Shown: in pieces, positions 1 to 64,000 of the stretch
Numbering within the stretch: the first letter of the stretch is position 1
Layout of the letters: the number at the start of each line of letters is the position of its first letter
DNA from: an uncultured Lentisphaerota bacterium
GTDB taxonomy: Bacteria > Verrucomicrobiota > Lentisphaeria > Victivallales > GWF2-50-93
Direction of reading: 5' to 3'
Assembly (NCBI GenBank): GCA_903872565.1
Contig: CAIQLG010000012.1
Location: 18,337-82,336, forward strand
Length of the DNA stretch: 64,000 nt
The notes under the pieces: generated by a model
What the model was told of the DNA's origin: nothing
The model's database searches: none
What the model saw: only the letters and a program-made list of their open reading frames with translations
Program-made: the position numbers and the translations under genes

Positions 1-3000
1 GCGCACGCCCCAGGAGCCGAGCTGTGCCTTCAGCACCTCGCGGTTGGTGGCGTTGTCGTCCACCACCAGGATGTGTGTTCCGCGAATCTCTGTCGTAGGT
101 GTGGTGGCTTGTTTCCGCCCGGTCTGTTTTGCGAAACACGCAGTGAAGCAGAACTCCGAACCCGGTCCGCCCTCGTTTATCTTGTGCGGCGAAGGGCTTT
201 CAACGCCAATCTCTCCACCCATCAGTTCGGCGATCTGCTTGGAAATTGCCAGACCCAAGCCGGTACCGCCGTACCTGCGCGTGGTCGAGGAGTCCGCCTG
301 GGTGAACTTTTGGAATAGTTTGTCCTTCTTGTTTGTCGGGATGCCAATGCCGGTATCCCTGACGGAGAAGCGGATAACGGCGTTGGTGTCTGTTTCCTCC
401 ATGAGGTTTGCCCACACTGCGATCTCACCTTTCTGTGTGAACTTGATTGCATTGCCCACAATGTTGACGAGCACCTGGCGCAGGCGGCCGGGATCGCCGC
501 AAAGGTGGGGCGGCACGTCCGGTGCGATGGAGTATATGAATTCTAAATTCTTCTCATGTACTTGCAGTGCAATTGCTTCACAGAAATTATCCAGAATGTC
601 GCGCAGATCAAAGTCCAGCATTTCCATTTCTAGTTTGCCCGCCTCTATCTTCGAAAAGTCCAGGATGTCGTTTATGATTGTCATCAGTGATTCTCCGCTG
701 GAGCGAACTGTTTCGGCATATTTGCGCTGTTCGTCGCTGAGTTCCGTATCCAGCAGCAGCCCCGCCATTCCGATTACTCCATTCATGGGGGTGCGGATCT
801 CATGGCTCATGTTTGCGAGGAATTCGCTTTTGGCGGCATTTGCCTTGACGGCCTGGTCCAGTGCGGCCTCGAGCTGGTGGCTGCTTTCCTGCAGCACTTC
901 CTCCGCCCTCTTGAGTTTGGTTATGTCTCGCCATAGGCAATGAAGCACGTTTTTCCCCTTAATCGCGACTGGGGTGAGGGAGACTTCAACTGGAAAATCT
1001 TCTCCGCTGGCTTTCTGGTGCATCCATTCGAACCTATGGTATCCTTTTTCAAGGGCAATTCTCATCATCTCATTTGCTTTTTCAAAGGAGTTCTGTCCAT
1101 CAGGTTGCACGGTCGGAGAAAGTGCCGAGGGATGAGCCATTAAAACATGATTTTTATCGGGGTATCCGAGCATTTTTACGGTGGCTTCATTGCAATCCAC
1201 AAACGTCTCACCGTCAATCAGTAGAATGGCATCCCGTGAAGAATACAGGACATCCATGAATCGTTTTTCGCTATCCCTCAAGGCCGCTTCGGCCCTCTTG
1301 CGGTTGGTGATATCGGTGTCGGAGCCGCGGTAGCCCCGCAGAGTTCCATCGTTATTCATGAGTGGGATGCCGTTGGTGGAGACCCACATCTGGCGGCCAT
1401 CTTTGGCTTGTATTGTGTTTTCCAGATTTTGGAAGAGTTCCTTCCGCTCGAAGATTGCGAAGACATTTTTCTTGAACTCCTCGCGTCCGGATTCCGGATG
1501 CAGGTCGTAGAAATGCATTCGTCCCACCAGTTCGTCGGGGTGGTAGCCGATTACGGCACTGGCCACATTGCTGACATATGAATAGAGACCCTGAGCATCC
1601 ACTTCCCATGCGATGATTCGGCCATGCTGAGTCAATCGGTCTAATCGTGCTTCGCCCTCGCGCAATTCCATGACGGATGTTTCGAGTTGTCGTTCCACGG
1701 TGCCGGTAACAGACCAGAGCAGGATCAGGATACCTCCGAATAGGAGTGCCGTCAGGCTCAATCCAAGAAAAAGGGAGTCCTGTGTTTCTCCCAATTCGGT
1801 GCTTACATCATACAGTAAGATGAGTCCCGCCGTGTTACGGCCTGTGGCATCTGAAATAGGGATCATGCCACAGGCAAACCATTTTTCACCCAGGCTGGCA
1901 TCGAACATTTCGCTTAGCGTAGTCTGCTTGTTTCCATGCTCAAGCCAGCGTGTCAGCGCTTCTGGCAGGGCTGGAATCGTCTGGTGCGCCACCACGAAAT
2001 CTGGGTAGGCATTCCATTGCCCGGAAAAGCCAAACACCTGGCGGCCCGATTCGAATTTTTCTTTCGTAGTGTATTCTTTCCGGATGACTGTCAGTACGTC
2101 GAGGTTCATATCCTTGGCCAGTTGCGAACCCAGGTTATCCACTTCAATACCCAGTTCCAGGTAGCCAATCACATTGCCGTTCTGTTTCCACGGCCTTACA
2201 TAACGCAGAGTCAAAGATCCCATGGGGCCCAGTTCGACTCCCCAGGCATCCTCTCCGGTTTTTTCCGCCACGAGGAGTGTGTAGCGATCAATGATGTCGC
2301 CACGTCGGTCTGGCTGATGCACCCGGAGGAAGCAGTTATGGTCGGGTGCTATGAAGTAATAATGCGTGATCCCGAACTCCCGTTTCAAATGCTCAAAAAC
2401 AGGTTGGGTCTGCGATTTCAGCGCTGGGAGATCCCTCTGCTGCCAGGCCTTCAGCAGTGCAGGATCGCAGGCGATGTGATTCATCTGTGCCCTCAGGAGC
2501 GTGACATAGGCTCCGATGGCTTGATTATATTCGGTACGTGCCTGTTCCATGATGCGAAACATATTCTGGTGGGATTCTTCATCCAACTCCCTAAGCTCGA
2601 AGATACCATACAGCAGCAATCCGCCCAGCATTGCCAAGGCGGTGGGTGCAATAATCCATTTTCTGAATCTCAAAGTGTCTTGTCTCTTTCTCCGATTGCG
2701 CCAGCGTATGGCGATGATGCCGCATGCGAACAGCAGCATTATGGCGAGGGTGATGAGGAGCGGTTCCCGAACGGTGGCGTTGAGTTTTGACTGCCAGTCG
2801 CCGGCAATTATATCCACACCCAGGACCGCCAGCAGTTCGCCTGTCTGAGGATCGAGGACGGGGACAAAGGCTGAAACATAAGTTCCCCATTCGTCAACGT
2901 ATGGGCCGACTGTCGCCGGACATTTCTGTCTGATGGATTGCCATAGTTCCGGTGGGGGTTCCTTGTAATCGCCTCCGGGCGTTGTGTACTTAGGATCATT

Positions 3001-3354
3001 TGCATCCATATTGTCCGGCCCCCAGACAATCCGGTTCCCGCGTACTGCCATTAGATAAATCCATTTGGCATCTGGTTTCGCCTTGGCCGCATTAAGCATC
3101 TGTTTTCGGATGCACTCAAATGCCGGAGTTCCCGCATCTGCCGCAGTGAAGGTGAGTTTTCTTGCCAAGTCCGGGTTGAGTGTATTGGCAATCGCGACGG
3201 CTTGGCGGAGCAGGTGTTCCCTCATCTTGGTGTCCAGTCTTGCCGCCTTCCGATTTCCTTCCCACCATCCAAGGGCAAGCAGCAGCGTCAGCACTGACAG
3301 CACTGCCATGGTGCGTAGAACTGCGGTTCGGTTGATTTTCGGTTTATTGCTCAT
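1..3354 (-). CDS. Hybrid sensor histidine kinase, 3' end runs off the left edge (TM, Cache-like sensor regions, 2x PAS, HisKA, HATPase_c, start of receiver)
   Basis: Absent from the ORF track because no stop lies in the window. My reverse-complement translation is open from ATG 3354 (MSNKPKINRTAVLRTMAVLSVLTLLL...) down to base 1, in frame. It shows H-box [17 protein letters not shown]-lid [13 protein letters not shown] and, at the edge, [15 protein letters not shown]. The + ORF 44..943 is its antisense shadow. Confidence 0.85.
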   Translation of the reverse strand, partial: MSNKPKINRTAVLRTMAVLSVLTLLLALGWWEGNRKAARLDTKMREHLLRQAVAIANTLNPDLARKLTFTAADAGTPAFECIRKQMLNAAKAKPDAKWIYLMAVRGNRIVWGPDNMDANDPKYTTPGGDYKEPPPELWQSIRQKCPATVGPYVDEWGTYVSAFVPVLDPQTGELLAVLGVDIIAGDWQSKLNATVREPLLITLAIMLLFACGIIAIRWRNRRKRQDTLRFRKWIIAPTALAMLGGLLLYGIFELRELDEESHQNMFRIMEQARTEYNQAIGAYVTLLRAQMNHIACDPALLKAWQQRDLPALKSQTQPVFEHLKREFGITHYYFIAPDHNCFLRVHQPDRRGDIIDRYTLLVAEKTGEDAWGVELGPMGSLTLRYVRPWKQNGNVIGYLELGIEVDNLGSQLAKDMNLDVLTVIRKEYTTKEKFESGRQVFGFSGQWNAYPDFVVAHQTIPALPEALTRWLEHGNKQTTLSEMFDASLGEKWFACGMIPISDATGRNTAGLILLYDVSTELGETQDSLFLGLSLTALLFGGILILLWSVTGTVERQLETSVMELREGEARLDRLTQHGRIIAWEVDAQGLYSYVSNVASAVIGYHPDELVGRMHFYDLHPESGREEFKKNVFAIFERKELFQNLENTIQAKDGRQMWVSTNGIPLMNNDGTLRGYRGSDTDITNRKRAEAALRDSEKRFMDVLYSSRDAILLIDGETFVDCNEATVKMLGYPDKNHVLMAHPSALSPTVQPDGQNSFEKANEMMRIALEKGYHRFEWMHQKASGEDFPVEVSLTPVAIKGKNVLHCLWRDITKLKRAEEVLQESSHQLEAALDQAVKANAAKSEFLANMSHEIRTPMNGVIGMAGLLLDTELSDEQRKYAETVRSSGESLMTIINDILDFSKIEAGKLEMEMLDFDLRDILDNFCEAIALQVHEKNLEFIYSIAPDVPPHLCGDPGRLRQVLVNIVGNAIKFTQKGEIAVWANLMEETDTNAVIRFSVRDTGIGIPTNKKDKLFQKFTQADSSTTRRYGGTGLGLAISKQIAELMGGEIGVESPSPHKINEGGPGSEFCFTACFAKQTGRKQATTPTTEIRGTHILVVDDNATNREVLKAQLGSWGVR

Positions 3355-3443
3355 CAATTGTTGTTGCCTTATTTAATTCGAGGGACGCGAGGGACGCGAC
3401 CGGTAATCGGTGGTCTGTAATTACCTTTATTTTCTCTTCAATA

Positions 3444-3583
3444 ACTCCCATAGTTCTTATGATTCCCGTAATTCCCATTTCCCTCCCGCTGTTGGCGGGT
3501 ACCCCCCCGCCCTCCGTTGTATTTTTAAGGAGCGCGGGTTTTCCAACCCGCGATTTTCTCCCTGTTGGCGGGTACCCCCCGCC
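3444..3583. repeat. Composite intergenic repeat: C3/G3 9-nt periodic array, two copies of a ~26-nt unit and a GC hairpin
   Basis: The unit CTCCC(G)CTGTTGGCGGGTACCCCC(C)GCC occurs at 3483..3511 and 3558..3583, each with a GGCGGG/CCCGCC stem. Hairpin CGCGGGTT-ttcc-AACCCGCG at 3533..3552. The minus strand of 3465..3487 reads GGGAGGGAAATGGGAATTACGGG. Confidence 0.7.
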
Positions 3584-3647
3584 GTTGCTTTCGCAATTCC
3601 TCCTTGAATAACATATCCCTTTACGAGGGGAAAACAAACAGGATATC

Positions 3648-6554
3648 TTATGTGTTTAGCCCGAGCATTACAGATTTGACAGTTTTTTTCATTTCTTCAA
3701 TATCATAGGGTTTCTGAATGAAAATGAATCCTCTCTTGTGGATTGCCGCGATCCTTGATTTCTCGTCGGAATATCCGCTTGCGAGAATGACCTTTATCTC
3801 AGGATTTATCTTTTTGAATTCCTCGACAAGGTCCAGCCCATTGCAATCGGTGAGTACGACATCGCTTATCACAAGAGAAAATCTGCCCTTTTCCCTACTG
3901 AAAACTTCCCTGGCGACTTTGCCTGAATCCGCGCACACAATATTCCACCCGTCAGTTTCAAAGATTTCTTTCGCGAGATTTCTCAGTCCTGGTTCATCCT
4001 CTATGAAAAGTATTTTCACATTTTCACGAATGGTTGCAGTTGCAGTTTGTTCCGATATTACGTGAATGTCCTCATCAGCGTAATGGAATGGGAAATAGAT
4101 TTTGAAGGCTGTCCCCTTTCCCGGCGTGCTCTCAACGTCAACCCATCCTTTGTGGTGTTTGACGATTCCATAGACTACCGAGAGCCCGAGTCCCGTGCCC
4201 CTGCCCAAGCCTTTCGTGGTGAAGAACGGCTCGAAGATCCGATTTATCGTTTCCTTGTCCATCCCTGTTCCGTTGTCACAGACGGACAGTCGGACATATC
4301 TGCCCGGAACTGCGGAGATGTTGTCCGAGCATCCTTCCTCATCCACGGTGATATTTTCGGTCATTATAATCAGCGTTCCTCCATCCGGCATGGCATCATT
4401 GGCGTTCACAGCCAGGTTCATGATGATTTGCTCGATATTGGAGGGGTCACCGTTGATCGTCCAGACATCCGGGGTGGCCTTGATTTCGATTTTTATGTTC
4501 TCCGCGATGAGTCGCCTGAGAATTCTCTGCATGTTTAGGACGATGGAATTTATTTCGATAGTTTTAAATGCGACGGGCTGATTCCTGCTGAACATTAGGA
4601 TCTGCTTGGTGAGGCTTGCGGATGTGTCCGAGGCTTTTTTTATTTCGCCGAAATATTTTTTAAAAGGGCTTGAGGCGTCCGTTTTTTTAAGGCCGACCTG
4701 GGCGTATCCGCTTATGACGGTCAGAAGATTATTGAAGTCGTGGGCAATGCCGCCCGCGAGTTGTCCAATCGCCTCCATTTTCTGGGAATGTCTCAGCATT
4801 TCCTCCTTCCTGAGGCTTTCAGTTATATCCAGATCGGATCCCCTGTATCCGAGCAGATTTCCGTCACCGTCCAGGAACGGCACTCCATTTCTAGAAATCA
4901 ATTTTGTTTCACCGCTTTGGGAATTCACGGGCGTCACGAAATTTTTAAAGGCATCTTTGTTCATGAACACGTCGAGCTCTGCCCTTTTCATTTTTTCACT
5001 TTCATCTTCCGGATGGAAGTCGTAGAGGTGCATTTTTCCGACTATCTCCTCCGGTTTGTATCCGAGTATGAATTCAGCACCTTTGCTCACATAAGTGTAA
5101 AGTCCTCCGGCATCCACCTCCCATATCATTTCCCTTGTCTGTTCGGCAATCTGCTTGAATCTTTCCTTGCTCTGGTTCAGTGCCTTTTCAGAGCTGGAGA
5201 TTATGAGATTGGAAATCAACATTCTGTAGCTATACAGGAAAACCGACACGGTGACGGTCATGAAAAGGATTGTCAGGATAATCGGGATCAGCCTGTTCCG
5301 ATATATTGTGCTGTTCCATCTGGCGGCGCTCATGTCCATTCCGAGAATGGCTACAGTCTCGCCGGTTCTCGACATTTTGACGGGGGCGAAACAGCTTAGC
5401 CAAGTTCCCCACCTGTCCGTATATGGTCCGACAATTTTATATTCCCCGTCGCTGAACAAATCATTAACGCATCTCGGGGCATCGTTCCAGATCCGCCCCG
5501 GCGGAGAGCAGTCTTTTGAACCATGCGGTTCTGAATCCACCAGGAAGCTTACTCTGGAGTCATCTCCGACTTTCATCAGATATATGAATCTGTATTCGGA
5601 ACTGATTTCCTTTATTTTGGCGAGCTGTCTCTTAAGGCTCAAGTATGCCTCCGAACACAGATCCGTAGAATTTCCTTTCAGGGCGGGAATTCTTTCCATA
5701 TTTACGGCTTCAGCGACAACCCTGGCATTGGAAATGATGTCAAGTCTGAGTTCTTCATCGGTTCTCCTTCCCGAGATGTCTGTGGCAATTAGGCCTGCCA
5801 GCAGGATGCAAAAAATGATCGGCACATAAATTTTTTTAAACGGTATTCTACGGACCGTGGGCAGTAAATTGGGGGCGGGGATAGAAAAGGAGAAATAGTA
5901 CCATGTGAGACCGGCGGTCAAGGTCATCGCGCATATTCCGCTGGCGCCCTGGAGAGGCAGTCCGAAAAGTTCTCTGAACAATTCGCTGTTTATTGAACTT
6001 GCGGGGAAAAAGTTTGCCCTGGGGACAAAGACACCCATGAGGATTCCGTAGAGGAACATGGCGATGGAACTTAGAATCATGGGATATCGTTTCACATCGT
6101 TTTTTTCTCCTCTTTCCATATAGAATGCATACGATGCCGAAAAAGATCCTGTGATTAGAAAGACATATAGGCTTGCGGATTCATATCCCTTCGTACCGTC
6201 AATCCATCCGAGAGCGGAGAGGAGAAGCGGAAGAATGTATATCCATGCGCCGATACTTGTTATTTTCAGAACCGAAAGGGAACGCCTTCCGAATTCAAAG
6301 ATCGCCAACATTGAAACCGTATTGAAGAAGAACCGTACAATCTCGACATATTCCGGGAACAATGTGAATGGTTTGATGCAGATCGCCAATTCGGAGATTC
6401 CTGTTGAAAAGGTGAAAATTCCGAAGCAGAGGAACGGAAGTCTTTCAGCCTTGTTCTCGTGGAGGAAAAAACATATTATCGATAGAAAGATGAAGGAAAA
6501 TCCATACACGGCAAGCAGATAGTCCATTTGAAATTCGAATGTTACTTCCGGCAT
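3648..6554 (-). CDS. Hybrid sensor histidine kinase (multi-TM N-terminus, sensor region, PAS, HisKA, HATPase_c, C-terminal receiver)
   Basis: 968-aa ORF. Hydrophobic N-terminal ~250 aa. H-box GGIAHDFNNLLTVISGY, G-box GTGLGLSVVYGIV. Receiver ILFIEDEPGLRNL...ISDVVLTDCNG...ILASGY. Confidence 0.9.
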   Translation of the reverse strand: MPEVTFEFQMDYLLAVYGFSFIFLSIICFFLHENKAERLPFLCFGIFTFSTGISELAICIKPFTLFPEYVEIVRFFFNTVSMLAIFEFGRRSLSVLKITSIGAWIYILPLLLSALGWIDGTKGYESASLYVFLITGSFSASYAFYMERGEKNDVKRYPMILSSIAMFLYGILMGVFVPRANFFPASSINSELFRELFGLPLQGASGICAMTLTAGLTWYYFSFSIPAPNLLPTVRRIPFKKIYVPIIFCILLAGLIATDISGRRTDEELRLDIISNARVVAEAVNMERIPALKGNSTDLCSEAYLSLKRQLAKIKEISSEYRFIYLMKVGDDSRVSFLVDSEPHGSKDCSPPGRIWNDAPRCVNDLFSDGEYKIVGPYTDRWGTWLSCFAPVKMSRTGETVAILGMDMSAARWNSTIYRNRLIPIILTILFMTVTVSVFLYSYRMLISNLIISSSEKALNQSKERFKQIAEQTREMIWEVDAGGLYTYVSKGAEFILGYKPEEIVGKMHLYDFHPEDESEKMKRAELDVFMNKDAFKNFVTPVNSQSGETKLISRNGVPFLDGDGNLLGYRGSDLDITESLRKEEMLRHSQKMEAIGQLAGGIAHDFNNLLTVISGYAQVGLKKTDASSPFKKYFGEIKKASDTSASLTKQILMFSRNQPVAFKTIEINSIVLNMQRILRRLIAENIKIEIKATPDVWTINGDPSNIEQIIMNLAVNANDAMPDGGTLIIMTENITVDEEGCSDNISAVPGRYVRLSVCDNGTGMDKETINRIFEPFFTTKGLGRGTGLGLSVVYGIVKHHKGWVDVESTPGKGTAFKIYFPFHYADEDIHVISEQTATATIRENVKILFIEDEPGLRNLAKEIFETDGWNIVCADSGKVAREVFSREKGRFSLVISDVVLTDCNGLDLVEEFKKINPEIKVILASGYSDEKSRIAAIHKRGFIFIQKPYDIEEMKKTVKSVMLGLNT

Positions 6555-6565
6555 TTTATTCTCCC

Positions 6566-7885
6566 TTATTTCCAGTCATTTTCTCTGAAGAGAATGCTTC
6601 TGAATATTTTTTTTGTCAGCGAATGTCCCGATTTGAAGTCCTCGGGATTTGCCATGTAATGTGTTATGACCTTCGTCAGATCCAACATGGAGGCGAGGCG
6701 GTTGCCCGGGGTCTTGTCAAGCATTCTCGCCATTAGATCCTGTAGCCATTCCGGGATTTCCGGATTGATGCTTCTTGGTGCTGGAGGTTTTGCAGTTTTT
6801 ATTTTTTCCATGACCGCGTGAGCAGTTTTTCCCAAGAATGGCCTTTCTCCGGTAAATAGCTCATAGAGGAGGACTCCGAACGAGAAGATGTCTGACTTGG
6901 TGTCGCCTTGTGTTTCACCTCTAAGTATTTCCGGCGCCATGTAGGATGGCGATCCCCTGAGGGTGTCTGTCAAAGTGAGTGACGGGTCGAGAATTTTCGC
7001 TATGCCGAAATCTGTGATTTTCACGCGGATGTCTTCGGTCAGAAGGACATTTTCAGGCTTCAGGTCGCGGTGGAGTATCTTTTTTGAATGGATGTAGTCA
7101 AGTCCCGAAGCAATCTGAAGAGTCACTGAAAGTTTGTCCTCGTCTGTAAGATTTGCATTCTTTATGTAACTGGAGAGTGGTGCTCCGTGGACATATTCCA
7201 TGACGATATACGGCAGATCGTCGCCTTCAAAACCCCCCACGTCAAAAAGTTTGACCACATACGCATTGTCGAGAGACTTGAGGATCTCGGCTTCCCTGTT
7301 GAATCTTTTTTTTGCCAGCCTGTCAATTTCGGATCCTGAGTTGTTCAGAATCTTCATTGCGAAATAAGAGTCGTTTTTTTCAACGAGGAACACAGTTCCC
7401 GCGCCACCTGAGCCGATGGACTTGATCACGGAATATCCGTTTCTGATTTTTCCGACATTGCTGCCTTTCGTCTTTATCCGGCTCCCGTTTTTACGATCAA
7501 GGATAAGTCGGTTAATTTTTTTTTGCAGGTCATCGAGATTGAGTGGCTTGGGAAGATAGTCATAAGCTCCCTCCTTAATGGCTGTTACAGCCGCTTTGAA
7601 ATCAGGAACTCCTGTGACGAGGATGAAATCCGTCTTATTGTCCTTGCTTCTTACAGCTCTTAGAAGTTCGAGTCCAGACATATCCGGCATATTTATGTCG
7701 GAGATTACAAGATCGAAGTGCTTTGAGCTGAGTTTTTTCAGCGCCTCAGATGCCGATATGGCGGTATCAACCGCAAATCCGCTGTCGGCAAGGAAGAGTT
7801 CGAGCACCTGGAGGATTTCGTTCTGGTCATCCACAACAAGGATGGAAAGAAGAGGCAGGACTATTTTTTTTTTTTGCAGTCGCAT
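6566..7885 (-). CDS. Response-regulator receiver fused to Hanks-type Ser/Thr protein kinase (REC-STK 1)
   Basis: Receiver ILVVDDQNEIL...LVISDINMPDMSG...LPKPL. Kinase motifs GSGGAGTVF, AMK, HRDLKPENVLL, DFGIAK, SPSYMAPE. The start overlaps the stop of the upstream kinase across an A12 tract. Confidence 0.9.
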   Translation of the reverse strand: MRLQKKKIVLPLLSILVVDDQNEILQVLELFLADSGFAVDTAISASEALKKLSSKHFDLVISDINMPDMSGLELLRAVRSKDNKTDFILVTGVPDFKAAVTAIKEGAYDYLPKPLNLDDLQKKINRLILDRKNGSRIKTKGSNVGKIRNGYSVIKSIGSGGAGTVFLVEKNDSYFAMKILNNSGSEIDRLAKKRFNREAEILKSLDNAYVVKLFDVGGFEGDDLPYIVMEYVHGAPLSSYIKNANLTDEDKLSVTLQIASGLDYIHSKKILHRDLKPENVLLTEDIRVKITDFGIAKILDPSLTLTDTLRGSPSYMAPEILRGETQGDTKSDIFSFGVLLYELFTGERPFLGKTAHAVMEKIKTAKPPAPRSINPEIPEWLQDLMARMLDKTPGNRLASMLDLTKVITHYMANPEDFKSGHSLTKKIFRSILFRENDWK

Positions 7886-9486
7886 AGCACTTTGCGGAGC
7901 GTTGCGGACAATCCTTCTTCAGTGAAGGGTTTTTCAATGAAATTGATGCCCTTGTCGAGAATTCCACTGTTGGCCATCACATGGGATGTGTAGCCTGACA
8001 TGAATAGGCATTTGATTTTTGGGCGCATTGCGGTGATTCTCTTTCCGAGATCCTGTCCGTTCATTCCCGGAAGCACCACATCTGTCATCAGAAGATGAAT
8101 GTCTCCCTCGTCCTCCTTCGCCAGTTTGATTGCTTTGGCCGGGCTGTCCGCAGCCAGCACTGCATAGCCCATATGTTCAAGCTGCATTTTTGTAAGACAC
8201 AGCAAGGATGCCTCATCCTCTACCAGAAGGATAGTTTCATTTCCTCTGAGTATTTCGGAACTTCCAGGTGTCTCATCGGTTTCCTTATTTTCCGATTTGT
8301 ACCGCGGAAGATATATCTTGAATGTTGACCCCAGCCCAATTTCACTGTAAACATTGATGCATCCGTTGTTCTGCTTTACGATGCCGAAGACAGTGGAAAG
8401 ACCAAGGCCGGTTCCATTTTCGGTTTTTTTGGTGGTGAAAAACGGATCAAACAGGTGGGATATGGTCTCCTTGTCCATCCCGCATCCATTGTCTCCGACC
8501 GAGAGCACGACATATTCTCCTGGGACAAACTCGATGTGCGCCTTGCAATAGGCCGGGTCCAACTTGGAGTTGTAAGTCTCAATTGTCACCTTGCCGCCGT
8601 CGGCGACTGCATCACGGGCGTTGATGAGAAGGTTGGTAAGAATCTGATCAAGATGGGAGGAGTCCATCTTTACTGTCCAAAGTTTGGCGGCGGGTTTCCA
8701 TTGCAGTTCAATATTTTCACCAAGAAGCCTGTGCAGCATATTCAGCATGCTTTCAATGCTGTCGGCAATGTTCAGCTCTTTCATCGAGATGGGCTGTTTG
8801 CGGGCGAATGCGAGAAGCTGGTGGGTGAGGTCTGCGGAGCGTTGCCCTGCCTTTCTGATTTCCATCACACTGTCATACATCGGATTTGAAGAGGCAATCT
8901 CCTTTAGCAGCATCTGCGAATGTCCGTTGATGACAGCGAGCATATTGTTGAAATCGTGCGCGATACCGCCTGCCAGCTGACCTACAGCTTCCATCTTCTG
9001 AGCCTGACGAAGCTGAGATTCCAGATTTTCACGCTCCGCATTAAATGTCCGCTCCCATTCCTCCTTCGCTTTGAGCAGGCGCTCCATGGCCATATGGCGT
9101 CCCAGGGCGTAACACAGGACGCGCGCCAACAACAGCCCCGACACCTGGTCGCTCATGTGGCCTTTCATAATGTAGTCCTGCGCGCCTTCCTGTATTGCCG
9201 CCAGCCCCATTCTCTCATCGTCATTTCCGGTCAGCACGACAATTGGGATATCGGTGTCGGCTCTCCTCATTGCTCTCAAGGTTTCCAGCCCACTGCTGTC
9301 CGGCAGTTCCAAATTCAGAAGGATAATGTAGAATGGACCTTGCCTGGCGAGTTCAATGGCATCCGAAAGCCGCTGCACACATTTGATTTCAAACCTCGAC
9401 TCGCCGTCTGTTGCCAGCAACTCCCGTATCAAGCGGACATCGGCCGGGTTGTTTTCAACCAGCAGGACGTGTAACCTCTCAGTCAT
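7861..9486 (-). CDS. Hybrid histidine kinase with N- and C-terminal receiver domains (REC-HisKA-HATPase-REC)
   Basis: VLLVENNPADVRL...LLNLELPDSSG; H-box GGIAHDFNNMLAVINGH; GTGLGLSTVFGIV; second receiver ILLVEDEASL...LMTDVVLPGMNG. SD AAGGAG lies upstream of ATG 9486. Confidence 0.9.
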   Translation of the reverse strand: MTERLHVLLVENNPADVRLIRELLATDGESRFEIKCVQRLSDAIELARQGPFYIILLNLELPDSSGLETLRAMRRADTDIPIVVLTGNDDERMGLAAIQEGAQDYIMKGHMSDQVSGLLLARVLCYALGRHMAMERLLKAKEEWERTFNAERENLESQLRQAQKMEAVGQLAGGIAHDFNNMLAVINGHSQMLLKEIASSNPMYDSVMEIRKAGQRSADLTHQLLAFARKQPISMKELNIADSIESMLNMLHRLLGENIELQWKPAAKLWTVKMDSSHLDQILTNLLINARDAVADGGKVTIETYNSKLDPAYCKAHIEFVPGEYVVLSVGDNGCGMDKETISHLFDPFFTTKKTENGTGLGLSTVFGIVKQNNGCINVYSEIGLGSTFKIYLPRYKSENKETDETPGSSEILRGNETILLVEDEASLLCLTKMQLEHMGYAVLAADSPAKAIKLAKEDEGDIHLLMTDVVLPGMNGQDLGKRITAMRPKIKCLFMSGYTSHVMANSGILDKGINFIEKPFTEEGLSATLRKVLCDCKKKK

Positions 9487-9564
9487 CTATTTTGCTCCTT
9501 AAACTTAACCGGCTCCACCGGAGCTCAATATTTTTTGACGGGATTTACTGGATTATCAGGATAT

Positions 9565-9828
9565 TTAAAATATCAATATTCCAATCCTGTCCCAATTACA
9601 ATTACGGTCGGGGCTGCGAGGCTCGCACCTTTTTTTCAAGAGCTTTTCCATTCTCGCCCATTCAATTGCCATCCACTTGTGTTCACACTTATATTCTTTC
9701 ATCATAGTCTGAGTTTTTTCCGACAGTGCCGACACGTCATTACGGATATCACAGATTGATTTTGTCCGGGCATCATGCGCCGTCTTGATGTTTTCCGCGA
9801 TTTTGCATATTCTGCTAATTGTTTTCAT
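9565..9828 (-). CDS. Small helical hypothetical protein, possibly a short relative of the two coiled-coil proteins upstream
   Basis: The ORF-track entry 9565..9858 starts at TTG. An internal ATG at 9828 is preceded by AAGGA. The product is charged and helical (MKTISRICKIAENIKTAHDARTK...). No recognisable family. Confidence 0.35.
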   Translation of the reverse strand: MKTISRICKIAENIKTAHDARTKSICDIRNDVSALSEKTQTMMKEYKCEHKWMAIEWARMEKLLKKRCEPRSPDRNCNWDRIGILIF

Positions 9829-9863
9829 AATTTTCCTTGTCCATTTTTTTAACCCCAATATTA

Positions 9864-10550
9864 TCAGAAGGACATCGGAGCCAGTCCCGCAGCTTCGATC
9901 TTCATATTCTGTCCTTCCTTCCTTTTATCAGCCATGGTAGCGCTTAAGTCACGCCAGTGGGAAGCGCCCTGTTTTATCTCTTCCCTGCTCTGCATTCTTT
10001 TCGACCGGAGATTTTTCAGCATTATTTTCAGGTCCTGTATCCGTACCGCCGTTCCCTTCTCCAGGAGGCTCTGTAGCAATTCGGCTGCCATCTTGCGGTC
10101 GCGGTTGAAATCCGTCAGCATGTCACGAACCTCTTCTTCCCGTGATTTCTGGCTGGCCTGAATGTCCGTGATTATCTTTCGGAACTCATTTATTCTTTCC
10201 GATTCTCCTTCAAGGTGATCAGTCTTGTGCTTCTCGATGTTTTCCCTGATGGTCTTGGCGGCTTCCTTCTGTTCATCAAGATATGCCTTCAACAGATTTC
10301 TGGTTTCGCCTTCCCTTGATTCCTGTGATTCCAGTATCTCCTTCATCATAATATCAAAATCTTTTTTCCGCAGTGAGTCCTCCTTGGCCAGAGTTTCCCT
10401 CAGCTGTGTGCTCATGGCGCTTCGTTTTTCCCTGAAATCATCGAGCATCTGATGGGTATTGTCAATGATTGTGCAGACGGCCGAAATTCTGGATTCGTAG
10501 GAGGAGACTATTTCCTCCGTAAGTTTTCTCATATCTTCCGCATTGTTCAT
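9864..10550 (-). CDS. Coiled-coil protein of unknown function (paralog A), immediately downstream of gvpA genes
   Basis: 228 aa, rich in E/K/R/Q heptad-like sequence. AGGAG SD. N-terminus MNNAEDMRKLTEEIVSSYESRISAV matches its neighbour. Shared internal block YLDEQKEAAKTIR-N-I--HK-DH. Confidence 0.65.
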   Translation of the reverse strand: MNNAEDMRKLTEEIVSSYESRISAVCTIIDNTHQMLDDFREKRSAMSTQLRETLAKEDSLRKKDFDIMMKEILESQESREGETRNLLKAYLDEQKEAAKTIRENIEKHKTDHLEGESERINEFRKIITDIQASQKSREEEVRDMLTDFNRDRKMAAELLQSLLEKGTAVRIQDLKIMLKNLRSKRMQSREEIKQGASHWRDLSATMADKRKEGQNMKIEAAGLAPMSF

Positions 10551-10621
10551 AATGCCTACTCCTGTTTATAAAAAAATTGCCCGCTCTGTTTCGTGGGAAT
10601 TATCATTTTAAAAGCCCAGCG

Positions 10622-11347
10622 TCACGATCCCGTCTTCTCTATCTGTTTAAAATAATCCAGCATTATTATGGGAGATACTGTGAGAATTCTCCGCTGTGCC
10701 ATGTACATGTTCTGTCTGTCCGTGGCGATTAGTCCACGCCATTGGGATATCGTGTGCTTGAACACTTCCCACCATCCTTCGGAATGATGGCTCTTATGTC
10801 TTACCATTATTGTCGGACATTGGGTCTTGTCATCAGTTTCCTTCACCATGAAGATTTGAAGAAATTCAATTGTCATCTTATGTTTATTGTAGATAGTTTT
10901 CAGCATGTCGCGCAGTTCAATGTCGTGCTGTTTCTCGCTGACTCTCTGACTGGCATGGACATCGGCGATCCAGCTTCGGAATTCATTTATTCTTGCCGCA
11001 TCCACCTCAACGTGATCAATTTTGTGTCTTCCAATGTTTTTTCTGATAGTCTTAGCGGCTTCCTTCTGTTCATCGAGATAGATATTCAATAAAATTCTTG
11101 TTTCGTTTTCAATAGCCTCCTGGGGGCCAAGTATCTCCGTCATCATCCTGTCAAACTCTTTTTCGCAAAATGATTTTTCACGGGCGAACGTTTTCTTGAG
11201 CTGCATGCCCATAACACTGCGCTTTTCACTGAACCCGTCCAGTATCTGACGTGTATTGTCAACCATTGCACAGGCTGCCGAAACTCTGGATTCGCAGGAG
11301 GAGATTAATTCAGCCATCAGTTTTCTCATGTCTTCAGCATTGCTCAT
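10622..11347 (-). CDS. Coiled-coil protein of unknown function (paralog B)
   Basis: I trimmed the start to ATG 11347 (MSNAEDMRKLMAELISSCESRVSAA), which aligns with paralog A and has a GGGAG SD. The ORF-track start 11413 adds 22 unaligned residues. Confidence 0.65.
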   Translation of the reverse strand: MSNAEDMRKLMAELISSCESRVSAACAMVDNTRQILDGFSEKRSVMGMQLKKTFAREKSFCEKEFDRMMTEILGPQEAIENETRILLNIYLDEQKEAAKTIRKNIGRHKIDHVEVDAARINEFRSWIADVHASQRVSEKQHDIELRDMLKTIYNKHKMTIEFLQIFMVKETDDKTQCPTIMVRHKSHHSEGWWEVFKHTISQWRGLIATDRQNMYMAQRRILTVSPIIMLDYFKQIEKTGS

Positions 11348-11445
11348 AAAGATTGCTCCCGTTCTTAGGATATGGATTACTGGCGAACCATGCTTGGCAA
11401 CCGTCGGCTGCAAGGACGACTCGGCAGGTACCCATGTTTTGGTTT

Positions 11446-11652
11446 TTAGGCCGCTGTAGCTGTCAGACCGATAGCTTCAGCATACTTCAGATACGTTTCG
11501 ACTGACGCGACCACAACTCTGGCTTCAACTGCCAGAAGTTCTATCCCGACGAGGGATACCCTGACCCATGCGTCAACCACGATACCTTTGTCAAGTATGC
11601 GGTCCACAACTTCAACAAGACTCGAACTGCCGATTGTTTTTTCCACTGCCAT
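11446..11652 (-). CDS. gvpA: Gas vesicle structural protein GvpA (copy 1)
   Basis: The 68-aa product [68 protein letters not shown] is a textbook GvpA sequence. AGGAG SD. Confidence 0.95.
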
Positions 11653-11747
11653 TGTAGTAACTCCTGTTTTTGATTCCGATCCCCAGTTTTATTTTAGAGG
11701 ACAAGAACCGGTTTATTAATTCGACTCAACTAAACGATTTAACTTAC

Positions 11748-11954
11748 TTACGCTGCCGTAGCTGTCAGACCGATAGCTTCAGCATACTTCAGATACGTTT
11801 CGACCGACGCGACCACTACTCTAGCTTCAACTGCGAGAAGCTCGATACCAACCAGTGATACCCTGACCCATGCGTCAACAACGATACCCTTGTCCAATAT
11901 GCGGTCAACAACTTCGACCAGACTGGAACTTCCGATTGTTTTCTCCACTGCCAT
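11748..11954 (-). CDS. gvpA: Gas vesicle structural protein GvpA (copy 2, product identical to copy 1)
   Basis: Same 68-aa product. The ORF-track start 11963 is a GTG inside the SD GGGGGTGA, so ATG 11954 is preferred. Confidence 0.95.
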
Positions 11955-12017
11955 TTTACTCACCCCCTTTATTGCTGTTTAGTTTTGACTTTTCTGACTG
12001 TGACTGGGACTAGTATT

Positions 12018-12033
12018 AGCATGAAGGATGCCA
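12018..12033 (-). promoter_or_regulatory. Candidate sigma54 (-24/-12) promoter upstream of gvpA copy 2
   Basis: The minus strand reads TGGCATCCTTCATGCT (GG-N10-GC spacing), about 65 nt upstream of ATG 11954. Near-identical elements occur at three other sites in the window. Confidence 0.5.
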
Positions 12034-12192
12034 AAGGCTATAGCTGACTTTTAAAATAATTTCTATCATTTTAGTTATAAACGAGTTACATCTGCATTAA
12101 AAAAATAGACTGCTGGTAAATCAGATTTTATTGCATCGTTTTTTTGGGAATAATATGTGACAAAAACGGACAGAATTGAACGGAATTGCCAC

Positions 12193-12430
12193 AGTGGGGA
12201 ATGGGGAAGGGGAAAGAATGTGAGTTATGGGAAGCATGGGAGTTATTTTTTTGAGACCTTTGAGGGCAGGGGAAATATAGCTCTCATAATTCAATGTTGC
12301 TAAGTTAAGCCAAGTAACGCGGGATACCACCCCGCGACTTTCCTCGGGGAGATTCCCCGAGTTACTCGAATTCAGGCTTAACTTAGCAACATTCCTCTCA
12401 TAATTCACATAATTTCCATAGCTCCCATAA
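12193..12430. repeat. Inverted arrays of 9-nt GGGA(A/G)TTAT-type units, interrupted by a palindromic insertion
   Basis: 12193..12250 reads GTGGGGAATGGGGAAGGGGAAAGAATGTGAGTTATGGGAAGCATGGGAGTTAT. The reverse complement of 12385..12430 reads GGGAGCTATGGAAATTATGTGAATTATGAGAGG. The same unit type is seen at 18257..18305 and 3444..3487. Confidence 0.65.
12293..12393. repeat. 101-bp MITE-like palindromic element with 19-bp perfect terminal inverted repeats
   Basis: AATGTTGCTAAGTTAAGCC (12293..12311) is the exact reverse complement of 12375..12393. Two internal GC hairpins (CGCGGG..CCCGCG, CTCGGGG..CCCCGAG). Flanked by the direct repeat CTCTCATAATTC at 12281..12292 and 12395..12406. Confidence 0.7.
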
Positions 12431-12440
12431 ACGGTGATCA

Positions 12441-13769
12441 TCAGCTCCAAGTTTTGTGGAAGATTTCCTTAATGAAACTTTTCTTGTAGTTATTTTCGTA
12501 TTTGGTTTTTTCATACCTGTCGAGTTCCTGAATGATTTCGGAGACACTGCCATATCTGTTGTCAGGTAATTTCTCGAGCATTTTGCCGACGATATCACGG
12601 AGCATCATCGGCAACTTGTTGTTTAATTTCATTGGGTCTTCAGGTTTTGACTTCATGATGCTCTCTTTTATTCCGGAGAGGCCTGCGCCCGCAAAAGGCC
12701 TTTTCCCTGCGAGGATTTCATAGCTTATCACACCGAGGGAGAAAATGTCGGCTCTCTCGTCGATCTTGTTTATATTGTCGAAGCTTTCAGGCGCCATGTA
12801 TGTCGGCGAACCTAGCATTGCATTGGTCATCGTCAGTTCGGAGTCAAACACGCGAGCGACTCCGAAGTCTATGAGTTTGCATTCATCTTCTCTGGTTATA
12901 ATGACATTCTGAGGTTTGATGTCCCTGTGAAGTACCCCATAACTATGAACAATTTGAAGAGCTGATGCAATCTTTCTCATGATTGAAACAGCCTGTCCAG
13001 TCTGTATATGAGTTGATTTCATGTACTCATCGAGGGTGTTTCCTGGAAGATACTCCATTATTATGTAAGGTATCTCTCCCTGTTCCGAGAGTCCGTATTC
13101 AACTAATTTTATGATATTGGGATGGCTGATGCTTGAAATGATTTTTGCTTCTCTGAAAAATCTTTTGACTTTTTCAATCGAGAATGTTTTCGATCCGAAC
13201 ACCTTCATTGCATAATACACTTTTTCCTTTTCAACCAGGAAGACTTTGCAGATGCTTCCCGAACCTATTTCCTTAATGACCTTATAACCCGCAGGCGGGT
13301 AAAGAGTAATTCCGGCAAGAGTTTCCTTATTGTAAAAAAGAGCTTTGTCAAGGATGTCCTTGAATTTCTTGAGGTTAAGTGGTTTAGTGAGGACATCGAG
13401 GGCGCCTCCTATGAGTGCATCAAGGGCGGTGTCAGGAGCATTCTCAAGATCCTTCGCGTCGCAGACTATGATCATTTTTGTGCTCTGCGAGTTTTCTGTG
13501 CAGAAATGCAGAAGATCCATGGCTGTTGATTTCCCCTGGACGTTGTAATCGCAGAAGACAAGCGCGTAGTAGAAGTTCTTGAATAGCTTTAAGGCCTTTT
13601 CCGATCTGTCGCACGTCTGAATTTCATATCCGAGATGCCCCAGCTCCCTTTCAAGAAGCTGTACGATAAGATCCTCGTTTCCAATAACGAGTATCCTGGG
13701 GACAAAAGGGTCGCCCTTGTTTTCCAGTATCCTTGTCTTGACATTCGGATCGTCTTCTTCGCTGATCAT
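12441..13769 (-). CDS. Degenerate receiver domain fused to Hanks-type Ser/Thr protein kinase (REC-STK 2)
   Basis: Kinase motifs GSGSICKVF, AMK, HRDIKPQNVII, DFGVAR, SPTYMAPE. The N-terminal receiver-like fold keeps the phospho-acceptor position (LVFCDYN) and LTKPL, but the acidic pair is replaced (VIGNED). Confidence 0.85.
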   Translation of the reverse strand: MISEEDDPNVKTRILENKGDPFVPRILVIGNEDLIVQLLERELGHLGYEIQTCDRSEKALKLFKNFYYALVFCDYNVQGKSTAMDLLHFCTENSQSTKMIIVCDAKDLENAPDTALDALIGGALDVLTKPLNLKKFKDILDKALFYNKETLAGITLYPPAGYKVIKEIGSGSICKVFLVEKEKVYYAMKVFGSKTFSIEKVKRFFREAKIISSISHPNIIKLVEYGLSEQGEIPYIIMEYLPGNTLDEYMKSTHIQTGQAVSIMRKIASALQIVHSYGVLHRDIKPQNVIITREDECKLIDFGVARVFDSELTMTNAMLGSPTYMAPESFDNINKIDERADIFSLGVISYEILAGKRPFAGAGLSGIKESIMKSKPEDPMKLNNKLPMMLRDIVGKMLEKLPDNRYGSVSEIIQELDRYEKTKYENNYKKSFIKEIFHKTWS

Positions 13770-13831
13770 TTAGTGTCTTTATTTTAAAGTTCTATGTCTT
13801 GAGCGTATGCAAAAGTTAAATTTGTGGTTCA

Positions 13832-13963
13832 GGAAGTCAGGAGTCAGAATTCAGAATGAAAACAACTCAATTGCTTCTCAATTATTTTCTCTTTTGTTTT
13901 TGATATTATTCTGACTACTGTCTCCTGTCTTCTGACTTCTCTTGGGTTGCGGGCAAAGCCCGC
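13832..13963. repeat. Intergenic imperfect palindrome plus short GC hairpin between two REC-STK genes
   Basis: GGAAGTCAGGAGTCAGAAT (13832..13850) pairs imperfectly with ATTCTGACTACTGTCTCCTGTCTTCTGACTTC (13908..13939). Hairpin GCGGGC-aaa-GCCCGC at 13949..13963 sits just 3' of the stop at 13971 and has no U-tract. Confidence 0.5.
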
Positions 13964-13970
13964 CTATATA

Positions 13971-15293
13971 TCAACTCCATGGATTATCAATGAGCAGCAT
14001 GCTTTTCAGGAATTTTGATGTTATTGTATCATTCACAGGCGCCTTGTCATCCTCGTTTTTCTGATGGAATTCTATTGATTCAATGATTTTTCCGGCCGTC
14101 GGATAACGATTCTCCGGATTTTTCGTCATCATCTTTGCGATGGTATTCTGAAGCCAGGAGGGAATATCAGCATTGATTTTTTTTGGTTCGAGGGGCTTCC
14201 TTGTCTTTATCGCCTCCATTACCTGGAATACATTATCGCCTGGAAAGGCGCGCCGGGATGTCACGAGTTCATAGCAGAGCGATCCGAGAGAAAATATGTC
14301 GGACCTATTGTCTAGTGTCTTGGCGGAATCGAAGCTTTCGGGAGCCATATAATGGGGAGATCCCATCACATCATCCATCATCGTGAGCGATGATTCCTGC
14401 GTTTTAGAGATTCCGAAGTCGCTTATCTTCACCTGCGAGTTTTGTGTTATCATTATGTTGTCGGGCTTGATATCTCTGTGGATGAAGCCCAGACTGTGGA
14501 TATAATCAAGCACCGATGCAAGTTGCTTGATTATGTGAATGCGCAACTTGATGTCCATCGCAGTGTTTGCAATATAGTCCGAAAGCCGAGATCCATCTAT
14601 ATATTCCATGATTATGAAAGGAGTGCCGACATCCGGCAGGATACCATACTTATATACCTTGACAATGTTCCGATGATCCATTTCCTCCAAGATTTTAAAT
14701 TCGCGGAGAAATCTTTTCACGGATATTTCATGCTTTTCAGGGGAGTCTTTCTTCTTCATTATCTTCATCGCGTAACTGGCGCAATTTTTCTCGACTAGCA
14801 GAACTAGGCCGCTATTCCCTGAGCCAAGTGATTTCAATATCTTGTATTTTCCCGTCTGGAAAAAAACGGAGTCAAGGATCTGCTCCTCGGAGCTTTTCAC
14901 CTCGCTTCCCTGTTCCGCAAGTGCCGAATTTATTTTAGCGGCCAGATTATTCAGATCGATAGGCTTGGCTATATAATCTAAAGCGCCTTCCTTGATCGAA
15001 CTGACTGCATCTTTAAGATCCGGATGCCCAGTCATCAATATTATATGCATCGCAGGGCAGTGTTTTCTGCAGTAAGTAAGGAATTCAAGCCCGTTCATCC
15101 CCGCCATCCGGACATCAACCAGTGCAAGGCTAAATACGGTGTCTGCCATAAGTCCAAGCGCATCACTGCAATTTCCCGCAGTTGAAACCGAAAAAGATTC
15201 TGAAAGTGCGGTGTTCAGGAATTCACGAACATTATCCTCGTCATCAACAACGAGGATATTTTTCTTGACATTTGTTATCTCAGGATATAACAT
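13971..15293 (-). CDS. Response-regulator receiver fused to Hanks-type Ser/Thr protein kinase (REC-STK 3)
   Basis: Receiver ILVVDDEDNVREF...LALVDVRMAGMNG...IAKPI. Kinase GSGNSGLVL, AMK, HRDIKPDNIMI, DFGISK, SPHYMAPE. GAGGGAG SD. Confidence 0.9.
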   Translation of the reverse strand: MLYPEITNVKKNILVVDDEDNVREFLNTALSESFSVSTAGNCSDALGLMADTVFSLALVDVRMAGMNGLEFLTYCRKHCPAMHIILMTGHPDLKDAVSSIKEGALDYIAKPIDLNNLAAKINSALAEQGSEVKSSEEQILDSVFFQTGKYKILKSLGSGNSGLVLLVEKNCASYAMKIMKKKDSPEKHEISVKRFLREFKILEEMDHRNIVKVYKYGILPDVGTPFIIMEYIDGSRLSDYIANTAMDIKLRIHIIKQLASVLDYIHSLGFIHRDIKPDNIMITQNSQVKISDFGISKTQESSLTMMDDVMGSPHYMAPESFDSAKTLDNRSDIFSLGSLCYELVTSRRAFPGDNVFQVMEAIKTRKPLEPKKINADIPSWLQNTIAKMMTKNPENRYPTAGKIIESIEFHQKNEDDKAPVNDTITSKFLKSMLLIDNPWS

Positions 15294-15333
15294 CTGACTC
15301 CCTCTTCCGTATCAGATAATAAAGGAAAAAGGC

Positions 15334-15568
15334 ACACGCTAAAGCCGTGAACTCCAGCAAATTATTATCTTGACATAAGCATTCACTAAATAAAAATGGC
15401 ACTAAGTCAAGGGTTTCTTCTGAAGTAACTCGGGTCTATTGACCCGAGAATCGCGGGTCAGATAGACCCGCGCTACTCTGGGATGAGCCTTAACTTGGTG
15501 GCATTCCACTAAATAACGCATAGTTCACTCCTTTGAAACTGCCGTTGGAGTTCACGGCTTTAGCGTGT
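15334..15568. repeat. 235-bp palindromic element with 23-bp perfect terminal inverted repeats, carrying a second nested MITE-like element (15395..15505)
   Basis: ACACGCTAAAGCCGTGAACTCCA (15334..15356) is the exact reverse complement of 15546..15568. The inner element has imperfect ends (AATGGCACTAAGTCAAGGG / GCCTTAACTTGGTGGCATT). It carries the same two GC hairpins as 12293..12393 in opposite orientation. It is flanked by CACTAAATAA at 15384..15393 and 15507..15516. Confidence 0.7.
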
Positions 15569-15660
15569 TCTTTTCTTGGCAGTTTCATATTGACAAAACT
15601 GCGGACACCGCAGTAAAACGCTGAATACCTACGCTTCGTGTGTCTGTGAGATAATACTTT

Positions 15661-16413
15661 TTAACTTGCTGCAATTTTCAGATTGACAAAATTGAACGGA
15701 GGCACCTCACACACATATTTAAGTTTTATTCTCTTACCGTATTTTGTGTCAATATCGTTGACTTTCCTGTAAAACGCCTCCTCCTTGTCCACTTCCACAA
15801 GGAACGCGGCATTTATAATCATCCTCACGCCGAAAGCATTGTTGATTTTCACTTCTACGGCGAGAGGGGAAAGAATCCTCAATATCTCCTTCTTTAGAAT
15901 TTCAACTTCCGCCCGCAGCGCGGCCTCGACCATTTCCCCTATCTTCATCCGCTGTGGATAGGTTTTCTCTGGAGGCTTGGCAATTATAGACATTTTTAAT
16001 TTATTGATGTCCTTATGCTTTTCCAGGATATAGCTGTATATGGCTTCCTCAATGAAAACCGCTTTCACTCCCAGCTCTTTTTTATTGTCGAGCTTTTTCA
16101 GCAGTTCTTTGAATTTGACATTTTCTTTCCTCAATATTTCCAGTATCTCGACATCGGTTGCGATTATGCCGAATCTGACAGGAAGCACGCCTGCAAATTC
16201 CTTCATCACTACATCGATCACCTTTGCGTGAGCCAGCATATTTTCCCGGCTGGCGGTAATTTTGGCGATGGGATGACTGCTTGCGACCATTCTCATATCC
16301 TCATGGCCGATGGTTGAAACCTCATCTCCCCTGCCACCCACCCCGATTGGACCGAAACTTCTATCATGGATTGAAGGGATAATGCAATAAATATACTTTC
16401 CGTCCTGTGCCAT
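15661..16413 (-). CDS. gvpF: Gas vesicle assembly protein, GvpF/GvpL family
   Basis: 250 aa. The N-terminus MAQDGKYIYCIIPS...FGPIGVGG...V..I....MRMVAS and overall layout are typical of the GvpL_GvpF family. Located in a gvpA context. Confidence 0.85.
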   Translation of the reverse strand: MAQDGKYIYCIIPSIHDRSFGPIGVGGRGDEVSTIGHEDMRMVASSHPIAKITASRENMLAHAKVIDVVMKEFAGVLPVRFGIIATDVEILEILRKENVKFKELLKKLDNKKELGVKAVFIEEAIYSYILEKHKDINKLKMSIIAKPPEKTYPQRMKIGEMVEAALRAEVEILKKEILRILSPLAVEVKINNAFGVRMIINAAFLVEVDKEEAFYRKVNDIDTKYGKRIKLKYVCEVPPFNFVNLKIAAS

Positions 16414-16538
16414 AAAAAAACCTTTAATATGAGAAAATAATGGATGTTCGATTCATCTTGTCTGTTGGAAGTACCGCAGAGTCAAGGACAAGTGGCCTGG
16501 GATATCACACCCAGAAGCACTGCATTCATCCCTCCTGT

Positions 16539-17255
16539 TCAGCAGACAATCACTACGCTGTTGACAGAACAGAACACATTTGGCTCGAACCTTATGGCAT
16601 TAGGATCCGGTATCCATTGGCCGTCAACAATGAACTTGTATTGGTATTCTCCGGGTGCAAGTACCATCAAGGCCTGGAATTCCCTTCCCTGTCTTGTCAT
16701 CGGCTCCGGGATCCAGTTGTTAAAATCGCCAGCCAGGCAGACCTCTCCAGCTTCCGATTCGGCAGGCCAACTGAATTTGTGAGTTTTCCCAGTCTTTTTT
16801 TTCGTCTCGTAGCCGGACTGACATTTGCCCACGGAGCACTCCTTAGCCGTCGCCTTCTTCTGCGTCTTTTTCTTCCCCATCATTCCAACCTCCTTTTCCA
16901 CTTTAGCTGTTTGTATCATATTCTCGGATAATGACATAATCTTGTTAGATTTGACATCTTCTCCTATTTCATCACATAGAAGTCTCTTGAAAAACATCTT
17001 GATGGTGCTGATAGCCCTGGATGCGTCGGCACCAATCGCGGAGATGGTGAATATGGCACCTCCCGGGATGCCAAGCGTGATGATGTCCAGCAGGCTCTTG
17101 GCATCCGCCTTTCTATCATTGTATTCGATAAACACATCGGATTCGAACTGTCTTGACACCTTCACAAGCAGTGAAACAGGACGCATATGCATGGCGACAA
17201 TCTTGTCAAGGATTACCTCAATACTACATGTCGGGCAATTATACGGCAAGCCCAT
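16539..17255 (-). CDS. Fusion of HPr-like phosphocarrier domain and AMPK-beta/CBM48-type glycogen-binding domain
   Basis: I trimmed the start to ATG 17255 (strong GGAAGGAGAG SD). HPr-like VAMHMRPVSLLVK (His15 position) and NDRKADAKSLLDIITLG (Ser46 position). The C-terminus FSWPAESEAGEVCLAGDFNNWIPEPMTRQGREFQALMVLAPGEYQYKFIVDGQWIPDPNA resembles the AMPK beta-subunit glycogen-binding module. Lys-rich linker. Confidence 0.75.
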   Translation of the reverse strand: MGLPYNCPTCSIEVILDKIVAMHMRPVSLLVKVSRQFESDVFIEYNDRKADAKSLLDIITLGIPGGAIFTISAIGADASRAISTIKMFFKRLLCDEIGEDVKSNKIMSLSENMIQTAKVEKEVGMMGKKKTQKKATAKECSVGKCQSGYETKKKTGKTHKFSWPAESEAGEVCLAGDFNNWIPEPMTRQGREFQALMVLAPGEYQYKFIVDGQWIPDPNAIRFEPNVFCSVNSVVIVC

Positions 17256-17356
17256 CGTTACTCTCCTTCCAGTTAAATGATTTCTCTTTAAATCAGATTT
17301 TATTTCCGTTGCCCTCGGATGGCCATAAGCCTGCGGGATTTCTGGCAGATTGGTAT

Positions 17357-17713
17357 CTATATGCCACCCAATGAACATTTGGCATGTCCGGCCTCAAGAA
17401 GCGCCTCCCAAATTTTCATCATTTCAGGGGGGAGGCATTTGCTCATGATTCTTTCGGGATCCACCGGATCAATGAAATGAGCAAGTTCGTGTGCAATAAC
17501 AGGCACCAATCCAAGCCGATATTTAGGTTCAAGAATGCTACTATTGCTGTAATGCAGGACTACCTTGGTAGTTTTTCCAAAGAGAGCACGTCCCATTACT
17601 CCCTCGAAAGAATCATCGTACACGACTTCAAAGGAGATACCCTGAAGTTCCGGGAAATATTTATTCCGCACGGACTCCATAAAAGCAACAACTTCGAGTT
17701 CATTATCAGTCAC
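17357..17713 (-). CDS. Small putative zinc metallopeptidase-like protein (HExxH)
   Basis: 118 aa, GTG start with GAGAGGTGA SD. Single VIAHELAHFIDP motif. No further family recognised. Confidence 0.55.
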   Translation of the reverse strand: MTDNELEVVAFMESVRNKYFPELQGISFEVVYDDSFEGVMGRALFGKTTKVVLHYSNSSILEPKYRLGLVPVIAHELAHFIDPVDPERIMSKCLPPEMMKIWEALLEAGHAKCSLGGI

Positions 17714-17818
17714 TTAATCACCTCTCATCCGGTCTTAATGCGAGTATGCAAAACACCCCAGACCCACACTTTGCGCAGGCCTAAGGATTGATTTTTTCAG
17801 ATGGCCGCAGGGTTGGTT

Positions 17819-17977
17819 TCAGTCCTCTGCTGTTGCGAGTGCCACAGCTTCAGCATACTCCAGATAGATTTCGACCGAGGGCACAACAATTCTGGCCTCA
17901 ACCTCGATACCTTTGTCCATCACGCGATCCATAGCTTCGACCAGGCTTGGACTTCCGCTTGTTTTTTCCGCTGTCAT
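17819..17977 (-). CDS. 52-aa GvpA-like protein lacking the central beta-hairpin (in-frame 16-residue gap relative to GvpA)
   Basis: Below the ORF-track length cutoff; I translated it by hand: [52 protein letters not shown]. It aligns with GvpA residues 1-24 and 41-68. SD GGGGAATACC and a sigma54-like element lie upstream. Confidence 0.6.
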
Positions 17978-18074
17978 GGTATTCCCCTTGTTTTACAATT
18001 CCCTTTTTTTCAGAACAGAAGCACCATCTTTTCAGATTTTTAATGCTTTATTCTTCTTTTCCAGCATTATATAT

Positions 18075-18090
18075 AGCAGGATTGATGCCA
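18075..18090 (-). promoter_or_regulatory. Candidate sigma54 (-24/-12) promoter upstream of the short gvpA-like ORF
   Basis: The minus strand reads TGGCATCAATCCTGCT, preceded by CAGCTATA as at the gvpA copy 2 element. About 100 nt upstream of ATG 17977. Confidence 0.5.
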
Positions 18091-18256
18091 TAAGTTATAG
18101 CTGGTGTTTTCATAAGTTCCTATCTTTATTAATATAAACATCTTGCATATATACAAAAAAATAATATGTCAAAATATACGGTGTCTGAAGGCTTCCTATA
18201 TGGTGATTATATGGGACAAATCCGGGCAGAATGGTTGGATTTGCCACAGAAAAGAA

Positions 18257-18393
18257 GGGAGGGGAAAGAATGGGAATTATGGGAGGAACGGGAATTATGG
18301 GAATTATAATTTTGTGTCCCTAGATTTGCTTGGCGGAAGTCTTTCCGCACAAGCAAATCTATAAGTTTCCACAATTGGGAGAATTGTGGAAAC
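18257..18393. repeat. G3-N6 periodic array followed by a 41-nt nested hairpin and a 12-bp-stem hairpin
   Basis: GGGAGGGGAAAGAATGGGAATTATGGGAGGAACGGGAATTATGGG (18257..18301). TAGATTTGCTTG-GCGGAAGTCTTTCCGC-ACAAGCAAATCTA (18321..18361). GTTTCCACAATT-gggag-AATTGTGGAAAC (18365..18393). Confidence 0.75.
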
Positions 18394-18551
18394 GTCATCT
18401 GAATATTTTTCTATGCATGAACCGCATACCCGCATCCTTTTTACTCAAAAGATGGCGCGGAATGAAAAATGCGGCGGCATGGAGCAAGTGTCCAAGCTCC
18501 ATGTCAATGTCAGAATAAATATGTTTTATGGCCGGGATGCCGTCCGTGATC

Positions 18552-19073
18552 CTATGCGGTCAGCGGCAGACCTTTATATGTCCATCTGTACGGTTTCGCC
18601 ATAGTCCTGTTGAAATAGGAAATGAACATTTCCATCTTATCCCCGAGATCGCCTTCATGCCCGGTCAATTCCGCAACCATTCGGACAAGAGTTTCGGACA
18701 TATGGGTGTTGAGCTGGTCGCTGATGAATATCCATTGGTCTTTCCGCCTGTCTCCTATTGTAGAGGCTATATGCTCTGCGAAATCCTGTTCGTTCCGCGT
18801 CTCGCCAATATGATGACGGACTATTTTTCCTGTGGCTACTTCAAAAGAGGGTATCAAGGAAAGTGTGCCATGCCGCATGTATTCGAACTCGATCTTCTCG
18901 GGATGACCGGCTATCATCGGCTTCGTCGGCGCAACCCGCTCCAGCGCCTGGATGCCGGTCTTTTCATCTGTCGAGATCAAATGCGTGCCAGCATCATGAA
19001 GCTCGGAGGCATGTGAATAAAGGCCGCAGATCTCCGTCTCGCGGTCATGGCCGAGTTCGTCAAATGGGCAGGC
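18552..19073 (-). mobile_element. IS630-family transposase relic (pseudogene: N-terminal HTH region missing, internal deletion removing the end of the DDE domain)
   Basis: ...FDELGHDRETEICGLYSH...LISTDEKTGIQALER...EFEYMRHGTLSL...FISDQLNTHMSE... jumps directly to ...FISYFNRTMAKPYRWTYKG. The open frame extends upstream of the ORF-track TTG start to a stop at 19074..19076. No inverted repeats of an intact IS were recognised. Confidence 0.75.
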
Positions 19074-19171
19074 TTACGGAGCAGGGAAACAAAAAAAAAA
19101 CTGTTTTTTTAAGGAGATGAGCTCGAGTGGTTCATCGAAGATAGGAACACAATGATCCTCAGAAGGAAAAA

Positions 19172-19249
19172 GTTAAGGAGAATGGGGAATTTGGAATGTG
19201 ACTCTCAGTAGATAATCTCGTGCGGAAAGACTTCCGCCGAGATTATCTA
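19172..19249. repeat. Second copy of the 41-nt nested hairpin family with GGGGAATTTGGAATGTGA leader
   Basis: TAGATAATCTCG-TGCGGAAAGACTTCCGC-CGAGATTATCTA (19209..19249). The inner GCGGAAAGACTTCCGC is the reverse complement of the inner hairpin at 18332..18347. Confidence 0.7.
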
Positions 19250-19488
19250 GGGAATTGTATTTTCGCGTTTTTTGCGTGTTCAGCGGGAAAAATATGGTAC
19301 CAAGTTTCCGCCGCGGCGGATTAAGTCCAAATTTCCTGACTCGTGGCTTCAATGACTGGCTCTCCTGTGTCCGTTTCGGAAAAACGGACATACTGTGAAT
19401 ACTTACCAGTTCCTGCGAATCAGGAGTTCCAAAATTATTTTTAAAAGAAAATTAGTTTTGCGTCTTGAAAAATTATATTTGCCGAACA

Positions 19489-19498
19489 TGGTATACCA
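19489..19498. promoter_or_regulatory. Candidate GntR-family operator (palindrome TGGTATACCA)
   Basis: Perfect 10-bp palindrome about 100 nt upstream of 19601. An identical site lies at 21419..21428. Shared context ATGGTATACCAC. Confidence 0.4.
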
Positions 19499-19600
19499 CA
19501 TATGCCATTTCTTGGAATATGAAGCAAGAGTTTGGTCAAGTCATGTGTGAGATGCCCGCAATATTTTATAAAATGAACTTTTCAATAAGGAATATATGAT

Positions 19601-20335
19601 ATGTCAATCGCAGAAATTCCCATGCAGACGACACCGGCGGTCGCGCGGCGGCTGGGAGGATTCAAAATACGGATCGGCGAGCCATTTGTCATAGCCAGCC
19701 GGGAAGAGAGCCCGGATGAGGGCTCCCTCGTTCATCCCATGCTCTGGAAGTCGAACGATACCCTCTTTCTGAATTGGAACATTGATCGGGACATCCTCGA
19801 TGCCCTTTTGCCTGACCGACCCACCGGGCGCTTGAGCCGCGATGGTGGCCGCACCTGGCAACGGCAAACCGTGCTGGCACCGCCATGGTACGCTTGTACA
19901 ATAATGACTGGTCCGACGGAGTTAGCGTCCTGTTGGAAGAATTTTGAAATTCCCGGTTTTCCGGGACGGTATCGTATGGCGACTTGGCGATCGCCGGACA
20001 ACGGCCGATCCTGGGGCGACATGACCTGGACGGGACTGGAATACCCTGGAACGCGCGGATTGGATCCCTATGATCCGCCAGATGCTTACAAGCTGTATGA
20101 TCTCAACTATATCAGTGGCATGCAGCGTCCCGAGCCTCCGGCGTATATCGAATCACTCTATTGCAAGGCCGGATCGCGCAAACGTGGGCCCGGTTTTTGG
20201 CAAATTACCACCGATGCCAGGGGAACGCTCTACGGGCTGACTCACGCTCGATATCTTCCCGGTGGAGAAAATGTCGAGGATGAGCGCATCTTCTGGGCAA
20301 AGACTTCTGGAGCGTTGAATTACGCCTTCCGGTAG
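19601..20335 (+). pseudogene. Truncated BNR/sialidase-like paralog (N-terminal half only)
   Basis: The 244-aa product aligns with residues ~25-260 of the 465-aa protein at 24899..26296 (SRDGGRTW, SPDNGRSW BNR motifs) and then stops. The remaining propeller blades are missing. Adjacent to the IS relic. Confidence 0.55.
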
Positions 20336-20687
20336 TTGACAACAAGGGCGGACACTTTGATCCCCTACACGGAATAGCTGGAGAAAAACCGACCGATATC
20401 GCCCCTTGGTATTTCAATCTCTGCCGCCAGCGTACAAGAGGGCTGGAACGGACGATACAAGTCTTTTCTAAAATCGATTTTGGGTTGTTTCATGAGACGA
20501 CTGTGTTCGGAAGGCTGGTCGTAAGATAAATCAATCAATTGAGGCGTGCATTTCCTGCAAATGAAAATGATAAATACAAAGATAGGGTGATTATGGAATA
20601 TACAATGGTCTAAGTTGGATATGATTTGCATTGATTGAACAGAGAGTTTATGATGGAATAATATAACGGTAATGGTAAAAACAAATT

Positions 20688-21368
20688 ATGGGCACAATGA
20701 TGGATAAAGAAAATAATTATTCGTTGCTAACACAAAAAGAGTCTGCTTTTAAGAAAATAAAAGAAGGTATTTTATCTTCAAGATGGAGTCCTGGAAGCCG
20801 GCTGGTAGAAAGACAACTGTGTGCAGAATTAGGTGTGAGCAGAACTCCAATCCGAGAGGCTTTCAGCCGACTGGAAAGGGAAGGGCTAGTTGAACTTATA
20901 CCTCAGTGGGGTGTCTTTGTTAAAAAACTTAGTAAGAGTGACATCTTGGAAATATATGAAGTAAGGGATGCGCTAGAGGGTCTGGCTGTCAGATTAGCCG
21001 CTAAAAATGCGGAAGAGAATGATATTAAAACTATTCGGGATATGTTCCGGAAAATGGAAAAAGCTCTCGAAAATGCAAACTTCAAAGAACTTAACGAGGC
21101 GGACAACGCGTTTCATTTTTCAATAATAAAGGCCAGCCATAATAAGAAGCTTCTTGATTTTGTATCAATGTGCCATATAAATGTTTTCAACATGCCTGGC
21201 AACGGTAATCCTCCGGATTATGCATCACAGCAGAGGTCTATGGATGAACACCGCAAGATTCTTGAAAATCTGGTAAATAAAAAGGGGAAGGAAGCGGAAG
21301 AAGCACTGCGGAAGCATTTGAAAAATGCAAAAAACAGAGCTGAAGAACAGATCCATCAAGAGCCATAA
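20688..21368 (+). CDS. GntR-family transcriptional regulator (FadR/FCD-type C-terminal domain)
   Basis: Winged-helix signature LCAELGVSRTPIREAFSRLEREGLVELIPQWGVFV, followed by a helical effector domain. Confidence 0.9.
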   Translation: MGTMMDKENNYSLLTQKESAFKKIKEGILSSRWSPGSRLVERQLCAELGVSRTPIREAFSRLEREGLVELIPQWGVFVKKLSKSDILEIYEVRDALEGLAVRLAAKNAEENDIKTIRDMFRKMEKALENANFKELNEADNAFHFSIIKASHNKKLLDFVSMCHINVFNMPGNGNPPDYASQQRSMDEHRKILENLVNKKGKEAEEALRKHLKNAKNRAEEQIHQEP

Positions 21369-21418
21369 ATAAATCGAAAAAAAATAAAAAATAGTTGATC
21401 TTGTTGTTATGAATATTA

Positions 21419-21428
21419 TGGTATACCA
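21419..21428. promoter_or_regulatory. Candidate GntR-family operator (palindrome TGGTATACCA) upstream of the catabolic operon
   Basis: Identical palindrome to 19489..19498. About 150 nt upstream of the transketolase start, 50 nt downstream of the GntR gene. Confidence 0.45.
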
Positions 21429-21577
21429 CGTATTCCAGCAATGCCAAATGGCAATGTCGATGCGTATGAGGAATAGGATGCCAGCTGAGCTGATGCAGTT
21501 TTCATATGATGAAAAGCGTAAGCGGCAGAACAATTGACGCTCATGCAAAAATAAGTAAACTCGAAAGGAGAAGAACA

Positions 21578-22447
21578 ATGACAGATGAAGAAAAAGAAAT
21601 TTGCAAAAAGGCTCAGGAGATGCGCCTGATCCAGGCCGAGATGAGCAGGGAGTTTCCGTGTTATATCGGGTCGTCGCTCTCAATCACCGATGTCCTTGCA
21701 GTCCTGTATTTTTCGGTCATGAAAGTGGATCCCGAAAAACCAAAGGATCCGGACCGGGACATATTGGTTCTGAGCAAGGGGCATGCAAGCCCTGCGCTGT
21801 ATGCCGCACTTCACCTGCGGGGATACATGCCGAAGAAGAACCTTCTCCTGCACAGCACGTTGGAATCTCCGGTGTACTATCACCCCAGCGCGAAAATTCC
21901 AGGTATCGAGGTGTCCACCGGCTCTCTTGGGCATGGTCTGAATTTCGGCATTGGAACGGCCTTGGCCCAGAAGCAGGACGGCCGCAAGAGCCGCACGTTT
22001 GTCATTGTCGGGGACGGGGAGTTGAATGAGGGTTCCAACTGGGAGGCCATAATGTCGGCTCCCGCCTTCAAACTTGGGAATCTGGTTGCAATTGTCGATC
22101 GCAACGGTCTCCAGGCCAATAAACGCACAGAGGATTTGATTCCGATAGAAAATCTTAAAGACAAATGGGAATCCTTCGGATGGCGTGTGGCTGTAGTTGA
22201 CGGACACGATGTAGGGCAATTACGGGAAGTCCTCAAGATTTCAGGTACCCCTCAGTCGAAGCCGCTGGTGGTGATAGCCAAGACCGTCCGTAATAAAGGC
22301 ATTTCCTTCCAGGAAGACCAGGTGGACGCTTGGAATCTTCAGTTGAGCGAAGAAGATTTTCAACGGGCCTGCGCCGAAATCAGGGGTGGCATCAGGAAAT
22401 CATCAAAAAATGCAAAATCACAAAGTGTTGTTGGATTTAAAGAATAA
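21578..22447 (+). CDS. Transketolase, N-terminal (TPP-binding) subunit
   Basis: Start trimmed to ATG 21578 (GAAAGGAGAAG SD). LSKGHASPALYAAL, GSLGHGL, VIVGDGELNEGSNWEA are split-transketolase hallmarks. Confidence 0.9.
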   Translation: MTDEEKEICKKAQEMRLIQAEMSREFPCYIGSSLSITDVLAVLYFSVMKVDPEKPKDPDRDILVLSKGHASPALYAALHLRGYMPKKNLLLHSTLESPVYYHPSAKIPGIEVSTGSLGHGLNFGIGTALAQKQDGRKSRTFVIVGDGELNEGSNWEAIMSAPAFKLGNLVAIVDRNGLQANKRTEDLIPIENLKDKWESFGWRVAVVDGHDVGQLREVLKISGTPQSKPLVVIAKTVRNKGISFQEDQVDAWNLQLSEEDFQRACAEIRGGIRKSSKNAKSQSVVGFKE

Positions 22448-22466
22448 ACCAGGAAGGAGAATAAAC

Positions 22467-23381
22467 ATGTTATACGGCGATATTTTGAAATCAATAATGG
22501 AGCGGAATCCTAATGTGGTGGCTTTGACGGCCGAGGCACGCAAGGCTCTTGGGACAATCCCCGAGGAATACCCAAATCGATTTTGCGATTTTGGCATAGC
22601 GGAGCAGAATCTGGTGGGTGCCGCTGCAGGCATGGCGGCCATGGGCAAGATTCCTGTGATTCATGTGCCCCTGGCCGCATTTGTAACCATGCGTCCTTTT
22701 GAGTTTATCCGTACGAGCGTAGCCATGCAGGGGCGGAGTGTGAAGATCCCTGGGCTGCTTCCCGGATTCGCGGCTGGATTCCAGGGGCCAACCCATGTTG
22801 CGCTTGAGGATATCAGCCTGATGCGGGGCATCCCCGGCGTCACGGTCATGAGTGCATCCAGCATGGAGGAGCTGGAGGCTGTAATGGAACATGCGGCGGC
22901 AATCCCGGGCTGTGTCTATTTCCAGGTGCCTCCAGAGCTGCCTGAACGCCTCGAATATTGTGTTAAACCTTCGGACATCGCCCAGCCCCGCTGGTTGAGG
23001 AAAGGGAAGGACGGACTTGTGATCACCATGGGATTCATGACCCGGATTGCGATTGAAGCCGTTGAAATGCTGGCTGGGAAGGGCTTGGATTTGGCGTTGG
23101 TCAACCTGTGCATGTTGGATCCGATCCCCCAGGAAAAGCTGCTGCATATCATGAAAGGTTTTGCGAAGATCGCAACTGTAGAAGAACATTTCGTCACAGG
23201 TGGCCTTGGCAGCATCATTGCCGAGATCATGGCCGATAACGGCCTTGGAAAACAACTGAAGCGCATAGGTGTCGAAGACTGCTTCCCTGACCGCTACGTC
23301 ACGCACCTCGAGAACTTGGCCTATATCGGCCTTGACTCCAATGGCGTTGCAACTAAGCTGAAAAACTTTTTCAAAGGATAG
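22467..23381 (+). CDS. Transketolase, C-terminal (pyrimidine-binding) subunit
   Basis: Start trimmed to ATG 22467 (GGAAGGAGA SD). FGIAEQNLVGAAAGMA, GPTHVALEDISLMRGIPG. Confidence 0.9.
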   Translation: MLYGDILKSIMERNPNVVALTAEARKALGTIPEEYPNRFCDFGIAEQNLVGAAAGMAAMGKIPVIHVPLAAFVTMRPFEFIRTSVAMQGRSVKIPGLLPGFAAGFQGPTHVALEDISLMRGIPGVTVMSASSMEELEAVMEHAAAIPGCVYFQVPPELPERLEYCVKPSDIAQPRWLRKGKDGLVITMGFMTRIAIEAVEMLAGKGLDLALVNLCMLDPIPQEKLLHIMKGFAKIATVEEHFVTGGLGSIIAEIMADNGLGKQLKRIGVEDCFPDRYVTHLENLAYIGLDSNGVATKLKNFFKG

Positions 23382-23386
23382 CAGAA

Positions 23387-24811
23387 ATGAATAAGACAGT
23401 AGTAGAGCCCGAACGTAAGACGCCAGTATGGAAGGAATGCGACGTGCTGGTAGTGGGCGGCGGAGTTGCTGGGATTGTTGCCGCGCTGGCTGCGGCGCGG
23501 AACGGCGCCAGAACGGTGCTTGTAGAACAAAGCGGGGTGCTCGGCAACATGGCGGCATTCCATCTGCCGATTCTGAGCTTCTTCTCAACGAGCGGCAAAC
23601 GGCTCACCGGTGGCATTCCCGAGGAGATGGTTACACGCATGAAGGAATTGGGCGGATGCGCGGGGCACACGATGGATTGCGGCAACAAGTACAGTTCCGG
23701 TTCCGTCACGGTGGGCGATCCGGAGACATTTGAGTGCGTTGTGTTACAGATGCTGAAGGAGGCCGGAGTTGATGTCTGCCTCCATACATGGTTCGCCGCC
23801 CCATGGATGGATGGACGTATCGTGAAGGGTGCTTTCGTCGAGACCAAGAGCGGGCGGATGGCGATCTCCGCGAAAGTGACTGTTGACTGCTCAGGTGACG
23901 GCGATGTCGCGTTCCGGGCGGGCGCGCCCATGACGAAGCCTGGAGGAGAAAGCGGCGTGGTGCAGCCATCGACGATGCTTTTCACCATTGACGGCGTGGA
24001 TATGCTTCGCTTCGCCGAAGCCTCGCGGAAAAATCCGGATCTCTATCGTGTGCATCAGAAGATCGAAATCGTGGAGGGCACGGACGGACCGGAAGCAAGG
24101 CATTCCGAAGAATTGAGTGGACTTGAGCCGTTGATGGTGCCACTGCATGCTGCGGACAAACTCGGTTTTCCACAATCATTCATCATCCTTGCACGGACTG
24201 CGCGGAAAGGGCAATATCTGGTCAATATGGCCAAGGTGGATGATGTCGATGTTACCGACGCGGACAGTTTCAGCAAGGGGGAAATGACAGCCCGGATGCG
24301 GGTGTCGGCTGTGCTGAAGTTCCTCCGATCGTATGTGCCGGGTTTTGAAAATACACAGGTGGTCAGCACCCCTCCGCATCAACTTGGAATCCGGGAAGGG
24401 CGGATCTTGCTGGGCGAGCATATCCTGACGGTCGAAGAAATGGATGCTCGACAGAGTTATCCTGACACTGTCGCCATGGGTGGCCGCTATGTTGACATCC
24501 ACCGGTGCGAGGGGAAAGTCACGATGGCGGAGCGCAAAGTACCCAAGCTTCAGACTTTTCCGGACGGCTATTTCATCCCCTATCGCTGTCTCGTGCCGCG
24601 ACAGGTCGATGGGGTGCTTGTTGCTGGGCGCTGTATATCGACCACACGTGAGGCCATGGGCTCGGTGCGCGTCATGGGTTGCGTCCTGGCGCTGGGCCAG
24701 GCGGCAGGCGTGGCAGCGGCACTGTCTGCGAAGGGGAACGTTTCCGTGAAAAATCTTGATATCGGAAGATTGCAGGAGACTCTCAGAAAAGATGGCGCAA
24801 TTATAGAATAA
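23387..24811 (+). CDS. FAD-dependent oxidoreductase (PF12831-like)
   Basis: N-terminal dinucleotide fold CDVLVVGGGVAGIVAALAAARNGARTVLVEQ. C-terminal LVAGRCIS...MGCVLALGQAAGVAAA. No signal peptide. Confidence 0.8.
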   Translation: MNKTVVEPERKTPVWKECDVLVVGGGVAGIVAALAAARNGARTVLVEQSGVLGNMAAFHLPILSFFSTSGKRLTGGIPEEMVTRMKELGGCAGHTMDCGNKYSSGSVTVGDPETFECVVLQMLKEAGVDVCLHTWFAAPWMDGRIVKGAFVETKSGRMAISAKVTVDCSGDGDVAFRAGAPMTKPGGESGVVQPSTMLFTIDGVDMLRFAEASRKNPDLYRVHQKIEIVEGTDGPEARHSEELSGLEPLMVPLHAADKLGFPQSFIILARTARKGQYLVNMAKVDDVDVTDADSFSKGEMTARMRVSAVLKFLRSYVPGFENTQVVSTPPHQLGIREGRILLGEHILTVEEMDARQSYPDTVAMGGRYVDIHRCEGKVTMAERKVPKLQTFPDGYFIPYRCLVPRQVDGVLVAGRCISTTREAMGSVRVMGCVLALGQAAGVAAALSAKGNVSVKNLDIGRLQETLRKDGAIIE

Positions 24812-24898
24812 ATAGGAAGGTTGTAGAAAAATGAAAGAAGAAGTGACGGTCAAAAAGGCTGCCACGGAATCAGATAACAAGATAAGGAGGAGACTCAA

Positions 24899-26296
24899 AT
24901 GTTACATTACAATGGAATGCCTGTTCTGGCGAGCGAAGCCGCGGTAAGAAAAGATGCGGATGTGACGGTGGAAATCGGCCCACCGCAGATCGTCGCCGCC
25001 AGGGATGACTCGCCGGGCGAGGGGATTTTTACGGCACCCCATCTGCAGCGGTTCGGCAAAACAGTATATTTGAACTGGTCTTTCGACTGGGATGTTGTCG
25101 ACGGCGATGAGCCTGACAAGCCCAGTGGCCGCGTGAGCGAGGACGGTGGGTTGACCTGGGAAAAGCAGACATTGCTCATGCCGTCGGGCGCGAAATACCA
25201 AACCGGTGAGCGCGAGCTGACCGCCTGGTTCCACAATGCCTTTGAAGTTCCAGGCCAGACTGGGGCCTACAAGATCCCCACCTGGCGTTCGTCCGACCTG
25301 GGCCGGACGTGGAGCGGGCACACGTGGACAACCGTTGAGTATCCTGGGACCAAGGGATTGGATACCTACGATCCTCCCGAAGAATATCGGAAGAAGGACG
25401 GCAACTACCTCCGCGGGGGCGTAAAGTCCACCCCACCTGCTTCTCTCGAGCGATTTTTCCGAGAGGTTTCACGATTGAGAGGGGCCAGCCTTGGCCCCCA
25501 GGCAACCGATGCTGATGGAACCATATATAGTGTGGTGCATGCCCATTATCTCAAGGACACCAGCGGCATCCGGGACTGGGACCGCGAATACTGGCAACGT
25601 CTGAACTGGTACCGCACCGCCGTGCTCATGCAGGTGTCGCGCGACAATGGCCGTACCTGGACCTTCGGCGGCGTGCCGGTGGACGGGTCGGACTACGAGC
25701 CGCGCCTGGGCATAAAACCCGGCGGATCCCAGTACAACGAAGATTCGTTCGTGATCAATACTGACAATCAAATCGGAGCTGGTTATAAGGGGCGGGTGGA
25801 CTTCCAGCCAGGCGATGGCTTCACCGAACCATCGCTGGTGATTTTCCCAGACGGAGAAATGATCTGCGCCCTGCGCACGGGCAGCAGCAAGCCGCTGTAC
25901 TGTGTCCGCAGCTACGACCGTGGCCGCACCTGGACACGGGCCGAATTCTTGACGCCAAGGTATATTAGCCCTGTCTGCGGGGTGCTTCCCAAATTGGTAT
26001 TGCTCAAGAATGGCATCCTGGCGCTATGCACCGGCAGACCCGACTGTACTGTCCATTTATCGAAAGACCGTGGCCGCACCTGGTTCCTGAGCGAAACGCT
26101 GTTCGCCACCCCCTCACTTAGCTGGGACGGGATTTATTCGTCAAGTCACTGCAACAACTCCATGATCGCGGTGGACGACAACACGCTGCTCTATGTGCAT
26201 GATGCCTTACGGCCTGACCCTTCCGCGCCCAACGCCTGGCTGCGGAATGCCGGACATGGACTAATCATTGCTAGGAGGATACAGGTAAATGTCTGA
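24899..26296 (+). CDS. BNR-repeat (sialidase/exo-alpha-sialidase-like) beta-propeller protein, apparently cytoplasmic
   Basis: Five Asp-box motifs: SEDGGLTW, SSDLGRTW, SRDNGRTW, SYDRGRTW, SKDRGRTW. No N-terminal signal sequence. Confidence 0.8.
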   Translation: MLHYNGMPVLASEAAVRKDADVTVEIGPPQIVAARDDSPGEGIFTAPHLQRFGKTVYLNWSFDWDVVDGDEPDKPSGRVSEDGGLTWEKQTLLMPSGAKYQTGERELTAWFHNAFEVPGQTGAYKIPTWRSSDLGRTWSGHTWTTVEYPGTKGLDTYDPPEEYRKKDGNYLRGGVKSTPPASLERFFREVSRLRGASLGPQATDADGTIYSVVHAHYLKDTSGIRDWDREYWQRLNWYRTAVLMQVSRDNGRTWTFGGVPVDGSDYEPRLGIKPGGSQYNEDSFVINTDNQIGAGYKGRVDFQPGDGFTEPSLVIFPDGEMICALRTGSSKPLYCVRSYDRGRTWTRAEFLTPRYISPVCGVLPKLVLLKNGILALCTGRPDCTVHLSKDRGRTWFLSETLFATPSLSWDGIYSSSHCNNSMIAVDDNTLLYVHDALRPDPSAPNAWLRNAGHGLIIARRIQVNV

Positions 26297-26436
26297 GACC
26301 CCTAACGGGGATACATGGAGTCGTCAAATAGAATTCAAGAACCAGAATGGCATCCACTATGCCGAACCAGAAGGAGTAATGATTGAATCGTAAAGGAAAT
26401 TGTATTTTTCGAAGGAATGCCGTATGGCTTGAAACT

Positions 26437-26510
26437 TGTAGCCACGGCCATGTTGGCCGTGTCGCCTCCAACATGGAGGCGGCTACATTAGTTTCCGCCA
26501 CGGCGGATTA
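26437..26510. repeat. Nested three-way palindrome (GTAGCC ... GGCTAC enclosing two hairpins) plus TCCGCC-ac-GGCGGA hairpin
   Basis: TGTAGCC-ACGGCCAtgtTGGCCGT-gt-CGCCTCCAacaTGGAGGCG-GCTACA (26437..26487). GTTTCCGCCACGGCGGATTAA (26491..26510) recurs as GTTTCCGCCGCGGCGGATTAA near 19305..19325. Confidence 0.7.
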
Positions 26511-26540
26511 AATACAAACATTTATAGAAAGGGTAATTCA

Positions 26541-28853
26541 ATGCGTTTAGTTGAAGAACATTACGATGTGGTAGTGGTTGGTGGTGGAGTGGCGGGTGTA
26601 TGCGCGGCCATCGCGGCGGCACGACATGGATGTAAGACTTGTCTCGTTCAGGACCGCCCAGTCCTTGGCGGAAACAGCTCTCGCGAGATACGGGTGTATG
26701 TCGGCGGTGCCGACATGAATTTCCTCTGGGCCAGGGAATCGGGCATCATTGAAGAACTGCGGATGGAAGAGAGGTTCAGGAACAGGCATACACCATGCAA
26801 CCGGAATGGGTGGCTGGATTTCATGTGGGACACCATGCTGTACGAAGCCGTCAAGGAGGAAAAGCTCATTGACCTTTTTCTTAACACGAGCGCTCGAAAA
26901 GCAAGAACGGACGAGTCGGGAAAGATCACTGCCGTGGAAGCCTTTCAATTGGGGACGGAGAAAAACTTTGTCTTCAAAGGAGATTATTTCATAGATGCAA
27001 GTGGGGATGGAGCAATCGCTTATGACGCGGGCGCCGAATTCATGTACGGACGGGAAGGCAAAAGCGCCTACGGGGAAAGCCTGGCACCTGAAAAAGCTGA
27101 TGCCGCCACCATGGGAAGTTCGATACTCTTCAAGGCGGTGGACACGGGACATCCGGTGACTTTTGTCCCCCCCCCCTGGGCACATAAGTTCCCGACTGAC
27201 GCGGATATCCCCAAGGATCGGAAGCACAAGGATTTGAAGGGAGGCTATGCGTGGCTGGAGTCTGGAGGCTTGGATACCAACACTATTTCAGACAATGAAG
27301 CCATCCGTGATGAATTGTTGAAAATAGTTTTCGGGATATGGGACCACATCAAGAATCAGAGCGATCACGGCGCGGCGAACTGGGCGCTGGACTGGATTGG
27401 CGCAGTGCCTGGGAAGCGCGAATCACGGAGATTTTACGGAGACTATGTTCTCTCGCAAAATGATACCGGATGTGCATCAAGGTTCAGTGATGCCGTCGCC
27501 TATGCAGGCTGGGCTATGGACATACATACGCCGGGGGGATTCCATTCTAAGAAGGATGAGCCCATGGCGGCCATCCATGATTATCCGTTACCATTGCCGA
27601 TTCCATGGCGGAGCCTGTATTCGAAAAACGTGCCCAACCTGCTTCTGGGTGGCCGCAACATCAGCGCATCACACATTGCATTCTCCGCCACCCGTGTCAT
27701 GGGCACCTGCGCAATTATGGGGCAGGCGGTTGGCGCAGGAGCGGCCTTATGCCGGAAGAAAGGCGTTTCCCCCAGGGAACTTGGGCAGACTCACATAAAA
27801 GAACTACAGCAACAACTGCTTAAGGATGACTGCCACATTCCAGGAGTGAGGAACGAGGACGTGGAGGATATTGCCAGGCGCGCCACAGTCAGGGCATCCA
27901 GCGAGCAGGTGCTGTACTTCCCGCCGCCCAATCATGATTTCGAGTTGAAGTGTCCACATGCGGTTTTCCTGCCTGTGTCAGCCGACAGGATTGATACTGT
28001 CCGGCTGCCTCTCCGTTCAACTCTTGACAAAGGCGTTGAAATCACCGCCAGAATCATCTGTGCATGTGAAAACGACCATCTGCGGAACGAGTCAACTTCA
28101 TCTTTGATAAAACACGTCCAGTGCGACACCGAGTCCGCATGGAAAGGCTGTTTCGCCAGCAGTGCGCCGATAGCAGAAATCCGCAGCATAGTTTCTGCTG
28201 GATTTGACGGGGAGCTGTGCCTTGAATTCAATATCGGAGCGGTTCCAGGAAACTCCTACTGGCTTCTGCTGGACGAGGTGCCAGGGGTGTACTGGAAAGG
28301 CGTTGAGGAGCATCCCCACCATGATCAATTCCATCAGAGTATCGTCTCCAAGCCTGTGGGAGGCAAGGCCGCATTCAAATCCCCGGAAGCGGGCTGGGTG
28401 CTTTATCGCCGCTGTTGCCTGAATTACAGTCTCACGCCTCAGAGCTATCCGTATTCTCCTGGCAATGTGAATAATGGTTTCAGCCGTCCAGGACTATGGC
28501 CCAACCTATGGATATCCGACTCTTCACAGGCAATGCCACAGTGGATTGAACTGCTCCTGCCGGAGATGGCAACCGTCACTTGTGTCCACCTGGCATTTGA
28601 CACCAATCTTGACATCCTGGTGGAACTTGATCCAGTGCCAATGGAATGCGTCTCTGATTACGAAATCATGGCGCGCTCCGGCGGGAAATGGGTCACGCTC
28701 GTGAGGGAGACCGGCAATCATCTGCGGAAAAGAATCCATTCATTTCCGCCTATTGAAACGGATCGTTTGAAATTGCTTGTACATAAGACCAACGGTGATA
28801 GCTCGGCAAGAGTCTATGAGATCAGGATGTACAGACGAAAACATATGAATTGA
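26541..28853 (+). CDS. FAD-dependent oxidoreductase (PF12831-like) with C-terminal discoidin/F5-8 type C-like domain
   Basis: YDVVVVGGGVAGVCAAIAAARHGCKTCLVQD at the N-terminus. C-terminal ~150 aa (WIELLLPE...YEIMARSGGKWVTL...RVYEIRMY) resembles carbohydrate-binding discoidin domains. Contains a C10 tract. Confidence 0.8.
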   Translation: MRLVEEHYDVVVVGGGVAGVCAAIAAARHGCKTCLVQDRPVLGGNSSREIRVYVGGADMNFLWARESGIIEELRMEERFRNRHTPCNRNGWLDFMWDTMLYEAVKEEKLIDLFLNTSARKARTDESGKITAVEAFQLGTEKNFVFKGDYFIDASGDGAIAYDAGAEFMYGREGKSAYGESLAPEKADAATMGSSILFKAVDTGHPVTFVPPPWAHKFPTDADIPKDRKHKDLKGGYAWLESGGLDTNTISDNEAIRDELLKIVFGIWDHIKNQSDHGAANWALDWIGAVPGKRESRRFYGDYVLSQNDTGCASRFSDAVAYAGWAMDIHTPGGFHSKKDEPMAAIHDYPLPLPIPWRSLYSKNVPNLLLGGRNISASHIAFSATRVMGTCAIMGQAVGAGAALCRKKGVSPRELGQTHIKELQQQLLKDDCHIPGVRNEDVEDIARRATVRASSEQVLYFPPPNHDFELKCPHAVFLPVSADRIDTVRLPLRSTLDKGVEITARIICACENDHLRNESTSSLIKHVQCDTESAWKGCFASSAPIAEIRSIVSAGFDGELCLEFNIGAVPGNSYWLLLDEVPGVYWKGVEEHPHHDQFHQSIVSKPVGGKAAFKSPEAGWVLYRRCCLNYSLTPQSYPYSPGNVNNGFSRPGLWPNLWISDSSQAMPQWIELLLPEMATVTCVHLAFDTNLDILVELDPVPMECVSDYEIMARSGGKWVTLVRETGNHLRKRIHSFPPIETDRLKLLVHKTNGDSSARVYEIRMYRRKHMN

Positions 28854-28895
28854 AGATGACGGACGGAAACATTCTATAAAACAAGAGGAGCTTAT

Positions 28896-29675
28896 ATGAA
28901 CGGACAGAGAGTGACAATTGTTGCCGGGGCGGCTCGTGGCATTGGTCTGGGGGTGGCAAAAGCCTTGGCCAAGCGCGGAGACGAAGTAGTGCTGGCCGAT
29001 ATTCTTTTCAAGGATCAGAAATGTCAAGCCGCCGCACAAAAAGCAATAGGCAAAGCGGTTTTGACACTGGAGGTGGATGTTTCAAACACAGTACAGGTGG
29101 AACGACTGATTGCTTGTGTTATTGAACGATTTGGCCGGGTTGACTGCCTGGTGAATGCGGTTGGAATCAATCGTCCCGGGTTGATTCAGGACACAAGCGA
29201 TCAGGACTGGAATGCAGTAATGGCTGTAAATCTTACAGGGGCATTTTTGCTGTCGCGGGCCGCATCCAGGCCAATGCTCAAGCAGCACAGTGGCAGGATT
29301 GTCCATGTCGGATCCACAGCTTCGCACAGTTCGGCTGCCGGGTTGGCCGCCTATTCGGCATCCAAGCATGGACTGATCGGACTTGTGCGCGGCATGGCAT
29401 GCGATCTGACACCATATGGGATCACGGTAAATGCCGTATGCCCTGGGAACAATGATACCGAGATGCTCTCCGATGTCATTTCCGCACGCGCAAAACTACA
29501 GGGGCGCAGCCCCGGGGATGTGCGAGAGGATATGATTCGCAAAACTCCGGCAGGCCGGATTGGAACTCCCCAGGACGTTGCCGCCGCAGTATTGTTTCTG
29601 ACTTCCGATGATGCTGGATACATTACCGGACAGATGCTTACGGTGGATGGGGGACGGAGTCTGAACTTGGTTTGA
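28896..29675 (+). CDS. Short-chain dehydrogenase/reductase (SDR)
   Basis: GAARGIGLG cofactor motif, NAVGI, catalytic YSASKHG. 259 aa. Confidence 0.9.
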   Translation: MNGQRVTIVAGAARGIGLGVAKALAKRGDEVVLADILFKDQKCQAAAQKAIGKAVLTLEVDVSNTVQVERLIACVIERFGRVDCLVNAVGINRPGLIQDTSDQDWNAVMAVNLTGAFLLSRAASRPMLKQHSGRIVHVGSTASHSSAAGLAAYSASKHGLIGLVRGMACDLTPYGITVNAVCPGNNDTEMLSDVISARAKLQGRSPGDVREDMIRKTPAGRIGTPQDVAAAVLFLTSDDAGYITGQMLTVDGGRSLNLV

Positions 29676-29862
29676 AGGGACACTGCGGCCGGACATCCTG
29701 CCGGGACAATAGAGTCGGCAGCAGTAAAGACAAAGTTGAATGTCAACCAGGAATTTGAAACCAGTAAAGTGCCGGAGATGTTCAGAGAAGATGGTACAGT
29801 CATTGGGACTTATTGTTGTGATTGGTCAAACATAAAAAACAGGATAAGGAGGGGGAAATAAA

Positions 29863-30885
29863 ATGATGAAAGCTTTCACTATATCGGAACCATTTAAAAC
29901 CCGGATAGGGAATCAAGAGATGCCTGTGGCGAAAAAAGGAGAATCTCTCCTTAAGACCTTGTATGCTGGCATATGCGGTTCGGATGTCGCGGCATTCAAG
30001 GGGGAACAGCCATTTGTCACTTATCCGAGAATCCCTGGACACGAAGGCGTATATGAAGTCGTTGAAACTGATGATGAAGCAAAGGAGTTGAAGGCGGGAG
30101 ATATTGTCACAGTCGAGCCCTATTTCAATTGCGGCAAATGCTATCCGTGTCTGCATGGAAGAAGGAATTGCTGCATCGAAAATCAGACTATGGGGGTACA
30201 TCGCAACGGTGTAATGGCCGAGTATTTCTCCGTGCCCAATGAAAAAATATATAAGATTGGGGACAATACTGATGTCGATCCGTCAATGTCTTTGACCGAG
30301 CCTCTAGGCGTGGCTATGCACGCCGTTGCCCAGGCATGCATAACTCCGCTTGACAATGTTTTCATTGTAGGGGCCGGGCCGATTGGCTTGTGTATTGCCG
30401 TCCTGTGCAGATACTACGGTGCCGAGGCAATTATTACGGATATTGATCCTTTTCGATTGGGTATGGCTGCCAAGCTGGGCTTTGAACATGCGTTTATTGC
30501 TGGCAGTGAAGACGGAAAACAGCTTGTCCAGAAGATGACAGGCAAGTCGGGCTGTGACGCCGTCTTTGAAGCGACAGGCACACCGGAAGGGTTCATGTCA
30601 GCCATAGAGATGGCCGCCTCTTCGGGCAGGATTGTACTGGTGGGGAATGGCAAACGCGAAGTGAAATTCTGCCACAGTGTGCTGCTGAAAAAAGAACTGA
30701 GGCTTTTGGGAAGCCGGAACAGTCAAGGTTGTTTCCCTAAAATAATTGATTTGCTGAAAACACGTAAAATAGATGTCAAAGCCATTATAACCCATATCAT
30801 TGATTTTAAAGATGTGGAGAGAGCTTTCAAAATGATATCTGACATACAGGAACCTGTCGGCAAGGTGCTGATAAGATTCTCTTAA
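29863..30885 (+). CDS. Zinc-dependent medium-chain alcohol/polyol dehydrogenase
   Basis: GICGSDVAAFKG, GHEGVYEV, structural-zinc Cys cluster CGKCYPCLHGRRNCC, GAGPIGL Rossmann motif. Confidence 0.9.
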   Translation: MMKAFTISEPFKTRIGNQEMPVAKKGESLLKTLYAGICGSDVAAFKGEQPFVTYPRIPGHEGVYEVVETDDEAKELKAGDIVTVEPYFNCGKCYPCLHGRRNCCIENQTMGVHRNGVMAEYFSVPNEKIYKIGDNTDVDPSMSLTEPLGVAMHAVAQACITPLDNVFIVGAGPIGLCIAVLCRYYGAEAIITDIDPFRLGMAAKLGFEHAFIAGSEDGKQLVQKMTGKSGCDAVFEATGTPEGFMSAIEMAASSGRIVLVGNGKREVKFCHSVLLKKELRLLGSRNSQGCFPKIIDLLKTRKIDVKAIITHIIDFKDVERAFKMISDIQEPVGKVLIRFS

Positions 30886-30908
30886 ACAATTCAATAAAGA
30901 GGTAAAAA

Positions 30909-31976
30909 ATGCGTGATGTTAGAAAAACAGATTTCAACAGGATGCTTAAGACGTTGAGATGCGAAGAGCCGGATTTTGTGCCAATAGCTGAATTGAGCAT
31001 TGACGCCGCAGTGAAAGAAAAGTTTTTAGGAAGGCCAATAAAAACGATAAAAGATGATGTGGAATTTTGGTGCAAGGCCGGATACGATTATGTATATTTG
31101 CGTCCAAACTACGAATATCCCGGGCTGCCGGCCAGCGTTGCGGTGGGAACAACAATCAATAGGGAAAATGTGGCCAGCGCTGAAGAAGCCGCATCCGAAA
31201 TGGATTCATGGCAAAAGATTAGCACAGAGAAAGACATTGAAAACTTTCCTTGGCCCGATCCCGAAACCATAGACTATTCCAATCTTGTGGAAGCCGCCGG
31301 ATGTCTGCCCGAAGGCATGCAGATAATATCTGGAGTAGGGGGAATATTCACACGCACATGGATGTTGCTCGGATTTACTGAATTCTGCATGAAGCTGTCA
31401 GAGCATCCGGAGATTATCAAGAAAATGTTTGACCGCATTGGCGGCATTCAGTGCCAGGTATTGAGGAAGGTGGTGAAAATGAAGAAAGTCGGCGCTTTCT
31501 GGTATGGAGATGATCTTGCCTATACGGAAGGACTTATGGTTTCACCGGACATATATAGAAAATATCTGCTACCATGGCTTGAGGAGCTGTTCAGCATAGC
31601 CCATAAGGCCAAGCTGCCGGTCATTATGCATACGGATGGTGATGTCCAGCCACTGATTGACGATCTTGTCAAAATAGGACTGAACGCACTTCATCCCATA
31701 GAGCCGAAAGCGATGGACATCAACCTGCTGAAAAAGAAATATCAGAACAGATTATGCCTGATTGGCAATATAGACATGGCTGGTTCTCTGGGGCGTGGTA
31801 CTCCAGATGAAGTGAGGCAGGAAGTCAAGGAAAGGATTAGGAATGTCGCGCCCGGCGGCGGGTATGCTGTCGGTTCAAGTAATTCAGTCGCTTCTTACAT
31901 ACCGATTGAAAATTATAGGGCGATGATAGAGGCGACTTTTGAATATGGGCAATACCCTAAACATAAAGGAATATGA
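30909..31976 (+). CDS. Uroporphyrinogen decarboxylase (URO-D) family protein, paralog U1
   Basis: TIM-barrel URO-D-like layout. Closest in-window paralog is U5 (LHPIEPKAMDI..., GGGYAVGSSNSV). AGAGG SD. Confidence 0.8.
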   Translation: MRDVRKTDFNRMLKTLRCEEPDFVPIAELSIDAAVKEKFLGRPIKTIKDDVEFWCKAGYDYVYLRPNYEYPGLPASVAVGTTINRENVASAEEAASEMDSWQKISTEKDIENFPWPDPETIDYSNLVEAAGCLPEGMQIISGVGGIFTRTWMLLGFTEFCMKLSEHPEIIKKMFDRIGGIQCQVLRKVVKMKKVGAFWYGDDLAYTEGLMVSPDIYRKYLLPWLEELFSIAHKAKLPVIMHTDGDVQPLIDDLVKIGLNALHPIEPKAMDINLLKKKYQNRLCLIGNIDMAGSLGRGTPDEVRQEVKERIRNVAPGGGYAVGSSNSVASYIPIENYRAMIEATFEYGQYPKHKGI

Positions 31977-31979
31977 AAA

Positions 31980-33089
31980 ATGGATGCAATGACTCCGAGA
32001 GAACGTTTCGTAGCGTCTATGACTTTTAAACCAGTTGATCGCTGTTTTCTGAAGCCTTCCAATTTTTCGCCGTTGACGATAAAGAGATGGGAAAAAGAGG
32101 GACTTCCGAGCGGACTCGATCCTAACATCTATTTTGGAATGGATCCGCGGGAGTTCATACGGGTAAACATGGAGTGCTGTCCTGGCTTGCCGGAAAAAAT
32201 AATCGAGACGGATGATGAATATGTCACCAAGACCAACTCGGAAGGCATCACTCTGAAACAGCTCAAGTCTGACACGCTTTCGGCAATGCCTCATTTCGTT
32301 GACTGGCCGATCAAATGCCGTGATGATTTTAAACGAATCAAGGACCAGTATCAAGCAAGTGTAAAGGAACGGTATCCCAAGGATTACGAGGAGAAAGTGG
32401 ATTTCTGGAATAACCGCTGCACTGCTCCTGTTGTTTATGAATTCCGGGGAATGTTTTTCCACCGCTTGCGGATGTGGATGGGGCTGGAGGGGCTTAGCAT
32501 GGCAATGTATGATGATCCCGGATGGATACACGAAATGGTCGATTTTCTTGAAGATTTCCTGGTGAAAGTTTCAGCAAAGGTTTTATCGGAAGTTAAACTT
32601 AGCTATGTCTATGCATGTGATGACATAGCATATAAGAACGCTTCCCTTATCTCACCAAAACAGTTTTACGAGTTTTTCTTTGAACCTACGAGGAGAATGG
32701 TACGGAAGGTTCATGATGCAGGAGTGCCTGTCATCGTCATGGATTCAGATGGTAACCTTGATGAATTTGCGCAGATTTATCTTGATGCAGGTTTCAATAC
32801 CATCTGTCCAATAGAGGTTGCTGCAGGGAATGATTTGATAGCAATGCGTAAGCGCTTTGGCAAGAAATTGGCATTGCAGGGCGGATTTGACAAGAGAATT
32901 CTTACGATGGGTAAAGATGCCATCACCAAGGAAGTGATGCGTCTTTATCCAAGGATGATGTCAGAGGGGGGATTTACTCCTGAAATAGACCACGCGGTCC
33001 CTGAAAACGTCTCTTTTGAAAATTATAGGCACTATCAGGAAATTACCAGAAAAATAGCCGAGAATCCAGTGCATCATACAATAAAATAA
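31980..33089 (+). CDS. URO-D family protein, paralog U2
   Basis: MDAMTPRERFVASMTFKPVDRC... Highly similar throughout to U3. Starts 3 nt after the U1 stop. Confidence 0.8.
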   Translation: MDAMTPRERFVASMTFKPVDRCFLKPSNFSPLTIKRWEKEGLPSGLDPNIYFGMDPREFIRVNMECCPGLPEKIIETDDEYVTKTNSEGITLKQLKSDTLSAMPHFVDWPIKCRDDFKRIKDQYQASVKERYPKDYEEKVDFWNNRCTAPVVYEFRGMFFHRLRMWMGLEGLSMAMYDDPGWIHEMVDFLEDFLVKVSAKVLSEVKLSYVYACDDIAYKNASLISPKQFYEFFFEPTRRMVRKVHDAGVPVIVMDSDGNLDEFAQIYLDAGFNTICPIEVAAGNDLIAMRKRFGKKLALQGGFDKRILTMGKDAITKEVMRLYPRMMSEGGFTPEIDHAVPENVSFENYRHYQEITRKIAENPVHHTIK

Positions 33090-33163
33090 GAAAGGAATTT
33101 ATCGAATGAACAGCAGCAAACTCCTGAGCCCATTGAAACGTGCGCTCCTAAGGAATAAATAAA

Positions 33164-34270
33164 ATGAAAGCAATGACTCCGAGAGAACGTTTTGTTGCCA
33201 GCCTGACCTTTCAACCCGTTGACCGCTGTTTTGTGAAATCTGACAGTCCTATGCCTAGGACGCGAAAACGGTGGGAGAAGGAGGGGCTGCCGGAAGGCGT
33301 AGAGCCTAGCGTGCATCTGGGAATGGACGCTAGGGAATACGTGAAAGTTTACATGGAATGCTATCCCGGTTTTGAAGAACGGGTGATCAGCGAGGACTCT
33401 GAGTATGTCGTAAAGACGAACTCGGAAGGCATCGTGCTGAAACAGCCAAAGGAGGACGCTCTTTCGGTTATGCCCCAGTTCTTTGACTGGCCGGTAAAGG
33501 GTCGCAAGGATTTCGAACGCATGAAGGAGCAGTTTCTGCCAAGTATATCCGGGCGCTATTCCGCTGACTACGATCAGAAACTCGATTATTGGAACAATTT
33601 GTGCACCAATCCGGTTGGCTATGAGTTTCGCGGCGGCTTTTTCCATCGGCTGCATATGTGGATGGGGCTAGAGGGATTGTGTTTTGCCATGTTTGAAGAT
33701 CCGGACTGGGTGCATGAAATGGTCGCATTCCTGGAAGACTGGATGTTCAAGGTATCGGAAAAGGTGCTCTCAGAGGTGAAGCTGGATTTCGTATACATGT
33801 GCGACGACATCGCTTATAAAACTGCATCGCTCATTTCACCGGCGCATTTCCGTGAATTCTTTTTCGATGCGGAACGCAGGATAATTGATCGGGTTCGCCG
33901 TGCCGGCATACCGGTAATCATTATGGACACCGATGGCAATATCGATGAGTTTGCCGCAATATATGGAGAAGTGGGATTCAATGTGACAACCCCCATTGAG
34001 GTGGCCGCTGGCAATGATCTTATAAAGCTCAGGAAACGCTTTGGAAGGAATCTTGCACTACAGGGCGGCTTCGACAAGCGGGTGCTTGCCGCCGGACGCA
34101 AGGCAATACATACTGAGGTGATGCGCCTTTACCCGCGACTGATGGCTGAAGGGGGATTCATCCCTGGCATCGATCACCAGGTGCCGGAAGATGTCTCATG
34201 GGATTCATATCGATACTATGTGGAATTGACTCATCAGATTTCAGAAAATCCGGGGAGGTACGTAAAATGA
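33164..34270 (+). CDS. URO-D family protein, paralog U3
   Basis: MKAMTPRERFVASLTFQPVDRC... Tandem duplicate of U2. Confidence 0.8.
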   Translation: MKAMTPRERFVASLTFQPVDRCFVKSDSPMPRTRKRWEKEGLPEGVEPSVHLGMDAREYVKVYMECYPGFEERVISEDSEYVVKTNSEGIVLKQPKEDALSVMPQFFDWPVKGRKDFERMKEQFLPSISGRYSADYDQKLDYWNNLCTNPVGYEFRGGFFHRLHMWMGLEGLCFAMFEDPDWVHEMVAFLEDWMFKVSEKVLSEVKLDFVYMCDDIAYKTASLISPAHFREFFFDAERRIIDRVRRAGIPVIIMDTDGNIDEFAAIYGEVGFNVTTPIEVAAGNDLIKLRKRFGRNLALQGGFDKRVLAAGRKAIHTEVMRLYPRLMAEGGFIPGIDHQVPEDVSWDSYRYYVELTHQISENPGRYVK

Positions 34271-35331
34271 CAAGCATAGAACGGATAGAGAAAGTATTGA
34301 AACGGGAAAAGGCGGACAGGCCGGCATGTTCTCTGAGGTGCACACCGGAAGTATGGGATGATTTAATGCGGCATTTTGGAGTTGCCACAAAAGCGGATGT
34401 CCTGGATAAGTTGGATGTTGATCTTCGTTGGGTGTCTGTTCCGTTCTGCGGGCCAAATGATCGGTCAGCACCAACCATGGGAGGCGCGGGCACCGATCTT
34501 TGGGGCAACGTCATGGAGGCCTCAAAGAACGAGTTCAACACCTATTATGAAATTGTCAGGCACCCGCTGGCCAACTGCAAAACGGTAGACGAAATCATGG
34601 ACTATGCGTGGCCCAGTCTCGACTGGTGGGATTATTCCAAAATCAAAGATGATATAAAAGCCAACAATAAAAGCGGTGACAGGGCGATTTTGTATACCTG
34701 CGGCGGCGGTTTTGAACATGCATGGTATATGCGGGGGATGGAGCAATTCCTTGTTGACCTGTATGAAGATCCTGCAATTGTCACCGCCATTTTATCCAAG
34801 ATAATTGAGTACGCTTATAAAAAAGCCATGAGGGTGTTGGAAGCGGCCGACGGTAAAATAAATATTGTTGCTGCCGGAGGTGATATCGGCGGACAGGATG
34901 GGCTCATGCTTAGCCCTGAGATCTGGCGGGAGCTGATCAAGCCACATAGTGCAGGGCTGATTGTACCGTTCAAGAAAATGGGTTTTGGCACATTTTATCA
35001 TTCCTGTGGATCGGTCACAGAGGTGATCGACGATTTTATCGGGATGGGGCTTGATATGATTGATCCCATTCAGGTTACAGCGCGCAATATGCAGCCGGAA
35101 AACCTTTTCAATAGATTCGGAGACAGGATATCCTTTCACGGCGCTATTGACGAGCAGCACCTTTTACCGCACGCCTCGCCCAGAGAGGTCTACGATGAGA
35201 CGACAAGAATAATCTCGATACTTGGAGGAAACGGGGGCTATGTGGTTTCCCCTTCGCATCAGATACAGGGCGACACAAGCGTGGCGAACATCGTTGCAAT
35301 TTATAAGGCTGTTAAAGATTTTCGTTATTAG
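34267..35331 (+). CDS. URO-D family protein, paralog U4
   Basis: Start trimmed to ATG 34267 (MTSIERIEKVLKREKADRPA), giving an ATGA start/stop overlap with U3. Closest paralog is U6. Confidence 0.8.
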   Translation: MTSIERIEKVLKREKADRPACSLRCTPEVWDDLMRHFGVATKADVLDKLDVDLRWVSVPFCGPNDRSAPTMGGAGTDLWGNVMEASKNEFNTYYEIVRHPLANCKTVDEIMDYAWPSLDWWDYSKIKDDIKANNKSGDRAILYTCGGGFEHAWYMRGMEQFLVDLYEDPAIVTAILSKIIEYAYKKAMRVLEAADGKINIVAAGGDIGGQDGLMLSPEIWRELIKPHSAGLIVPFKKMGFGTFYHSCGSVTEVIDDFIGMGLDMIDPIQVTARNMQPENLFNRFGDRISFHGAIDEQHLLPHASPREVYDETTRIISILGGNGGYVVSPSHQIQGDTSVANIVAIYKAVKDFRY

Positions 35332-35530
35332 CGGGGGAATCTTCAGGCTTGAATCATAGTCATCCCACAGGATGACGGATTGATGGATTTTTGGATTGCC
35401 CGCCTTCGTCCAATTCGGACTACGGCGTGGCATGTTGGATTATTGGTTTTGAGTTAAGAAAAAGCAAAGACGCATGGAATTGGAATTGAAATAAAAAAAG
35501 GCATTTTGAAAAAAAATGAGGAAAATAAAT

Positions 35531-36514
35531 ATGATGACTTCACGTGAACGTGTATTGACAGCTCTCAAGGGCAAGGAGGCAGACAGGGTTCCATTCTGTG
35601 AACAGAGCATAGCGCAGAATGTGGTCATGTCAATAGCTGGAAGAGATAAGGAATTAACTCAAAAAGAAATCTCGAAACTTCTCAAAAGGGATAATGTCGC
35701 CTTTGACCTTACGCCTCCGATATTTGCCAGAAAAGAAATTTCCGATGATGGACAATCTTATTATACAGAAGGACTTATCAAGACACGGGATGATCTGAAA
35801 TTGATGAAGTTTCCTGATCCCAAGGATAAGGAACTTATCGCCAGGGCGAAAGAATTTGTCAAAGGCAAGGAGGATTATGCGGCAGCAGCATCTGTCAGGC
35901 TCGGGGCGGCAGGAATGTTGAACAGCATGGGGGTGGACAATTTCTGCATGGCGCTGGCGGATGATCCGTCGCTGGTTTCCGAGATCCTGGAGAAGTATGC
36001 GGAATGGACGATGTCACTCATGGAATGGGTCAATGAAATAGGTTTTGACCTTGTCTGGTCTTTCGATGATATCGCCTTTAGGACAGCCCCGCTTTTTTCC
36101 CCGGAAGTATTCCGCGAAATTTTTCTCCCTGTCTTGCGAAAGGCATCTTCAACCATAAAACTTCCATGGATTTATCACAGCGATGGAAACCTGATGCCCA
36201 TATTGGATGATCTGTTGACACTGGGCATGTCCGGATTGCATCCTGTTGAGCCTGAAGCGATGGATATAGAAAAACTCAAACTCGATTATGGTCGGCGTAT
36301 TTGCCTGCTTGGCAACATAAATGTCCACCACTTGGCCACGAGGAGCCCGGAAGAAATAGACGAAGAAGTCAAGGAGAGGATTAGTTGCATTGCCTTGGGA
36401 GGCGGTTATATTGTGTCAAGTTCAAACAGCATTCCGTCGTACGCAAAGCCTGAAAACTTTCTGGCGATGGCAAAGGCGATACAGAAGTATGGGAAATATC
36501 CGATTCATTTGTAA
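35531..36514 (+). CDS. URO-D family protein, paralog U5
   Basis: Start trimmed to ATG 35531 (MMTSRERVLTAL, GAGGA SD). The C-terminal half is close to U1. Confidence 0.8.
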   Translation: MMTSRERVLTALKGKEADRVPFCEQSIAQNVVMSIAGRDKELTQKEISKLLKRDNVAFDLTPPIFARKEISDDGQSYYTEGLIKTRDDLKLMKFPDPKDKELIARAKEFVKGKEDYAAAASVRLGAAGMLNSMGVDNFCMALADDPSLVSEILEKYAEWTMSLMEWVNEIGFDLVWSFDDIAFRTAPLFSPEVFREIFLPVLRKASSTIKLPWIYHSDGNLMPILDDLLTLGMSGLHPVEPEAMDIEKLKLDYGRRICLLGNINVHHLATRSPEEIDEEVKERISCIALGGGYIVSSSNSIPSYAKPENFLAMAKAIQKYGKYPIHL

Positions 36515-36612
36515 AAGCCTGAAGTTATAGAGAAAAACATGAGGAAGTGTAACCTCAAGAGCAGGAATAATTTTTGTGTCGGAAATTAAATTTATTCAGG
36601 GATTGCAGCAAA

Positions 36613-38199
36613 ATGCAAAGACTTAACTGTAAACTGCTAAAGAAAACGGACAAGTATTCTCAAAAAGTTGAAGCAGTCAAAATCAATGATTTCCCAGAGA
36701 AAGTCATCCAATTTGGAGAAGGTGCTTTCCTTAGGGGGTTTATGGATTACATGATAAACCGTATGAATGAAGCGGGCGTCTTCAAAGGGAGAGTGATTGT
36801 TGTTCAACCAATAGAGCAAGGTTTATCGGAGGCATTCAATGGTCAAGATTGCCTGTATACTCTTGTTCAAAGGGGAATGGAAGATGGTGGGATATATGAG
36901 AAAATTGAAATAATAACTGCGGGAAGCAGATGTATCAATCCATACACAAGATGGCAGGAGTATATTGCTTGTGCATCCCAATCGGAACTGAGGCTTGTCG
37001 TTTCCAATACAACAGAAGCAGGGATTGCGTTTGTAGATGAAAGAAAACCAGAGGACAATTGCCCGGCTTCCTTCCCTGCAAAGCTAACAGCGTTTTTACA
37101 TGAAAGATATCTTGTGTTTGATGGTGCGCATGACAAAGGCATGATTATGCTTCCATGCGAACTGATAGAACGGAACGGAGATCAATTGAAGGAAATTGTC
37201 TTAAAGCTTTCAGACCGATGGCTGCTCGGTTCCGGATTCAACCAATGGATTAAAGAGAGCAACTATTTCTTGAACACCCTGGTGGATAGTATTGTTCCAG
37301 GGTATCCGAAAGATGAGATAGAAGAAATTCAAACGGAATTGGGCTATGAGGATAAACTTCTGGTAGTTTCCGAGCCTTATCGCTTGCTTGTAATTGAAGG
37401 AGACAGCCGGTGCTCTGAAGAGTTGCCCTTTGCTGCCGCAGGTATAAATGCAGTTTGGACAGATGACATAAGCAAATATAGAAATCTGAAAGTAAGAATA
37501 CTGAATGGCTCACACACAATGACTGCGTTGGCAGCGTATTTGTGCGGCAAAGATACTTTCATTGAGTGCATGGAAGATGAGCTTGTAGGAAAATATATTC
37601 AAAAGGGGATATCCGAGGAAATTGTGCCTTCTATTGAACTTCCTGACAGTATTAAGATGGATTATGCCAACACTGTTATTTCAAGGTTTAAAAACCCATT
37701 TATCAAGCATCCACTATTAAATATTTCACTTAACTCGACTTCAAAATTCACCGTAAGAATTTTACCTTCCTTATTGGCCTACTCTCGCTTGAAAAAGAAA
37801 CTGCCTGACATTCTGTGTTTTTCGCTGGCGGCACTCATAAGATTTTACATGGGAACGGAAGTGGAGGGTTGTGCCTTGATTGGTAAGAGGAATGAAGAAG
37901 TGTATTTGATAAGGGATGATAAAAACAAACTTGAGTTAATGGCAAAGGAATGGAAAGCGTTTAAGAGCCACGGAGATATAAGATTACTTTGCGGCAGACT
38001 GCTGGCCGATGCGGAAATATGGGGAGTGAATCTGGATGGGATAGAGGGCCTGACCTGTAAGGTGGCAGAGCATTTTTCATATATCATGCAAAATGGTATA
38101 AAGGCCGCAATTCAGAAGGTGACTGGAACATGTGAAGTAGCGCCTGCACAGATTTGTGAATGTCAACCACAGATCGCAAACAGCATAGATTGCCATTAA
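36613..38199 (+). CDS. uxaB: Mannitol-dehydrogenase-family oxidoreductase, tagaturonate (altronate) reductase-like
   Basis: FPEKVIQFGEGAFLRGFMDYMINRMNEAGVFKGRVIVVQP matches the UxaB N-terminal signature. Start trimmed to ATG 36613. Symbol is tentative. Confidence 0.75.
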   Translation: MQRLNCKLLKKTDKYSQKVEAVKINDFPEKVIQFGEGAFLRGFMDYMINRMNEAGVFKGRVIVVQPIEQGLSEAFNGQDCLYTLVQRGMEDGGIYEKIEIITAGSRCINPYTRWQEYIACASQSELRLVVSNTTEAGIAFVDERKPEDNCPASFPAKLTAFLHERYLVFDGAHDKGMIMLPCELIERNGDQLKEIVLKLSDRWLLGSGFNQWIKESNYFLNTLVDSIVPGYPKDEIEEIQTELGYEDKLLVVSEPYRLLVIEGDSRCSEELPFAAAGINAVWTDDISKYRNLKVRILNGSHTMTALAAYLCGKDTFIECMEDELVGKYIQKGISEEIVPSIELPDSIKMDYANTVISRFKNPFIKHPLLNISLNSTSKFTVRILPSLLAYSRLKKKLPDILCFSLAALIRFYMGTEVEGCALIGKRNEEVYLIRDDKNKLELMAKEWKAFKSHGDIRLLCGRLLADAEIWGVNLDGIEGLTCKVAEHFSYIMQNGIKAAIQKVTGTCEVAPAQICECQPQIANSIDCH

Positions 38200-38238
38200 A
38201 AAATCAAGAACATTTTGCAATGAAGGTCTAATTACATT

Positions 38239-39378
38239 ATGAAGAAAGAATTTACGATGACTTCTAGAGAGAGAATGAGGGCTGCCGTGGCCCATAAAAT
38301 ACCTGACAGGGTGCCTGTTGATCTCAATGGCCGTGGATCGGCTATCGAGGAGGGCGCTTACAATGATCTGAAAAACTATCTTGGCATAGATGCAGATGTG
38401 CCAACAGTGAATTTTATCCGTTCACATGCCACAATTTCGGATGAGATACTGGATATGTTCAATGTTGATGTCCGCTATGTCCGTAGTGTGCCATCCGAAA
38501 GCTGGCGGAAAGAAGGCGGCGACGAGTTCTTTTTTGATCAGTGGAAAGTGCCGTGGAAAAAGGCGTCGGGCAGCCATTATTTTGATATAGACAGATTTAT
38601 CTTTAAGGACATTACTGAGGATGATATCGACAAGCTATCCTGGCCAGAACTTATTACCGACTGCATGATAGCCAACATCAAAAAGCAGGCAAAGCATTTG
38701 CATGAGACGACAGATTACAGCATTTATACCGACGTATTAGGTTCCGCCATTTTTGAGAGTGCCTGGTATCTCAGAGGCTTTGAACAGTTCATGATCGATA
38801 TGATGGTTGACGAAGGATTTGCCGCGAAATTTCTGCGCAAGGTGCTGGATTTGCAGCTTGATGCCTATGGTAAGCTCTTAAGCGAGACAGCACAATATAT
38901 AGACGGCATATTCGTGACCGACGACCTGGCATCCCAGGAAAGTTTATTAATGTCCAATGAGTTGTATAAAAAAATGATCCAACCCTACCAGAGGGAGCTT
39001 ATTGGCTTTATCCATTCAAAAGGCGTGAATGTGGTTTACCATAGTTGTGGCGCAATATCTCAGATGCTGCCTGATCTGATCGAAGCAGGCATCAATATTT
39101 TACACCCCGTACAGCTTTCTGCAAAAGGGATGGATCCGGACATCCTCAAGAGAGAGTATGGCGATAAGCTGACATTTTGGGGTGGGGGCTGCAATAGTCA
39201 AAAAACACTGCAGTTCGGCTCAGTCCAGGAGGTTAAGGATGAGGTGAAGTTCCGCCTTGAGAGGCTTGCGTCCGGAGGTGGATATGTATTTGCCCCAGAG
39301 CATTGCATCCAGTCAGGAACCCCTCCCAGAAATATTGTGGCCATGTTTGAAACGGTAAAAGAGTTCGGTGTGTATTGA
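38239..39378 (+). CDS. URO-D family protein, paralog U6
   Basis: MKKEFTMTSRERMRAAVAHKIPDRVPVDL... The C-terminal GGGYVFAPEHCIQSGTPPRNIVAMFETV is paralogous to U4. Confidence 0.8.
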   Translation: MKKEFTMTSRERMRAAVAHKIPDRVPVDLNGRGSAIEEGAYNDLKNYLGIDADVPTVNFIRSHATISDEILDMFNVDVRYVRSVPSESWRKEGGDEFFFDQWKVPWKKASGSHYFDIDRFIFKDITEDDIDKLSWPELITDCMIANIKKQAKHLHETTDYSIYTDVLGSAIFESAWYLRGFEQFMIDMMVDEGFAAKFLRKVLDLQLDAYGKLLSETAQYIDGIFVTDDLASQESLLMSNELYKKMIQPYQRELIGFIHSKGVNVVYHSCGAISQMLPDLIEAGINILHPVQLSAKGMDPDILKREYGDKLTFWGGGCNSQKTLQFGSVQEVKDEVKFRLERLASGGGYVFAPEHCIQSGTPPRNIVAMFETVKEFGVY

Positions 39379-39408
39379 TGAAAATAAAAAATTAAAAAAG
39401 GACATGAC

Positions 39409-40734
39409 ATGAACATCAAATTGAAGAAAAGTCTGGCGATGCAGGAAAAGGCGAAAAAGTTAATTCCAGGAATGACACAGCTTTTATCAAAACGCCCTGA
39501 TCAGTTTTCCCTGGGAGTGTGGCCTGGATACTACAGCAAGGCAAAAGGTGTTGAAGTATGGGATTTGGATGGAAACCGCTACGTTGACATGAGCATTGGC
39601 GGCATTGGCGCAAACGTCCTCGGCTATGCTGATCCTGACGTGGATTCCGCCGTCGTGGAGGCGATAAGGAATGGGAGCAGTTGCACTCTGAACTGTCCTG
39701 AAGAAGTGGAATTGGCTGAATTGCTGTGCGAGCTTCACCCGTGGGCAGGGATGGTACGTTATGCAAGGACTGGCGGCGAGGCAATGGCCATAGCAGTCAG
39801 GATCGCTCGTGCCCACACAGGAAAAGACAAGATTGCTTTCTGTGGATACCATGGCTGGCATGACTGGTATTTGTCGGCAAATGTGGGCACAGGAAATGCC
39901 TTGGGTGGACATTTGCTTCCGGGGCTTAATCCTTGTGGCGTGCCCAAAGCCCTGGCCGGAACGTCTTATCCCTTCCGTTATGATCATCTCGAAGAATTGG
40001 AGAAGATTGTGAAAGAACACGGAAAGGACTTGGGCGTTATTGTCATGGAGGCGGTACGGAAGGCGGAAAAACCTGCAGACGGATTTCTGGACGGGGTCCG
40101 TGCATTGGCCGACAAAACCGGAGCGGTCCTGGTTGTAGACGAAATATCTTCCGGATTCAGAATGAATACCGGAGGAGCCCATCTGGTGTTGGGACTGAAG
40201 CCGGACATCGCAGTTTTTTCAAAAGCCATTGGAAACGGTTATCCTATTGCGGCTGTAATAGGGAAGGCGGATATTATGCAGTCGGCACAGAAGACATTCA
40301 TCAGCAGCACATGCTGGACAGAACGCACAGGTCCTGCGGCAGCCATTGCAACAATAAGAAAACACAAGGCCGTCAATGCTGGAAAACATCTTATGTCGAT
40401 TGGCCAGAAGGTTCGCAACGGATGGGAGGAATGTGCAGTACGGCACGGTATGAATATTGAGATAGCCGGCATGTACCCCATGAGCCATTTTACATTCAAG
40501 CATGAGAAACATTTGTCTTTAAAGGCATTGCTCGTCCAGTGGATGCTAGAAAAAGGGTTTTTAGCTTCAACATCTTTCTATGCGATGTATGCTCACAAGG
40601 AAGAACATGTCAGCCTTTATCTGGACGCGGTTGACCAGGTCTTCGCAAAAATCAGTGATGCCATAAAGGATAACAAAATCGACGAACAGCTTGTAGGACT
40701 TCCATCTACAGCTGGATTCAAGAGATTGACATAA
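39409..40734 (+). CDS. Class-III (PLP) aminotransferase, glutamate-1-semialdehyde aminomutase (HemL)-like
   Basis: LVVDEISSGFR and the PLP-lysine context AVFSKAIGNGYPIAAV. Overall HemL-like length and order. Confidence 0.85.
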   Translation: MNIKLKKSLAMQEKAKKLIPGMTQLLSKRPDQFSLGVWPGYYSKAKGVEVWDLDGNRYVDMSIGGIGANVLGYADPDVDSAVVEAIRNGSSCTLNCPEEVELAELLCELHPWAGMVRYARTGGEAMAIAVRIARAHTGKDKIAFCGYHGWHDWYLSANVGTGNALGGHLLPGLNPCGVPKALAGTSYPFRYDHLEELEKIVKEHGKDLGVIVMEAVRKAEKPADGFLDGVRALADKTGAVLVVDEISSGFRMNTGGAHLVLGLKPDIAVFSKAIGNGYPIAAVIGKADIMQSAQKTFISSTCWTERTGPAAAIATIRKHKAVNAGKHLMSIGQKVRNGWEECAVRHGMNIEIAGMYPMSHFTFKHEKHLSLKALLVQWMLEKGFLASTSFYAMYAHKEEHVSLYLDAVDQVFAKISDAIKDNKIDEQLVGLPSTAGFKRLT

Positions 40735-40746
40735 GGAGGCAATATT

Positions 40747-42024
40747 ATGAAAATCGGATTAGGCTCAACAGATATCACTCCGCCTATGGGAATAGAAATG
40801 GTCGGATATCATTATGACCGGCATGCGGAGGATGTCCATGACAAATTATGGGCAAGGACAATCTGCTTTGATGACGGACGGAAGAAGGCGGCCATAATAT
40901 CATGCGACATTTGTTTTTTTGAGAAAAAGACTGTCGATTTGGTAAAGGAAGAAATTGCCGCGCAGAATTTACTGCCATGGAAAAATATCATACTATGCGC
41001 TTGTCATACCCATACCGGCCCGGTGGTTTCCGGTGATTATGAGCGATATCTGGTGAAAAAGATAGCTGAATCATTGAAAACCGCACAGGCCTCCCTAACT
41101 AACGCGACTCTGAGCGCAGGGACTTTCCCTTTGCCCAAGGTGTGTTTCAACAGACGGTATTGGATGAAGGACGGAACGGTTGTCACCAATCCGGGGAAAT
41201 GCAACCCGGGGATAGTCAGACCTGCCGGCCCGGCTCCCACAGAAGCGCCATTTGTCATAATGAACCTGGAGAAGAACAACGGCGCATCCTGTCTTCTTGT
41301 CAATATACCGCTTCATCCTGATACGATCGCAGGGAATCTAATCTCCGCCGACTATCCATATTACATCGCGGATGAAATCAAGAAGAGAATGCCTTCCATC
41401 TCCGAAGTAATATATGCGAACGGAACCAGCGGCAATATTAATCACTGGGATGTGGCAGATCCTGGGCTCCAGCGTGGCTTTGATGAAGCAGAACGGATTG
41501 GCAGGGCGATAGGAAATGCTCTGCTTGCTTCATGCCCAACAGTAAAACCTGCTAAATCCGATTGTATTGCCGTTGAACGGCAGAAAATAAAACTGCCTGT
41601 CATAAAAGTTTCAAAAGAGGAATTGCTCGAGGCAGAAAGGATTTTGCTAAAACCATATCCTCCAGGAGTGGATTTCACGATGGAAGTGGTCCATGCTAAA
41701 AAACTGATCAGGGCAGTTGGAATCAAAGATGACAGTGTCGATGCCGAAATTACCGCTGTTGGAGTAGGAGATATCGTTTTCATAGGGATGCCTGCAGAAC
41801 TGTTTGTCGAACTTGGAATTGAAATAACAAGGAAATCACCATTTCTGACAACTGTCATCATGGATCTTTCTTATGGCTGTATCGGATATATCGCAACACC
41901 TGAAGCATATGAACAGGGCGGCTATGAAGTCGTTTCAAACATCTACAAGCCGGAAGCAGGAAGCATTGTTGTAGATGCGACACTTCAGGTGCTGAATCGT
42001 CTTCGCAGCAAAATCTTGGTGTAG
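40747..42024 (+). CDS. Neutral/alkaline ceramidase N-terminal-domain-like hydrolase
   Basis: MKIGLGSTDITPPMGIEMVGY...DKLWARTICFDDG...CACHTHTGP are motifs typical of this family. No signal peptide. Confidence 0.6.
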   Translation: MKIGLGSTDITPPMGIEMVGYHYDRHAEDVHDKLWARTICFDDGRKKAAIISCDICFFEKKTVDLVKEEIAAQNLLPWKNIILCACHTHTGPVVSGDYERYLVKKIAESLKTAQASLTNATLSAGTFPLPKVCFNRRYWMKDGTVVTNPGKCNPGIVRPAGPAPTEAPFVIMNLEKNNGASCLLVNIPLHPDTIAGNLISADYPYYIADEIKKRMPSISEVIYANGTSGNINHWDVADPGLQRGFDEAERIGRAIGNALLASCPTVKPAKSDCIAVERQKIKLPVIKVSKEELLEAERILLKPYPPGVDFTMEVVHAKKLIRAVGIKDDSVDAEITAVGVGDIVFIGMPAELFVELGIEITRKSPFLTTVIMDLSYGCIGYIATPEAYEQGGYEVVSNIYKPEAGSIVVDATLQVLNRLRSKILV

Positions 42025-42104
42025 ATGAGCACCACCCATCATCCATAATGCTGAAGGTGAGCGGTTCAAGGCAATTTAATAAATCATAAAGGAGCAATGG
42101 AGAA

Positions 42105-42854
42105 ATGATTATTGATGCGCACACACATATGCCAAGCCCTGGCTGGCCAGGACATAACGATTTTTTCCCCACCGTTGGATCTGCGGTGGAATATCTGAAA
42201 AACAAGGAAATTGGCGCTGCACTTTTTAACACATGGCAAGGAGTGTTTGCCGAAACGGCGGACGATGTCAACCGCGCCAATACCGAGGCGTTGCAATTAT
42301 ATGACACATATCAGGGATTTCTTTATCCTGGGGCGGTAATACATCCATCGTTTCCTGAAATATCCAAGCAATGGCTGGACCGTTTCCGCGATCATGGTTT
42401 TATGTGGGTCGGAGAACTAATCCAATACAAATGCAATATCGAATTTAACGAACCCTCATGGCTGTCGCTTTTCGAGTACTGTGCAAAACACGGACATGCG
42501 GTACAATTACATGGAAGCAAAAGCTTAAACGACGTTGCCGCCAGATTCCCTGACATGCAGGTTGTCTGCTCCCATATCAATCTGGATTTGCTCAATGAAC
42601 TCGCTAACAACCGAAATGTGTGGCTGGATGTCAGCGGATCGGTCGGGGGACTTTACCTTGGAGCGATAGAGGCGGCATTGAAATCTTTCGGCGAGAAACG
42701 CATGCTCTTCGGCACCGATTTCACTGGTTATGAGCCGGACGTGTTTATTGCAAGAATTAACCTGGCCATTAAAGACATGAATGCGAGGGAGGCTGTTTTT
42801 TCTAGAAATATAACGGGATTATTGGCAAAAATAGGAAGTCGCCCGATAGGCTGA
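42105..42854 (+). CDS. Metal-dependent amidohydrolase (Amidohydro_2-like TIM barrel)
   Basis: MIIDAHTHM N-terminal metal-binding motif, later HG.. and ..FGTDF. 249 aa. Confidence 0.7.
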   Translation: MIIDAHTHMPSPGWPGHNDFFPTVGSAVEYLKNKEIGAALFNTWQGVFAETADDVNRANTEALQLYDTYQGFLYPGAVIHPSFPEISKQWLDRFRDHGFMWVGELIQYKCNIEFNEPSWLSLFEYCAKHGHAVQLHGSKSLNDVAARFPDMQVVCSHINLDLLNELANNRNVWLDVSGSVGGLYLGAIEAALKSFGEKRMLFGTDFTGYEPDVFIARINLAIKDMNAREAVFSRNITGLLAKIGSRPIG

Positions 42855-42916
42855 GGAAGGTGGTTAAAGTGGGTGAACTCGCCAGTATTTACATGATTAT
42901 TTCTATAGTCATTAGA

Positions 42917-43059
42917 GCTGATTTCAAAATTCTGATTTGCAGTCGCCCCCCGTTGGAGTTCACAACTTTAGTGTGCTTTTTATAGCCTCAATAAGACACG
43001 CTGACCTGTCTGCGTGCAGCGCACAGGCAGAAGCCGTGAACTCCAACATTGAAATCAGC
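42917..43059. repeat. Nested palindromic repeat of the GTGAACTCCA family
   Basis: GCTGATTTCAA (42917..42927) pairs with TTGAAATCAGC (43049..43059). Inner arms TTGGAGTTCACAACTTTAGTGTG and CACGCT...AAGCCGTGAACTCCAA are homologous to the termini of 15334..15568. Confidence 0.65.
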
Positions 43060-43122
43060 TCAAAGAGGCAATTTTGAAATTGCCTCATCATATTAACCCC
43101 TTTAGATTTACAAAGCAAAGGA

Positions 43123-45000
43123 ATGGAGCAAATAAAGATGAAGATCGAAACGGGACTTTTCGACCACATGGTGTTGCAGCGCAACGAGAAAAATGTCAGT
43201 GAAGCCAGGTTTACCGGAACATGCGGCACTGAAGGAGTTGTCACCGCGACAGTAAAATGCGGAAGCGGAACATTGAAAGGCTTTTCAGGTGTCAGAGTTG
43301 GCATAGCCTCACGTGGCCGCATGAACGGATGCATAACTGGTCTTCCGGCAGGCGGACCATACGAAATAGGACTCAAGGTCGGAAGTGAAAATCTTGTCGC
43401 AAAGGATGTCCTGGTTGGAGACATGTGGCTGCTCGGAGGCCAGTCAAACATGCATGGCTGCAGCCTATTTCCTAAAAAACGGCTTCCCCATGATCCGCTG
43501 GTGCGCGCCTTCTACATGGATGACCGCTGGGCTGTGGCGAAAGATCCCGTCCACAACATGTGGGAATGCGTCGATCAGGTGCATATCGACATCAATGGCG
43601 GAATACGCATGCCGAAACCTCCTCCTGACTGGGGCGTATGCCCCGGCCCAGCATTTGCGAACGAAATGCATCGTCTCACCGGAGTACCCCAGGGAATCAT
43701 CCCCTGCGCCCATGGCGGCACATCAATGACACAGTGGGATACTGGCCGCAAGAACGAAGGAGGCAAAACCCTTTATGGCGCACTTGTCAGAAGACTTAAA
43801 AAGAACGGTGGACGCGTGGCTGGAATGATCTGGTACCAGGGCTGCAGCGATACCAATGCCGACAATGCGAAACTCTACACAGAGAGAATGAAGAGGCTTG
43901 TCTCGTCCCTGCGGAGCGACTGTGCTGACAAGGCTCTTCCGGTGGCGATAGTCCAGATCACCCGTGTCATTGGACGGAGCGCTGAGGCGGCAGTCCACTG
44001 GAATTCAATCCAGGAGCAACAGCGGCTATTGCCCCGGTCAATCGGGAACCTTGCAACAGTTCCAGCGATAGATCTGCCTCTTGAAGACTTCATCCACATA
44101 AACGGCGCAGCGCAGTATGTTCTCGGTGTGCGCCTGGCACAGGCTATGGATGTGCTGCGCAAGGGACGGAAAGCCGGACTTCCACAAATAGCATTTAAAA
44201 AAGTTTCAGTGGAAAATGACCACGACCTGGGAACTGCGGTTGTAGAGTTTGAAAATGTAGTCGGCGCCTTGCGCTCTGGTTCCAGACCCGCCGGATTCAC
44301 TATTGTCAATGAGAATGGCTCTGCCAACCACTTTGATGTCGAGCTCGATGGAAAACGTGTCCGCATCCGCAGCATTATTCCTCCGGAGATCTTGGGAACG
44401 GCATTTATCCATTACGGTTATGGGACGGATACTTACTGCAACATCACAGATGAAGCTGGCAGATCACTTCCGGTGTTTGGTCCCATCCGCATTGGACAGC
44501 CTCGGGCCATCACACCGTTCATACGTGAATTAAGAGTGAGCTCCTTCCAGGCTTCTGAAGGCAAGCTCAATAAACTGAAATATCCTGCAAATCTTGACTC
44601 GCTGAATATGCAAAAACGATGTTTTGCCAACGACTTCCTCAATCTCCGTATGGAAATTGCAAGTCAAGGTGCCATTGACAAAGTTGTGTACTACGCCTGC
44701 AAGTTCTCTTGTGTTGAGTCAATGCGTCTTTCTCTGATTCTCGGCTATGACGGACCGCTAAAGGCTTGGGTCGATGGGAAGCAGATATCCCACGATCCAA
44801 ATGGCCGCAATCCAGTAGCATCTTCAAGAGGCCAGGCAAAATTTTCAGCGGCTGCCGGCGCTCACGAGATTCTTGTAGCCCTTGGAACGAATCATGGCAC
44901 TGCATGGGGAATCTTTGCCCGCCTCGAACGACTTGACGTGAAAAAACAGCTGCTGCTCAAGGGGAAAGAACACTATGCAATGCCCGCACTCATGGGGTAA
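43123..45000 (+). CDS. SASA-family carbohydrate esterase (sialate O-acetylesterase-like) with C-terminal extension
   Basis: GDMWLLGGQSNMHG nucleophile motif, later WYQGCSD and IHI. ATG 43138 (MKIETGL) is an alternative start. Confidence 0.75.
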   Translation: MEQIKMKIETGLFDHMVLQRNEKNVSEARFTGTCGTEGVVTATVKCGSGTLKGFSGVRVGIASRGRMNGCITGLPAGGPYEIGLKVGSENLVAKDVLVGDMWLLGGQSNMHGCSLFPKKRLPHDPLVRAFYMDDRWAVAKDPVHNMWECVDQVHIDINGGIRMPKPPPDWGVCPGPAFANEMHRLTGVPQGIIPCAHGGTSMTQWDTGRKNEGGKTLYGALVRRLKKNGGRVAGMIWYQGCSDTNADNAKLYTERMKRLVSSLRSDCADKALPVAIVQITRVIGRSAEAAVHWNSIQEQQRLLPRSIGNLATVPAIDLPLEDFIHINGAAQYVLGVRLAQAMDVLRKGRKAGLPQIAFKKVSVENDHDLGTAVVEFENVVGALRSGSRPAGFTIVNENGSANHFDVELDGKRVRIRSIIPPEILGTAFIHYGYGTDTYCNITDEAGRSLPVFGPIRIGQPRAITPFIRELRVSSFQASEGKLNKLKYPANLDSLNMQKRCFANDFLNLRMEIASQGAIDKVVYYACKFSCVESMRLSLILGYDGPLKAWVDGKQISHDPNGRNPVASSRGQAKFSAAAGAHEILVALGTNHGTAWGIFARLERLDVKKQLLLKGKEHYAMPALMG

Positions 45001-45162
45001 ATTCATTAATGCAAATTACTCTATATTTCAACATCTATGAAAAATCATTGTTGTTGATTTTCCCCCTTAATGATCCTTGAAAGTTTGCCTGCGGGAACTT
45101 ATGTTAACAAACTGAATATATACCTTTGATCTTCAAAATGCTCAAAAGTAAGGGAAGTTAAT

Positions 45163-46275
45163 ATGACGCGTCTATTCACATTGATACTGTCAGTCGTGCT
45201 ATTGCTTCAGGTGGCACTTGAAACTCATGCAAAGGACGGGAAGTGGAAGATTGCTGTGGTAAGCAGTTATCACAAGGAGTATCTGTGGTCGCAGGACACA
45301 AATTCCGGGGTCATTGCAGGACTCCTGGAGTTCAAGTACCTTGATTCTCGGGAGGAGGCCGACAGATACACGAAGGACGACTTTGTCGAAAGCCCGAGGG
45401 CGATCATCAGGAAATTCTGGATGGACACGAAACGCAAGAGCAGTACAAAAGACATGTCCATGGCTGTCCAGCGCATAGCTTCTGAAATCAACCAGTTCAA
45501 GCCGGACATCATACTGCTTGGAGATGACAATGCCGCCAACTACATCGGAAACATGTATCTTGACACCGAAACACCCGTAGTCTTCTGGGGCATAAACGGT
45601 CTTCCTCTGAAATATGGGCTGCTTGATACGCTCGAAAAGCCTGGGCACAATGTCACGGGAATATTCCAGGCAGGCTATCTCCTTGAATGCGTGGATTATC
45701 TGAAGAGACTGCTCCCCGAAGTCAAAACCATGGCGATATTGTCGGACGATTCCGAAACCGGAAGGTCAAAGGCGAAGGAGCTGAACAATCTGTACGACGC
45801 TGGCAAGCTGCCTCTCCGAATCACCGGAACAGTCATCACAAATTCATATCGCGAATGGAAGGAGAAGGCGCTGGAGTTCGCAAAGAAATCGGACTCGTTT
45901 TTTGTCCTGAACCATAATACGCTCAAGGACGAGAATGGAATGCCAGTGGACCAGCTCGATGCCGGTGCCTGGTATTTGAAGAACATCAGCAAGCCAGATG
46001 TGGGGCATGAGAAGCAGTTTGTAGAGGAGGGGGTTTTGCTGGTCGTTGACGATTCTGGCTTCAAACAGGGGTATGAGGCTGTCAAAGTGGCGCATCAAAT
46101 TCTTGAGAAGGTCAGAAAAGTCTCCGAGATTCCACCCTATGCGCCGGGCAGGGGTGCTGTCATTGTAAACAGGCAGAGGGCGAAAATGCTTGGACTTGAA
46201 AAACGAATAGAGGGCACTCCGCTTGTGGAGGAATACATTGAGAATGCACTCGCACTTGAGAAGAAGCATGATTAG
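45163..46275 (+). CDS. Periplasmic ABC-type substrate-binding-like protein (PF04392-like), probable sensor partner
   Basis: Signal peptide MTRLFTLILSVVLLLQVALETHA. KIAVVSSYH...ILLGDDNAANY...VVFWGI...NVTGI pattern. Its stop overlaps the start of the kinase. Confidence 0.7.
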   Translation: MTRLFTLILSVVLLLQVALETHAKDGKWKIAVVSSYHKEYLWSQDTNSGVIAGLLEFKYLDSREEADRYTKDDFVESPRAIIRKFWMDTKRKSSTKDMSMAVQRIASEINQFKPDIILLGDDNAANYIGNMYLDTETPVVFWGINGLPLKYGLLDTLEKPGHNVTGIFQAGYLLECVDYLKRLLPEVKTMAILSDDSETGRSKAKELNNLYDAGKLPLRITGTVITNSYREWKEKALEFAKKSDSFFVLNHNTLKDENGMPVDQLDAGAWYLKNISKPDVGHEKQFVEEGVLLVVDDSGFKQGYEAVKVAHQILEKVRKVSEIPPYAPGRGAVIVNRQRAKMLGLEKRIEGTPLVEEYIENALALEKKHD

Positions 46276-49200
46276 AAGATTTCCAATATCATACTGCCTA
46301 TTTGCGCTGATGCTGGCTGTTGCCGTGATAGCCGCATCGGTGTCCGGATATGTACAGTTTGTCTCGGCGAAAAAAAATGCCGAGGAATCGCTTTCGAAGC
46401 GGCTCAGGGGTGACATGTCCAATTGCATCGAGCATTTCGCTCACGAGTACTCCATGGGAATCGAAAGGGCGCTGGCGGACATCGAGTCATCTCCGGGGCT
46501 TGACCGGTTCCTTTCATCGCCCGCCGAAGAGTCCATCATATATCTGCTTGACGAGGAGAGGAAGTTCCAGTGGCTTGCAAAGCAGACTCCTGGCTGTATA
46601 TCGATCAGCTTCATCGACCGTGATGGCAAGGAAGTGATATCCGTAAGCGGGGGCAAGAGGATTAGGAATCTTGTTTACATATTTGACTCGAAGGAAGAAT
46701 ATTACAAAAGGGTGGCAAATCTTTTCGGGACACTGAAGGCGATACCCTTGGGCAATGTATTGTTTGACAAGCCTTTCAAGTCACGAGGCAGAATGGAATT
46801 CGTCGCCGGCATGGCGAAATCCGACCCTGAAGTCGGCGGATTCGCCGGTGTGATAATGATACGGATGGATCTTTCCATGTATGTCGCCTATCTGTCATCA
46901 AAAAAGGAGGTGGACAATTCCCTGCTCTGGCTTTTCGATGCGGAAGGCGGCACCATCCTTGCCCCGGAAAACCGGACGGTCTCGCCGGATCCCAGCCCTG
47001 TAATATTCGGAAAAATACAGCATCCCAAGAACAATATGATCCTTCCAGGAGATGTCATGGCCGGGCAGCCGGAACACATTTTCCTCAAGCTTGCCTTCAG
47101 TGCATCCCAAAAGGTCTTCTCCTCTCTGACTGCGAACATCGTCAAAAACACTCTCGTGGTGATCCTGCTGGCGCTGGCCGTATCCTCGCTCATATCGTAT
47201 TTTGCATCCAGGTGGTTCACAAGACCCATTGTAAGCCTTGCACATGCCTGCAAAGGGATAGGGAAAGGTGATTTCAGCGGGAAAATTCCTGCAATTGGCG
47301 GCATGGAGATGCAGGAACTTGCGGACTCGTTCAACCAGATGACGGAAAATCTCGGCAGCATGACCGTCTCAAGGGACATTTTCCAGAAGGAGAAGGACAT
47401 GGCGCAGAACTATCTCGATATTACCGAAGTCATGCTTGTCGCACTCGACTGCCAGGGCAAGGTGTCCATGATAAACAGGAGGGGCTGCGAGATCCTTGGA
47501 TATCCGGAATCCGACATAATCGGGAAGAGCTGGTTCGAATCCTTTCTGCCTGAGAATTTTAAACTTAATGCCGAGCAAAACTTCTCCAAGTTGCTCAGGA
47601 AGGAGACGGAGCATGTCAAGTATGTGGAGAATTCCATCTTGTCGAGGGGCGGCGAGGAAAAAATCATCGCATGGCACAATGCTGTTCTTTCGGACAAGGA
47701 CGGGAATGCGATCGGAACCCTGAGCTCCGGCGAGGACATCACCAAGCGCAAGCGGGCGGAGGAATTGTTGCGGGAGACCAATCGCAAACTCGAAGCCGCC
47801 ACGGAGCAGGCAGTGCAGGCCAATGCTGCCAAGAGCGACTTCCTTGCCAATATGAGCCATGAGATCCGCACACCCATGAACGGAGTCATCGGAATGACCG
47901 GGCTTCTGCTGGATACGGAACTCAGCTACGAGCAACGCAAGTATGCTGAGACACTGCGTGCCAGCGGAGAGTCACTGCTGACGATCATAAACGACATCCT
48001 GGATTTTTCAAAGATCGAGGCGGGTAAGCTAGAACTGGAAATTATGGACTTTGATCTGCGTGCCATATTGGATGATTTCGCCGCCTCCCTTGCACTGCAA
48101 GTCCAGAAGAAGGGGCTCGAATTCATCTGCGCCATTTCGCCGGACGTGCCGCCCCGCCTTTGTGGCGATCCCGGACGCCTGCGCCAGGTGCTAGTCAATA
48201 TTGCGGGCAACGCGATCAAGTTTACACATAAAGGCGAGATCGCAGTGCTGGCAGGCCTGGTGTCGGAATCCGATGTGAAAGCCGTGATCCGCTTCTCCAT
48301 CCGGGATACCGGCATTGGAATTCCGGCAGGCAAGCGGGACTGTCTGTTCCAGAAGTTCACGCAGGCGGACTCCTCGACTACGCGCAGGTATGGCGGAACC
48401 GGCCTCGGACTGGCCATTTCCAAGCAAATCGTTGAACTGATGGGCGGCGAGATTGGCGTTGAGAGCCCTTCCATGTCGCTCAGGACGGGCGAGGGCGGGC
48501 CAGGGTCGGAATTCTGGTTCACTGCGTGTTTCGCAAAACAGACCGGAGAAGGGGGACGTAACGTCATGCCATTGACAGATATTTGCGGGACACACATACT
48601 GGTGGTGGACGACAACGCCACAAACCGCGAGGTGCTGAAAGCTCAGCTCCGGTCCTGGGGCGTACGCTCGGAGGAAGTCCCGGATGGACCCAGTGCATTG
48701 CGGGAACTGCATAGGGCATTGAATGCAGGCGATCCATTCCGGGCGGCCATTCTCGACATGCAAATGCCAGACATGGACGGCATCACATTAGCCTGTTCCA
48801 TCAAGGCCGATGCAAAATTGAAGGATATCTATATGGTGCTGCTGACCTCCATGGGCCAGTTGGGCGATGCCCGGAAAATAGCGGAGATTGGATTTTCCGC
48901 CTGCCTGAGCAAGCCTGTGCGCTCGTCGGATCTCTTTGACAGTCTGGCCGCTGTCCTGGCGGGTCAGAAAATGCGGCTGGCGGCGCCACTTTTCACACGC
49001 CAGGCGATACTCGAGATAAATCGTGGGATGACGGTTCGCATACTGCTAGCCGAAGACAACATCGTAAACCAGATGGTGGCAGTTGGCATTCTCAAGAAAC
49101 TGGGATTGCGTGCGGATGCCGTGGCCAATGGCGCGGAAGCCGTCGATGCGCTTAAAACTATCCCATACGATCTGGTGCTGATGGATGTGCAGATGCCTGT

Positions 49201-49411
49201 AATGGACGGACTGGAGGCTACGCGCCGAATCCGCAATCCCCATTCCGCAGTGCTGAATCACCAGATCCCCATCATTGCAATGACTGCCGGTGTCATGCAG
49301 GAAGACAGGGATCGCTGTCTGAATGCGGGCATGAACGACTACGTCACCAAGCCGGTATCACCCCAGGCACTGGCGGAGGCACTGGAAGAATGGCTGCCAA
49401 AACCGGAGTGA
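46268..49411 (+). CDS. Hybrid sensor histidine kinase (TM, Cache-like, TM, HAMP, PAS, HisKA, HATPase_c, two receivers)
   Basis: Start trimmed to ATG 46268 ([22 protein letters not shown]). [54 protein letters not shown]...[11 protein letters not shown]. Confidence 0.9.
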
Positions 49412-49510
49412 GGAGGGCAGGGGGGGCACAAAAAGATATAAATCACATTCATATGTAATAGATTTATAGTCAATATGATATATACTATTAATGATATTGG
49501 CTTTAGTCTC

Positions 49511-49526
49511 TGGCATCCTTCCTGCT
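49511..49526 (+). promoter_or_regulatory. Candidate sigma54 (-24/-12) promoter upstream of the secreted peptidase gene
   Basis: TGGCATCCTTCCTGCT on the + strand, one mismatch from the gvpA copy 2 element. About 88 nt upstream of ATG 49614. Confidence 0.5.
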
Positions 49527-49613
49527 GTTACTAGACCCAATTGCACCGTTACGGTTAAGAATGGTGCCGTCCGGGCGCTGTCGCTGCAACATTACAATTA
49601 AGGAGAAATAGAA

Positions 49614-51029
49614 ATGAAATGGAAAATGTTTTTTGCAGTCCTGTCAGTCATGTATGTCGTCTCATCGGTTCAGGCTCAGGAAAATGACCTGCCATATGGC
49701 GTAATGAGACCTGATGCGAAAACCCTCAAAAAATGGAATGAGAACTTTCTCCGGCAGCCACTTGCGGAAGTCTCTTCCACCCGTGCAAGCAAACGTGGGA
49801 ATTTTTCACTTCTCGGCCACTTGAATTTTGATCCTGTCCTGCGCGATCAGGGGCGTACCGGGACCTGCTGGATATGGGCTGGCACAGGTTGCCTTTCCAT
49901 CGCTCTTGATATCCAGAAGTCTGTCGCGTCAGAGCTCATGAACGGCCTTTCTGTCCAGTTTCTGGCATCGAACGAGGCGCTTGTTGGTGCCACCTACGAA
50001 TCAGGCGGCGATATGCCGCAGATCATTGATTTTTACTCACGTGTCGGATATTCCATCGCCTGGACAAACACCAGCGCCGAATGGCAGGACGGTGACGGAG
50101 TACAGAATTGCCCGAGCTCATGGATCCACACCAATCCGCGCTATCCGATCAGCGCAATAAGCTTGTCGGCAGTTTCAACCACTGGCGTTGATCAGGCGAC
50201 GGCCATAGCAAACATCAAAGACGCCCTGAACCAGGACAATCCGATATCTTTGGCATTTTATATGCCGACCGATAAGGACTGGCTTGGCTTTTCCACATTT
50301 TGGAGCAATGACCCCGAGACCACGATCATAAATCTGGATAAATATCCTGTCGCCCCCTGGGATAATGGCGCAGGACACGGTGTCGTGTGCGTCGGCTATA
50401 ATGATGACGCACCGGAACTCGAAAACCAGTACTGGATAATCCTCAACAGCTGGGGAGATGCCGACGGGAAACGCCCGGACGGATGCTTCCGACTCTCGAT
50501 GAATCTCGACTATTCAAAACAGCTCACCCAGGGAAGTTCAACTTTTTACGCCTACCAATGGAGCATATTCAATGTCAAATTTTCAGATGTCATGAACAAG
50601 CGTTTTGACAGCGTGTCATTCAATTTCAACAATGCCAGGACGGACGCGGACACGTGCACAATATCGAAATACACCTTCTCGGGTTCAGCTCCCACGGCCA
50701 TATCGAATGCGGTTCTGCGCATGAACGGGTATGACATCACTTGCAATAGCAGCACCGGAACGTGGAGCGCAAATGGAAAAATCTTCAAATTCAAAAGCAA
50801 GCCCAATGGCGGTGCGAAGGTTGAGATTACAGTTGACGGCAATAAAAATTTCTGGAGCTCAAAGGTTACTAAAAGCGACATCAACAGATATGTGAACTAT
50901 TACGATGCGCTTGATTTTGACCTTTCGACTTCTCCCAACGAATCGGCACCGGTGGTTCTCGGCAATTCATGCACCCTGATGTTTGACGATCTCTGCCCTA
51001 AAGCCTCCGGAAAGGCAAAGAAAAAATAA
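49614..51029 (+). CDS. Secreted papain-like (C1-family-like) cysteine peptidase with C-terminal beta-rich domain
   Basis: Signal peptide MKWKMFFAVLSVMYVVSSVQA. Catalytic-Cys context DQGRTGTCWIWAG, His context GAGHGVVCVGY, YWIILNSWG. Confidence 0.65.
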   Translation: MKWKMFFAVLSVMYVVSSVQAQENDLPYGVMRPDAKTLKKWNENFLRQPLAEVSSTRASKRGNFSLLGHLNFDPVLRDQGRTGTCWIWAGTGCLSIALDIQKSVASELMNGLSVQFLASNEALVGATYESGGDMPQIIDFYSRVGYSIAWTNTSAEWQDGDGVQNCPSSWIHTNPRYPISAISLSAVSTTGVDQATAIANIKDALNQDNPISLAFYMPTDKDWLGFSTFWSNDPETTIINLDKYPVAPWDNGAGHGVVCVGYNDDAPELENQYWIILNSWGDADGKRPDGCFRLSMNLDYSKQLTQGSSTFYAYQWSIFNVKFSDVMNKRFDSVSFNFNNARTDADTCTISKYTFSGSAPTAISNAVLRMNGYDITCNSSTGTWSANGKIFKFKSKPNGGAKVEITVDGNKNFWSSKVTKSDINRYVNYYDALDFDLSTSPNESAPVVLGNSCTLMFDDLCPKASGKAKKK

Positions 51030-51146
51030 GGAAACAGTCTGCCGCAGAACTGCGTCCAGTAATAGGTTTGCGTGGCGGAATATCTGCGGGGGACTGAATA
51101 TTTTCAACGGATTGTATTCCGGAAATGTTTCCTTCTCGCCTGGATG

Positions 51147-51410
51147 TCAGCACGCCAGACTGCCCATAGGATCCCAGGGAGGCAGGACGATAGGAGGCAT
51201 CGCGAGCGCATTTTGAAGATGCTTCGGAAGCGCGTTCCTGCGGACTGATATCTCGAACATATACTCGTCAAACCATGAATCGTTCATGACAAAGAAACCC
51301 TTGCGTCCGCATTTTTCCTCTCCCCGTCTGTTTTCTACGCGCAAGCGCCTCGGGCGGCGGTTGACCACATCAACTCCGGTGAAGAGCATTGCATGCGACA
51401 TGCAGGTCTG
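51147..51410 (-). pseudogene. Aminopeptidase C / bleomycin-hydrolase (C1B) C-terminal relic
   Basis: MSHAMLFTGVD...LRVENRRGEEKCGRKGFFVMNDSWFDEYMFEISV...PPIVLPPWDPMGSLA matches only the last ~90 residues of PepC-type enzymes. NSWG is degraded to NRRG. No upstream catalytic Cys region. Confidence 0.7.
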
Positions 51411-51509
51411 GTGATAGATCAGGCGGGCAGCCTTGTCCAGCGTGAACTTCAAACAGTTTAAAATCCGAGAATAACATGTAAACATGTAAATCCAAGGAGG
51501 GGAATATGT

Positions 51510-52565
51510 CTATTTTTTCGGGGTGGCGAATCTAGTTCCACATTTCGCCATTTCTGTGATTCTGACAACTTCGACGCCCTCGTCAATTGTGATCGGATAA
51601 GGTTTGCCCTTGCGGATTGCCTCGTAAAGCCCTTTCCATATATGGTGGACATCGCAGGCGGCCTTAGGCGCGACCGGAATGGTCTTTTCAACCCACTTGA
51701 GCACTTCCGGGTTGGCGAAACCACCGCTCGAAGGATTGCCAGCATATGCCTGGATTTTTATCAGCTTCTGCTTCGGGTCAATATATTTCATCGTGATCGT
51801 ATTGCCCTGGCAAGTCAATGCGCCTTTGCTTCCGAAAATCACATATTCCGGCTGTGAAATGGCGGTGCCGCCGCTTATCTCAAGATCTACGATCCGTCCA
51901 TTTTTCCCGGTGAGCACTATTTTGAAATGATCTTCGGCATCGCCTGCTGCGGCAATATTTTTCAAGTCGCTCCAGATTTTAGCGACCGGGGATTCCAGGA
52001 AGCGCAGTGCGTGGTCGATGATGTGCGGCCCCCAGTTGTTAAGCTGTCCGCCACCGCAACCCATGATTGTCTGCCAGTCGTTGCGGCGCTGATAGCTGTG
52101 ACGGTGCAGTTTGACTTCATAAATATCACCTAGTACGCCGCTTGCAATTATTTCACGTATGTGATTGAACGGAGCCTCGTATCGGCGGTTATGTCTCAGA
52201 TACAGTTTTCCTGGATATTTCTCGGAAGCCTTTTTCAGTTTTTTAGCGTCCGCATAAGTCAGTGCTATTGGCTTTTCCAGGGACACATACTTCCCGGCGG
52301 CAAGCGCCCTGAGGGCGTGGGCGGTATGGTCCGGAGAGCGGGTGGCTATGGATATCAATTCAACTTCAGCATCCTTCAGTAATTTTTGCGGGTCGCCGTA
52401 AAAACGGCAAGAGGGCAGTTCTTTTTTTGTCAAATTGATCCGCGTCTCCTCAATGTCACAGCCCGCGACGAGTTCAAACATCTCCGGGAAAAATGCAATC
52501 TCACGGATGTGCATCCCGTAACCGGCTCGCCCGAGACCCCATATGCCAACTTTAATCTTTTTCAT
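51510..52565 (-). CDS. Gfo/Idh/MocA-family NAD(P)-dependent oxidoreductase
   Basis: MKKIKVGIWGLGRAGYGMH Rossmann start, EKPIALT motif. 351 aa. Confidence 0.85.
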   Translation of the reverse strand: MKKIKVGIWGLGRAGYGMHIREIAFFPEMFELVAGCDIEETRINLTKKELPSCRFYGDPQKLLKDAEVELISIATRSPDHTAHALRALAAGKYVSLEKPIALTYADAKKLKKASEKYPGKLYLRHNRRYEAPFNHIREIIASGVLGDIYEVKLHRHSYQRRNDWQTIMGCGGGQLNNWGPHIIDHALRFLESPVAKIWSDLKNIAAAGDAEDHFKIVLTGKNGRIVDLEISGGTAISQPEYVIFGSKGALTCQGNTITMKYIDPKQKLIKIQAYAGNPSSGGFANPEVLKWVEKTIPVAPKAACDVHHIWKGLYEAIRKGKPYPITIDEGVEVVRITEMAKCGTRFATPKK

Positions 52566-52671
52566 TTATTCTCCTGTCTGGTTATGTTTTCTAAATTATA
52601 TGATTATACTATATGCATGTTCTTTCACTTGTGAAATAGACATTTTGAGCAAAATACTGGACTATTTGATC

Positions 52672-53484
52672 ATGAAATATTTTAAAGGCATAAGTTTCAT
52701 ATGTTGTGGAGACTGCCCGCAATATGCGTCGATCCAGAATCGCGTCTTTGACGGATACTATGGAATCCAATACAACCATGAAGGCCCCATGGATTTTGCC
52801 GTGAGAGACGATCCGCGCCGTCATGTCGAAGTCCCATGCGCCTTCATCAGCCAGCCCCGCCTGAAGTTCTACTATGGAGCCCCCCCGGGAAAAACCAGAC
52901 ATCATGTCTTTGTGTGCTTCAAAGGGCCGCGTGCGGACAAATTCATCAGGGACCGACTAATGGTGCTTGACCGCAGGCAGCCACTGATAAAAATCATAAA
53001 TCCAGAACGATTCCTCTACACATTCCGCGAACTGATTGCAAAGGTAGGGAACAGTAATCATCAGGGGGATTATGACCGCGCTGTGCTATTGCTTGAGGAC
53101 CTCCTCCTGCAGATGCATGAACAGCCCATGGACAAGCCGGAAATCAACAGCTATTTTATGCCAGGACTGAAAAAACTGAAGAATGCGCTGATGCAAGACC
53201 CGCAGTTAAAATGGGATTTCATGAGAGAGTCTTCATCTCTTGGAATATCCTATCCGCACTTCCGCCGTATTTTTCGGCAATATACCGGTATCTCTCCTAT
53301 GAATTACCTGATCAAGTGCCGATTGCAGGTCGCGGAACGGCTGCTGCTATATTCCGGAGACCAGATCCGCTCAATCTCGGAAAAATGCGGCATTGCCGAC
53401 GAATTTTATTTTTCCAGGCTGTTCAAGAAATATTACAAGTTGTCTCCCAATACCTACAGGAAGGAATTCAAAAGCCTGCATTAG
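52672..53484 (+). CDS. AraC-family transcriptional regulator
   Basis: Start trimmed to ATG 52672, avoiding overlap with the divergent gene. C-terminal HTH pair ...LGISYPHFRRIFRQYTGISPMNYLIKCRLQVAERLL...IRSISEKCGIADEFYFSRLFKKYYKLSP. Confidence 0.85.
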   Translation: MKYFKGISFICCGDCPQYASIQNRVFDGYYGIQYNHEGPMDFAVRDDPRRHVEVPCAFISQPRLKFYYGAPPGKTRHHVFVCFKGPRADKFIRDRLMVLDRRQPLIKIINPERFLYTFRELIAKVGNSNHQGDYDRAVLLLEDLLLQMHEQPMDKPEINSYFMPGLKKLKNALMQDPQLKWDFMRESSSLGISYPHFRRIFRQYTGISPMNYLIKCRLQVAERLLLYSGDQIRSISEKCGIADEFYFSRLFKKYYKLSPNTYRKEFKSLH

Positions 53485-53538
53485 CACTTGAACTGTTTTT
53501 CCTTTAGCCCTCGCAAAGCGTCTCTGTTATTGCATTAG

Positions 53539-53657
53539 CTGCAGCCACGGCTACCTGTCCTACGAAGCCTTGGTATAGTAGGATTTTGGCCGTGGTCGCC
53601 CCCAGCATCCGCCTACGCAAAGAAGCTACATGGCGAGATATGTGGGGGCGGCTACAG
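53539..53657. repeat. Expanded copy of the GTAGCC nested-palindrome family at a convergent gene junction
   Basis: CTGCAGCC-ACGGC[...]GCCGTGG-TCGCCCCCA[...]TGGGGGCG-GCTACAG. Same three-way architecture as 26437..26487, with both inner loops enlarged to ~35-40 nt. Confidence 0.6.
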
Positions 53658-53659
53658 TA

Positions 53660-56600
53660 CTATTTGTCTTTAATCTGGTCAAATCCTGTGATGCGGCTGC
53701 CGCTGAATTTTGCGCGATAAAGCAAATCCGAGCTCGTGTCCTTGAATATGACTTCATCCCTTCCGTCCCCGTCCGAATCGGATGATTGGATGAACTCGAA
53801 GTTTTTCAGTGCGAGCCTCTGTCCTTTCGGTGCCATATCCCATCCGACAATTCCTCTGTCTATGCGGATTTCGCAGTTCTGTGAATTGAACCAGACGATT
53901 TCGGAGGTACCGTCGCCATCGAAATCTCCAGTGGCGACCACCATCACCGATTTGTCGAGTCCGTGCCAGAGGAGACGTTTCTTGCCTGTAAGCGGGCTGT
54001 AAATCCAGAACGGTCCTGAATCCGCGCCACTTCTCGATATTACCTCCGAGGCTCCGTCGCCGTCGAAATCTCCGGAACCTATTATCTGGCAGGGGGCCAC
54101 AGGATCAAGTAGCAGAGAACCCATTTCACTGCCTTTCAAACTGTCGCTTCCCGAAGCGAAATGTCTTCCGTCGTCGGCTGTCCACAGGGAGTCGCTTTTT
54201 CCGTCGCCATCGAAGTCGTCTCTTGGCACGATTTGCCTGGCGTGGAAGACTAGTTCGACATCCGTGGCATCATTAACTTCCTTTGTGCCGGGACGGAACT
54301 TGAATCCATCAAACGATGGAGCAACCACGTATTTGTCCTGCGGGACTCTTGTGAATTTGAAATTGCCATTGGCATCGGTCTGAACCATGCCAAGAACTCC
54401 ACTTCTCATATGCAGGCGGACAATTGCGGTCTTGGATGCTGGAAGATCTTCGACCCGCCCGGTAATATTGATAAAAGTGTTGGTCGCGGATTTTTTGATC
54501 GTGAAATTAACGTCTTCGATGTCTTTGTTGGTCATTTTTTTGCTTATTGAAACCGGGTCGAACACAAATCCTGTTTTCGAAGGAGTGAAGGTATATGTCG
54601 CCGGTGTGAGCATGAAGGAGAATTTTCCGTCCTTGTCGGTCATCGCGGACTGATCAGCTCCGTTAGGCGACTTCACTGTTATTTTCACGCCGTCGGCATC
54701 GCTTTGCGTCACCTGCCCCTTGGCGGCGAAGACGGAGACAGGATCCGCGTTGAAAATAAGATTGGGATATTTGTCGTAGCCCATGGATGAAGTCAGATCG
54801 AAAGTGTAGCTCTTGTCCTTGTCTTTCGAAGATTCGAACTGATATGCGGAATATGATGGAGTGATGGTGTAGTTCCCGGTGTCGAGGGCATCGAACTGGA
54901 ACGTCCCGTCCCTTTCACTCGTGAAAGTCACTCTCTTGTAACCACTCTTGTCATTTTTCACAAGGGTGACCATCGCTCCGCCGAAAGGTTCCCATGAGGC
55001 GCCATTCTTGCTGCGGATTTTCCCGAATGCCAGATTCTTCGCATTCTCCGAGGAAGTCGTGTTGAAATCAACACCTGAAATGTCCTTGTCCACAATCTCA
55101 AGCTCCCTGCTGACCGGGGTGAAAGTTTTTTTGTTGAAACTCGGGACAAGCGTATATTTCCCCGGGCGCAAACCGGTGATTTTATACATTCCCAGCTCCT
55201 TGTCCTCCATGTATACCAGTCTGCTGAATTTTTCGCCGATTACTGCAATTGCGGCACCGGATGTCTTGTTTCCCTGTCCATCGGTAAGCCCTAGAATGTT
55301 CCCGGAAATGTCGTAGGAATATCTTGCCACAATGGTCCGATTTGTCTTTATGGGAAGAGCGGATAGTACGGGATTTGTCGGATCTATGAATCCAGAGGAA
55401 TCGCCCTGGCTGTCGGTCCATTTTGCGAACTTCGCAGAGCCGAACTGCGCTGGCGCGGAAACGGTCACTGTCTCTCCCGTCTTGAAGATTCTCGAGAATG
55501 GAGCACGTCCGGAACCGTATCCATTCTGGTCGATCTTGTCGAAGAGAATGGTGGGGGAAATTCCTTCGTCTGACTTCACGATAAGCTCGGAAATGGAAGA
55601 ATCCTGTTTGAGCATCGAATATTTGATATTAACTTTGAGGCTCTTGATGCTGAAGCTGTCTTCCGAGTCGGATGGTGCACCTTTCATGGCTGTTCTGCCG
55701 GATCCCTCGCCTCTGAGGGATTTGCTTTCCTTGTTCTCCATGGATTTTTTGATGTTTATCGTGGCATTCGCTGAGGGCCAGCAAAATATCGGCATTTCCG
55801 CATCAGTGACTGCAAGCTTCTTGTCGGTAAGTATGGTCTTAAGCAGAGACGCCTCGGCCACGCTTGGGACAATTTGAGTGATACTTTTCGTCGTATATGT
55901 GTATTTGCCGCCCCAAACTATCTTATTGTCGCCCGAAGTGGAATTGTAGTGTCGGAAACGATAGGCGTTGCCCTTTGCCGTGCTGAGGTCGGAAACGCCG
56001 TCATGAGTGAAGAACACTGAGAAGTTGGCGTTCTTGGTCGAAGGCGCCCATGGCGCGAGCCCGACATTCATCTCGGTCACTTCGATACTTCTGATGCGCA
56101 GTCCCTGTTCGCTGCCGAACAATCCGGTTTTTTGAAAATTGATCTCGAGTGTTTCGCCCCGGTTTAGGGCATCGAGCTGGTTCGGGTGGAACTCATAGGT
56201 GGTTTCGGTATCGCTTTCGCTCGATTTGCGCATGTTTATGATTTCATCGTAGAGTTGAGCGCACATCTTCCAGATCACATCGGAATAGAGAGTCTTGAGC
56301 TGTTTGAACTGACCTTCATTGAGTGTGGAGCCGGCATTGTCAACCTCGACGAGTTTGATGATGCTGTTCTTGAGATCGCTCAGATCGAGCGGGGTGGTAT
56401 ATTCCTTGAGCATGCGGTATTCGTAGGCCTTCTTCATGTAGTAATGATATTTGATGAGGTTGTCCTCCGCCCGCTTCGAGAGTTCGTCGAGATAGCTGTC
56501 AAGTCTCGGGTCAATCGCACCCTGCCGCAGCAGGACTTGATTCTGGATGCTGTCTATGGCGTTCAGGGATGCGGTCATCTGGTTCGTGTAGAATGCGACG

Positions 56601-59428
56601 CTGGCACAAGCCTGGGCGATTTGTGCGGCGACATCCTTCTTCTTTTCCACCAGCTTGGCAACTTTATCTCCAAGTTCCCTGAATTCAGGGGTTTGCTCCT
56701 GCAGCTTTTTGATTTCAGCCTGGACTTCCGGATCGCTGACGGCGTTCTGGCCGGTCGCGCTGGCCAGGGATTTTATCGAATTTGCAAGACCACCACCGGC
56801 GGTCGCAATCCCGTTGAGGTGTTCGCCAATAGGATCCTTGTCCCTGTATTTATTTTCCCATGCTATCCAGTTGTCATCTCCCTGTTCCGGCCCGTTGGAA
56901 TAATATTTCTTTATTTCTCCACTTTTGAACTTACTTACCAGGCTGCTGTTCCAACCCTTGACTCCAGCCTTGTTGAATGCCTTGCCGAGGCCGCCAAGAC
57001 CTGCGGTTACAGCGCCAGCCGCATCGCCGTTGACTGCGCTCGAAACCACATCTCCCAGAGTGCCGCCAATCTGTCCGAGCATTGGCTGCCCCACGGGGAT
57101 TATGGAGCAAATTGTGCCGAGCACCTTGAAGACTGTGCTGAGTATCCGCTTGTTCTTGACAGTTTCCGCGGCCTGCCTCTGTAATTCACTGTTTAGAGCG
57201 GCCAAGCTGGATCTTGTCTGCGCCTCGAGATTGTCAGTATCGTTCGCCTCTCTTTGGAGCTGCGGCATTATCTTGTCAAGTTCCTCGAGTTTATTGAGTG
57301 ACTCCTTGACTTTTTCTCCGGTTTTGTTCCTGAGACGCCACAGGCCAGCGAGTTTGCTCTGATTATTTGCCGAAGTCTTTTTCAGCCAGTATGTCAGGTA
57401 CATGGTGTCTATCGAGTGGTCTATCTGCTGGCTGAAGGCCACGATGCTCAGTTCGAAGGAAATCATGGGTGTCCAGCCCGCGGGATTGCCGTAGTAGTCA
57501 AGTCCGTTGCCGATATTTGAAAGAACGGACTGGAACTCGCCTGACTGCTGGGTTATCTCAGTTTTCGCCTGGTTTTCAAGTTTCTGCTCTTCTCTCTTTT
57601 TAAGTTCAGTGTCGAATGACGGGGAATAATATTGGAACCAGACATCCTCCTCGATGGCCTTCTGCGTGTATCCCGCCCAGCGGTCGGCCAGAGTTTTCGC
57701 ATAGTCAATCTTTCCGTTCAGACATGCGGCTTTGATATATTTCATCGCCTGTGCCGCCGAAAGGGGATGTATCCAGGCCATCGTCTTGGCTTTATTCAAC
57801 ATGTACTTCTGCCCACTTTTTCCCGGATTCGCAGGACTGGGAACGTCTGAATCTGCCCCGGGTGTCGATTCGTGTATTCCAGTGATATTACTGTAGTCAT
57901 CGTAGTACGCAGGGGCCCGCCTGCCAAGACGTCTGGATAATTTAGTGCCTTTATAGAAAAAAACACAATTACCCAAGAAGAACCCTGATTCAGTTCCTCC
58001 TTCCATGGCGAAAGCCGGATTTGGATTTCCGCATGCTCCGCCCTTCGGCAACGGTGTCTGAACAGCGCCGGCGGCACCCCCTGATAATCCGACGATTGAA
58101 TTGATTGACGGGTAGCTCGACTCGATGTTTCCCCCTACGCCCCCATGTCCGCCAGCACCGGCATTTCTCGCCTTTGTCCCGTTGCCGGGCTGCCACTTTT
58201 CGAACTCAAATTTATCGTTGACTGCTCCACATGCCTTCCAGCCACCGATGCCTGGTTTGAAGAGTGCAGCAGTGGTATGTTCCTTAAGATATTTGTCAAT
58301 AGCAACGTAGTAGGGACCGTTTTCCGGGACGACAAGGTAAATCCCATATTTTAACCCATTGAGATTCGCGCGAAGAAATGGATTGCTCGCATAGGCGTAG
58401 ACATAGGGTTTGCTCGGCCAGTCCCAGACCTTATTGGTACTATTCTTGGCCATCGTATCCCGTGATTCCCCGTCCATACCGTTTGCGCCACGCCCGCCTT
58501 CCTGTCCCGCGGAACCTAAAGATGAAAACAATGTTTTCCCAGAGGAGCTCGGTGTTATACTGCTGACGAAAAGGCTGATATTGCCGCCGGTTTCGCCATC
58601 GTGGCCTTTCTGTGCCTCGGCGCCTGAACTACAATCAGCGGCGCGGATTGAAAATGGCAGCGGGGTGGTGTCAATGACAGCACCGTTCTCGAAAACAAGT
58701 TCCTTGGCGAAAAGCAGCAAGTTTGTCTTCGGGAAGGATGCATTACTTCTCACTATGATTTTTTCGGCGGCGATAGTAAGCTTCTTAAGGTCGACGTTGA
58801 GATCGGTCTGCCCCTCCTTGTAAGAACAGAATTTCTCATAAATACCATTGTCATGCCCCTTCTGGATTACAATTGTGAGGCCGGAGACGGTGGCCGTCCG
58901 GGGCTTCCGGTTCGTGGTATTGAAGAATTCCTCGACATCGGACTTGCTTTCCGTTACGAGTATGTAATCCTTGGATTCGGTGTCCGGTGCCGGAAATGAC
59001 GAGCTGACAGTGTTGAAGCATTTGACATCATCCGGAATTTTCATTGTCGGAAGAATCAGAAAGCTCTGGGTTTCGAAAAGTTCGTTGGCGGTCGCCTTTA
59101 CATTCACTTCGATCGTGGTATTAGAGGTTGCTGCAGGGATATATTTGAAAAGTCCATTGGCGCTTATCGTGCAGCCTACTGGTGCATTTTCGAGTGAAAA
59201 TGCAGGAGATGTAAGCAGAGATGATCTTATTTCGAGCTGAAACGCCTTTGGAGCCGCTGGATCGAAATAATGGATCTGATCAGGAATCGAACCAATATAA
59301 ACTGCCGGCACCTTGTCCTGGGCGCTGGTGTTGAAAACAAGACAAAGTGAGATTAGCGCAAAAAACGCCGCAATGTGATTCCTGAAAAACGTATTCGTGC
59401 AGATTGAAGGAAGTGAGAGATTTTTCAT
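53660..59428 (-). CDS. Giant (1922 aa) secreted multidomain protein: Ig-like N-terminus, Gly-rich region, long helical region with hydrophobic Gly-zipper segment, CarboxypepD_reg/Cna-B-like beta-sandwich repeats, C-terminal FG-GAP/VCBS repeats
   Basis: Signal-like N-terminus ...AAFFALISLCLVFNTSAQD. Repeated beta-sandwich units (GKYTLVPSF.., GNYTITPSY.., ATYTFTPSK.., DKYVVAPSF..). DFDGDGKSD, GDFDGDGASE, GDFDGDGTSE, DSDGDGRDE at the C-terminus. GGGAGAG SD. Confidence 0.85.
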   Translation of the reverse strand: MKNLSLPSICTNTFFRNHIAAFFALISLCLVFNTSAQDKVPAVYIGSIPDQIHYFDPAAPKAFQLEIRSSLLTSPAFSLENAPVGCTISANGLFKYIPAATSNTTIEVNVKATANELFETQSFLILPTMKIPDDVKCFNTVSSSFPAPDTESKDYILVTESKSDVEEFFNTTNRKPRTATVSGLTIVIQKGHDNGIYEKFCSYKEGQTDLNVDLKKLTIAAEKIIVRSNASFPKTNLLLFAKELVFENGAVIDTTPLPFSIRAADCSSGAEAQKGHDGETGGNISLFVSSITPSSSGKTLFSSLGSAGQEGGRGANGMDGESRDTMAKNSTNKVWDWPSKPYVYAYASNPFLRANLNGLKYGIYLVVPENGPYYVAIDKYLKEHTTAALFKPGIGGWKACGAVNDKFEFEKWQPGNGTKARNAGAGGHGGVGGNIESSYPSINSIVGLSGGAAGAVQTPLPKGGACGNPNPAFAMEGGTESGFFLGNCVFFYKGTKLSRRLGRRAPAYYDDYSNITGIHESTPGADSDVPSPANPGKSGQKYMLNKAKTMAWIHPLSAAQAMKYIKAACLNGKIDYAKTLADRWAGYTQKAIEEDVWFQYYSPSFDTELKKREEQKLENQAKTEITQQSGEFQSVLSNIGNGLDYYGNPAGWTPMISFELSIVAFSQQIDHSIDTMYLTYWLKKTSANNQSKLAGLWRLRNKTGEKVKESLNKLEELDKIMPQLQREANDTDNLEAQTRSSLAALNSELQRQAAETVKNKRILSTVFKVLGTICSIIPVGQPMLGQIGGTLGDVVSSAVNGDAAGAVTAGLGGLGKAFNKAGVKGWNSSLVSKFKSGEIKKYYSNGPEQGDDNWIAWENKYRDKDPIGEHLNGIATAGGGLANSIKSLASATGQNAVSDPEVQAEIKKLQEQTPEFRELGDKVAKLVEKKKDVAAQIAQACASVAFYTNQMTASLNAIDSIQNQVLLRQGAIDPRLDSYLDELSKRAEDNLIKYHYYMKKAYEYRMLKEYTTPLDLSDLKNSIIKLVEVDNAGSTLNEGQFKQLKTLYSDVIWKMCAQLYDEIINMRKSSESDTETTYEFHPNQLDALNRGETLEINFQKTGLFGSEQGLRIRSIEVTEMNVGLAPWAPSTKNANFSVFFTHDGVSDLSTAKGNAYRFRHYNSTSGDNKIVWGGKYTYTTKSITQIVPSVAEASLLKTILTDKKLAVTDAEMPIFCWPSANATINIKKSMENKESKSLRGEGSGRTAMKGAPSDSEDSFSIKSLKVNIKYSMLKQDSSISELIVKSDEGISPTILFDKIDQNGYGSGRAPFSRIFKTGETVTVSAPAQFGSAKFAKWTDSQGDSSGFIDPTNPVLSALPIKTNRTIVARYSYDISGNILGLTDGQGNKTSGAAIAVIGEKFSRLVYMEDKELGMYKITGLRPGKYTLVPSFNKKTFTPVSRELEIVDKDISGVDFNTTSSENAKNLAFGKIRSKNGASWEPFGGAMVTLVKNDKSGYKRVTFTSERDGTFQFDALDTGNYTITPSYSAYQFESSKDKDKSYTFDLTSSMGYDKYPNLIFNADPVSVFAAKGQVTQSDADGVKITVKSPNGADQSAMTDKDGKFSFMLTPATYTFTPSKTGFVFDPVSISKKMTNKDIEDVNFTIKKSATNTFINITGRVEDLPASKTAIVRLHMRSGVLGMVQTDANGNFKFTRVPQDKYVVAPSFDGFKFRPGTKEVNDATDVELVFHARQIVPRDDFDGDGKSDSLWTADDGRHFASGSDSLKGSEMGSLLLDPVAPCQIIGSGDFDGDGASEVISRSGADSGPFWIYSPLTGKKRLLWHGLDKSVMVVATGDFDGDGTSEIVWFNSQNCEIRIDRGIVGWDMAPKGQRLALKNFEFIQSSDSDGDGRDEVIFKDTSSDLLYRAKFSGSRITGFDQIKDK

Positions 59429-59438
59429 GTTTCTCTCC

Positions 59439-60215
59439 CTACTTCATCAGTTTTATGTTGATTCCGCTTATTGCTCCCTGGCTGTCCGCTGTCATGTTCG
59501 TCACCTCCCAGGTCTGTGCCTTCTGAACGCCCACTGGCGCGATGGAAAGGTAATAGCCATTGGCACTGAATTCCTTGAGCTTCTTCGACAGTTTAAGGTC
59601 GTATATTTGAACGGTGAGGGTCTGTTTATTCTCCGCATCGGGAACTGAGCTCGTCGAAATAATCAGATCACCACCCAGGAGTTCGGCACTTATCTGAGTG
59701 TCAAACTGGAGCTGGCCGACCTTCTCAAAACCTTTTTTCGCGAGCTTACAGCTGGTCAGGCAATATTTACCGCCCACGCTGGTCATGAAAAATGCATGAT
59801 TCTTCCCATAGGCCAGAAGTTGCGGGATTGCGATTTCGTTTTGAAGATCGACTGTGCCTGTGACAATTGTCTTGGAATCCTTGCCGAGGACTGTCATGGT
59901 TGTTACGCCGAGATAGGCGCCGTCCACGTTCGAGAGAAGGTAGTCGACGACGAGCAGTGTCTTATTGTCGCAGGCCATGTCTGCAACAGGCATTTCTCCA
60001 AGAACGAGATTCCATTCCGCGATTACACGCGAAGCGTTTGTGGCATCTTTACTTTCCGCAGGCGCATCCCAGGGGAAACAGATCAATCCGGCAATGGATG
60101 CAGCAGCCGCGAATTTCTGGAACATTTTCCTGTGCTGCACAATCCCTTCGCAATGTATCATCCGGTCAACAACTCCGAGCAAGCTTGAGCATCCGACTGT
60201 TTTTTCAGTTGCCAT
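59439..60215 (-). CDS. Hypothetical exported protein whose ORF begins with a GvpA N-terminal module (alternative start at 60125 gives a plain signal peptide)
   Basis: The first 30 codons, MATEKTVGCSSLLGVVDRMIHCEGIVQHRK, parallel Gvp[26 protein letters not shown]. Then MFQKFAAAASIAGLICFPWDAPAES looks like a signal peptide. SD AGAGG serves ATG 60215; only AGGA at short spacing serves ATG 60125. Confidence 0.6.
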   Translation of the reverse strand: MATEKTVGCSSLLGVVDRMIHCEGIVQHRKMFQKFAAAASIAGLICFPWDAPAESKDATNASRVIAEWNLVLGEMPVADMACDNKTLLVVDYLLSNVDGAYLGVTTMTVLGKDSKTIVTGTVDLQNEIAIPQLLAYGKNHAFFMTSVGGKYCLTSCKLAKKGFEKVGQLQFDTQISAELLGGDLIISTSSVPDAENKQTLTVQIYDLKLSKKLKEFSANGYYLSIAPVGVQKAQTWEVTNMTADSQGAISGINIKLMK

Positions 60216-60290
60216 TTTCTTACCTCTTTTTTTGCTGGTTGAGTTTTATTCTTTCAACCTTAACTGTAACGCGCAATGAGGCCTAGTACA

Positions 60291-60306
60291 AGCAGGAGGG
60301 ATGCCC
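60291..60306 (-). promoter_or_regulatory. Candidate sigma54 (-24/-12) promoter upstream of the gvpA-module ORF / giant protein operon
   Basis: The minus strand reads GGGCATCCCTCCTGCT (GG-N10-GC). About 75 nt upstream of ATG 60215. Confidence 0.45.
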
Positions 60307-60405
60307 AAAGACTGAGACGATATTTTATAATTTCTTTAACATCTTAATGATTAATATGTTAGATATAAAATAAAACATGAAATTAATCTGAATAAATTTA
60401 TGCCC

Positions 60406-60480
60406 TAGACAATCTCGGCGGAAGCCTCTCCGCACGAGATCATCTGCTGGAATCACATTTCAAACTCCAAATTTCGCAAT
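60406..60480. repeat. Third (inverted, imperfect) copy of the 41-nt nested hairpin family
   Basis: TAGACAATCTCG-GCGGAAGCCTCTCCGC-ACGAGATCATCT followed by TCACATTTCAAACTCCAAATTTCGC. The latter resembles the reverse complement of the 19172..19200 leader. Confidence 0.55.
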
Positions 60481-60564
60481 TCTGAAACTTTCTCGCGTTT
60501 TTTTACAAGGCTTTCCTTATGGGATTTGCTTTTTGTCTTTGAAGGTATATTTTCCACGTGTGAT

Positions 60565-60640
60565 GCCCGGGTAGCTCAGGGGATAGAGCAGCAGTTTCCT
60601 AAACTGTTGGTCGGAGGTTCGATTCCTCTCCCGGGTACCA
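60565..60640 (+). tRNA. tRNA-Arg (anticodon CCT), CCA encoded
   Basis: Hand-folded cloverleaf. Acceptor GCCCGGG/CCCGGGT (G1-U72 wobble), D arm GCTC-aggggata-GAGC. Anticodon arm GCAGT-ttCCTaa-ACTGT, T arm GGAGG-ttcgatt-CCTCT. 76 nt. Confidence 0.9.
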
Positions 60641-60787
60641 TTCTTTAAAGTCCGGATTTATCAACGATGTTGTTTCAATTCTCGCTCTGTGAGCGACTGG
60701 CTCCACTGCCGCCGGAGGCAGGCAGTGCTTGCCCTGCACCTTTAGATGCTAACGCATTCTCCATCAATATTCTTATCGGAATCACCA

Positions 60788-61633
60788 TCATCCGAGCTCG
60801 AATGAAGTGACCCCGAAGATCTTGTCCAATGGCAGTTCCGGAGTTGCGCCAAGATACATCCTTGCAGTGGAAAAAACCTCTGTCATCCGGTATTTCACGG
60901 CAAGGGCAAGCGCGTCTTTGTTCGGTTCCGGCAGATCGAGGTAGAACGGATCTCCTTCAGGGGCGAAATTCGCAAGCCCAAGCAGAATCCTCTCAGATAT
61001 TTCAGATGAATCCGCGAAGAGCGGACCTATTTTATAACCCCTCTCGCATTTTCTTATCACTCCATAGCCTGAAAGATGATTTTCCGCATCAAATGTCCCC
61101 AGGGCAAGGCTTTGTGGCTGTGATATCCATTTTTTAAGGAAGCTTGCCCTTTGGGCCGGAAAATGAAGATTGTCGTATCTGCACACCTCCCGGAATGGAA
61201 CTTGGGAAAGCGGAACCAAGCCGCCATTTGCTTCCGGAGTTTTGCTGGCAATTCCTTCGTGTCGAATATTCCTGTATGCCATATTGAAACCGAAGTGTTC
61301 GTAGCTTTTCACTTTCTTGAGAACCCCGTCCTGGCCGATGCGGCGGCTGCCAAGATAGTTTAACGCAGCCCTGCCAAGCTCAACCCCTATGTGATGTCCC
61401 CTGAGATCATTCCTGACAATGAAGAATCCGATGAACCCAAAGTCTTCATCATAGGCGACCGCCGAGATGCAGCCGAGAGGAGTCTCCCCTTCGAAAGCCA
61501 TGAAAAAACCATGGGGATCAGCGGAATAAAAACATTCTGCATCGCTGATTCCCGGGTTCCAGCCTTCCACCCCGGCCCAGGCTACCGCACACCTCAGATC
61601 GGAAATTGTCATCTCCCTGATTTCAAACGACAT
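60788..61633 (-). CDS. GNAT-family N-acetyltransferase (two-domain, YitH-like)
   Basis: Start trimmed to ATG 61633 (MSFEIREMTISDL), 8 nt after the upstream stop. Acetyl-CoA motif region FFIVRNDLRGHHIGVELGRAAL. Confidence 0.7.
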   Translation of the reverse strand: MSFEIREMTISDLRCAVAWAGVEGWNPGISDAECFYSADPHGFFMAFEGETPLGCISAVAYDEDFGFIGFFIVRNDLRGHHIGVELGRAALNYLGSRRIGQDGVLKKVKSYEHFGFNMAYRNIRHEGIASKTPEANGGLVPLSQVPFREVCRYDNLHFPAQRASFLKKWISQPQSLALGTFDAENHLSGYGVIRKCERGYKIGPLFADSSEISERILLGLANFAPEGDPFYLDLPEPNKDALALAVKYRMTEVFSTARMYLGATPELPLDKIFGVTSFELG

Positions 61634-61641
61634 AAAAATGC

Positions 61642-64000
61642 CTATTGCTTTCCCATTTTCGCCTTGACTTTTACTGATATGCTCCAAAGCGTCTGCGATC
61701 CGGCATAGCGGACAACGTTGTCGTCCTTGCCAGAGACTGTGAATCCGACCGGAATGCTCTCCAATGGATTGATGCTCGCGCAGTCGCCGCCGTAGGTCAG
61801 AGACCAGGCGCACTTTGAATTGACCTTGAATCTGATTGCCGGCGAGACACCTGCTTTTGTTTTGTAGACATATGAACCACCCTGCTTGACAGGTTCGAAA
61901 GAGATAGGGATGCCGCCGACATTCAAATCAATCCGACTGCCCTCAAGCGAAGCCATGCTCAAACCGCCAGCCACCGCTTTGCTAATCACAATGCTGTCTT
62001 TCGCGTGATTGGCGGAATTTGTCTTTCCATTTGCCGAAAACACGTTAAAATCCCCGGACGCAGTTTTCTCTCTGTAATCCCACGACATGTCACCGGCGTA
62101 GGAAACCACTGCACGTACCGGGAACTCGGCAAGGTTCAGGACAATCGGACTCTCTCCTGAAAAGTTAACGAACAGATTAAGACCTGTCCTCTTGATGCTG
62201 GCTCTCCATTCATTCGTGTTGAAGTCTAGCACGAGAGCTATAGACGGCACGCTGCCGTTTGACGTATATGTGTGGACGCCGGAGTCTGAAGTCCATTTCC
62301 CAAGATCCGTATGAATCGCGAAATATTTGTCCTGCAGACGGAGCGTGCCCGTCTTGTTTGCCACGAAACGATTTTCCGTCAGACCTCCAAGACCCGCATC
62401 GCCGATAACAATCTTGTCCGAGTTTGCGGCACCGGAGTTCATTTTGACTGAAATGGCTCCGAGAGTCGAGTCCACCGGTTTTGTGTAGATACAGCCCATT
62501 AGCCGCAGACGCTCCTGGGCGAAATCGTTGACCTCGGCGCGCATGGCCTCTCCCTTGTTGCGCCCGAGCCCCATCACGTAGCCGAGGGTGTCGGAAGAAG
62601 CGGAGACGACCAGCTTGGTCATCCAGGATGCGAGCAGGGCGCTGTCTTTCCGGGCAAGCGTCAAGGTCAAGGGAGTCAAACGCATGAATGCTGGTATCAG
62701 GAGAGATATGTCATCCTTGTTGACATTCACTATTTCGTAGTCACCTAGGCGTGCAATCCATGCGGCTGGAAGTTCGACCGGGACATAGCGGCAGCCAAGG
62801 AGCGCGGACTCCGCGACCTTCCAGGTAGGATCAATATAATGCTGCATGATGGCAAGATATCCCTGCGCCGCTTTGAATTCGAGTTGAATGTCCTGCGAGT
62901 CAGCCTTCGAGAACCAGCCGTTGGCGCGCGGAACCATGATCGTTGACGACGGAGACTCCGTGTCCGCCCCACTGATCCACTCGAGACTTCCAGGTTTTGC
63001 GTTGATGATGTCGTAGCCGGAACGTTTCACATAAATGCCGGCAAGCGCATCCAGTGTCTCCTGCGGCACTGTGACTGTCTCGGAAAATGAAGGAACATAG
63101 GGATCTGGCGGCTGAAGCCCCGATTTCGCGGCGACCGCGAGACGGAGACATTTTATGACCGCCTCTGTGGAAAGCCCTGATTGCGAGTTGTTGCTGGCGA
63201 AAGCCGCAAGTCCTTGGTCGACAAGGATTATGAGCTGGGAGCTGAAATAGACCGTGCCTCCATCGTGCCAGCAGAGTTTGCCTGCATACGACAGTGCTGG
63301 ATGCGAAAGAAGCCATGAGAGGCCGTTGTTGTAGGTGTCGAATGGACAGCCGCCGTTCTGGACGGTCAGCATCTCCCCGAGAGTTTCGCTTTTTATGACA
63401 TTTCCCGCCGGTGTCGCACCGCTCGCAAGAACCATCTTGGCATATTTCGCCATGTCGTTGGCGGTCGAGGTGATGGAGCCCGCAGTGCTCATGCTGCAGT
63501 ACTCCTGCGGAAAAAGTATCCCGGAAATGTAGGGTTTTGAGAGCCTCTTTTTCAGTTGAGCGTCAGAGTAGTAGCTCAGAGAGAACGAGGAATCATTCAT
63601 CCCCATGACATCAAACAGTTTCGCCCGGGCGTAGCTGTCATAGTCGGTGCCGGCGACACTCGCGACGAGTTCGGAGAGAATGGCGAACCCGCTGTTGTTG
63701 TAGGCGAATACAAAATTGACGGGTGCGGCGCTATCTTCCGTCTTGAGCCAGCCTAAAAGCCAATTTGTGAAATCAGACGTGGACGACGGCACGCTCGTGA
63801 ATCCGCCATTGAAGATGTCGCCCGGAATCCCCGAGTGGTGGTCGAGTATTGTGCGAAGTGTTATGATGGAGCCGGGAAATCGCTGGGTTATGCTGAAGGC
63901 CGGAAAGACTTTTTCTACGGGATCGTCAATGCTGAGACTGTTCTGCTCCGCCAATTGCATTACAGATGTCGCCGCAAAGGTTTTCGATATGGATCCGATC
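61642..64000 (-). CDS. Beta-lactamase-family serine hydrolase with ~400-aa C-terminal beta-rich extension; 5' end runs off the right edge
   Basis: The frame stays open upstream of the ORF-track Met. 63961..64000 encodes IGSISKTFAATSV (SxxK motif). YNN (YxN) and HDG motifs follow. Confidence 0.8.
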   Translation of the reverse strand, partial: IGSISKTFAATSVMQLAEQNSLSIDDPVEKVFPAFSITQRFPGSIITLRTILDHHSGIPGDIFNGGFTSVPSSTSDFTNWLLGWLKTEDSAAPVNFVFAYNNSGFAILSELVASVAGTDYDSYARAKLFDVMGMNDSSFSLSYYSDAQLKKRLSKPYISGILFPQEYCSMSTAGSITSTANDMAKYAKMVLASGATPAGNVIKSETLGEMLTVQNGGCPFDTYNNGLSWLLSHPALSYAGKLCWHDGGTVYFSSQLIILVDQGLAAFASNNSQSGLSTEAVIKCLRLAVAAKSGLQPPDPYVPSFSETVTVPQETLDALAGIYVKRSGYDIINAKPGSLEWISGADTESPSSTIMVPRANGWFSKADSQDIQLEFKAAQGYLAIMQHYIDPTWKVAESALLGCRYVPVELPAAWIARLGDYEIVNVNKDDISLLIPAFMRLTPLTLTLARKDSALLASWMTKLVVSASSDTLGYVMGLGRNKGEAMRAEVNDFAQERLRLMGCIYTKPVDSTLGAISVKMNSGAANSDKIVIGDAGLGGLTENRFVANKTGTLRLQDKYFAIHTDLGKWTSDSGVHTYTSNGSVPSIALVLDFNTNEWRASIKRTGLNLFVNFSGESPIVLNLAEFPVRAVVSYAGDMSWDYREKTASGDFNVFSANGKTNSANHAKDSIVISKAVAGGLSMASLEGSRIDLNVGGIPISFEPVKQGGSYVYKTKAGVSPAIRFKVNSKCAWSLTYGGDCASINPLESIPVGFTVSGKDDNVVRYAGSQTLWSISVKVKAKMGKQ

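Follow-up and report, generated by a model that had tools for sequence, protein, structure and literature searches.

In-frame joining of a gvpA1 regulatory segment to the gene of an exported protein in an uncultured freshwater bacterium

The window analyzed here is a 64-kb stretch of DNA from an uncultured freshwater bacterium of a Lentisphaerota-like lineage. It contains two gvpA genes, a locus with a truncated gvpA paralog and, on the same strand, the gene of a 258-amino-acid (aa) exported protein, ORF258, followed by that of a giant exported surface protein (Table 1). The distance of about 42 kb between ORF258 and the gas vesicle island, given in an earlier reading of this DNA made from its letters only (the sequence-only reading), applies to the nearest gvp-related genes, while that to gvpA is ∼48 kb. 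The giant gene begins 10 nt past the ORF258 stop codon, exactly as that reading had placed it, has its own Shine-Dalgarno sequence (SD; GGAGAG), and encodes three CarboxypepD_reg domains together with SpaA/SdrD-B-like and FG-GAP domains (Pfam scan). The pairing of the two genes is kept in loci L002 to L005 of the ORF258 family, with spacings of 8 to 10 nt. Genes of the GNAT and beta-lactamase families lie upstream of ORF258 on the same strand. ORF258 matched 0 Pfam and 0 NCBIfam families, a profile search of PDB sequences found no relative among solved structures, and an AlphaFold2 model from a 10-sequence alignment was unusable (mean pLDDT of 46, residues 1 to 78 below 50).

Table 1. Features of the window at and around ORF258 and the gvpA loci
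Feature	Position	Strand	Remarks
gvpA2	11446..11652	-	Protein identical to that of gvpA1
gvpA1	11748..11954	-	CDS, donor-type locus
Donor-type locus	11748..12194	-	gvpA1 CDS, leader, sigma54-type promoter (12018-12033), upstream block
gvpA1 upstream block	about 12150-12194	-	CTGTGGCAATTC...
Second gvpA-derived module	17819..18249	-	52-aa GvpA paralog (17819-17977) without beta-hairpin
gvpA paralog promoter	18075-18090	-	sigma54-type; its upstream block about 18205-18249
Fourth promoter copy	49490..51029	+	Core 49511-49526, ahead of secreted papain-family protease gene (49614-51029)
Giant exported protein	53660..59428	-	1922 aa, conserved partner 3' of ORF258
ORF258	59439..60215	-	258-aa fusion precursor: GvpA-derived N-terminus, signal peptide, all-beta mature domain without family match
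Native signal-peptide part	60057..60137	-	Basic n-region QHRKMFQK, core FAAAASIAGLICF (60075-60113), A-P-A motif
Alternative in-frame start ATG	60123-60125	-	AGGA, 2-nt spacing; ATA in allele L006
gvpA-derived coding module	60138..60215	-	Codons 1-26, start of ORF258
Alternative in-frame start GTG	60138-60140	-	SD-like GAAGGG, 3-nt spacing
gvpA1-type leader	60216..60250	-	Within blastn match to gvpA1
Promoter-family copy at ORF258	60268..60327	-	nhmmer E 1.2e-13
sigma54-type -24/-12 element	60291..60306	-	GGGCAT-N5-CTGCT; GG 60304-60305, GC 60292-60293
AT-rich spacer	60307..60392	-	Common to window and sister allele
Near-perfect 23-bp palindrome	60338-60360	-	Conserved, AACATATTAATCATTAAGATGTT, inside AT-rich spacer
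Palindromic repeat element	60400..60473	-	Copies 19206-19255(+) 88%, 18306-18353(-) 77% (blastn)
tRNA-Arg(CCT)	60565..60640	+	Divergent from ORF258; missing upstream of sister allele

The N-terminus of ORF258 (MATEKTVGCSSLLGVVDRMIHCEGIVQHRKMFQKFAAAASIAGLICFPWDAPAESK) had been described as parallel to that of GvpA, and formal alignment bears this out for both protein and DNA. Sixteen of 26 residues (62%) are identical to GvpA (BLASTP, E value of 3e-6), as are 20 of 26 in P0001, the protein of a sister allele (E value of 2e-9). Within the window, positions 60247..60160 align with gvpA1 at 11986..11899 (blastn, 78% identity over 89 nt, E value of 1e-12), a match comprising ∼30 nt of leader, including the SD, and 19 codons; that to gvpA2 is weaker (73%, E value of 4e-5). 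DNA homology is strong up to codon 19 (60160) and suggestive only for codons 20 to 26, through 'GIV' (60138), and the first 19 to 25 residues correspond to the N-terminal coil and alpha1 helix of GvpA. Models of the whole GvpA protein (PF00741; NF006874) did not match ORF258, versus 131.6 bits for the genuine GvpA1. The ORF258 SD (AGAGG, 60223-60227) lies 7 nt ahead of the ATG at 60213-60215. The leader around it matches gvpA1 of this lineage only, gvpA leaders of other species being different, which indicates that the donor was local.

The sigma54-like element and SD upstream of ORF258 had been likened to those of gvpA, a likeness that holds for gvpA1, where both are present and homologous, and not for gvpA2, which has no such promoter. 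The ORF258 element has GG-N10-GC spacing and boxes similar to the TGGCAY and YTGCW of sigma54 promoters, ends 76 nt ahead of the ATG, and differs from the gvpA1-type TGGCAT-N5-NTGCT by one mismatch (T→G at −26). Exactly four homologous copies of an ∼60-nt promoter segment are present in the window (nhmmer, E values of 1e-10 to 7e-14), located ahead of gvpA1, the truncated gvpA paralog (17.9 kb), a secreted protease (49.6 kb), and ORF258. Although the genes that follow are unrelated, the last two copies (60313-60259 and 49505-49559) share 80% identity over 56 nt (blastn). Furthermore, the first gvpA copy at loci L016 and L018, from other species, is also preceded by a conserved TGGCAT-N5-YTGCT within otherwise unrelated leader and upstream DNA, and at L018 an NtrC-type activator gene lies directly upstream of gvpA. 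Two loci from Victivallis/Lentisphaeria metagenome-assembled genomes (L019 and L020) have only a GvpJ/M-like gene, with no gvpA within reach, and are therefore uninformative on gvpA promoters. sigma54 promoters normally require an activator bound nearby; no sigma54 activator was found among the 39 window ORFs scanned against Pfam, and the window has no rpoN gene.

A possible activator-binding site is provided by a block upstream of the promoter, CTGTGGCAAWTC, which gvpA1, the truncated paralog, and the sister allele of ORF258 (L001/L007; CTGTGGCAAATC in L001) have in common. In each of the five copies compared, the block starts 160 to 162 nt ahead of the −24 GG. L001/L007 and gvpA1 align colinearly from this block to codon 26, with identity at 217 of 335 aligned positions, and sister-allele homology to gvpA reaches ∼250 nt upstream of the ATG. 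The ORF258 upstream region of the window contains no gvpA-type block in the 100- to 200-nt range taken for an activator site. Homology between the window and L001 ends at about 60408, at the edge of a palindromic repeat near tRNA-Arg, and the sister allele has the block in the matching place; the repeat has replaced the block. Two copies of this repeat flank an IS630 transposase fragment. The repeat at 60400-60473 could be an IS630 terminal repeat or, equally possibly, a REP/MITE-like element, since every copy is itself palindromic. Both alleles coexist in metagenomes of one project (BUCK21-1 samples), that of the window being the commoner.

Downstream of the gvpA-derived codons, ORF258 has a predicted Sec type I signal peptide whose core reaches a hydropathy peak of 2.19 at residues 37 to 47, followed by an A-P-A/E motif (read by hand). 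Cleavage, also read by hand, is predicted after codon 53 (DAPA), with an atypical n-region of 33 residues containing an amphipathic segment that could hinder export. Homologs aligned to the native signal part carry their own short signal-like N-termini. The GvpA-derived residues would be removed on export because they precede the hydrophobic core and the A-x-A site. A lipoprotein signal was ruled out by the I at −1 and a Cys not conserved in homologs, and ORF258 did not match the extended signal peptide region (ESPR; PF13018), with no Pfam match at an E value of ≤0.01. The start codon had been put as a choice between 60215 and 60125; both candidates exist, and the list was incomplete, an in-frame GTG being a third. 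The spacing from SD to start is 7 nt for 60215 and 2 to 3 nt for the internal candidates, which would give canonical short signal peptides of 23 to 28 aa. In favor of 60215, the ATG at 60125 is lost in allele L006. This allele nevertheless appears to keep an ATG at the ancestral position, from which its N-terminus would be as long as that of homolog P0002.

Among 1.84 billion representative proteins, the ORF258 family accounts for four clusters at 50% identity, and scans of genome and metagenome contigs with the family alignment found no more relatives. The module is in frame in eight of eight variants of ≥96% identity, one of which has a 24-nt in-frame insertion, a conservation of frame that comes from three distinct alleles only. 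Relatives at 71%, 54 to 55%, 40%, 32%, and 26% identity (n = 5) have short signal-like N-termini and no module. Furthermore, no sigma54-like element is present in the 541 nt upstream of L002 or in the 71 to 80 nt covered upstream of L003 to L005. Conservation at orthologous loci, which the sequence-only reading had proposed as a check, therefore extends to the near-identical variants and not to the five more distant family members. As every close variant carries the module and all other members lack it, the module is a recent acquisition specific to one species-level cluster.

The 5' region of ORF258 is a divergence hotspot, differing between alleles at 12 to 22% of positions versus 0.5% in the mature part. 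In the module, 10 of 78 nt differ, seven of them nonsynonymously, giving a pN/pS of 0.66 to 1.03 (0.06 to 0.14 for mature ORF258) and a pN (0.115) no lower than the background pS (0.049). On these values, the amino acid sequence of the module evolves neutrally, free of purifying selection. Conservation is greatest in the SD/ATG block, and the leader differs at only 2 of 35 nt, versus 14% over the whole promoter-plus-leader segment. Synonymous sites of the 5' region look elevated as well, so that recombination or gene conversion shapes this region in addition to relaxed constraint. DGR-type hypermutation as the source of the divergent signal-peptide stretch of L006 was ruled out, the substitutions being of mixed types.

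By homology, an in-frame fusion links a regulatory segment of gvpA1 to the beginning of the gene of an exported protein. The fullest known form of the captured segment (∼330 bp) consists of the upstream block, AT-rich spacer, promoter, leader with SD, ATG, and first 19 to 25 codons. It displaced the original promoter of ORF258 and probably its start codon and ribosome-binding site as well, with the joint falling in the signal-peptide n-region. Microhomology of gvpA with the start region of L002 was rejected as the recombination joint, since gvpA homology continues past that point. The sequences are compatible both with a transplant and with a deletion that fused a neighboring stand-alone gvpA paralog to the operon. 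Neutral evolution of the module and its position before the cleavage site indicate capture of a promoter, leader, and start codon rather than of a functional GvpA helix. The fusion is a natural promoter capture and probably does not amount to a novel type of protein.

The mechanism that best fits these comparisons starts with sigma54-RNA polymerase, which would begin transcription near 60280, and with ribosomes that would take the gvpA-derived SD and the ATG at 60215. The precursor would carry an unusually long signal peptide of 53 aa, and signal peptidase would cleave after DAPA at residue 53, discarding the GvpA-derived residues as a passenger. Mature ORF258 would be unchanged by the fusion, so that the selectable effect would be regulatory: ORF258 and the cotranscribed surface protein would come under a gvpA-type sigma54 promoter, and this envelope operon would be added to the genes expressed with gas vesicles. 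In the window copy, a rearrangement at the palindromic repeat has removed the enhancer-like block, and the −24 element reads GGGCAT, so that coupling may be weaker. This explanation as a whole, a captured gvpA module with a regulatory effect on the envelope operon, is given a probability of roughly 60%. The captured regulatory and leader module is the better supported of the two possibilities put forward by the sequence-only reading, as homology spans the promoter core, leader, SD, and ATG and distant homologs lack the module. Its proposal of the same control as for gas vesicle genes is made less secure for the genome of the window by the missing block and the T→G change at −26. Co-regulation with gas vesicles is plausible, and may be weakened in the genome of the window as a result of the loss of the block.

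It is rather unlikely that the window module is a decaying relic, its promoter silent or weak without the block, with transcription arising by read-through or from an unrecognized promoter, translation starting at GTG 60140 or ATG 60125, and the module serving as a leader that is irrelevant or untranslated. The replacement of the block by a repeat element, the altered −24 sequence, the textbook signal peptides from internal starts, and the ancestral-position ATG of L006 would all fit such decay, as would the same-strand GNAT and beta-lactamase-family genes upstream as a source of read-through. In addition, seven of the eight polarizable module differences, as read from the sequences, are changes in the window lineage away from gvpA. 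However, ORF258 is separated from those upstream genes by a tRNA gene in antisense orientation and by a strongly hairpin-forming repeat, and no sigma70-like site was found upstream of ORF258 on its strand. Moreover, the gvpA-derived SD and ATG remain intact at an ideal spacing and exceed their surroundings in conservation, every allele has an open frame, the window allele is the commoner in metagenomes, and the operon coding sequence is under purifying selection. Promoter capture also accounts better for the module than the other reading offered from the sequence, that of a chimera in which the alpha1 helix of GvpA is put to use. A functional N-terminus is improbable; its coil and alpha1 helix would attach the precursor to ribs in formation or to proteins that handle GvpA, or would behave as an extended signal-peptide region and slow the export of this partner of the giant protein. 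[quoted passage not shown] Nevertheless, the residues are unconstrained (pN/pS about 1), and 5 of the first 14 are replaced in the window allele, including positions equivalent to rib-contact residues. The peptide also precedes the cleavage site, lacks the beta-hairpin and any GvpA or ESPR family match, and is missing from all other family members, so that the chimeric-protein reading is not upheld. It is highly improbable that the coil and helix act as a tag that, by transient binding to growing ribs or GvpA-handling proteins or by a delay of Sec targeting, couples export of ORF258 and the giant adhesin physically or temporally to gas vesicle assembly, with the alleles as regulatory variants in one lake population.

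Control at the RNA level, in which RNA of the gvpA leader and early codons would be targeted by a small RNA or RNA-binding protein for translational co-regulation, is likewise highly improbable. It would explain why the SD/ATG region is the best conserved both between alleles and with gvpA1. However, Rfam gave no match except the tRNA in 59900-60700, and leader-plus-module folds of both alleles and gvpA1 had no shared structure, differed between alleles, and were no more stable than shuffled sequences (z scores of +0.06, +1.8, −0.55, and −0.83). Chance resemblance or an assembly chimera has a practically negligible probability. In its favor, the homologous stretch is short, and contigs from metagenomes frequently end close to the ORF258 promoter. 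Against it stand the DNA-level E value of 1e-12 and the recurrence of the junction, which two diverged alleles share and which was recovered in at least 14 contigs assembled independently in several projects. A search of metagenome contigs with a 28-nt DNA pattern specific to the junction gave no match.

The captured module resembles putative mobile promoters (Matus-Garcia, Nijveen and van Passel 2012; commentary PMC3575422) in the reuse of a promoter region ahead of an unrelated gene, with rewired regulation. The ORF258/protease pair (80% over 56 nt) lies within the similarity range used there (≥80% over ≥50 nt), and lies only approximately within the positional limit of −150 to −50 from the start codon. 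Unlike those promoters, the ORF258 piece is of sigma54 type, has an upstream block in one allele, and runs on through the leader, SD, ATG, and ∼20 codons as an in-frame fusion. That screen explicitly removed cases reaching into coding sequence (PMC3575422), and its paralog filter would exclude the gvpA1/ORF258 pair because the similarity extends into coding sequence. Promoter capture is already known, and an in-frame graft through the start codon is a new variant of it. In Serratia sp. ATCC 39006, gvpA1 is sigma54/GvrA dependent by experiment (PMC4982088). The two systems share a −24/−12 element before the first gvpA, and L018 has an NtrC-family gene beside gvpA. They differ in that sigma54 control is here predicted from DNA, in a window without an activator gene, and in that secreted and surface proteins seem to belong to the present regulon. 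Like ESPR and other long signal peptides (PF13018; PMC2805444), ORF258 has an extension of ∼25 to 30 residues before an n-h-c signal peptide and belongs to a giant-surface-protein operon, but its extension is GvpA derived, unrelated in sequence, limited to one species-level cluster, and not conserved in amino acids. The first 19 to 25 residues are shared as coil and alpha1 with GvpA (Gas_vesicle, PF00741) and its GvpJ and GvpM paralogs, whereas ORF258 lacks the wall-building beta-hairpin and alpha2, is otherwise unrelated, and is not a member of that family.

If this reading holds, the locus is a clean natural case of regulon growth, in which one compact copied piece of DNA rewires an operon. 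The in-frame graft would be harmless to the mature protein, as the joint falls inside a cleavable signal peptide. Gas vesicle formation may be coexpressed with a giant surface protein and perhaps with the secreted protease, which would tie buoyancy to surface or attachment functions. Start codon calls and 'GvpA-like' matches based on N-terminal similarity may mislead annotation in such cases. The coexistence of the two alleles, only one of which has the upstream block, constitutes a built-in experiment.

ORF258 opens with residues resembling the start of GvpA, as the sequence-only reading had described, and formal alignment gave a significant match. Sixteen of 26 residues are identical to GvpA (BLASTP, E = 3e-6), and 60247..60160 aligns with 11986..11899 at gvpA1 with 78% identity over 89 nt (blastn within the window, E = 1e-12), a stretch spanning about 30 nt of leader, including the Shine-Dalgarno (SD) site, and 19 codons. 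In the same search gvpA2 (73%, E = 4e-5) and a third gvpA-like ORF, at 17.9 kb (70%), matched less well. ORF258 had no Pfam family, NCBIfam family or relative among solved structures and is not a member of the GvpA family. The giant ORF also lies immediately downstream as described, and contains CarboxypepD_reg, SpaA/SdrD-B-like and FG-GAP domains.

Features of the ORF258 and gvpA regions; ribosome sites and spacings were read from the sequence
Feature	Position	Strand	Remarks
ORF258	59439..60215	minus	258 aa, starts MATEKTVGCSSLLGVVDRMIHCEGIVQHRKMFQKFAAAASIAGLICFPWDAPAESK
1922-aa ORF	53660..59428	minus	starts 10 nt past ORF258 stop codon; GGAGAG ribosome site before start
gvpA1	11748..11954	minus	encodes 68-aa GvpA
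gvpA2	11446..11652	minus	same 68-aa protein as gvpA1
Candidate start ATG	60213-60215		ribosome site AGAGG, spacing 7 nt
Candidate start GTG	60138-60140		ribosome site GAAGGG, spacing 3 nt
Candidate start ATG	60123-60125		ribosome site AGGA, spacing 2 nt
Sigma54-type element	60291..60306	minus	GGGCAT-N5-CTGCT; GG-N10-GC spacing as in sigma54 promoters
Promoter copy, ORF258	60327-60268	minus	profile search
Promoter copy, gvpA1	12053-11997	minus	profile search
Promoter copy, gvpA-like ORF	18111-18057	minus	profile search
Promoter copy, secreted papain-family protease gene (49614..51029)	49490-49548	plus	profile search
Palindromic repeat, ~75 nt	60400-60473	minus	ORF258 upstream region departs from sister allele
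Repeat copy	19206-19255 (also 19180-19255)	plus	flanks IS630-family transposase fragment (18552..18980)
Repeat copy	18306-18353 (also 18306-18361)	minus	flanks the same fragment

The sigma54-like -24/-12 element claimed upstream of ORF258 was found, in a segment homologous to that of gvpA1. This segment of about 60 nt occurs exactly four times within the window (E = 1e-10 to 7e-14) and was absent from gvpA2 in the same profile search; its -24 box is GGGCAT at ORF258 and TGGCAT in every other copy. This same GvpA is encoded on many metagenome contigs, from several organisms, and TGGCAT-N5-YTGCT is kept before the first gvpA copy despite otherwise unrelated upstream DNA (TGGCATGAATTCTGCT in contig L016 and TGGCATTCTTGTTGCT in L018). 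This conservation, together with a response-regulator/Sigma54_activat/HTH_8 gene directly 5' of gvpA in L018, supports the sigma54 reading, in line with Serratia 39006, where experiments have placed gvpA1 under sigma54/GvrA control (PMC4982088).

When promoter copies were anchored at the -24 GG, a conserved upstream block (CTGTGGCAAWTC...YTGYCCG..TTT) began 160-162 nt 5' of the GG in five places: at gvpA1, the gvpA-like ORF at 17.9 kb, gvpA of contig L015, and the ORF258 sister allele on contigs L001 and L007. Between this block and codon 26, contig L001 follows gvpA1 colinearly, with identity at 217 of 335 aligned positions, and the 12-mer of the block has just two occurrences in the window, each at the 160-162 nt offset. 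The leader AAAACT(A/C)AAC(C)AGCAA... is common only to ORF258 and gvpA1 of its own lineage. By these alignments the donor was gvpA1 of this lineage, and the piece was originally larger than the window copy. It may have been copied to the site, or a deletion may have fused a neighbouring stand-alone gvpA paralog, like that at 17.9 kb, to the operon. Its position, conservation and partial dyad (TGTGGCAA...TTGTCACA) make the block a putative activator-binding site. The protease-gene copy (49490-51029, plus strand), 80% identical over 56 nt to that of ORF258 and 89 nt before the Peptidase_C1 gene, lacks the block and hints at a larger promoter family or regulon to which secreted proteins belong.

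Homology between the window and L001/L007 ends at about 60392-60408, the edge of a palindromic repeat; window ORF258 is therefore without the upstream block, and keeps the AT-rich spacer, promoter, leader and codons. No copy of the block was found elsewhere upstream of ORF258. The window copy has lost a block that the coexisting allele retains. Past the repeat lies a tRNA-Arg(CCT) gene on the strand opposite to ORF258. With a length of about 45-75 nt and the core CTCGTGCGGAnAGnCTTCCGCCGAG, the repeat could represent an IS terminal repeat or MITE, or else be REP-like. The sister allele (L001:1-480, L007:1-580) also has the canonical TGGCAT box and a peptide closer to GvpA than that of the window, in a different upstream context where GC-rich hairpin repeats are present and tRNA-Arg is missing; samples of one metagenome project contain both alleles. 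Both share a 23-bp near-perfect palindrome, AACATATTAATCATTAAGATGTT (60338-60360, minus strand, 33-55 nt 5' of the -24 GG), which gvpA1 lacks and to which a different regulator may bind. Several ORF258 contigs (L006, L009, L012 and L021) stop 80-150 nt short of the ATG, where the repeated promoter lies, which fits assemblies breaking at a segment that is multi-copy or polymorphic.

The frame is open from the gvpA-derived ATG in all alleles, and the SD site before it is good, as had been proposed. Each candidate start is followed by a basic stretch, a hydrophobic core (FAAAASIAGLICF, hydropathy 2.19) and A-P-A|ES; the predicted mature protein would be identical for all three. Contig L006 has a 24-nt in-frame insertion, yielding MPDTRVMVVPPRKIFLRFAAAAFIAG, and ATA in place of the window ATG at 60125. 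Up to the conserved ...I(A/S)G, its length exactly equals that of the N-terminus of the homolog P0002, and its Met aligns with P0002 Met1 (MAFFT), which suggests that L006 kept the ancestral start position. Part of 'IHCEGI' may be former 5'-UTR with a GAAGGA ribosome site, now read through, and the end of firm gvpA homology was therefore set at 60160, with 60138 uncertain. In L006:148-400 the insertion follows the module (codons 1-26, 60138..60215), and the signal-peptide stretch is very divergent (13/88 nt) amid otherwise identical sequence; L006 may be a keeper of the ancestral ORF258 start codon, or a recombinant.

A search of 5.8 billion proteins placed homologs of ORF258 in three clusters. 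Seven proteins make up the 96%-identity cluster, and one of these is identical to the window protein. Conservation of the module at orthologous loci, raised in the sequence-only reading, holds at close range: the GvpA-like start is in frame in all eight near-identical variants (seven members plus the window). It is absent from P0002 (71%) and P0003 (55%), which begin MKNSRTGAAKF... and MKKGKTNRF..., run directly into a hydrophobic signal-like segment and have a giant gene as partner 8-10 nt downstream. The whole family comprises four clusters of 230-241 aa, none with the extension (profile search, 1.84 billion representative proteins), and no sigma54-like element was found in 541 nt of DNA 5' of the 71% homolog. 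By this distribution the module is a lineage-specific gain.

Measured segment by segment, divergence between the window and L001 is 22% in the AT-rich spacer, 14% in promoter plus leader, 5.7% (2/35) in the 35-nt SD/ATG block, 12.8% (10/78) in module codons 1-26, 6.8% in the signal peptide and 0.5% (3/611) in the mature coding part (module versus mature part, Fisher p = 4e-8). The giant gene is patchy (0-7% per 100 nt, pS = 0.049). In the module, pN is 0.115-0.116 and pS 0.11-0.17; its pN/pS of 0.66-1.03, against 0.06-0.14 in the mature part, indicates that the GvpA-derived residues are without purifying selection. Recombination or gene conversion probably contributes too, since synonymous divergence also looks elevated. 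With gvpA as outgroup, 7 of 8 polarisable differences, counted by eye, are window-lineage changes away from gvpA; over the first 57 nt, L001 has 49 identities to gvpA1 and the window 43.

Alignment shows the gvpA origin of the module, and the best-supported reading is capture of promoter, leader and start, which were grafted in frame within a signal peptide that can be cleaved. ORF258 would be transcribed from the sigma54 promoter, translation would initiate at 60215, and signal peptidase would remove the GvpA-derived residues. The earlier suggestion of a captured regulatory or leader module is thus largely right, as leader, SD and promoter are homologous and not the coding part alone. Its alternative, a chimera carrying the GvpA alpha1 helix, found no support: a working helix is unlikely in a peptide whose amino-acid sequence is unconstrained and which precedes a cleavage site, and in GvpA the N-terminal coil and alpha1 need the beta-hairpin core in order to act (PMC9994262). 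The main rival to capture of a working module is that the module is decaying in this genome, with expression and initiation now from elsewhere; in its favor are the lack of the upstream block, the GGGCAT box and the substitutions derived in the window lineage. RNA-family search and folding gave no support for an RNA-level element at the leader or module. An assembly artefact is ruled out: the junction is present in 14 or more independently assembled contigs and in two diverged alleles.

The closest concept to the captured promoter and start is promoter reuse (PMC3575422), and the ORF258/protease pair satisfies the 80%/50-nt similarity criterion of that study. Its screen excluded cases extending into coding sequence (PMC3575422), whereas the ORF258 copy does so. 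In its predicted action ORF258 resembles a sigma54 gvpA promoter fusion, without GvpA family membership. Extended signal peptides are similar in layout only, and a Pfam search found no ESPR match in ORF258.

The 17.9-kb ORF codes for a GvpA paralog of 52 aa from which the beta-hairpin is precisely deleted; its locus (17819..18249, minus strand) also holds a sigma54-type promoter of its own (18075-18090) and a gvpA1-type upstream block (~18205-18249). The paralog has close relatives only (94% and 83% identity, equal length), and may be either a pseudogene or a protein acting as a small regulator or cap. The gvpA1/gvpA2 region (3648..15293, minus strand) lies among three response-regulator/Ser-Thr-kinase fusion paralogs (6566..7885, 12441..13769 and 13971..15293) and two hybrid histidine kinases. 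Apart from GvpF/L (15661..16413), no gvpN/J/K-type genes were recognised in the window; among 185,579 species-representative genomes, the best GvpF/L matches were Victivallis and Lentisphaeria MAGs (61-62% identity), which makes a relative of Lentisphaerota the probable source of the window. GvpF/L adjoins an unusual fusion of a PTS-HPr domain and an AMPK-type glycogen-binding module (16539..17378, minus strand). GvpC is often encoded directly downstream of gvpA, and two paralogous ORFs of 228 and 263 aa directly 3' of gvpA2 (9864..11413, minus strand; no Pfam/NCBIfam family) may encode gas-vesicle proteins specific to the lineage. At 30909..39378 (plus strand) lies a tight cluster of six paralogous genes of the URO-D (uroporphyrinogen decarboxylase-like) family, five adjacent and the sixth past a mannitol dehydrogenase-family gene, neighboured by FAD oxidoreductases, a BNR-repeat protein and a sialate O-acetylesterase.
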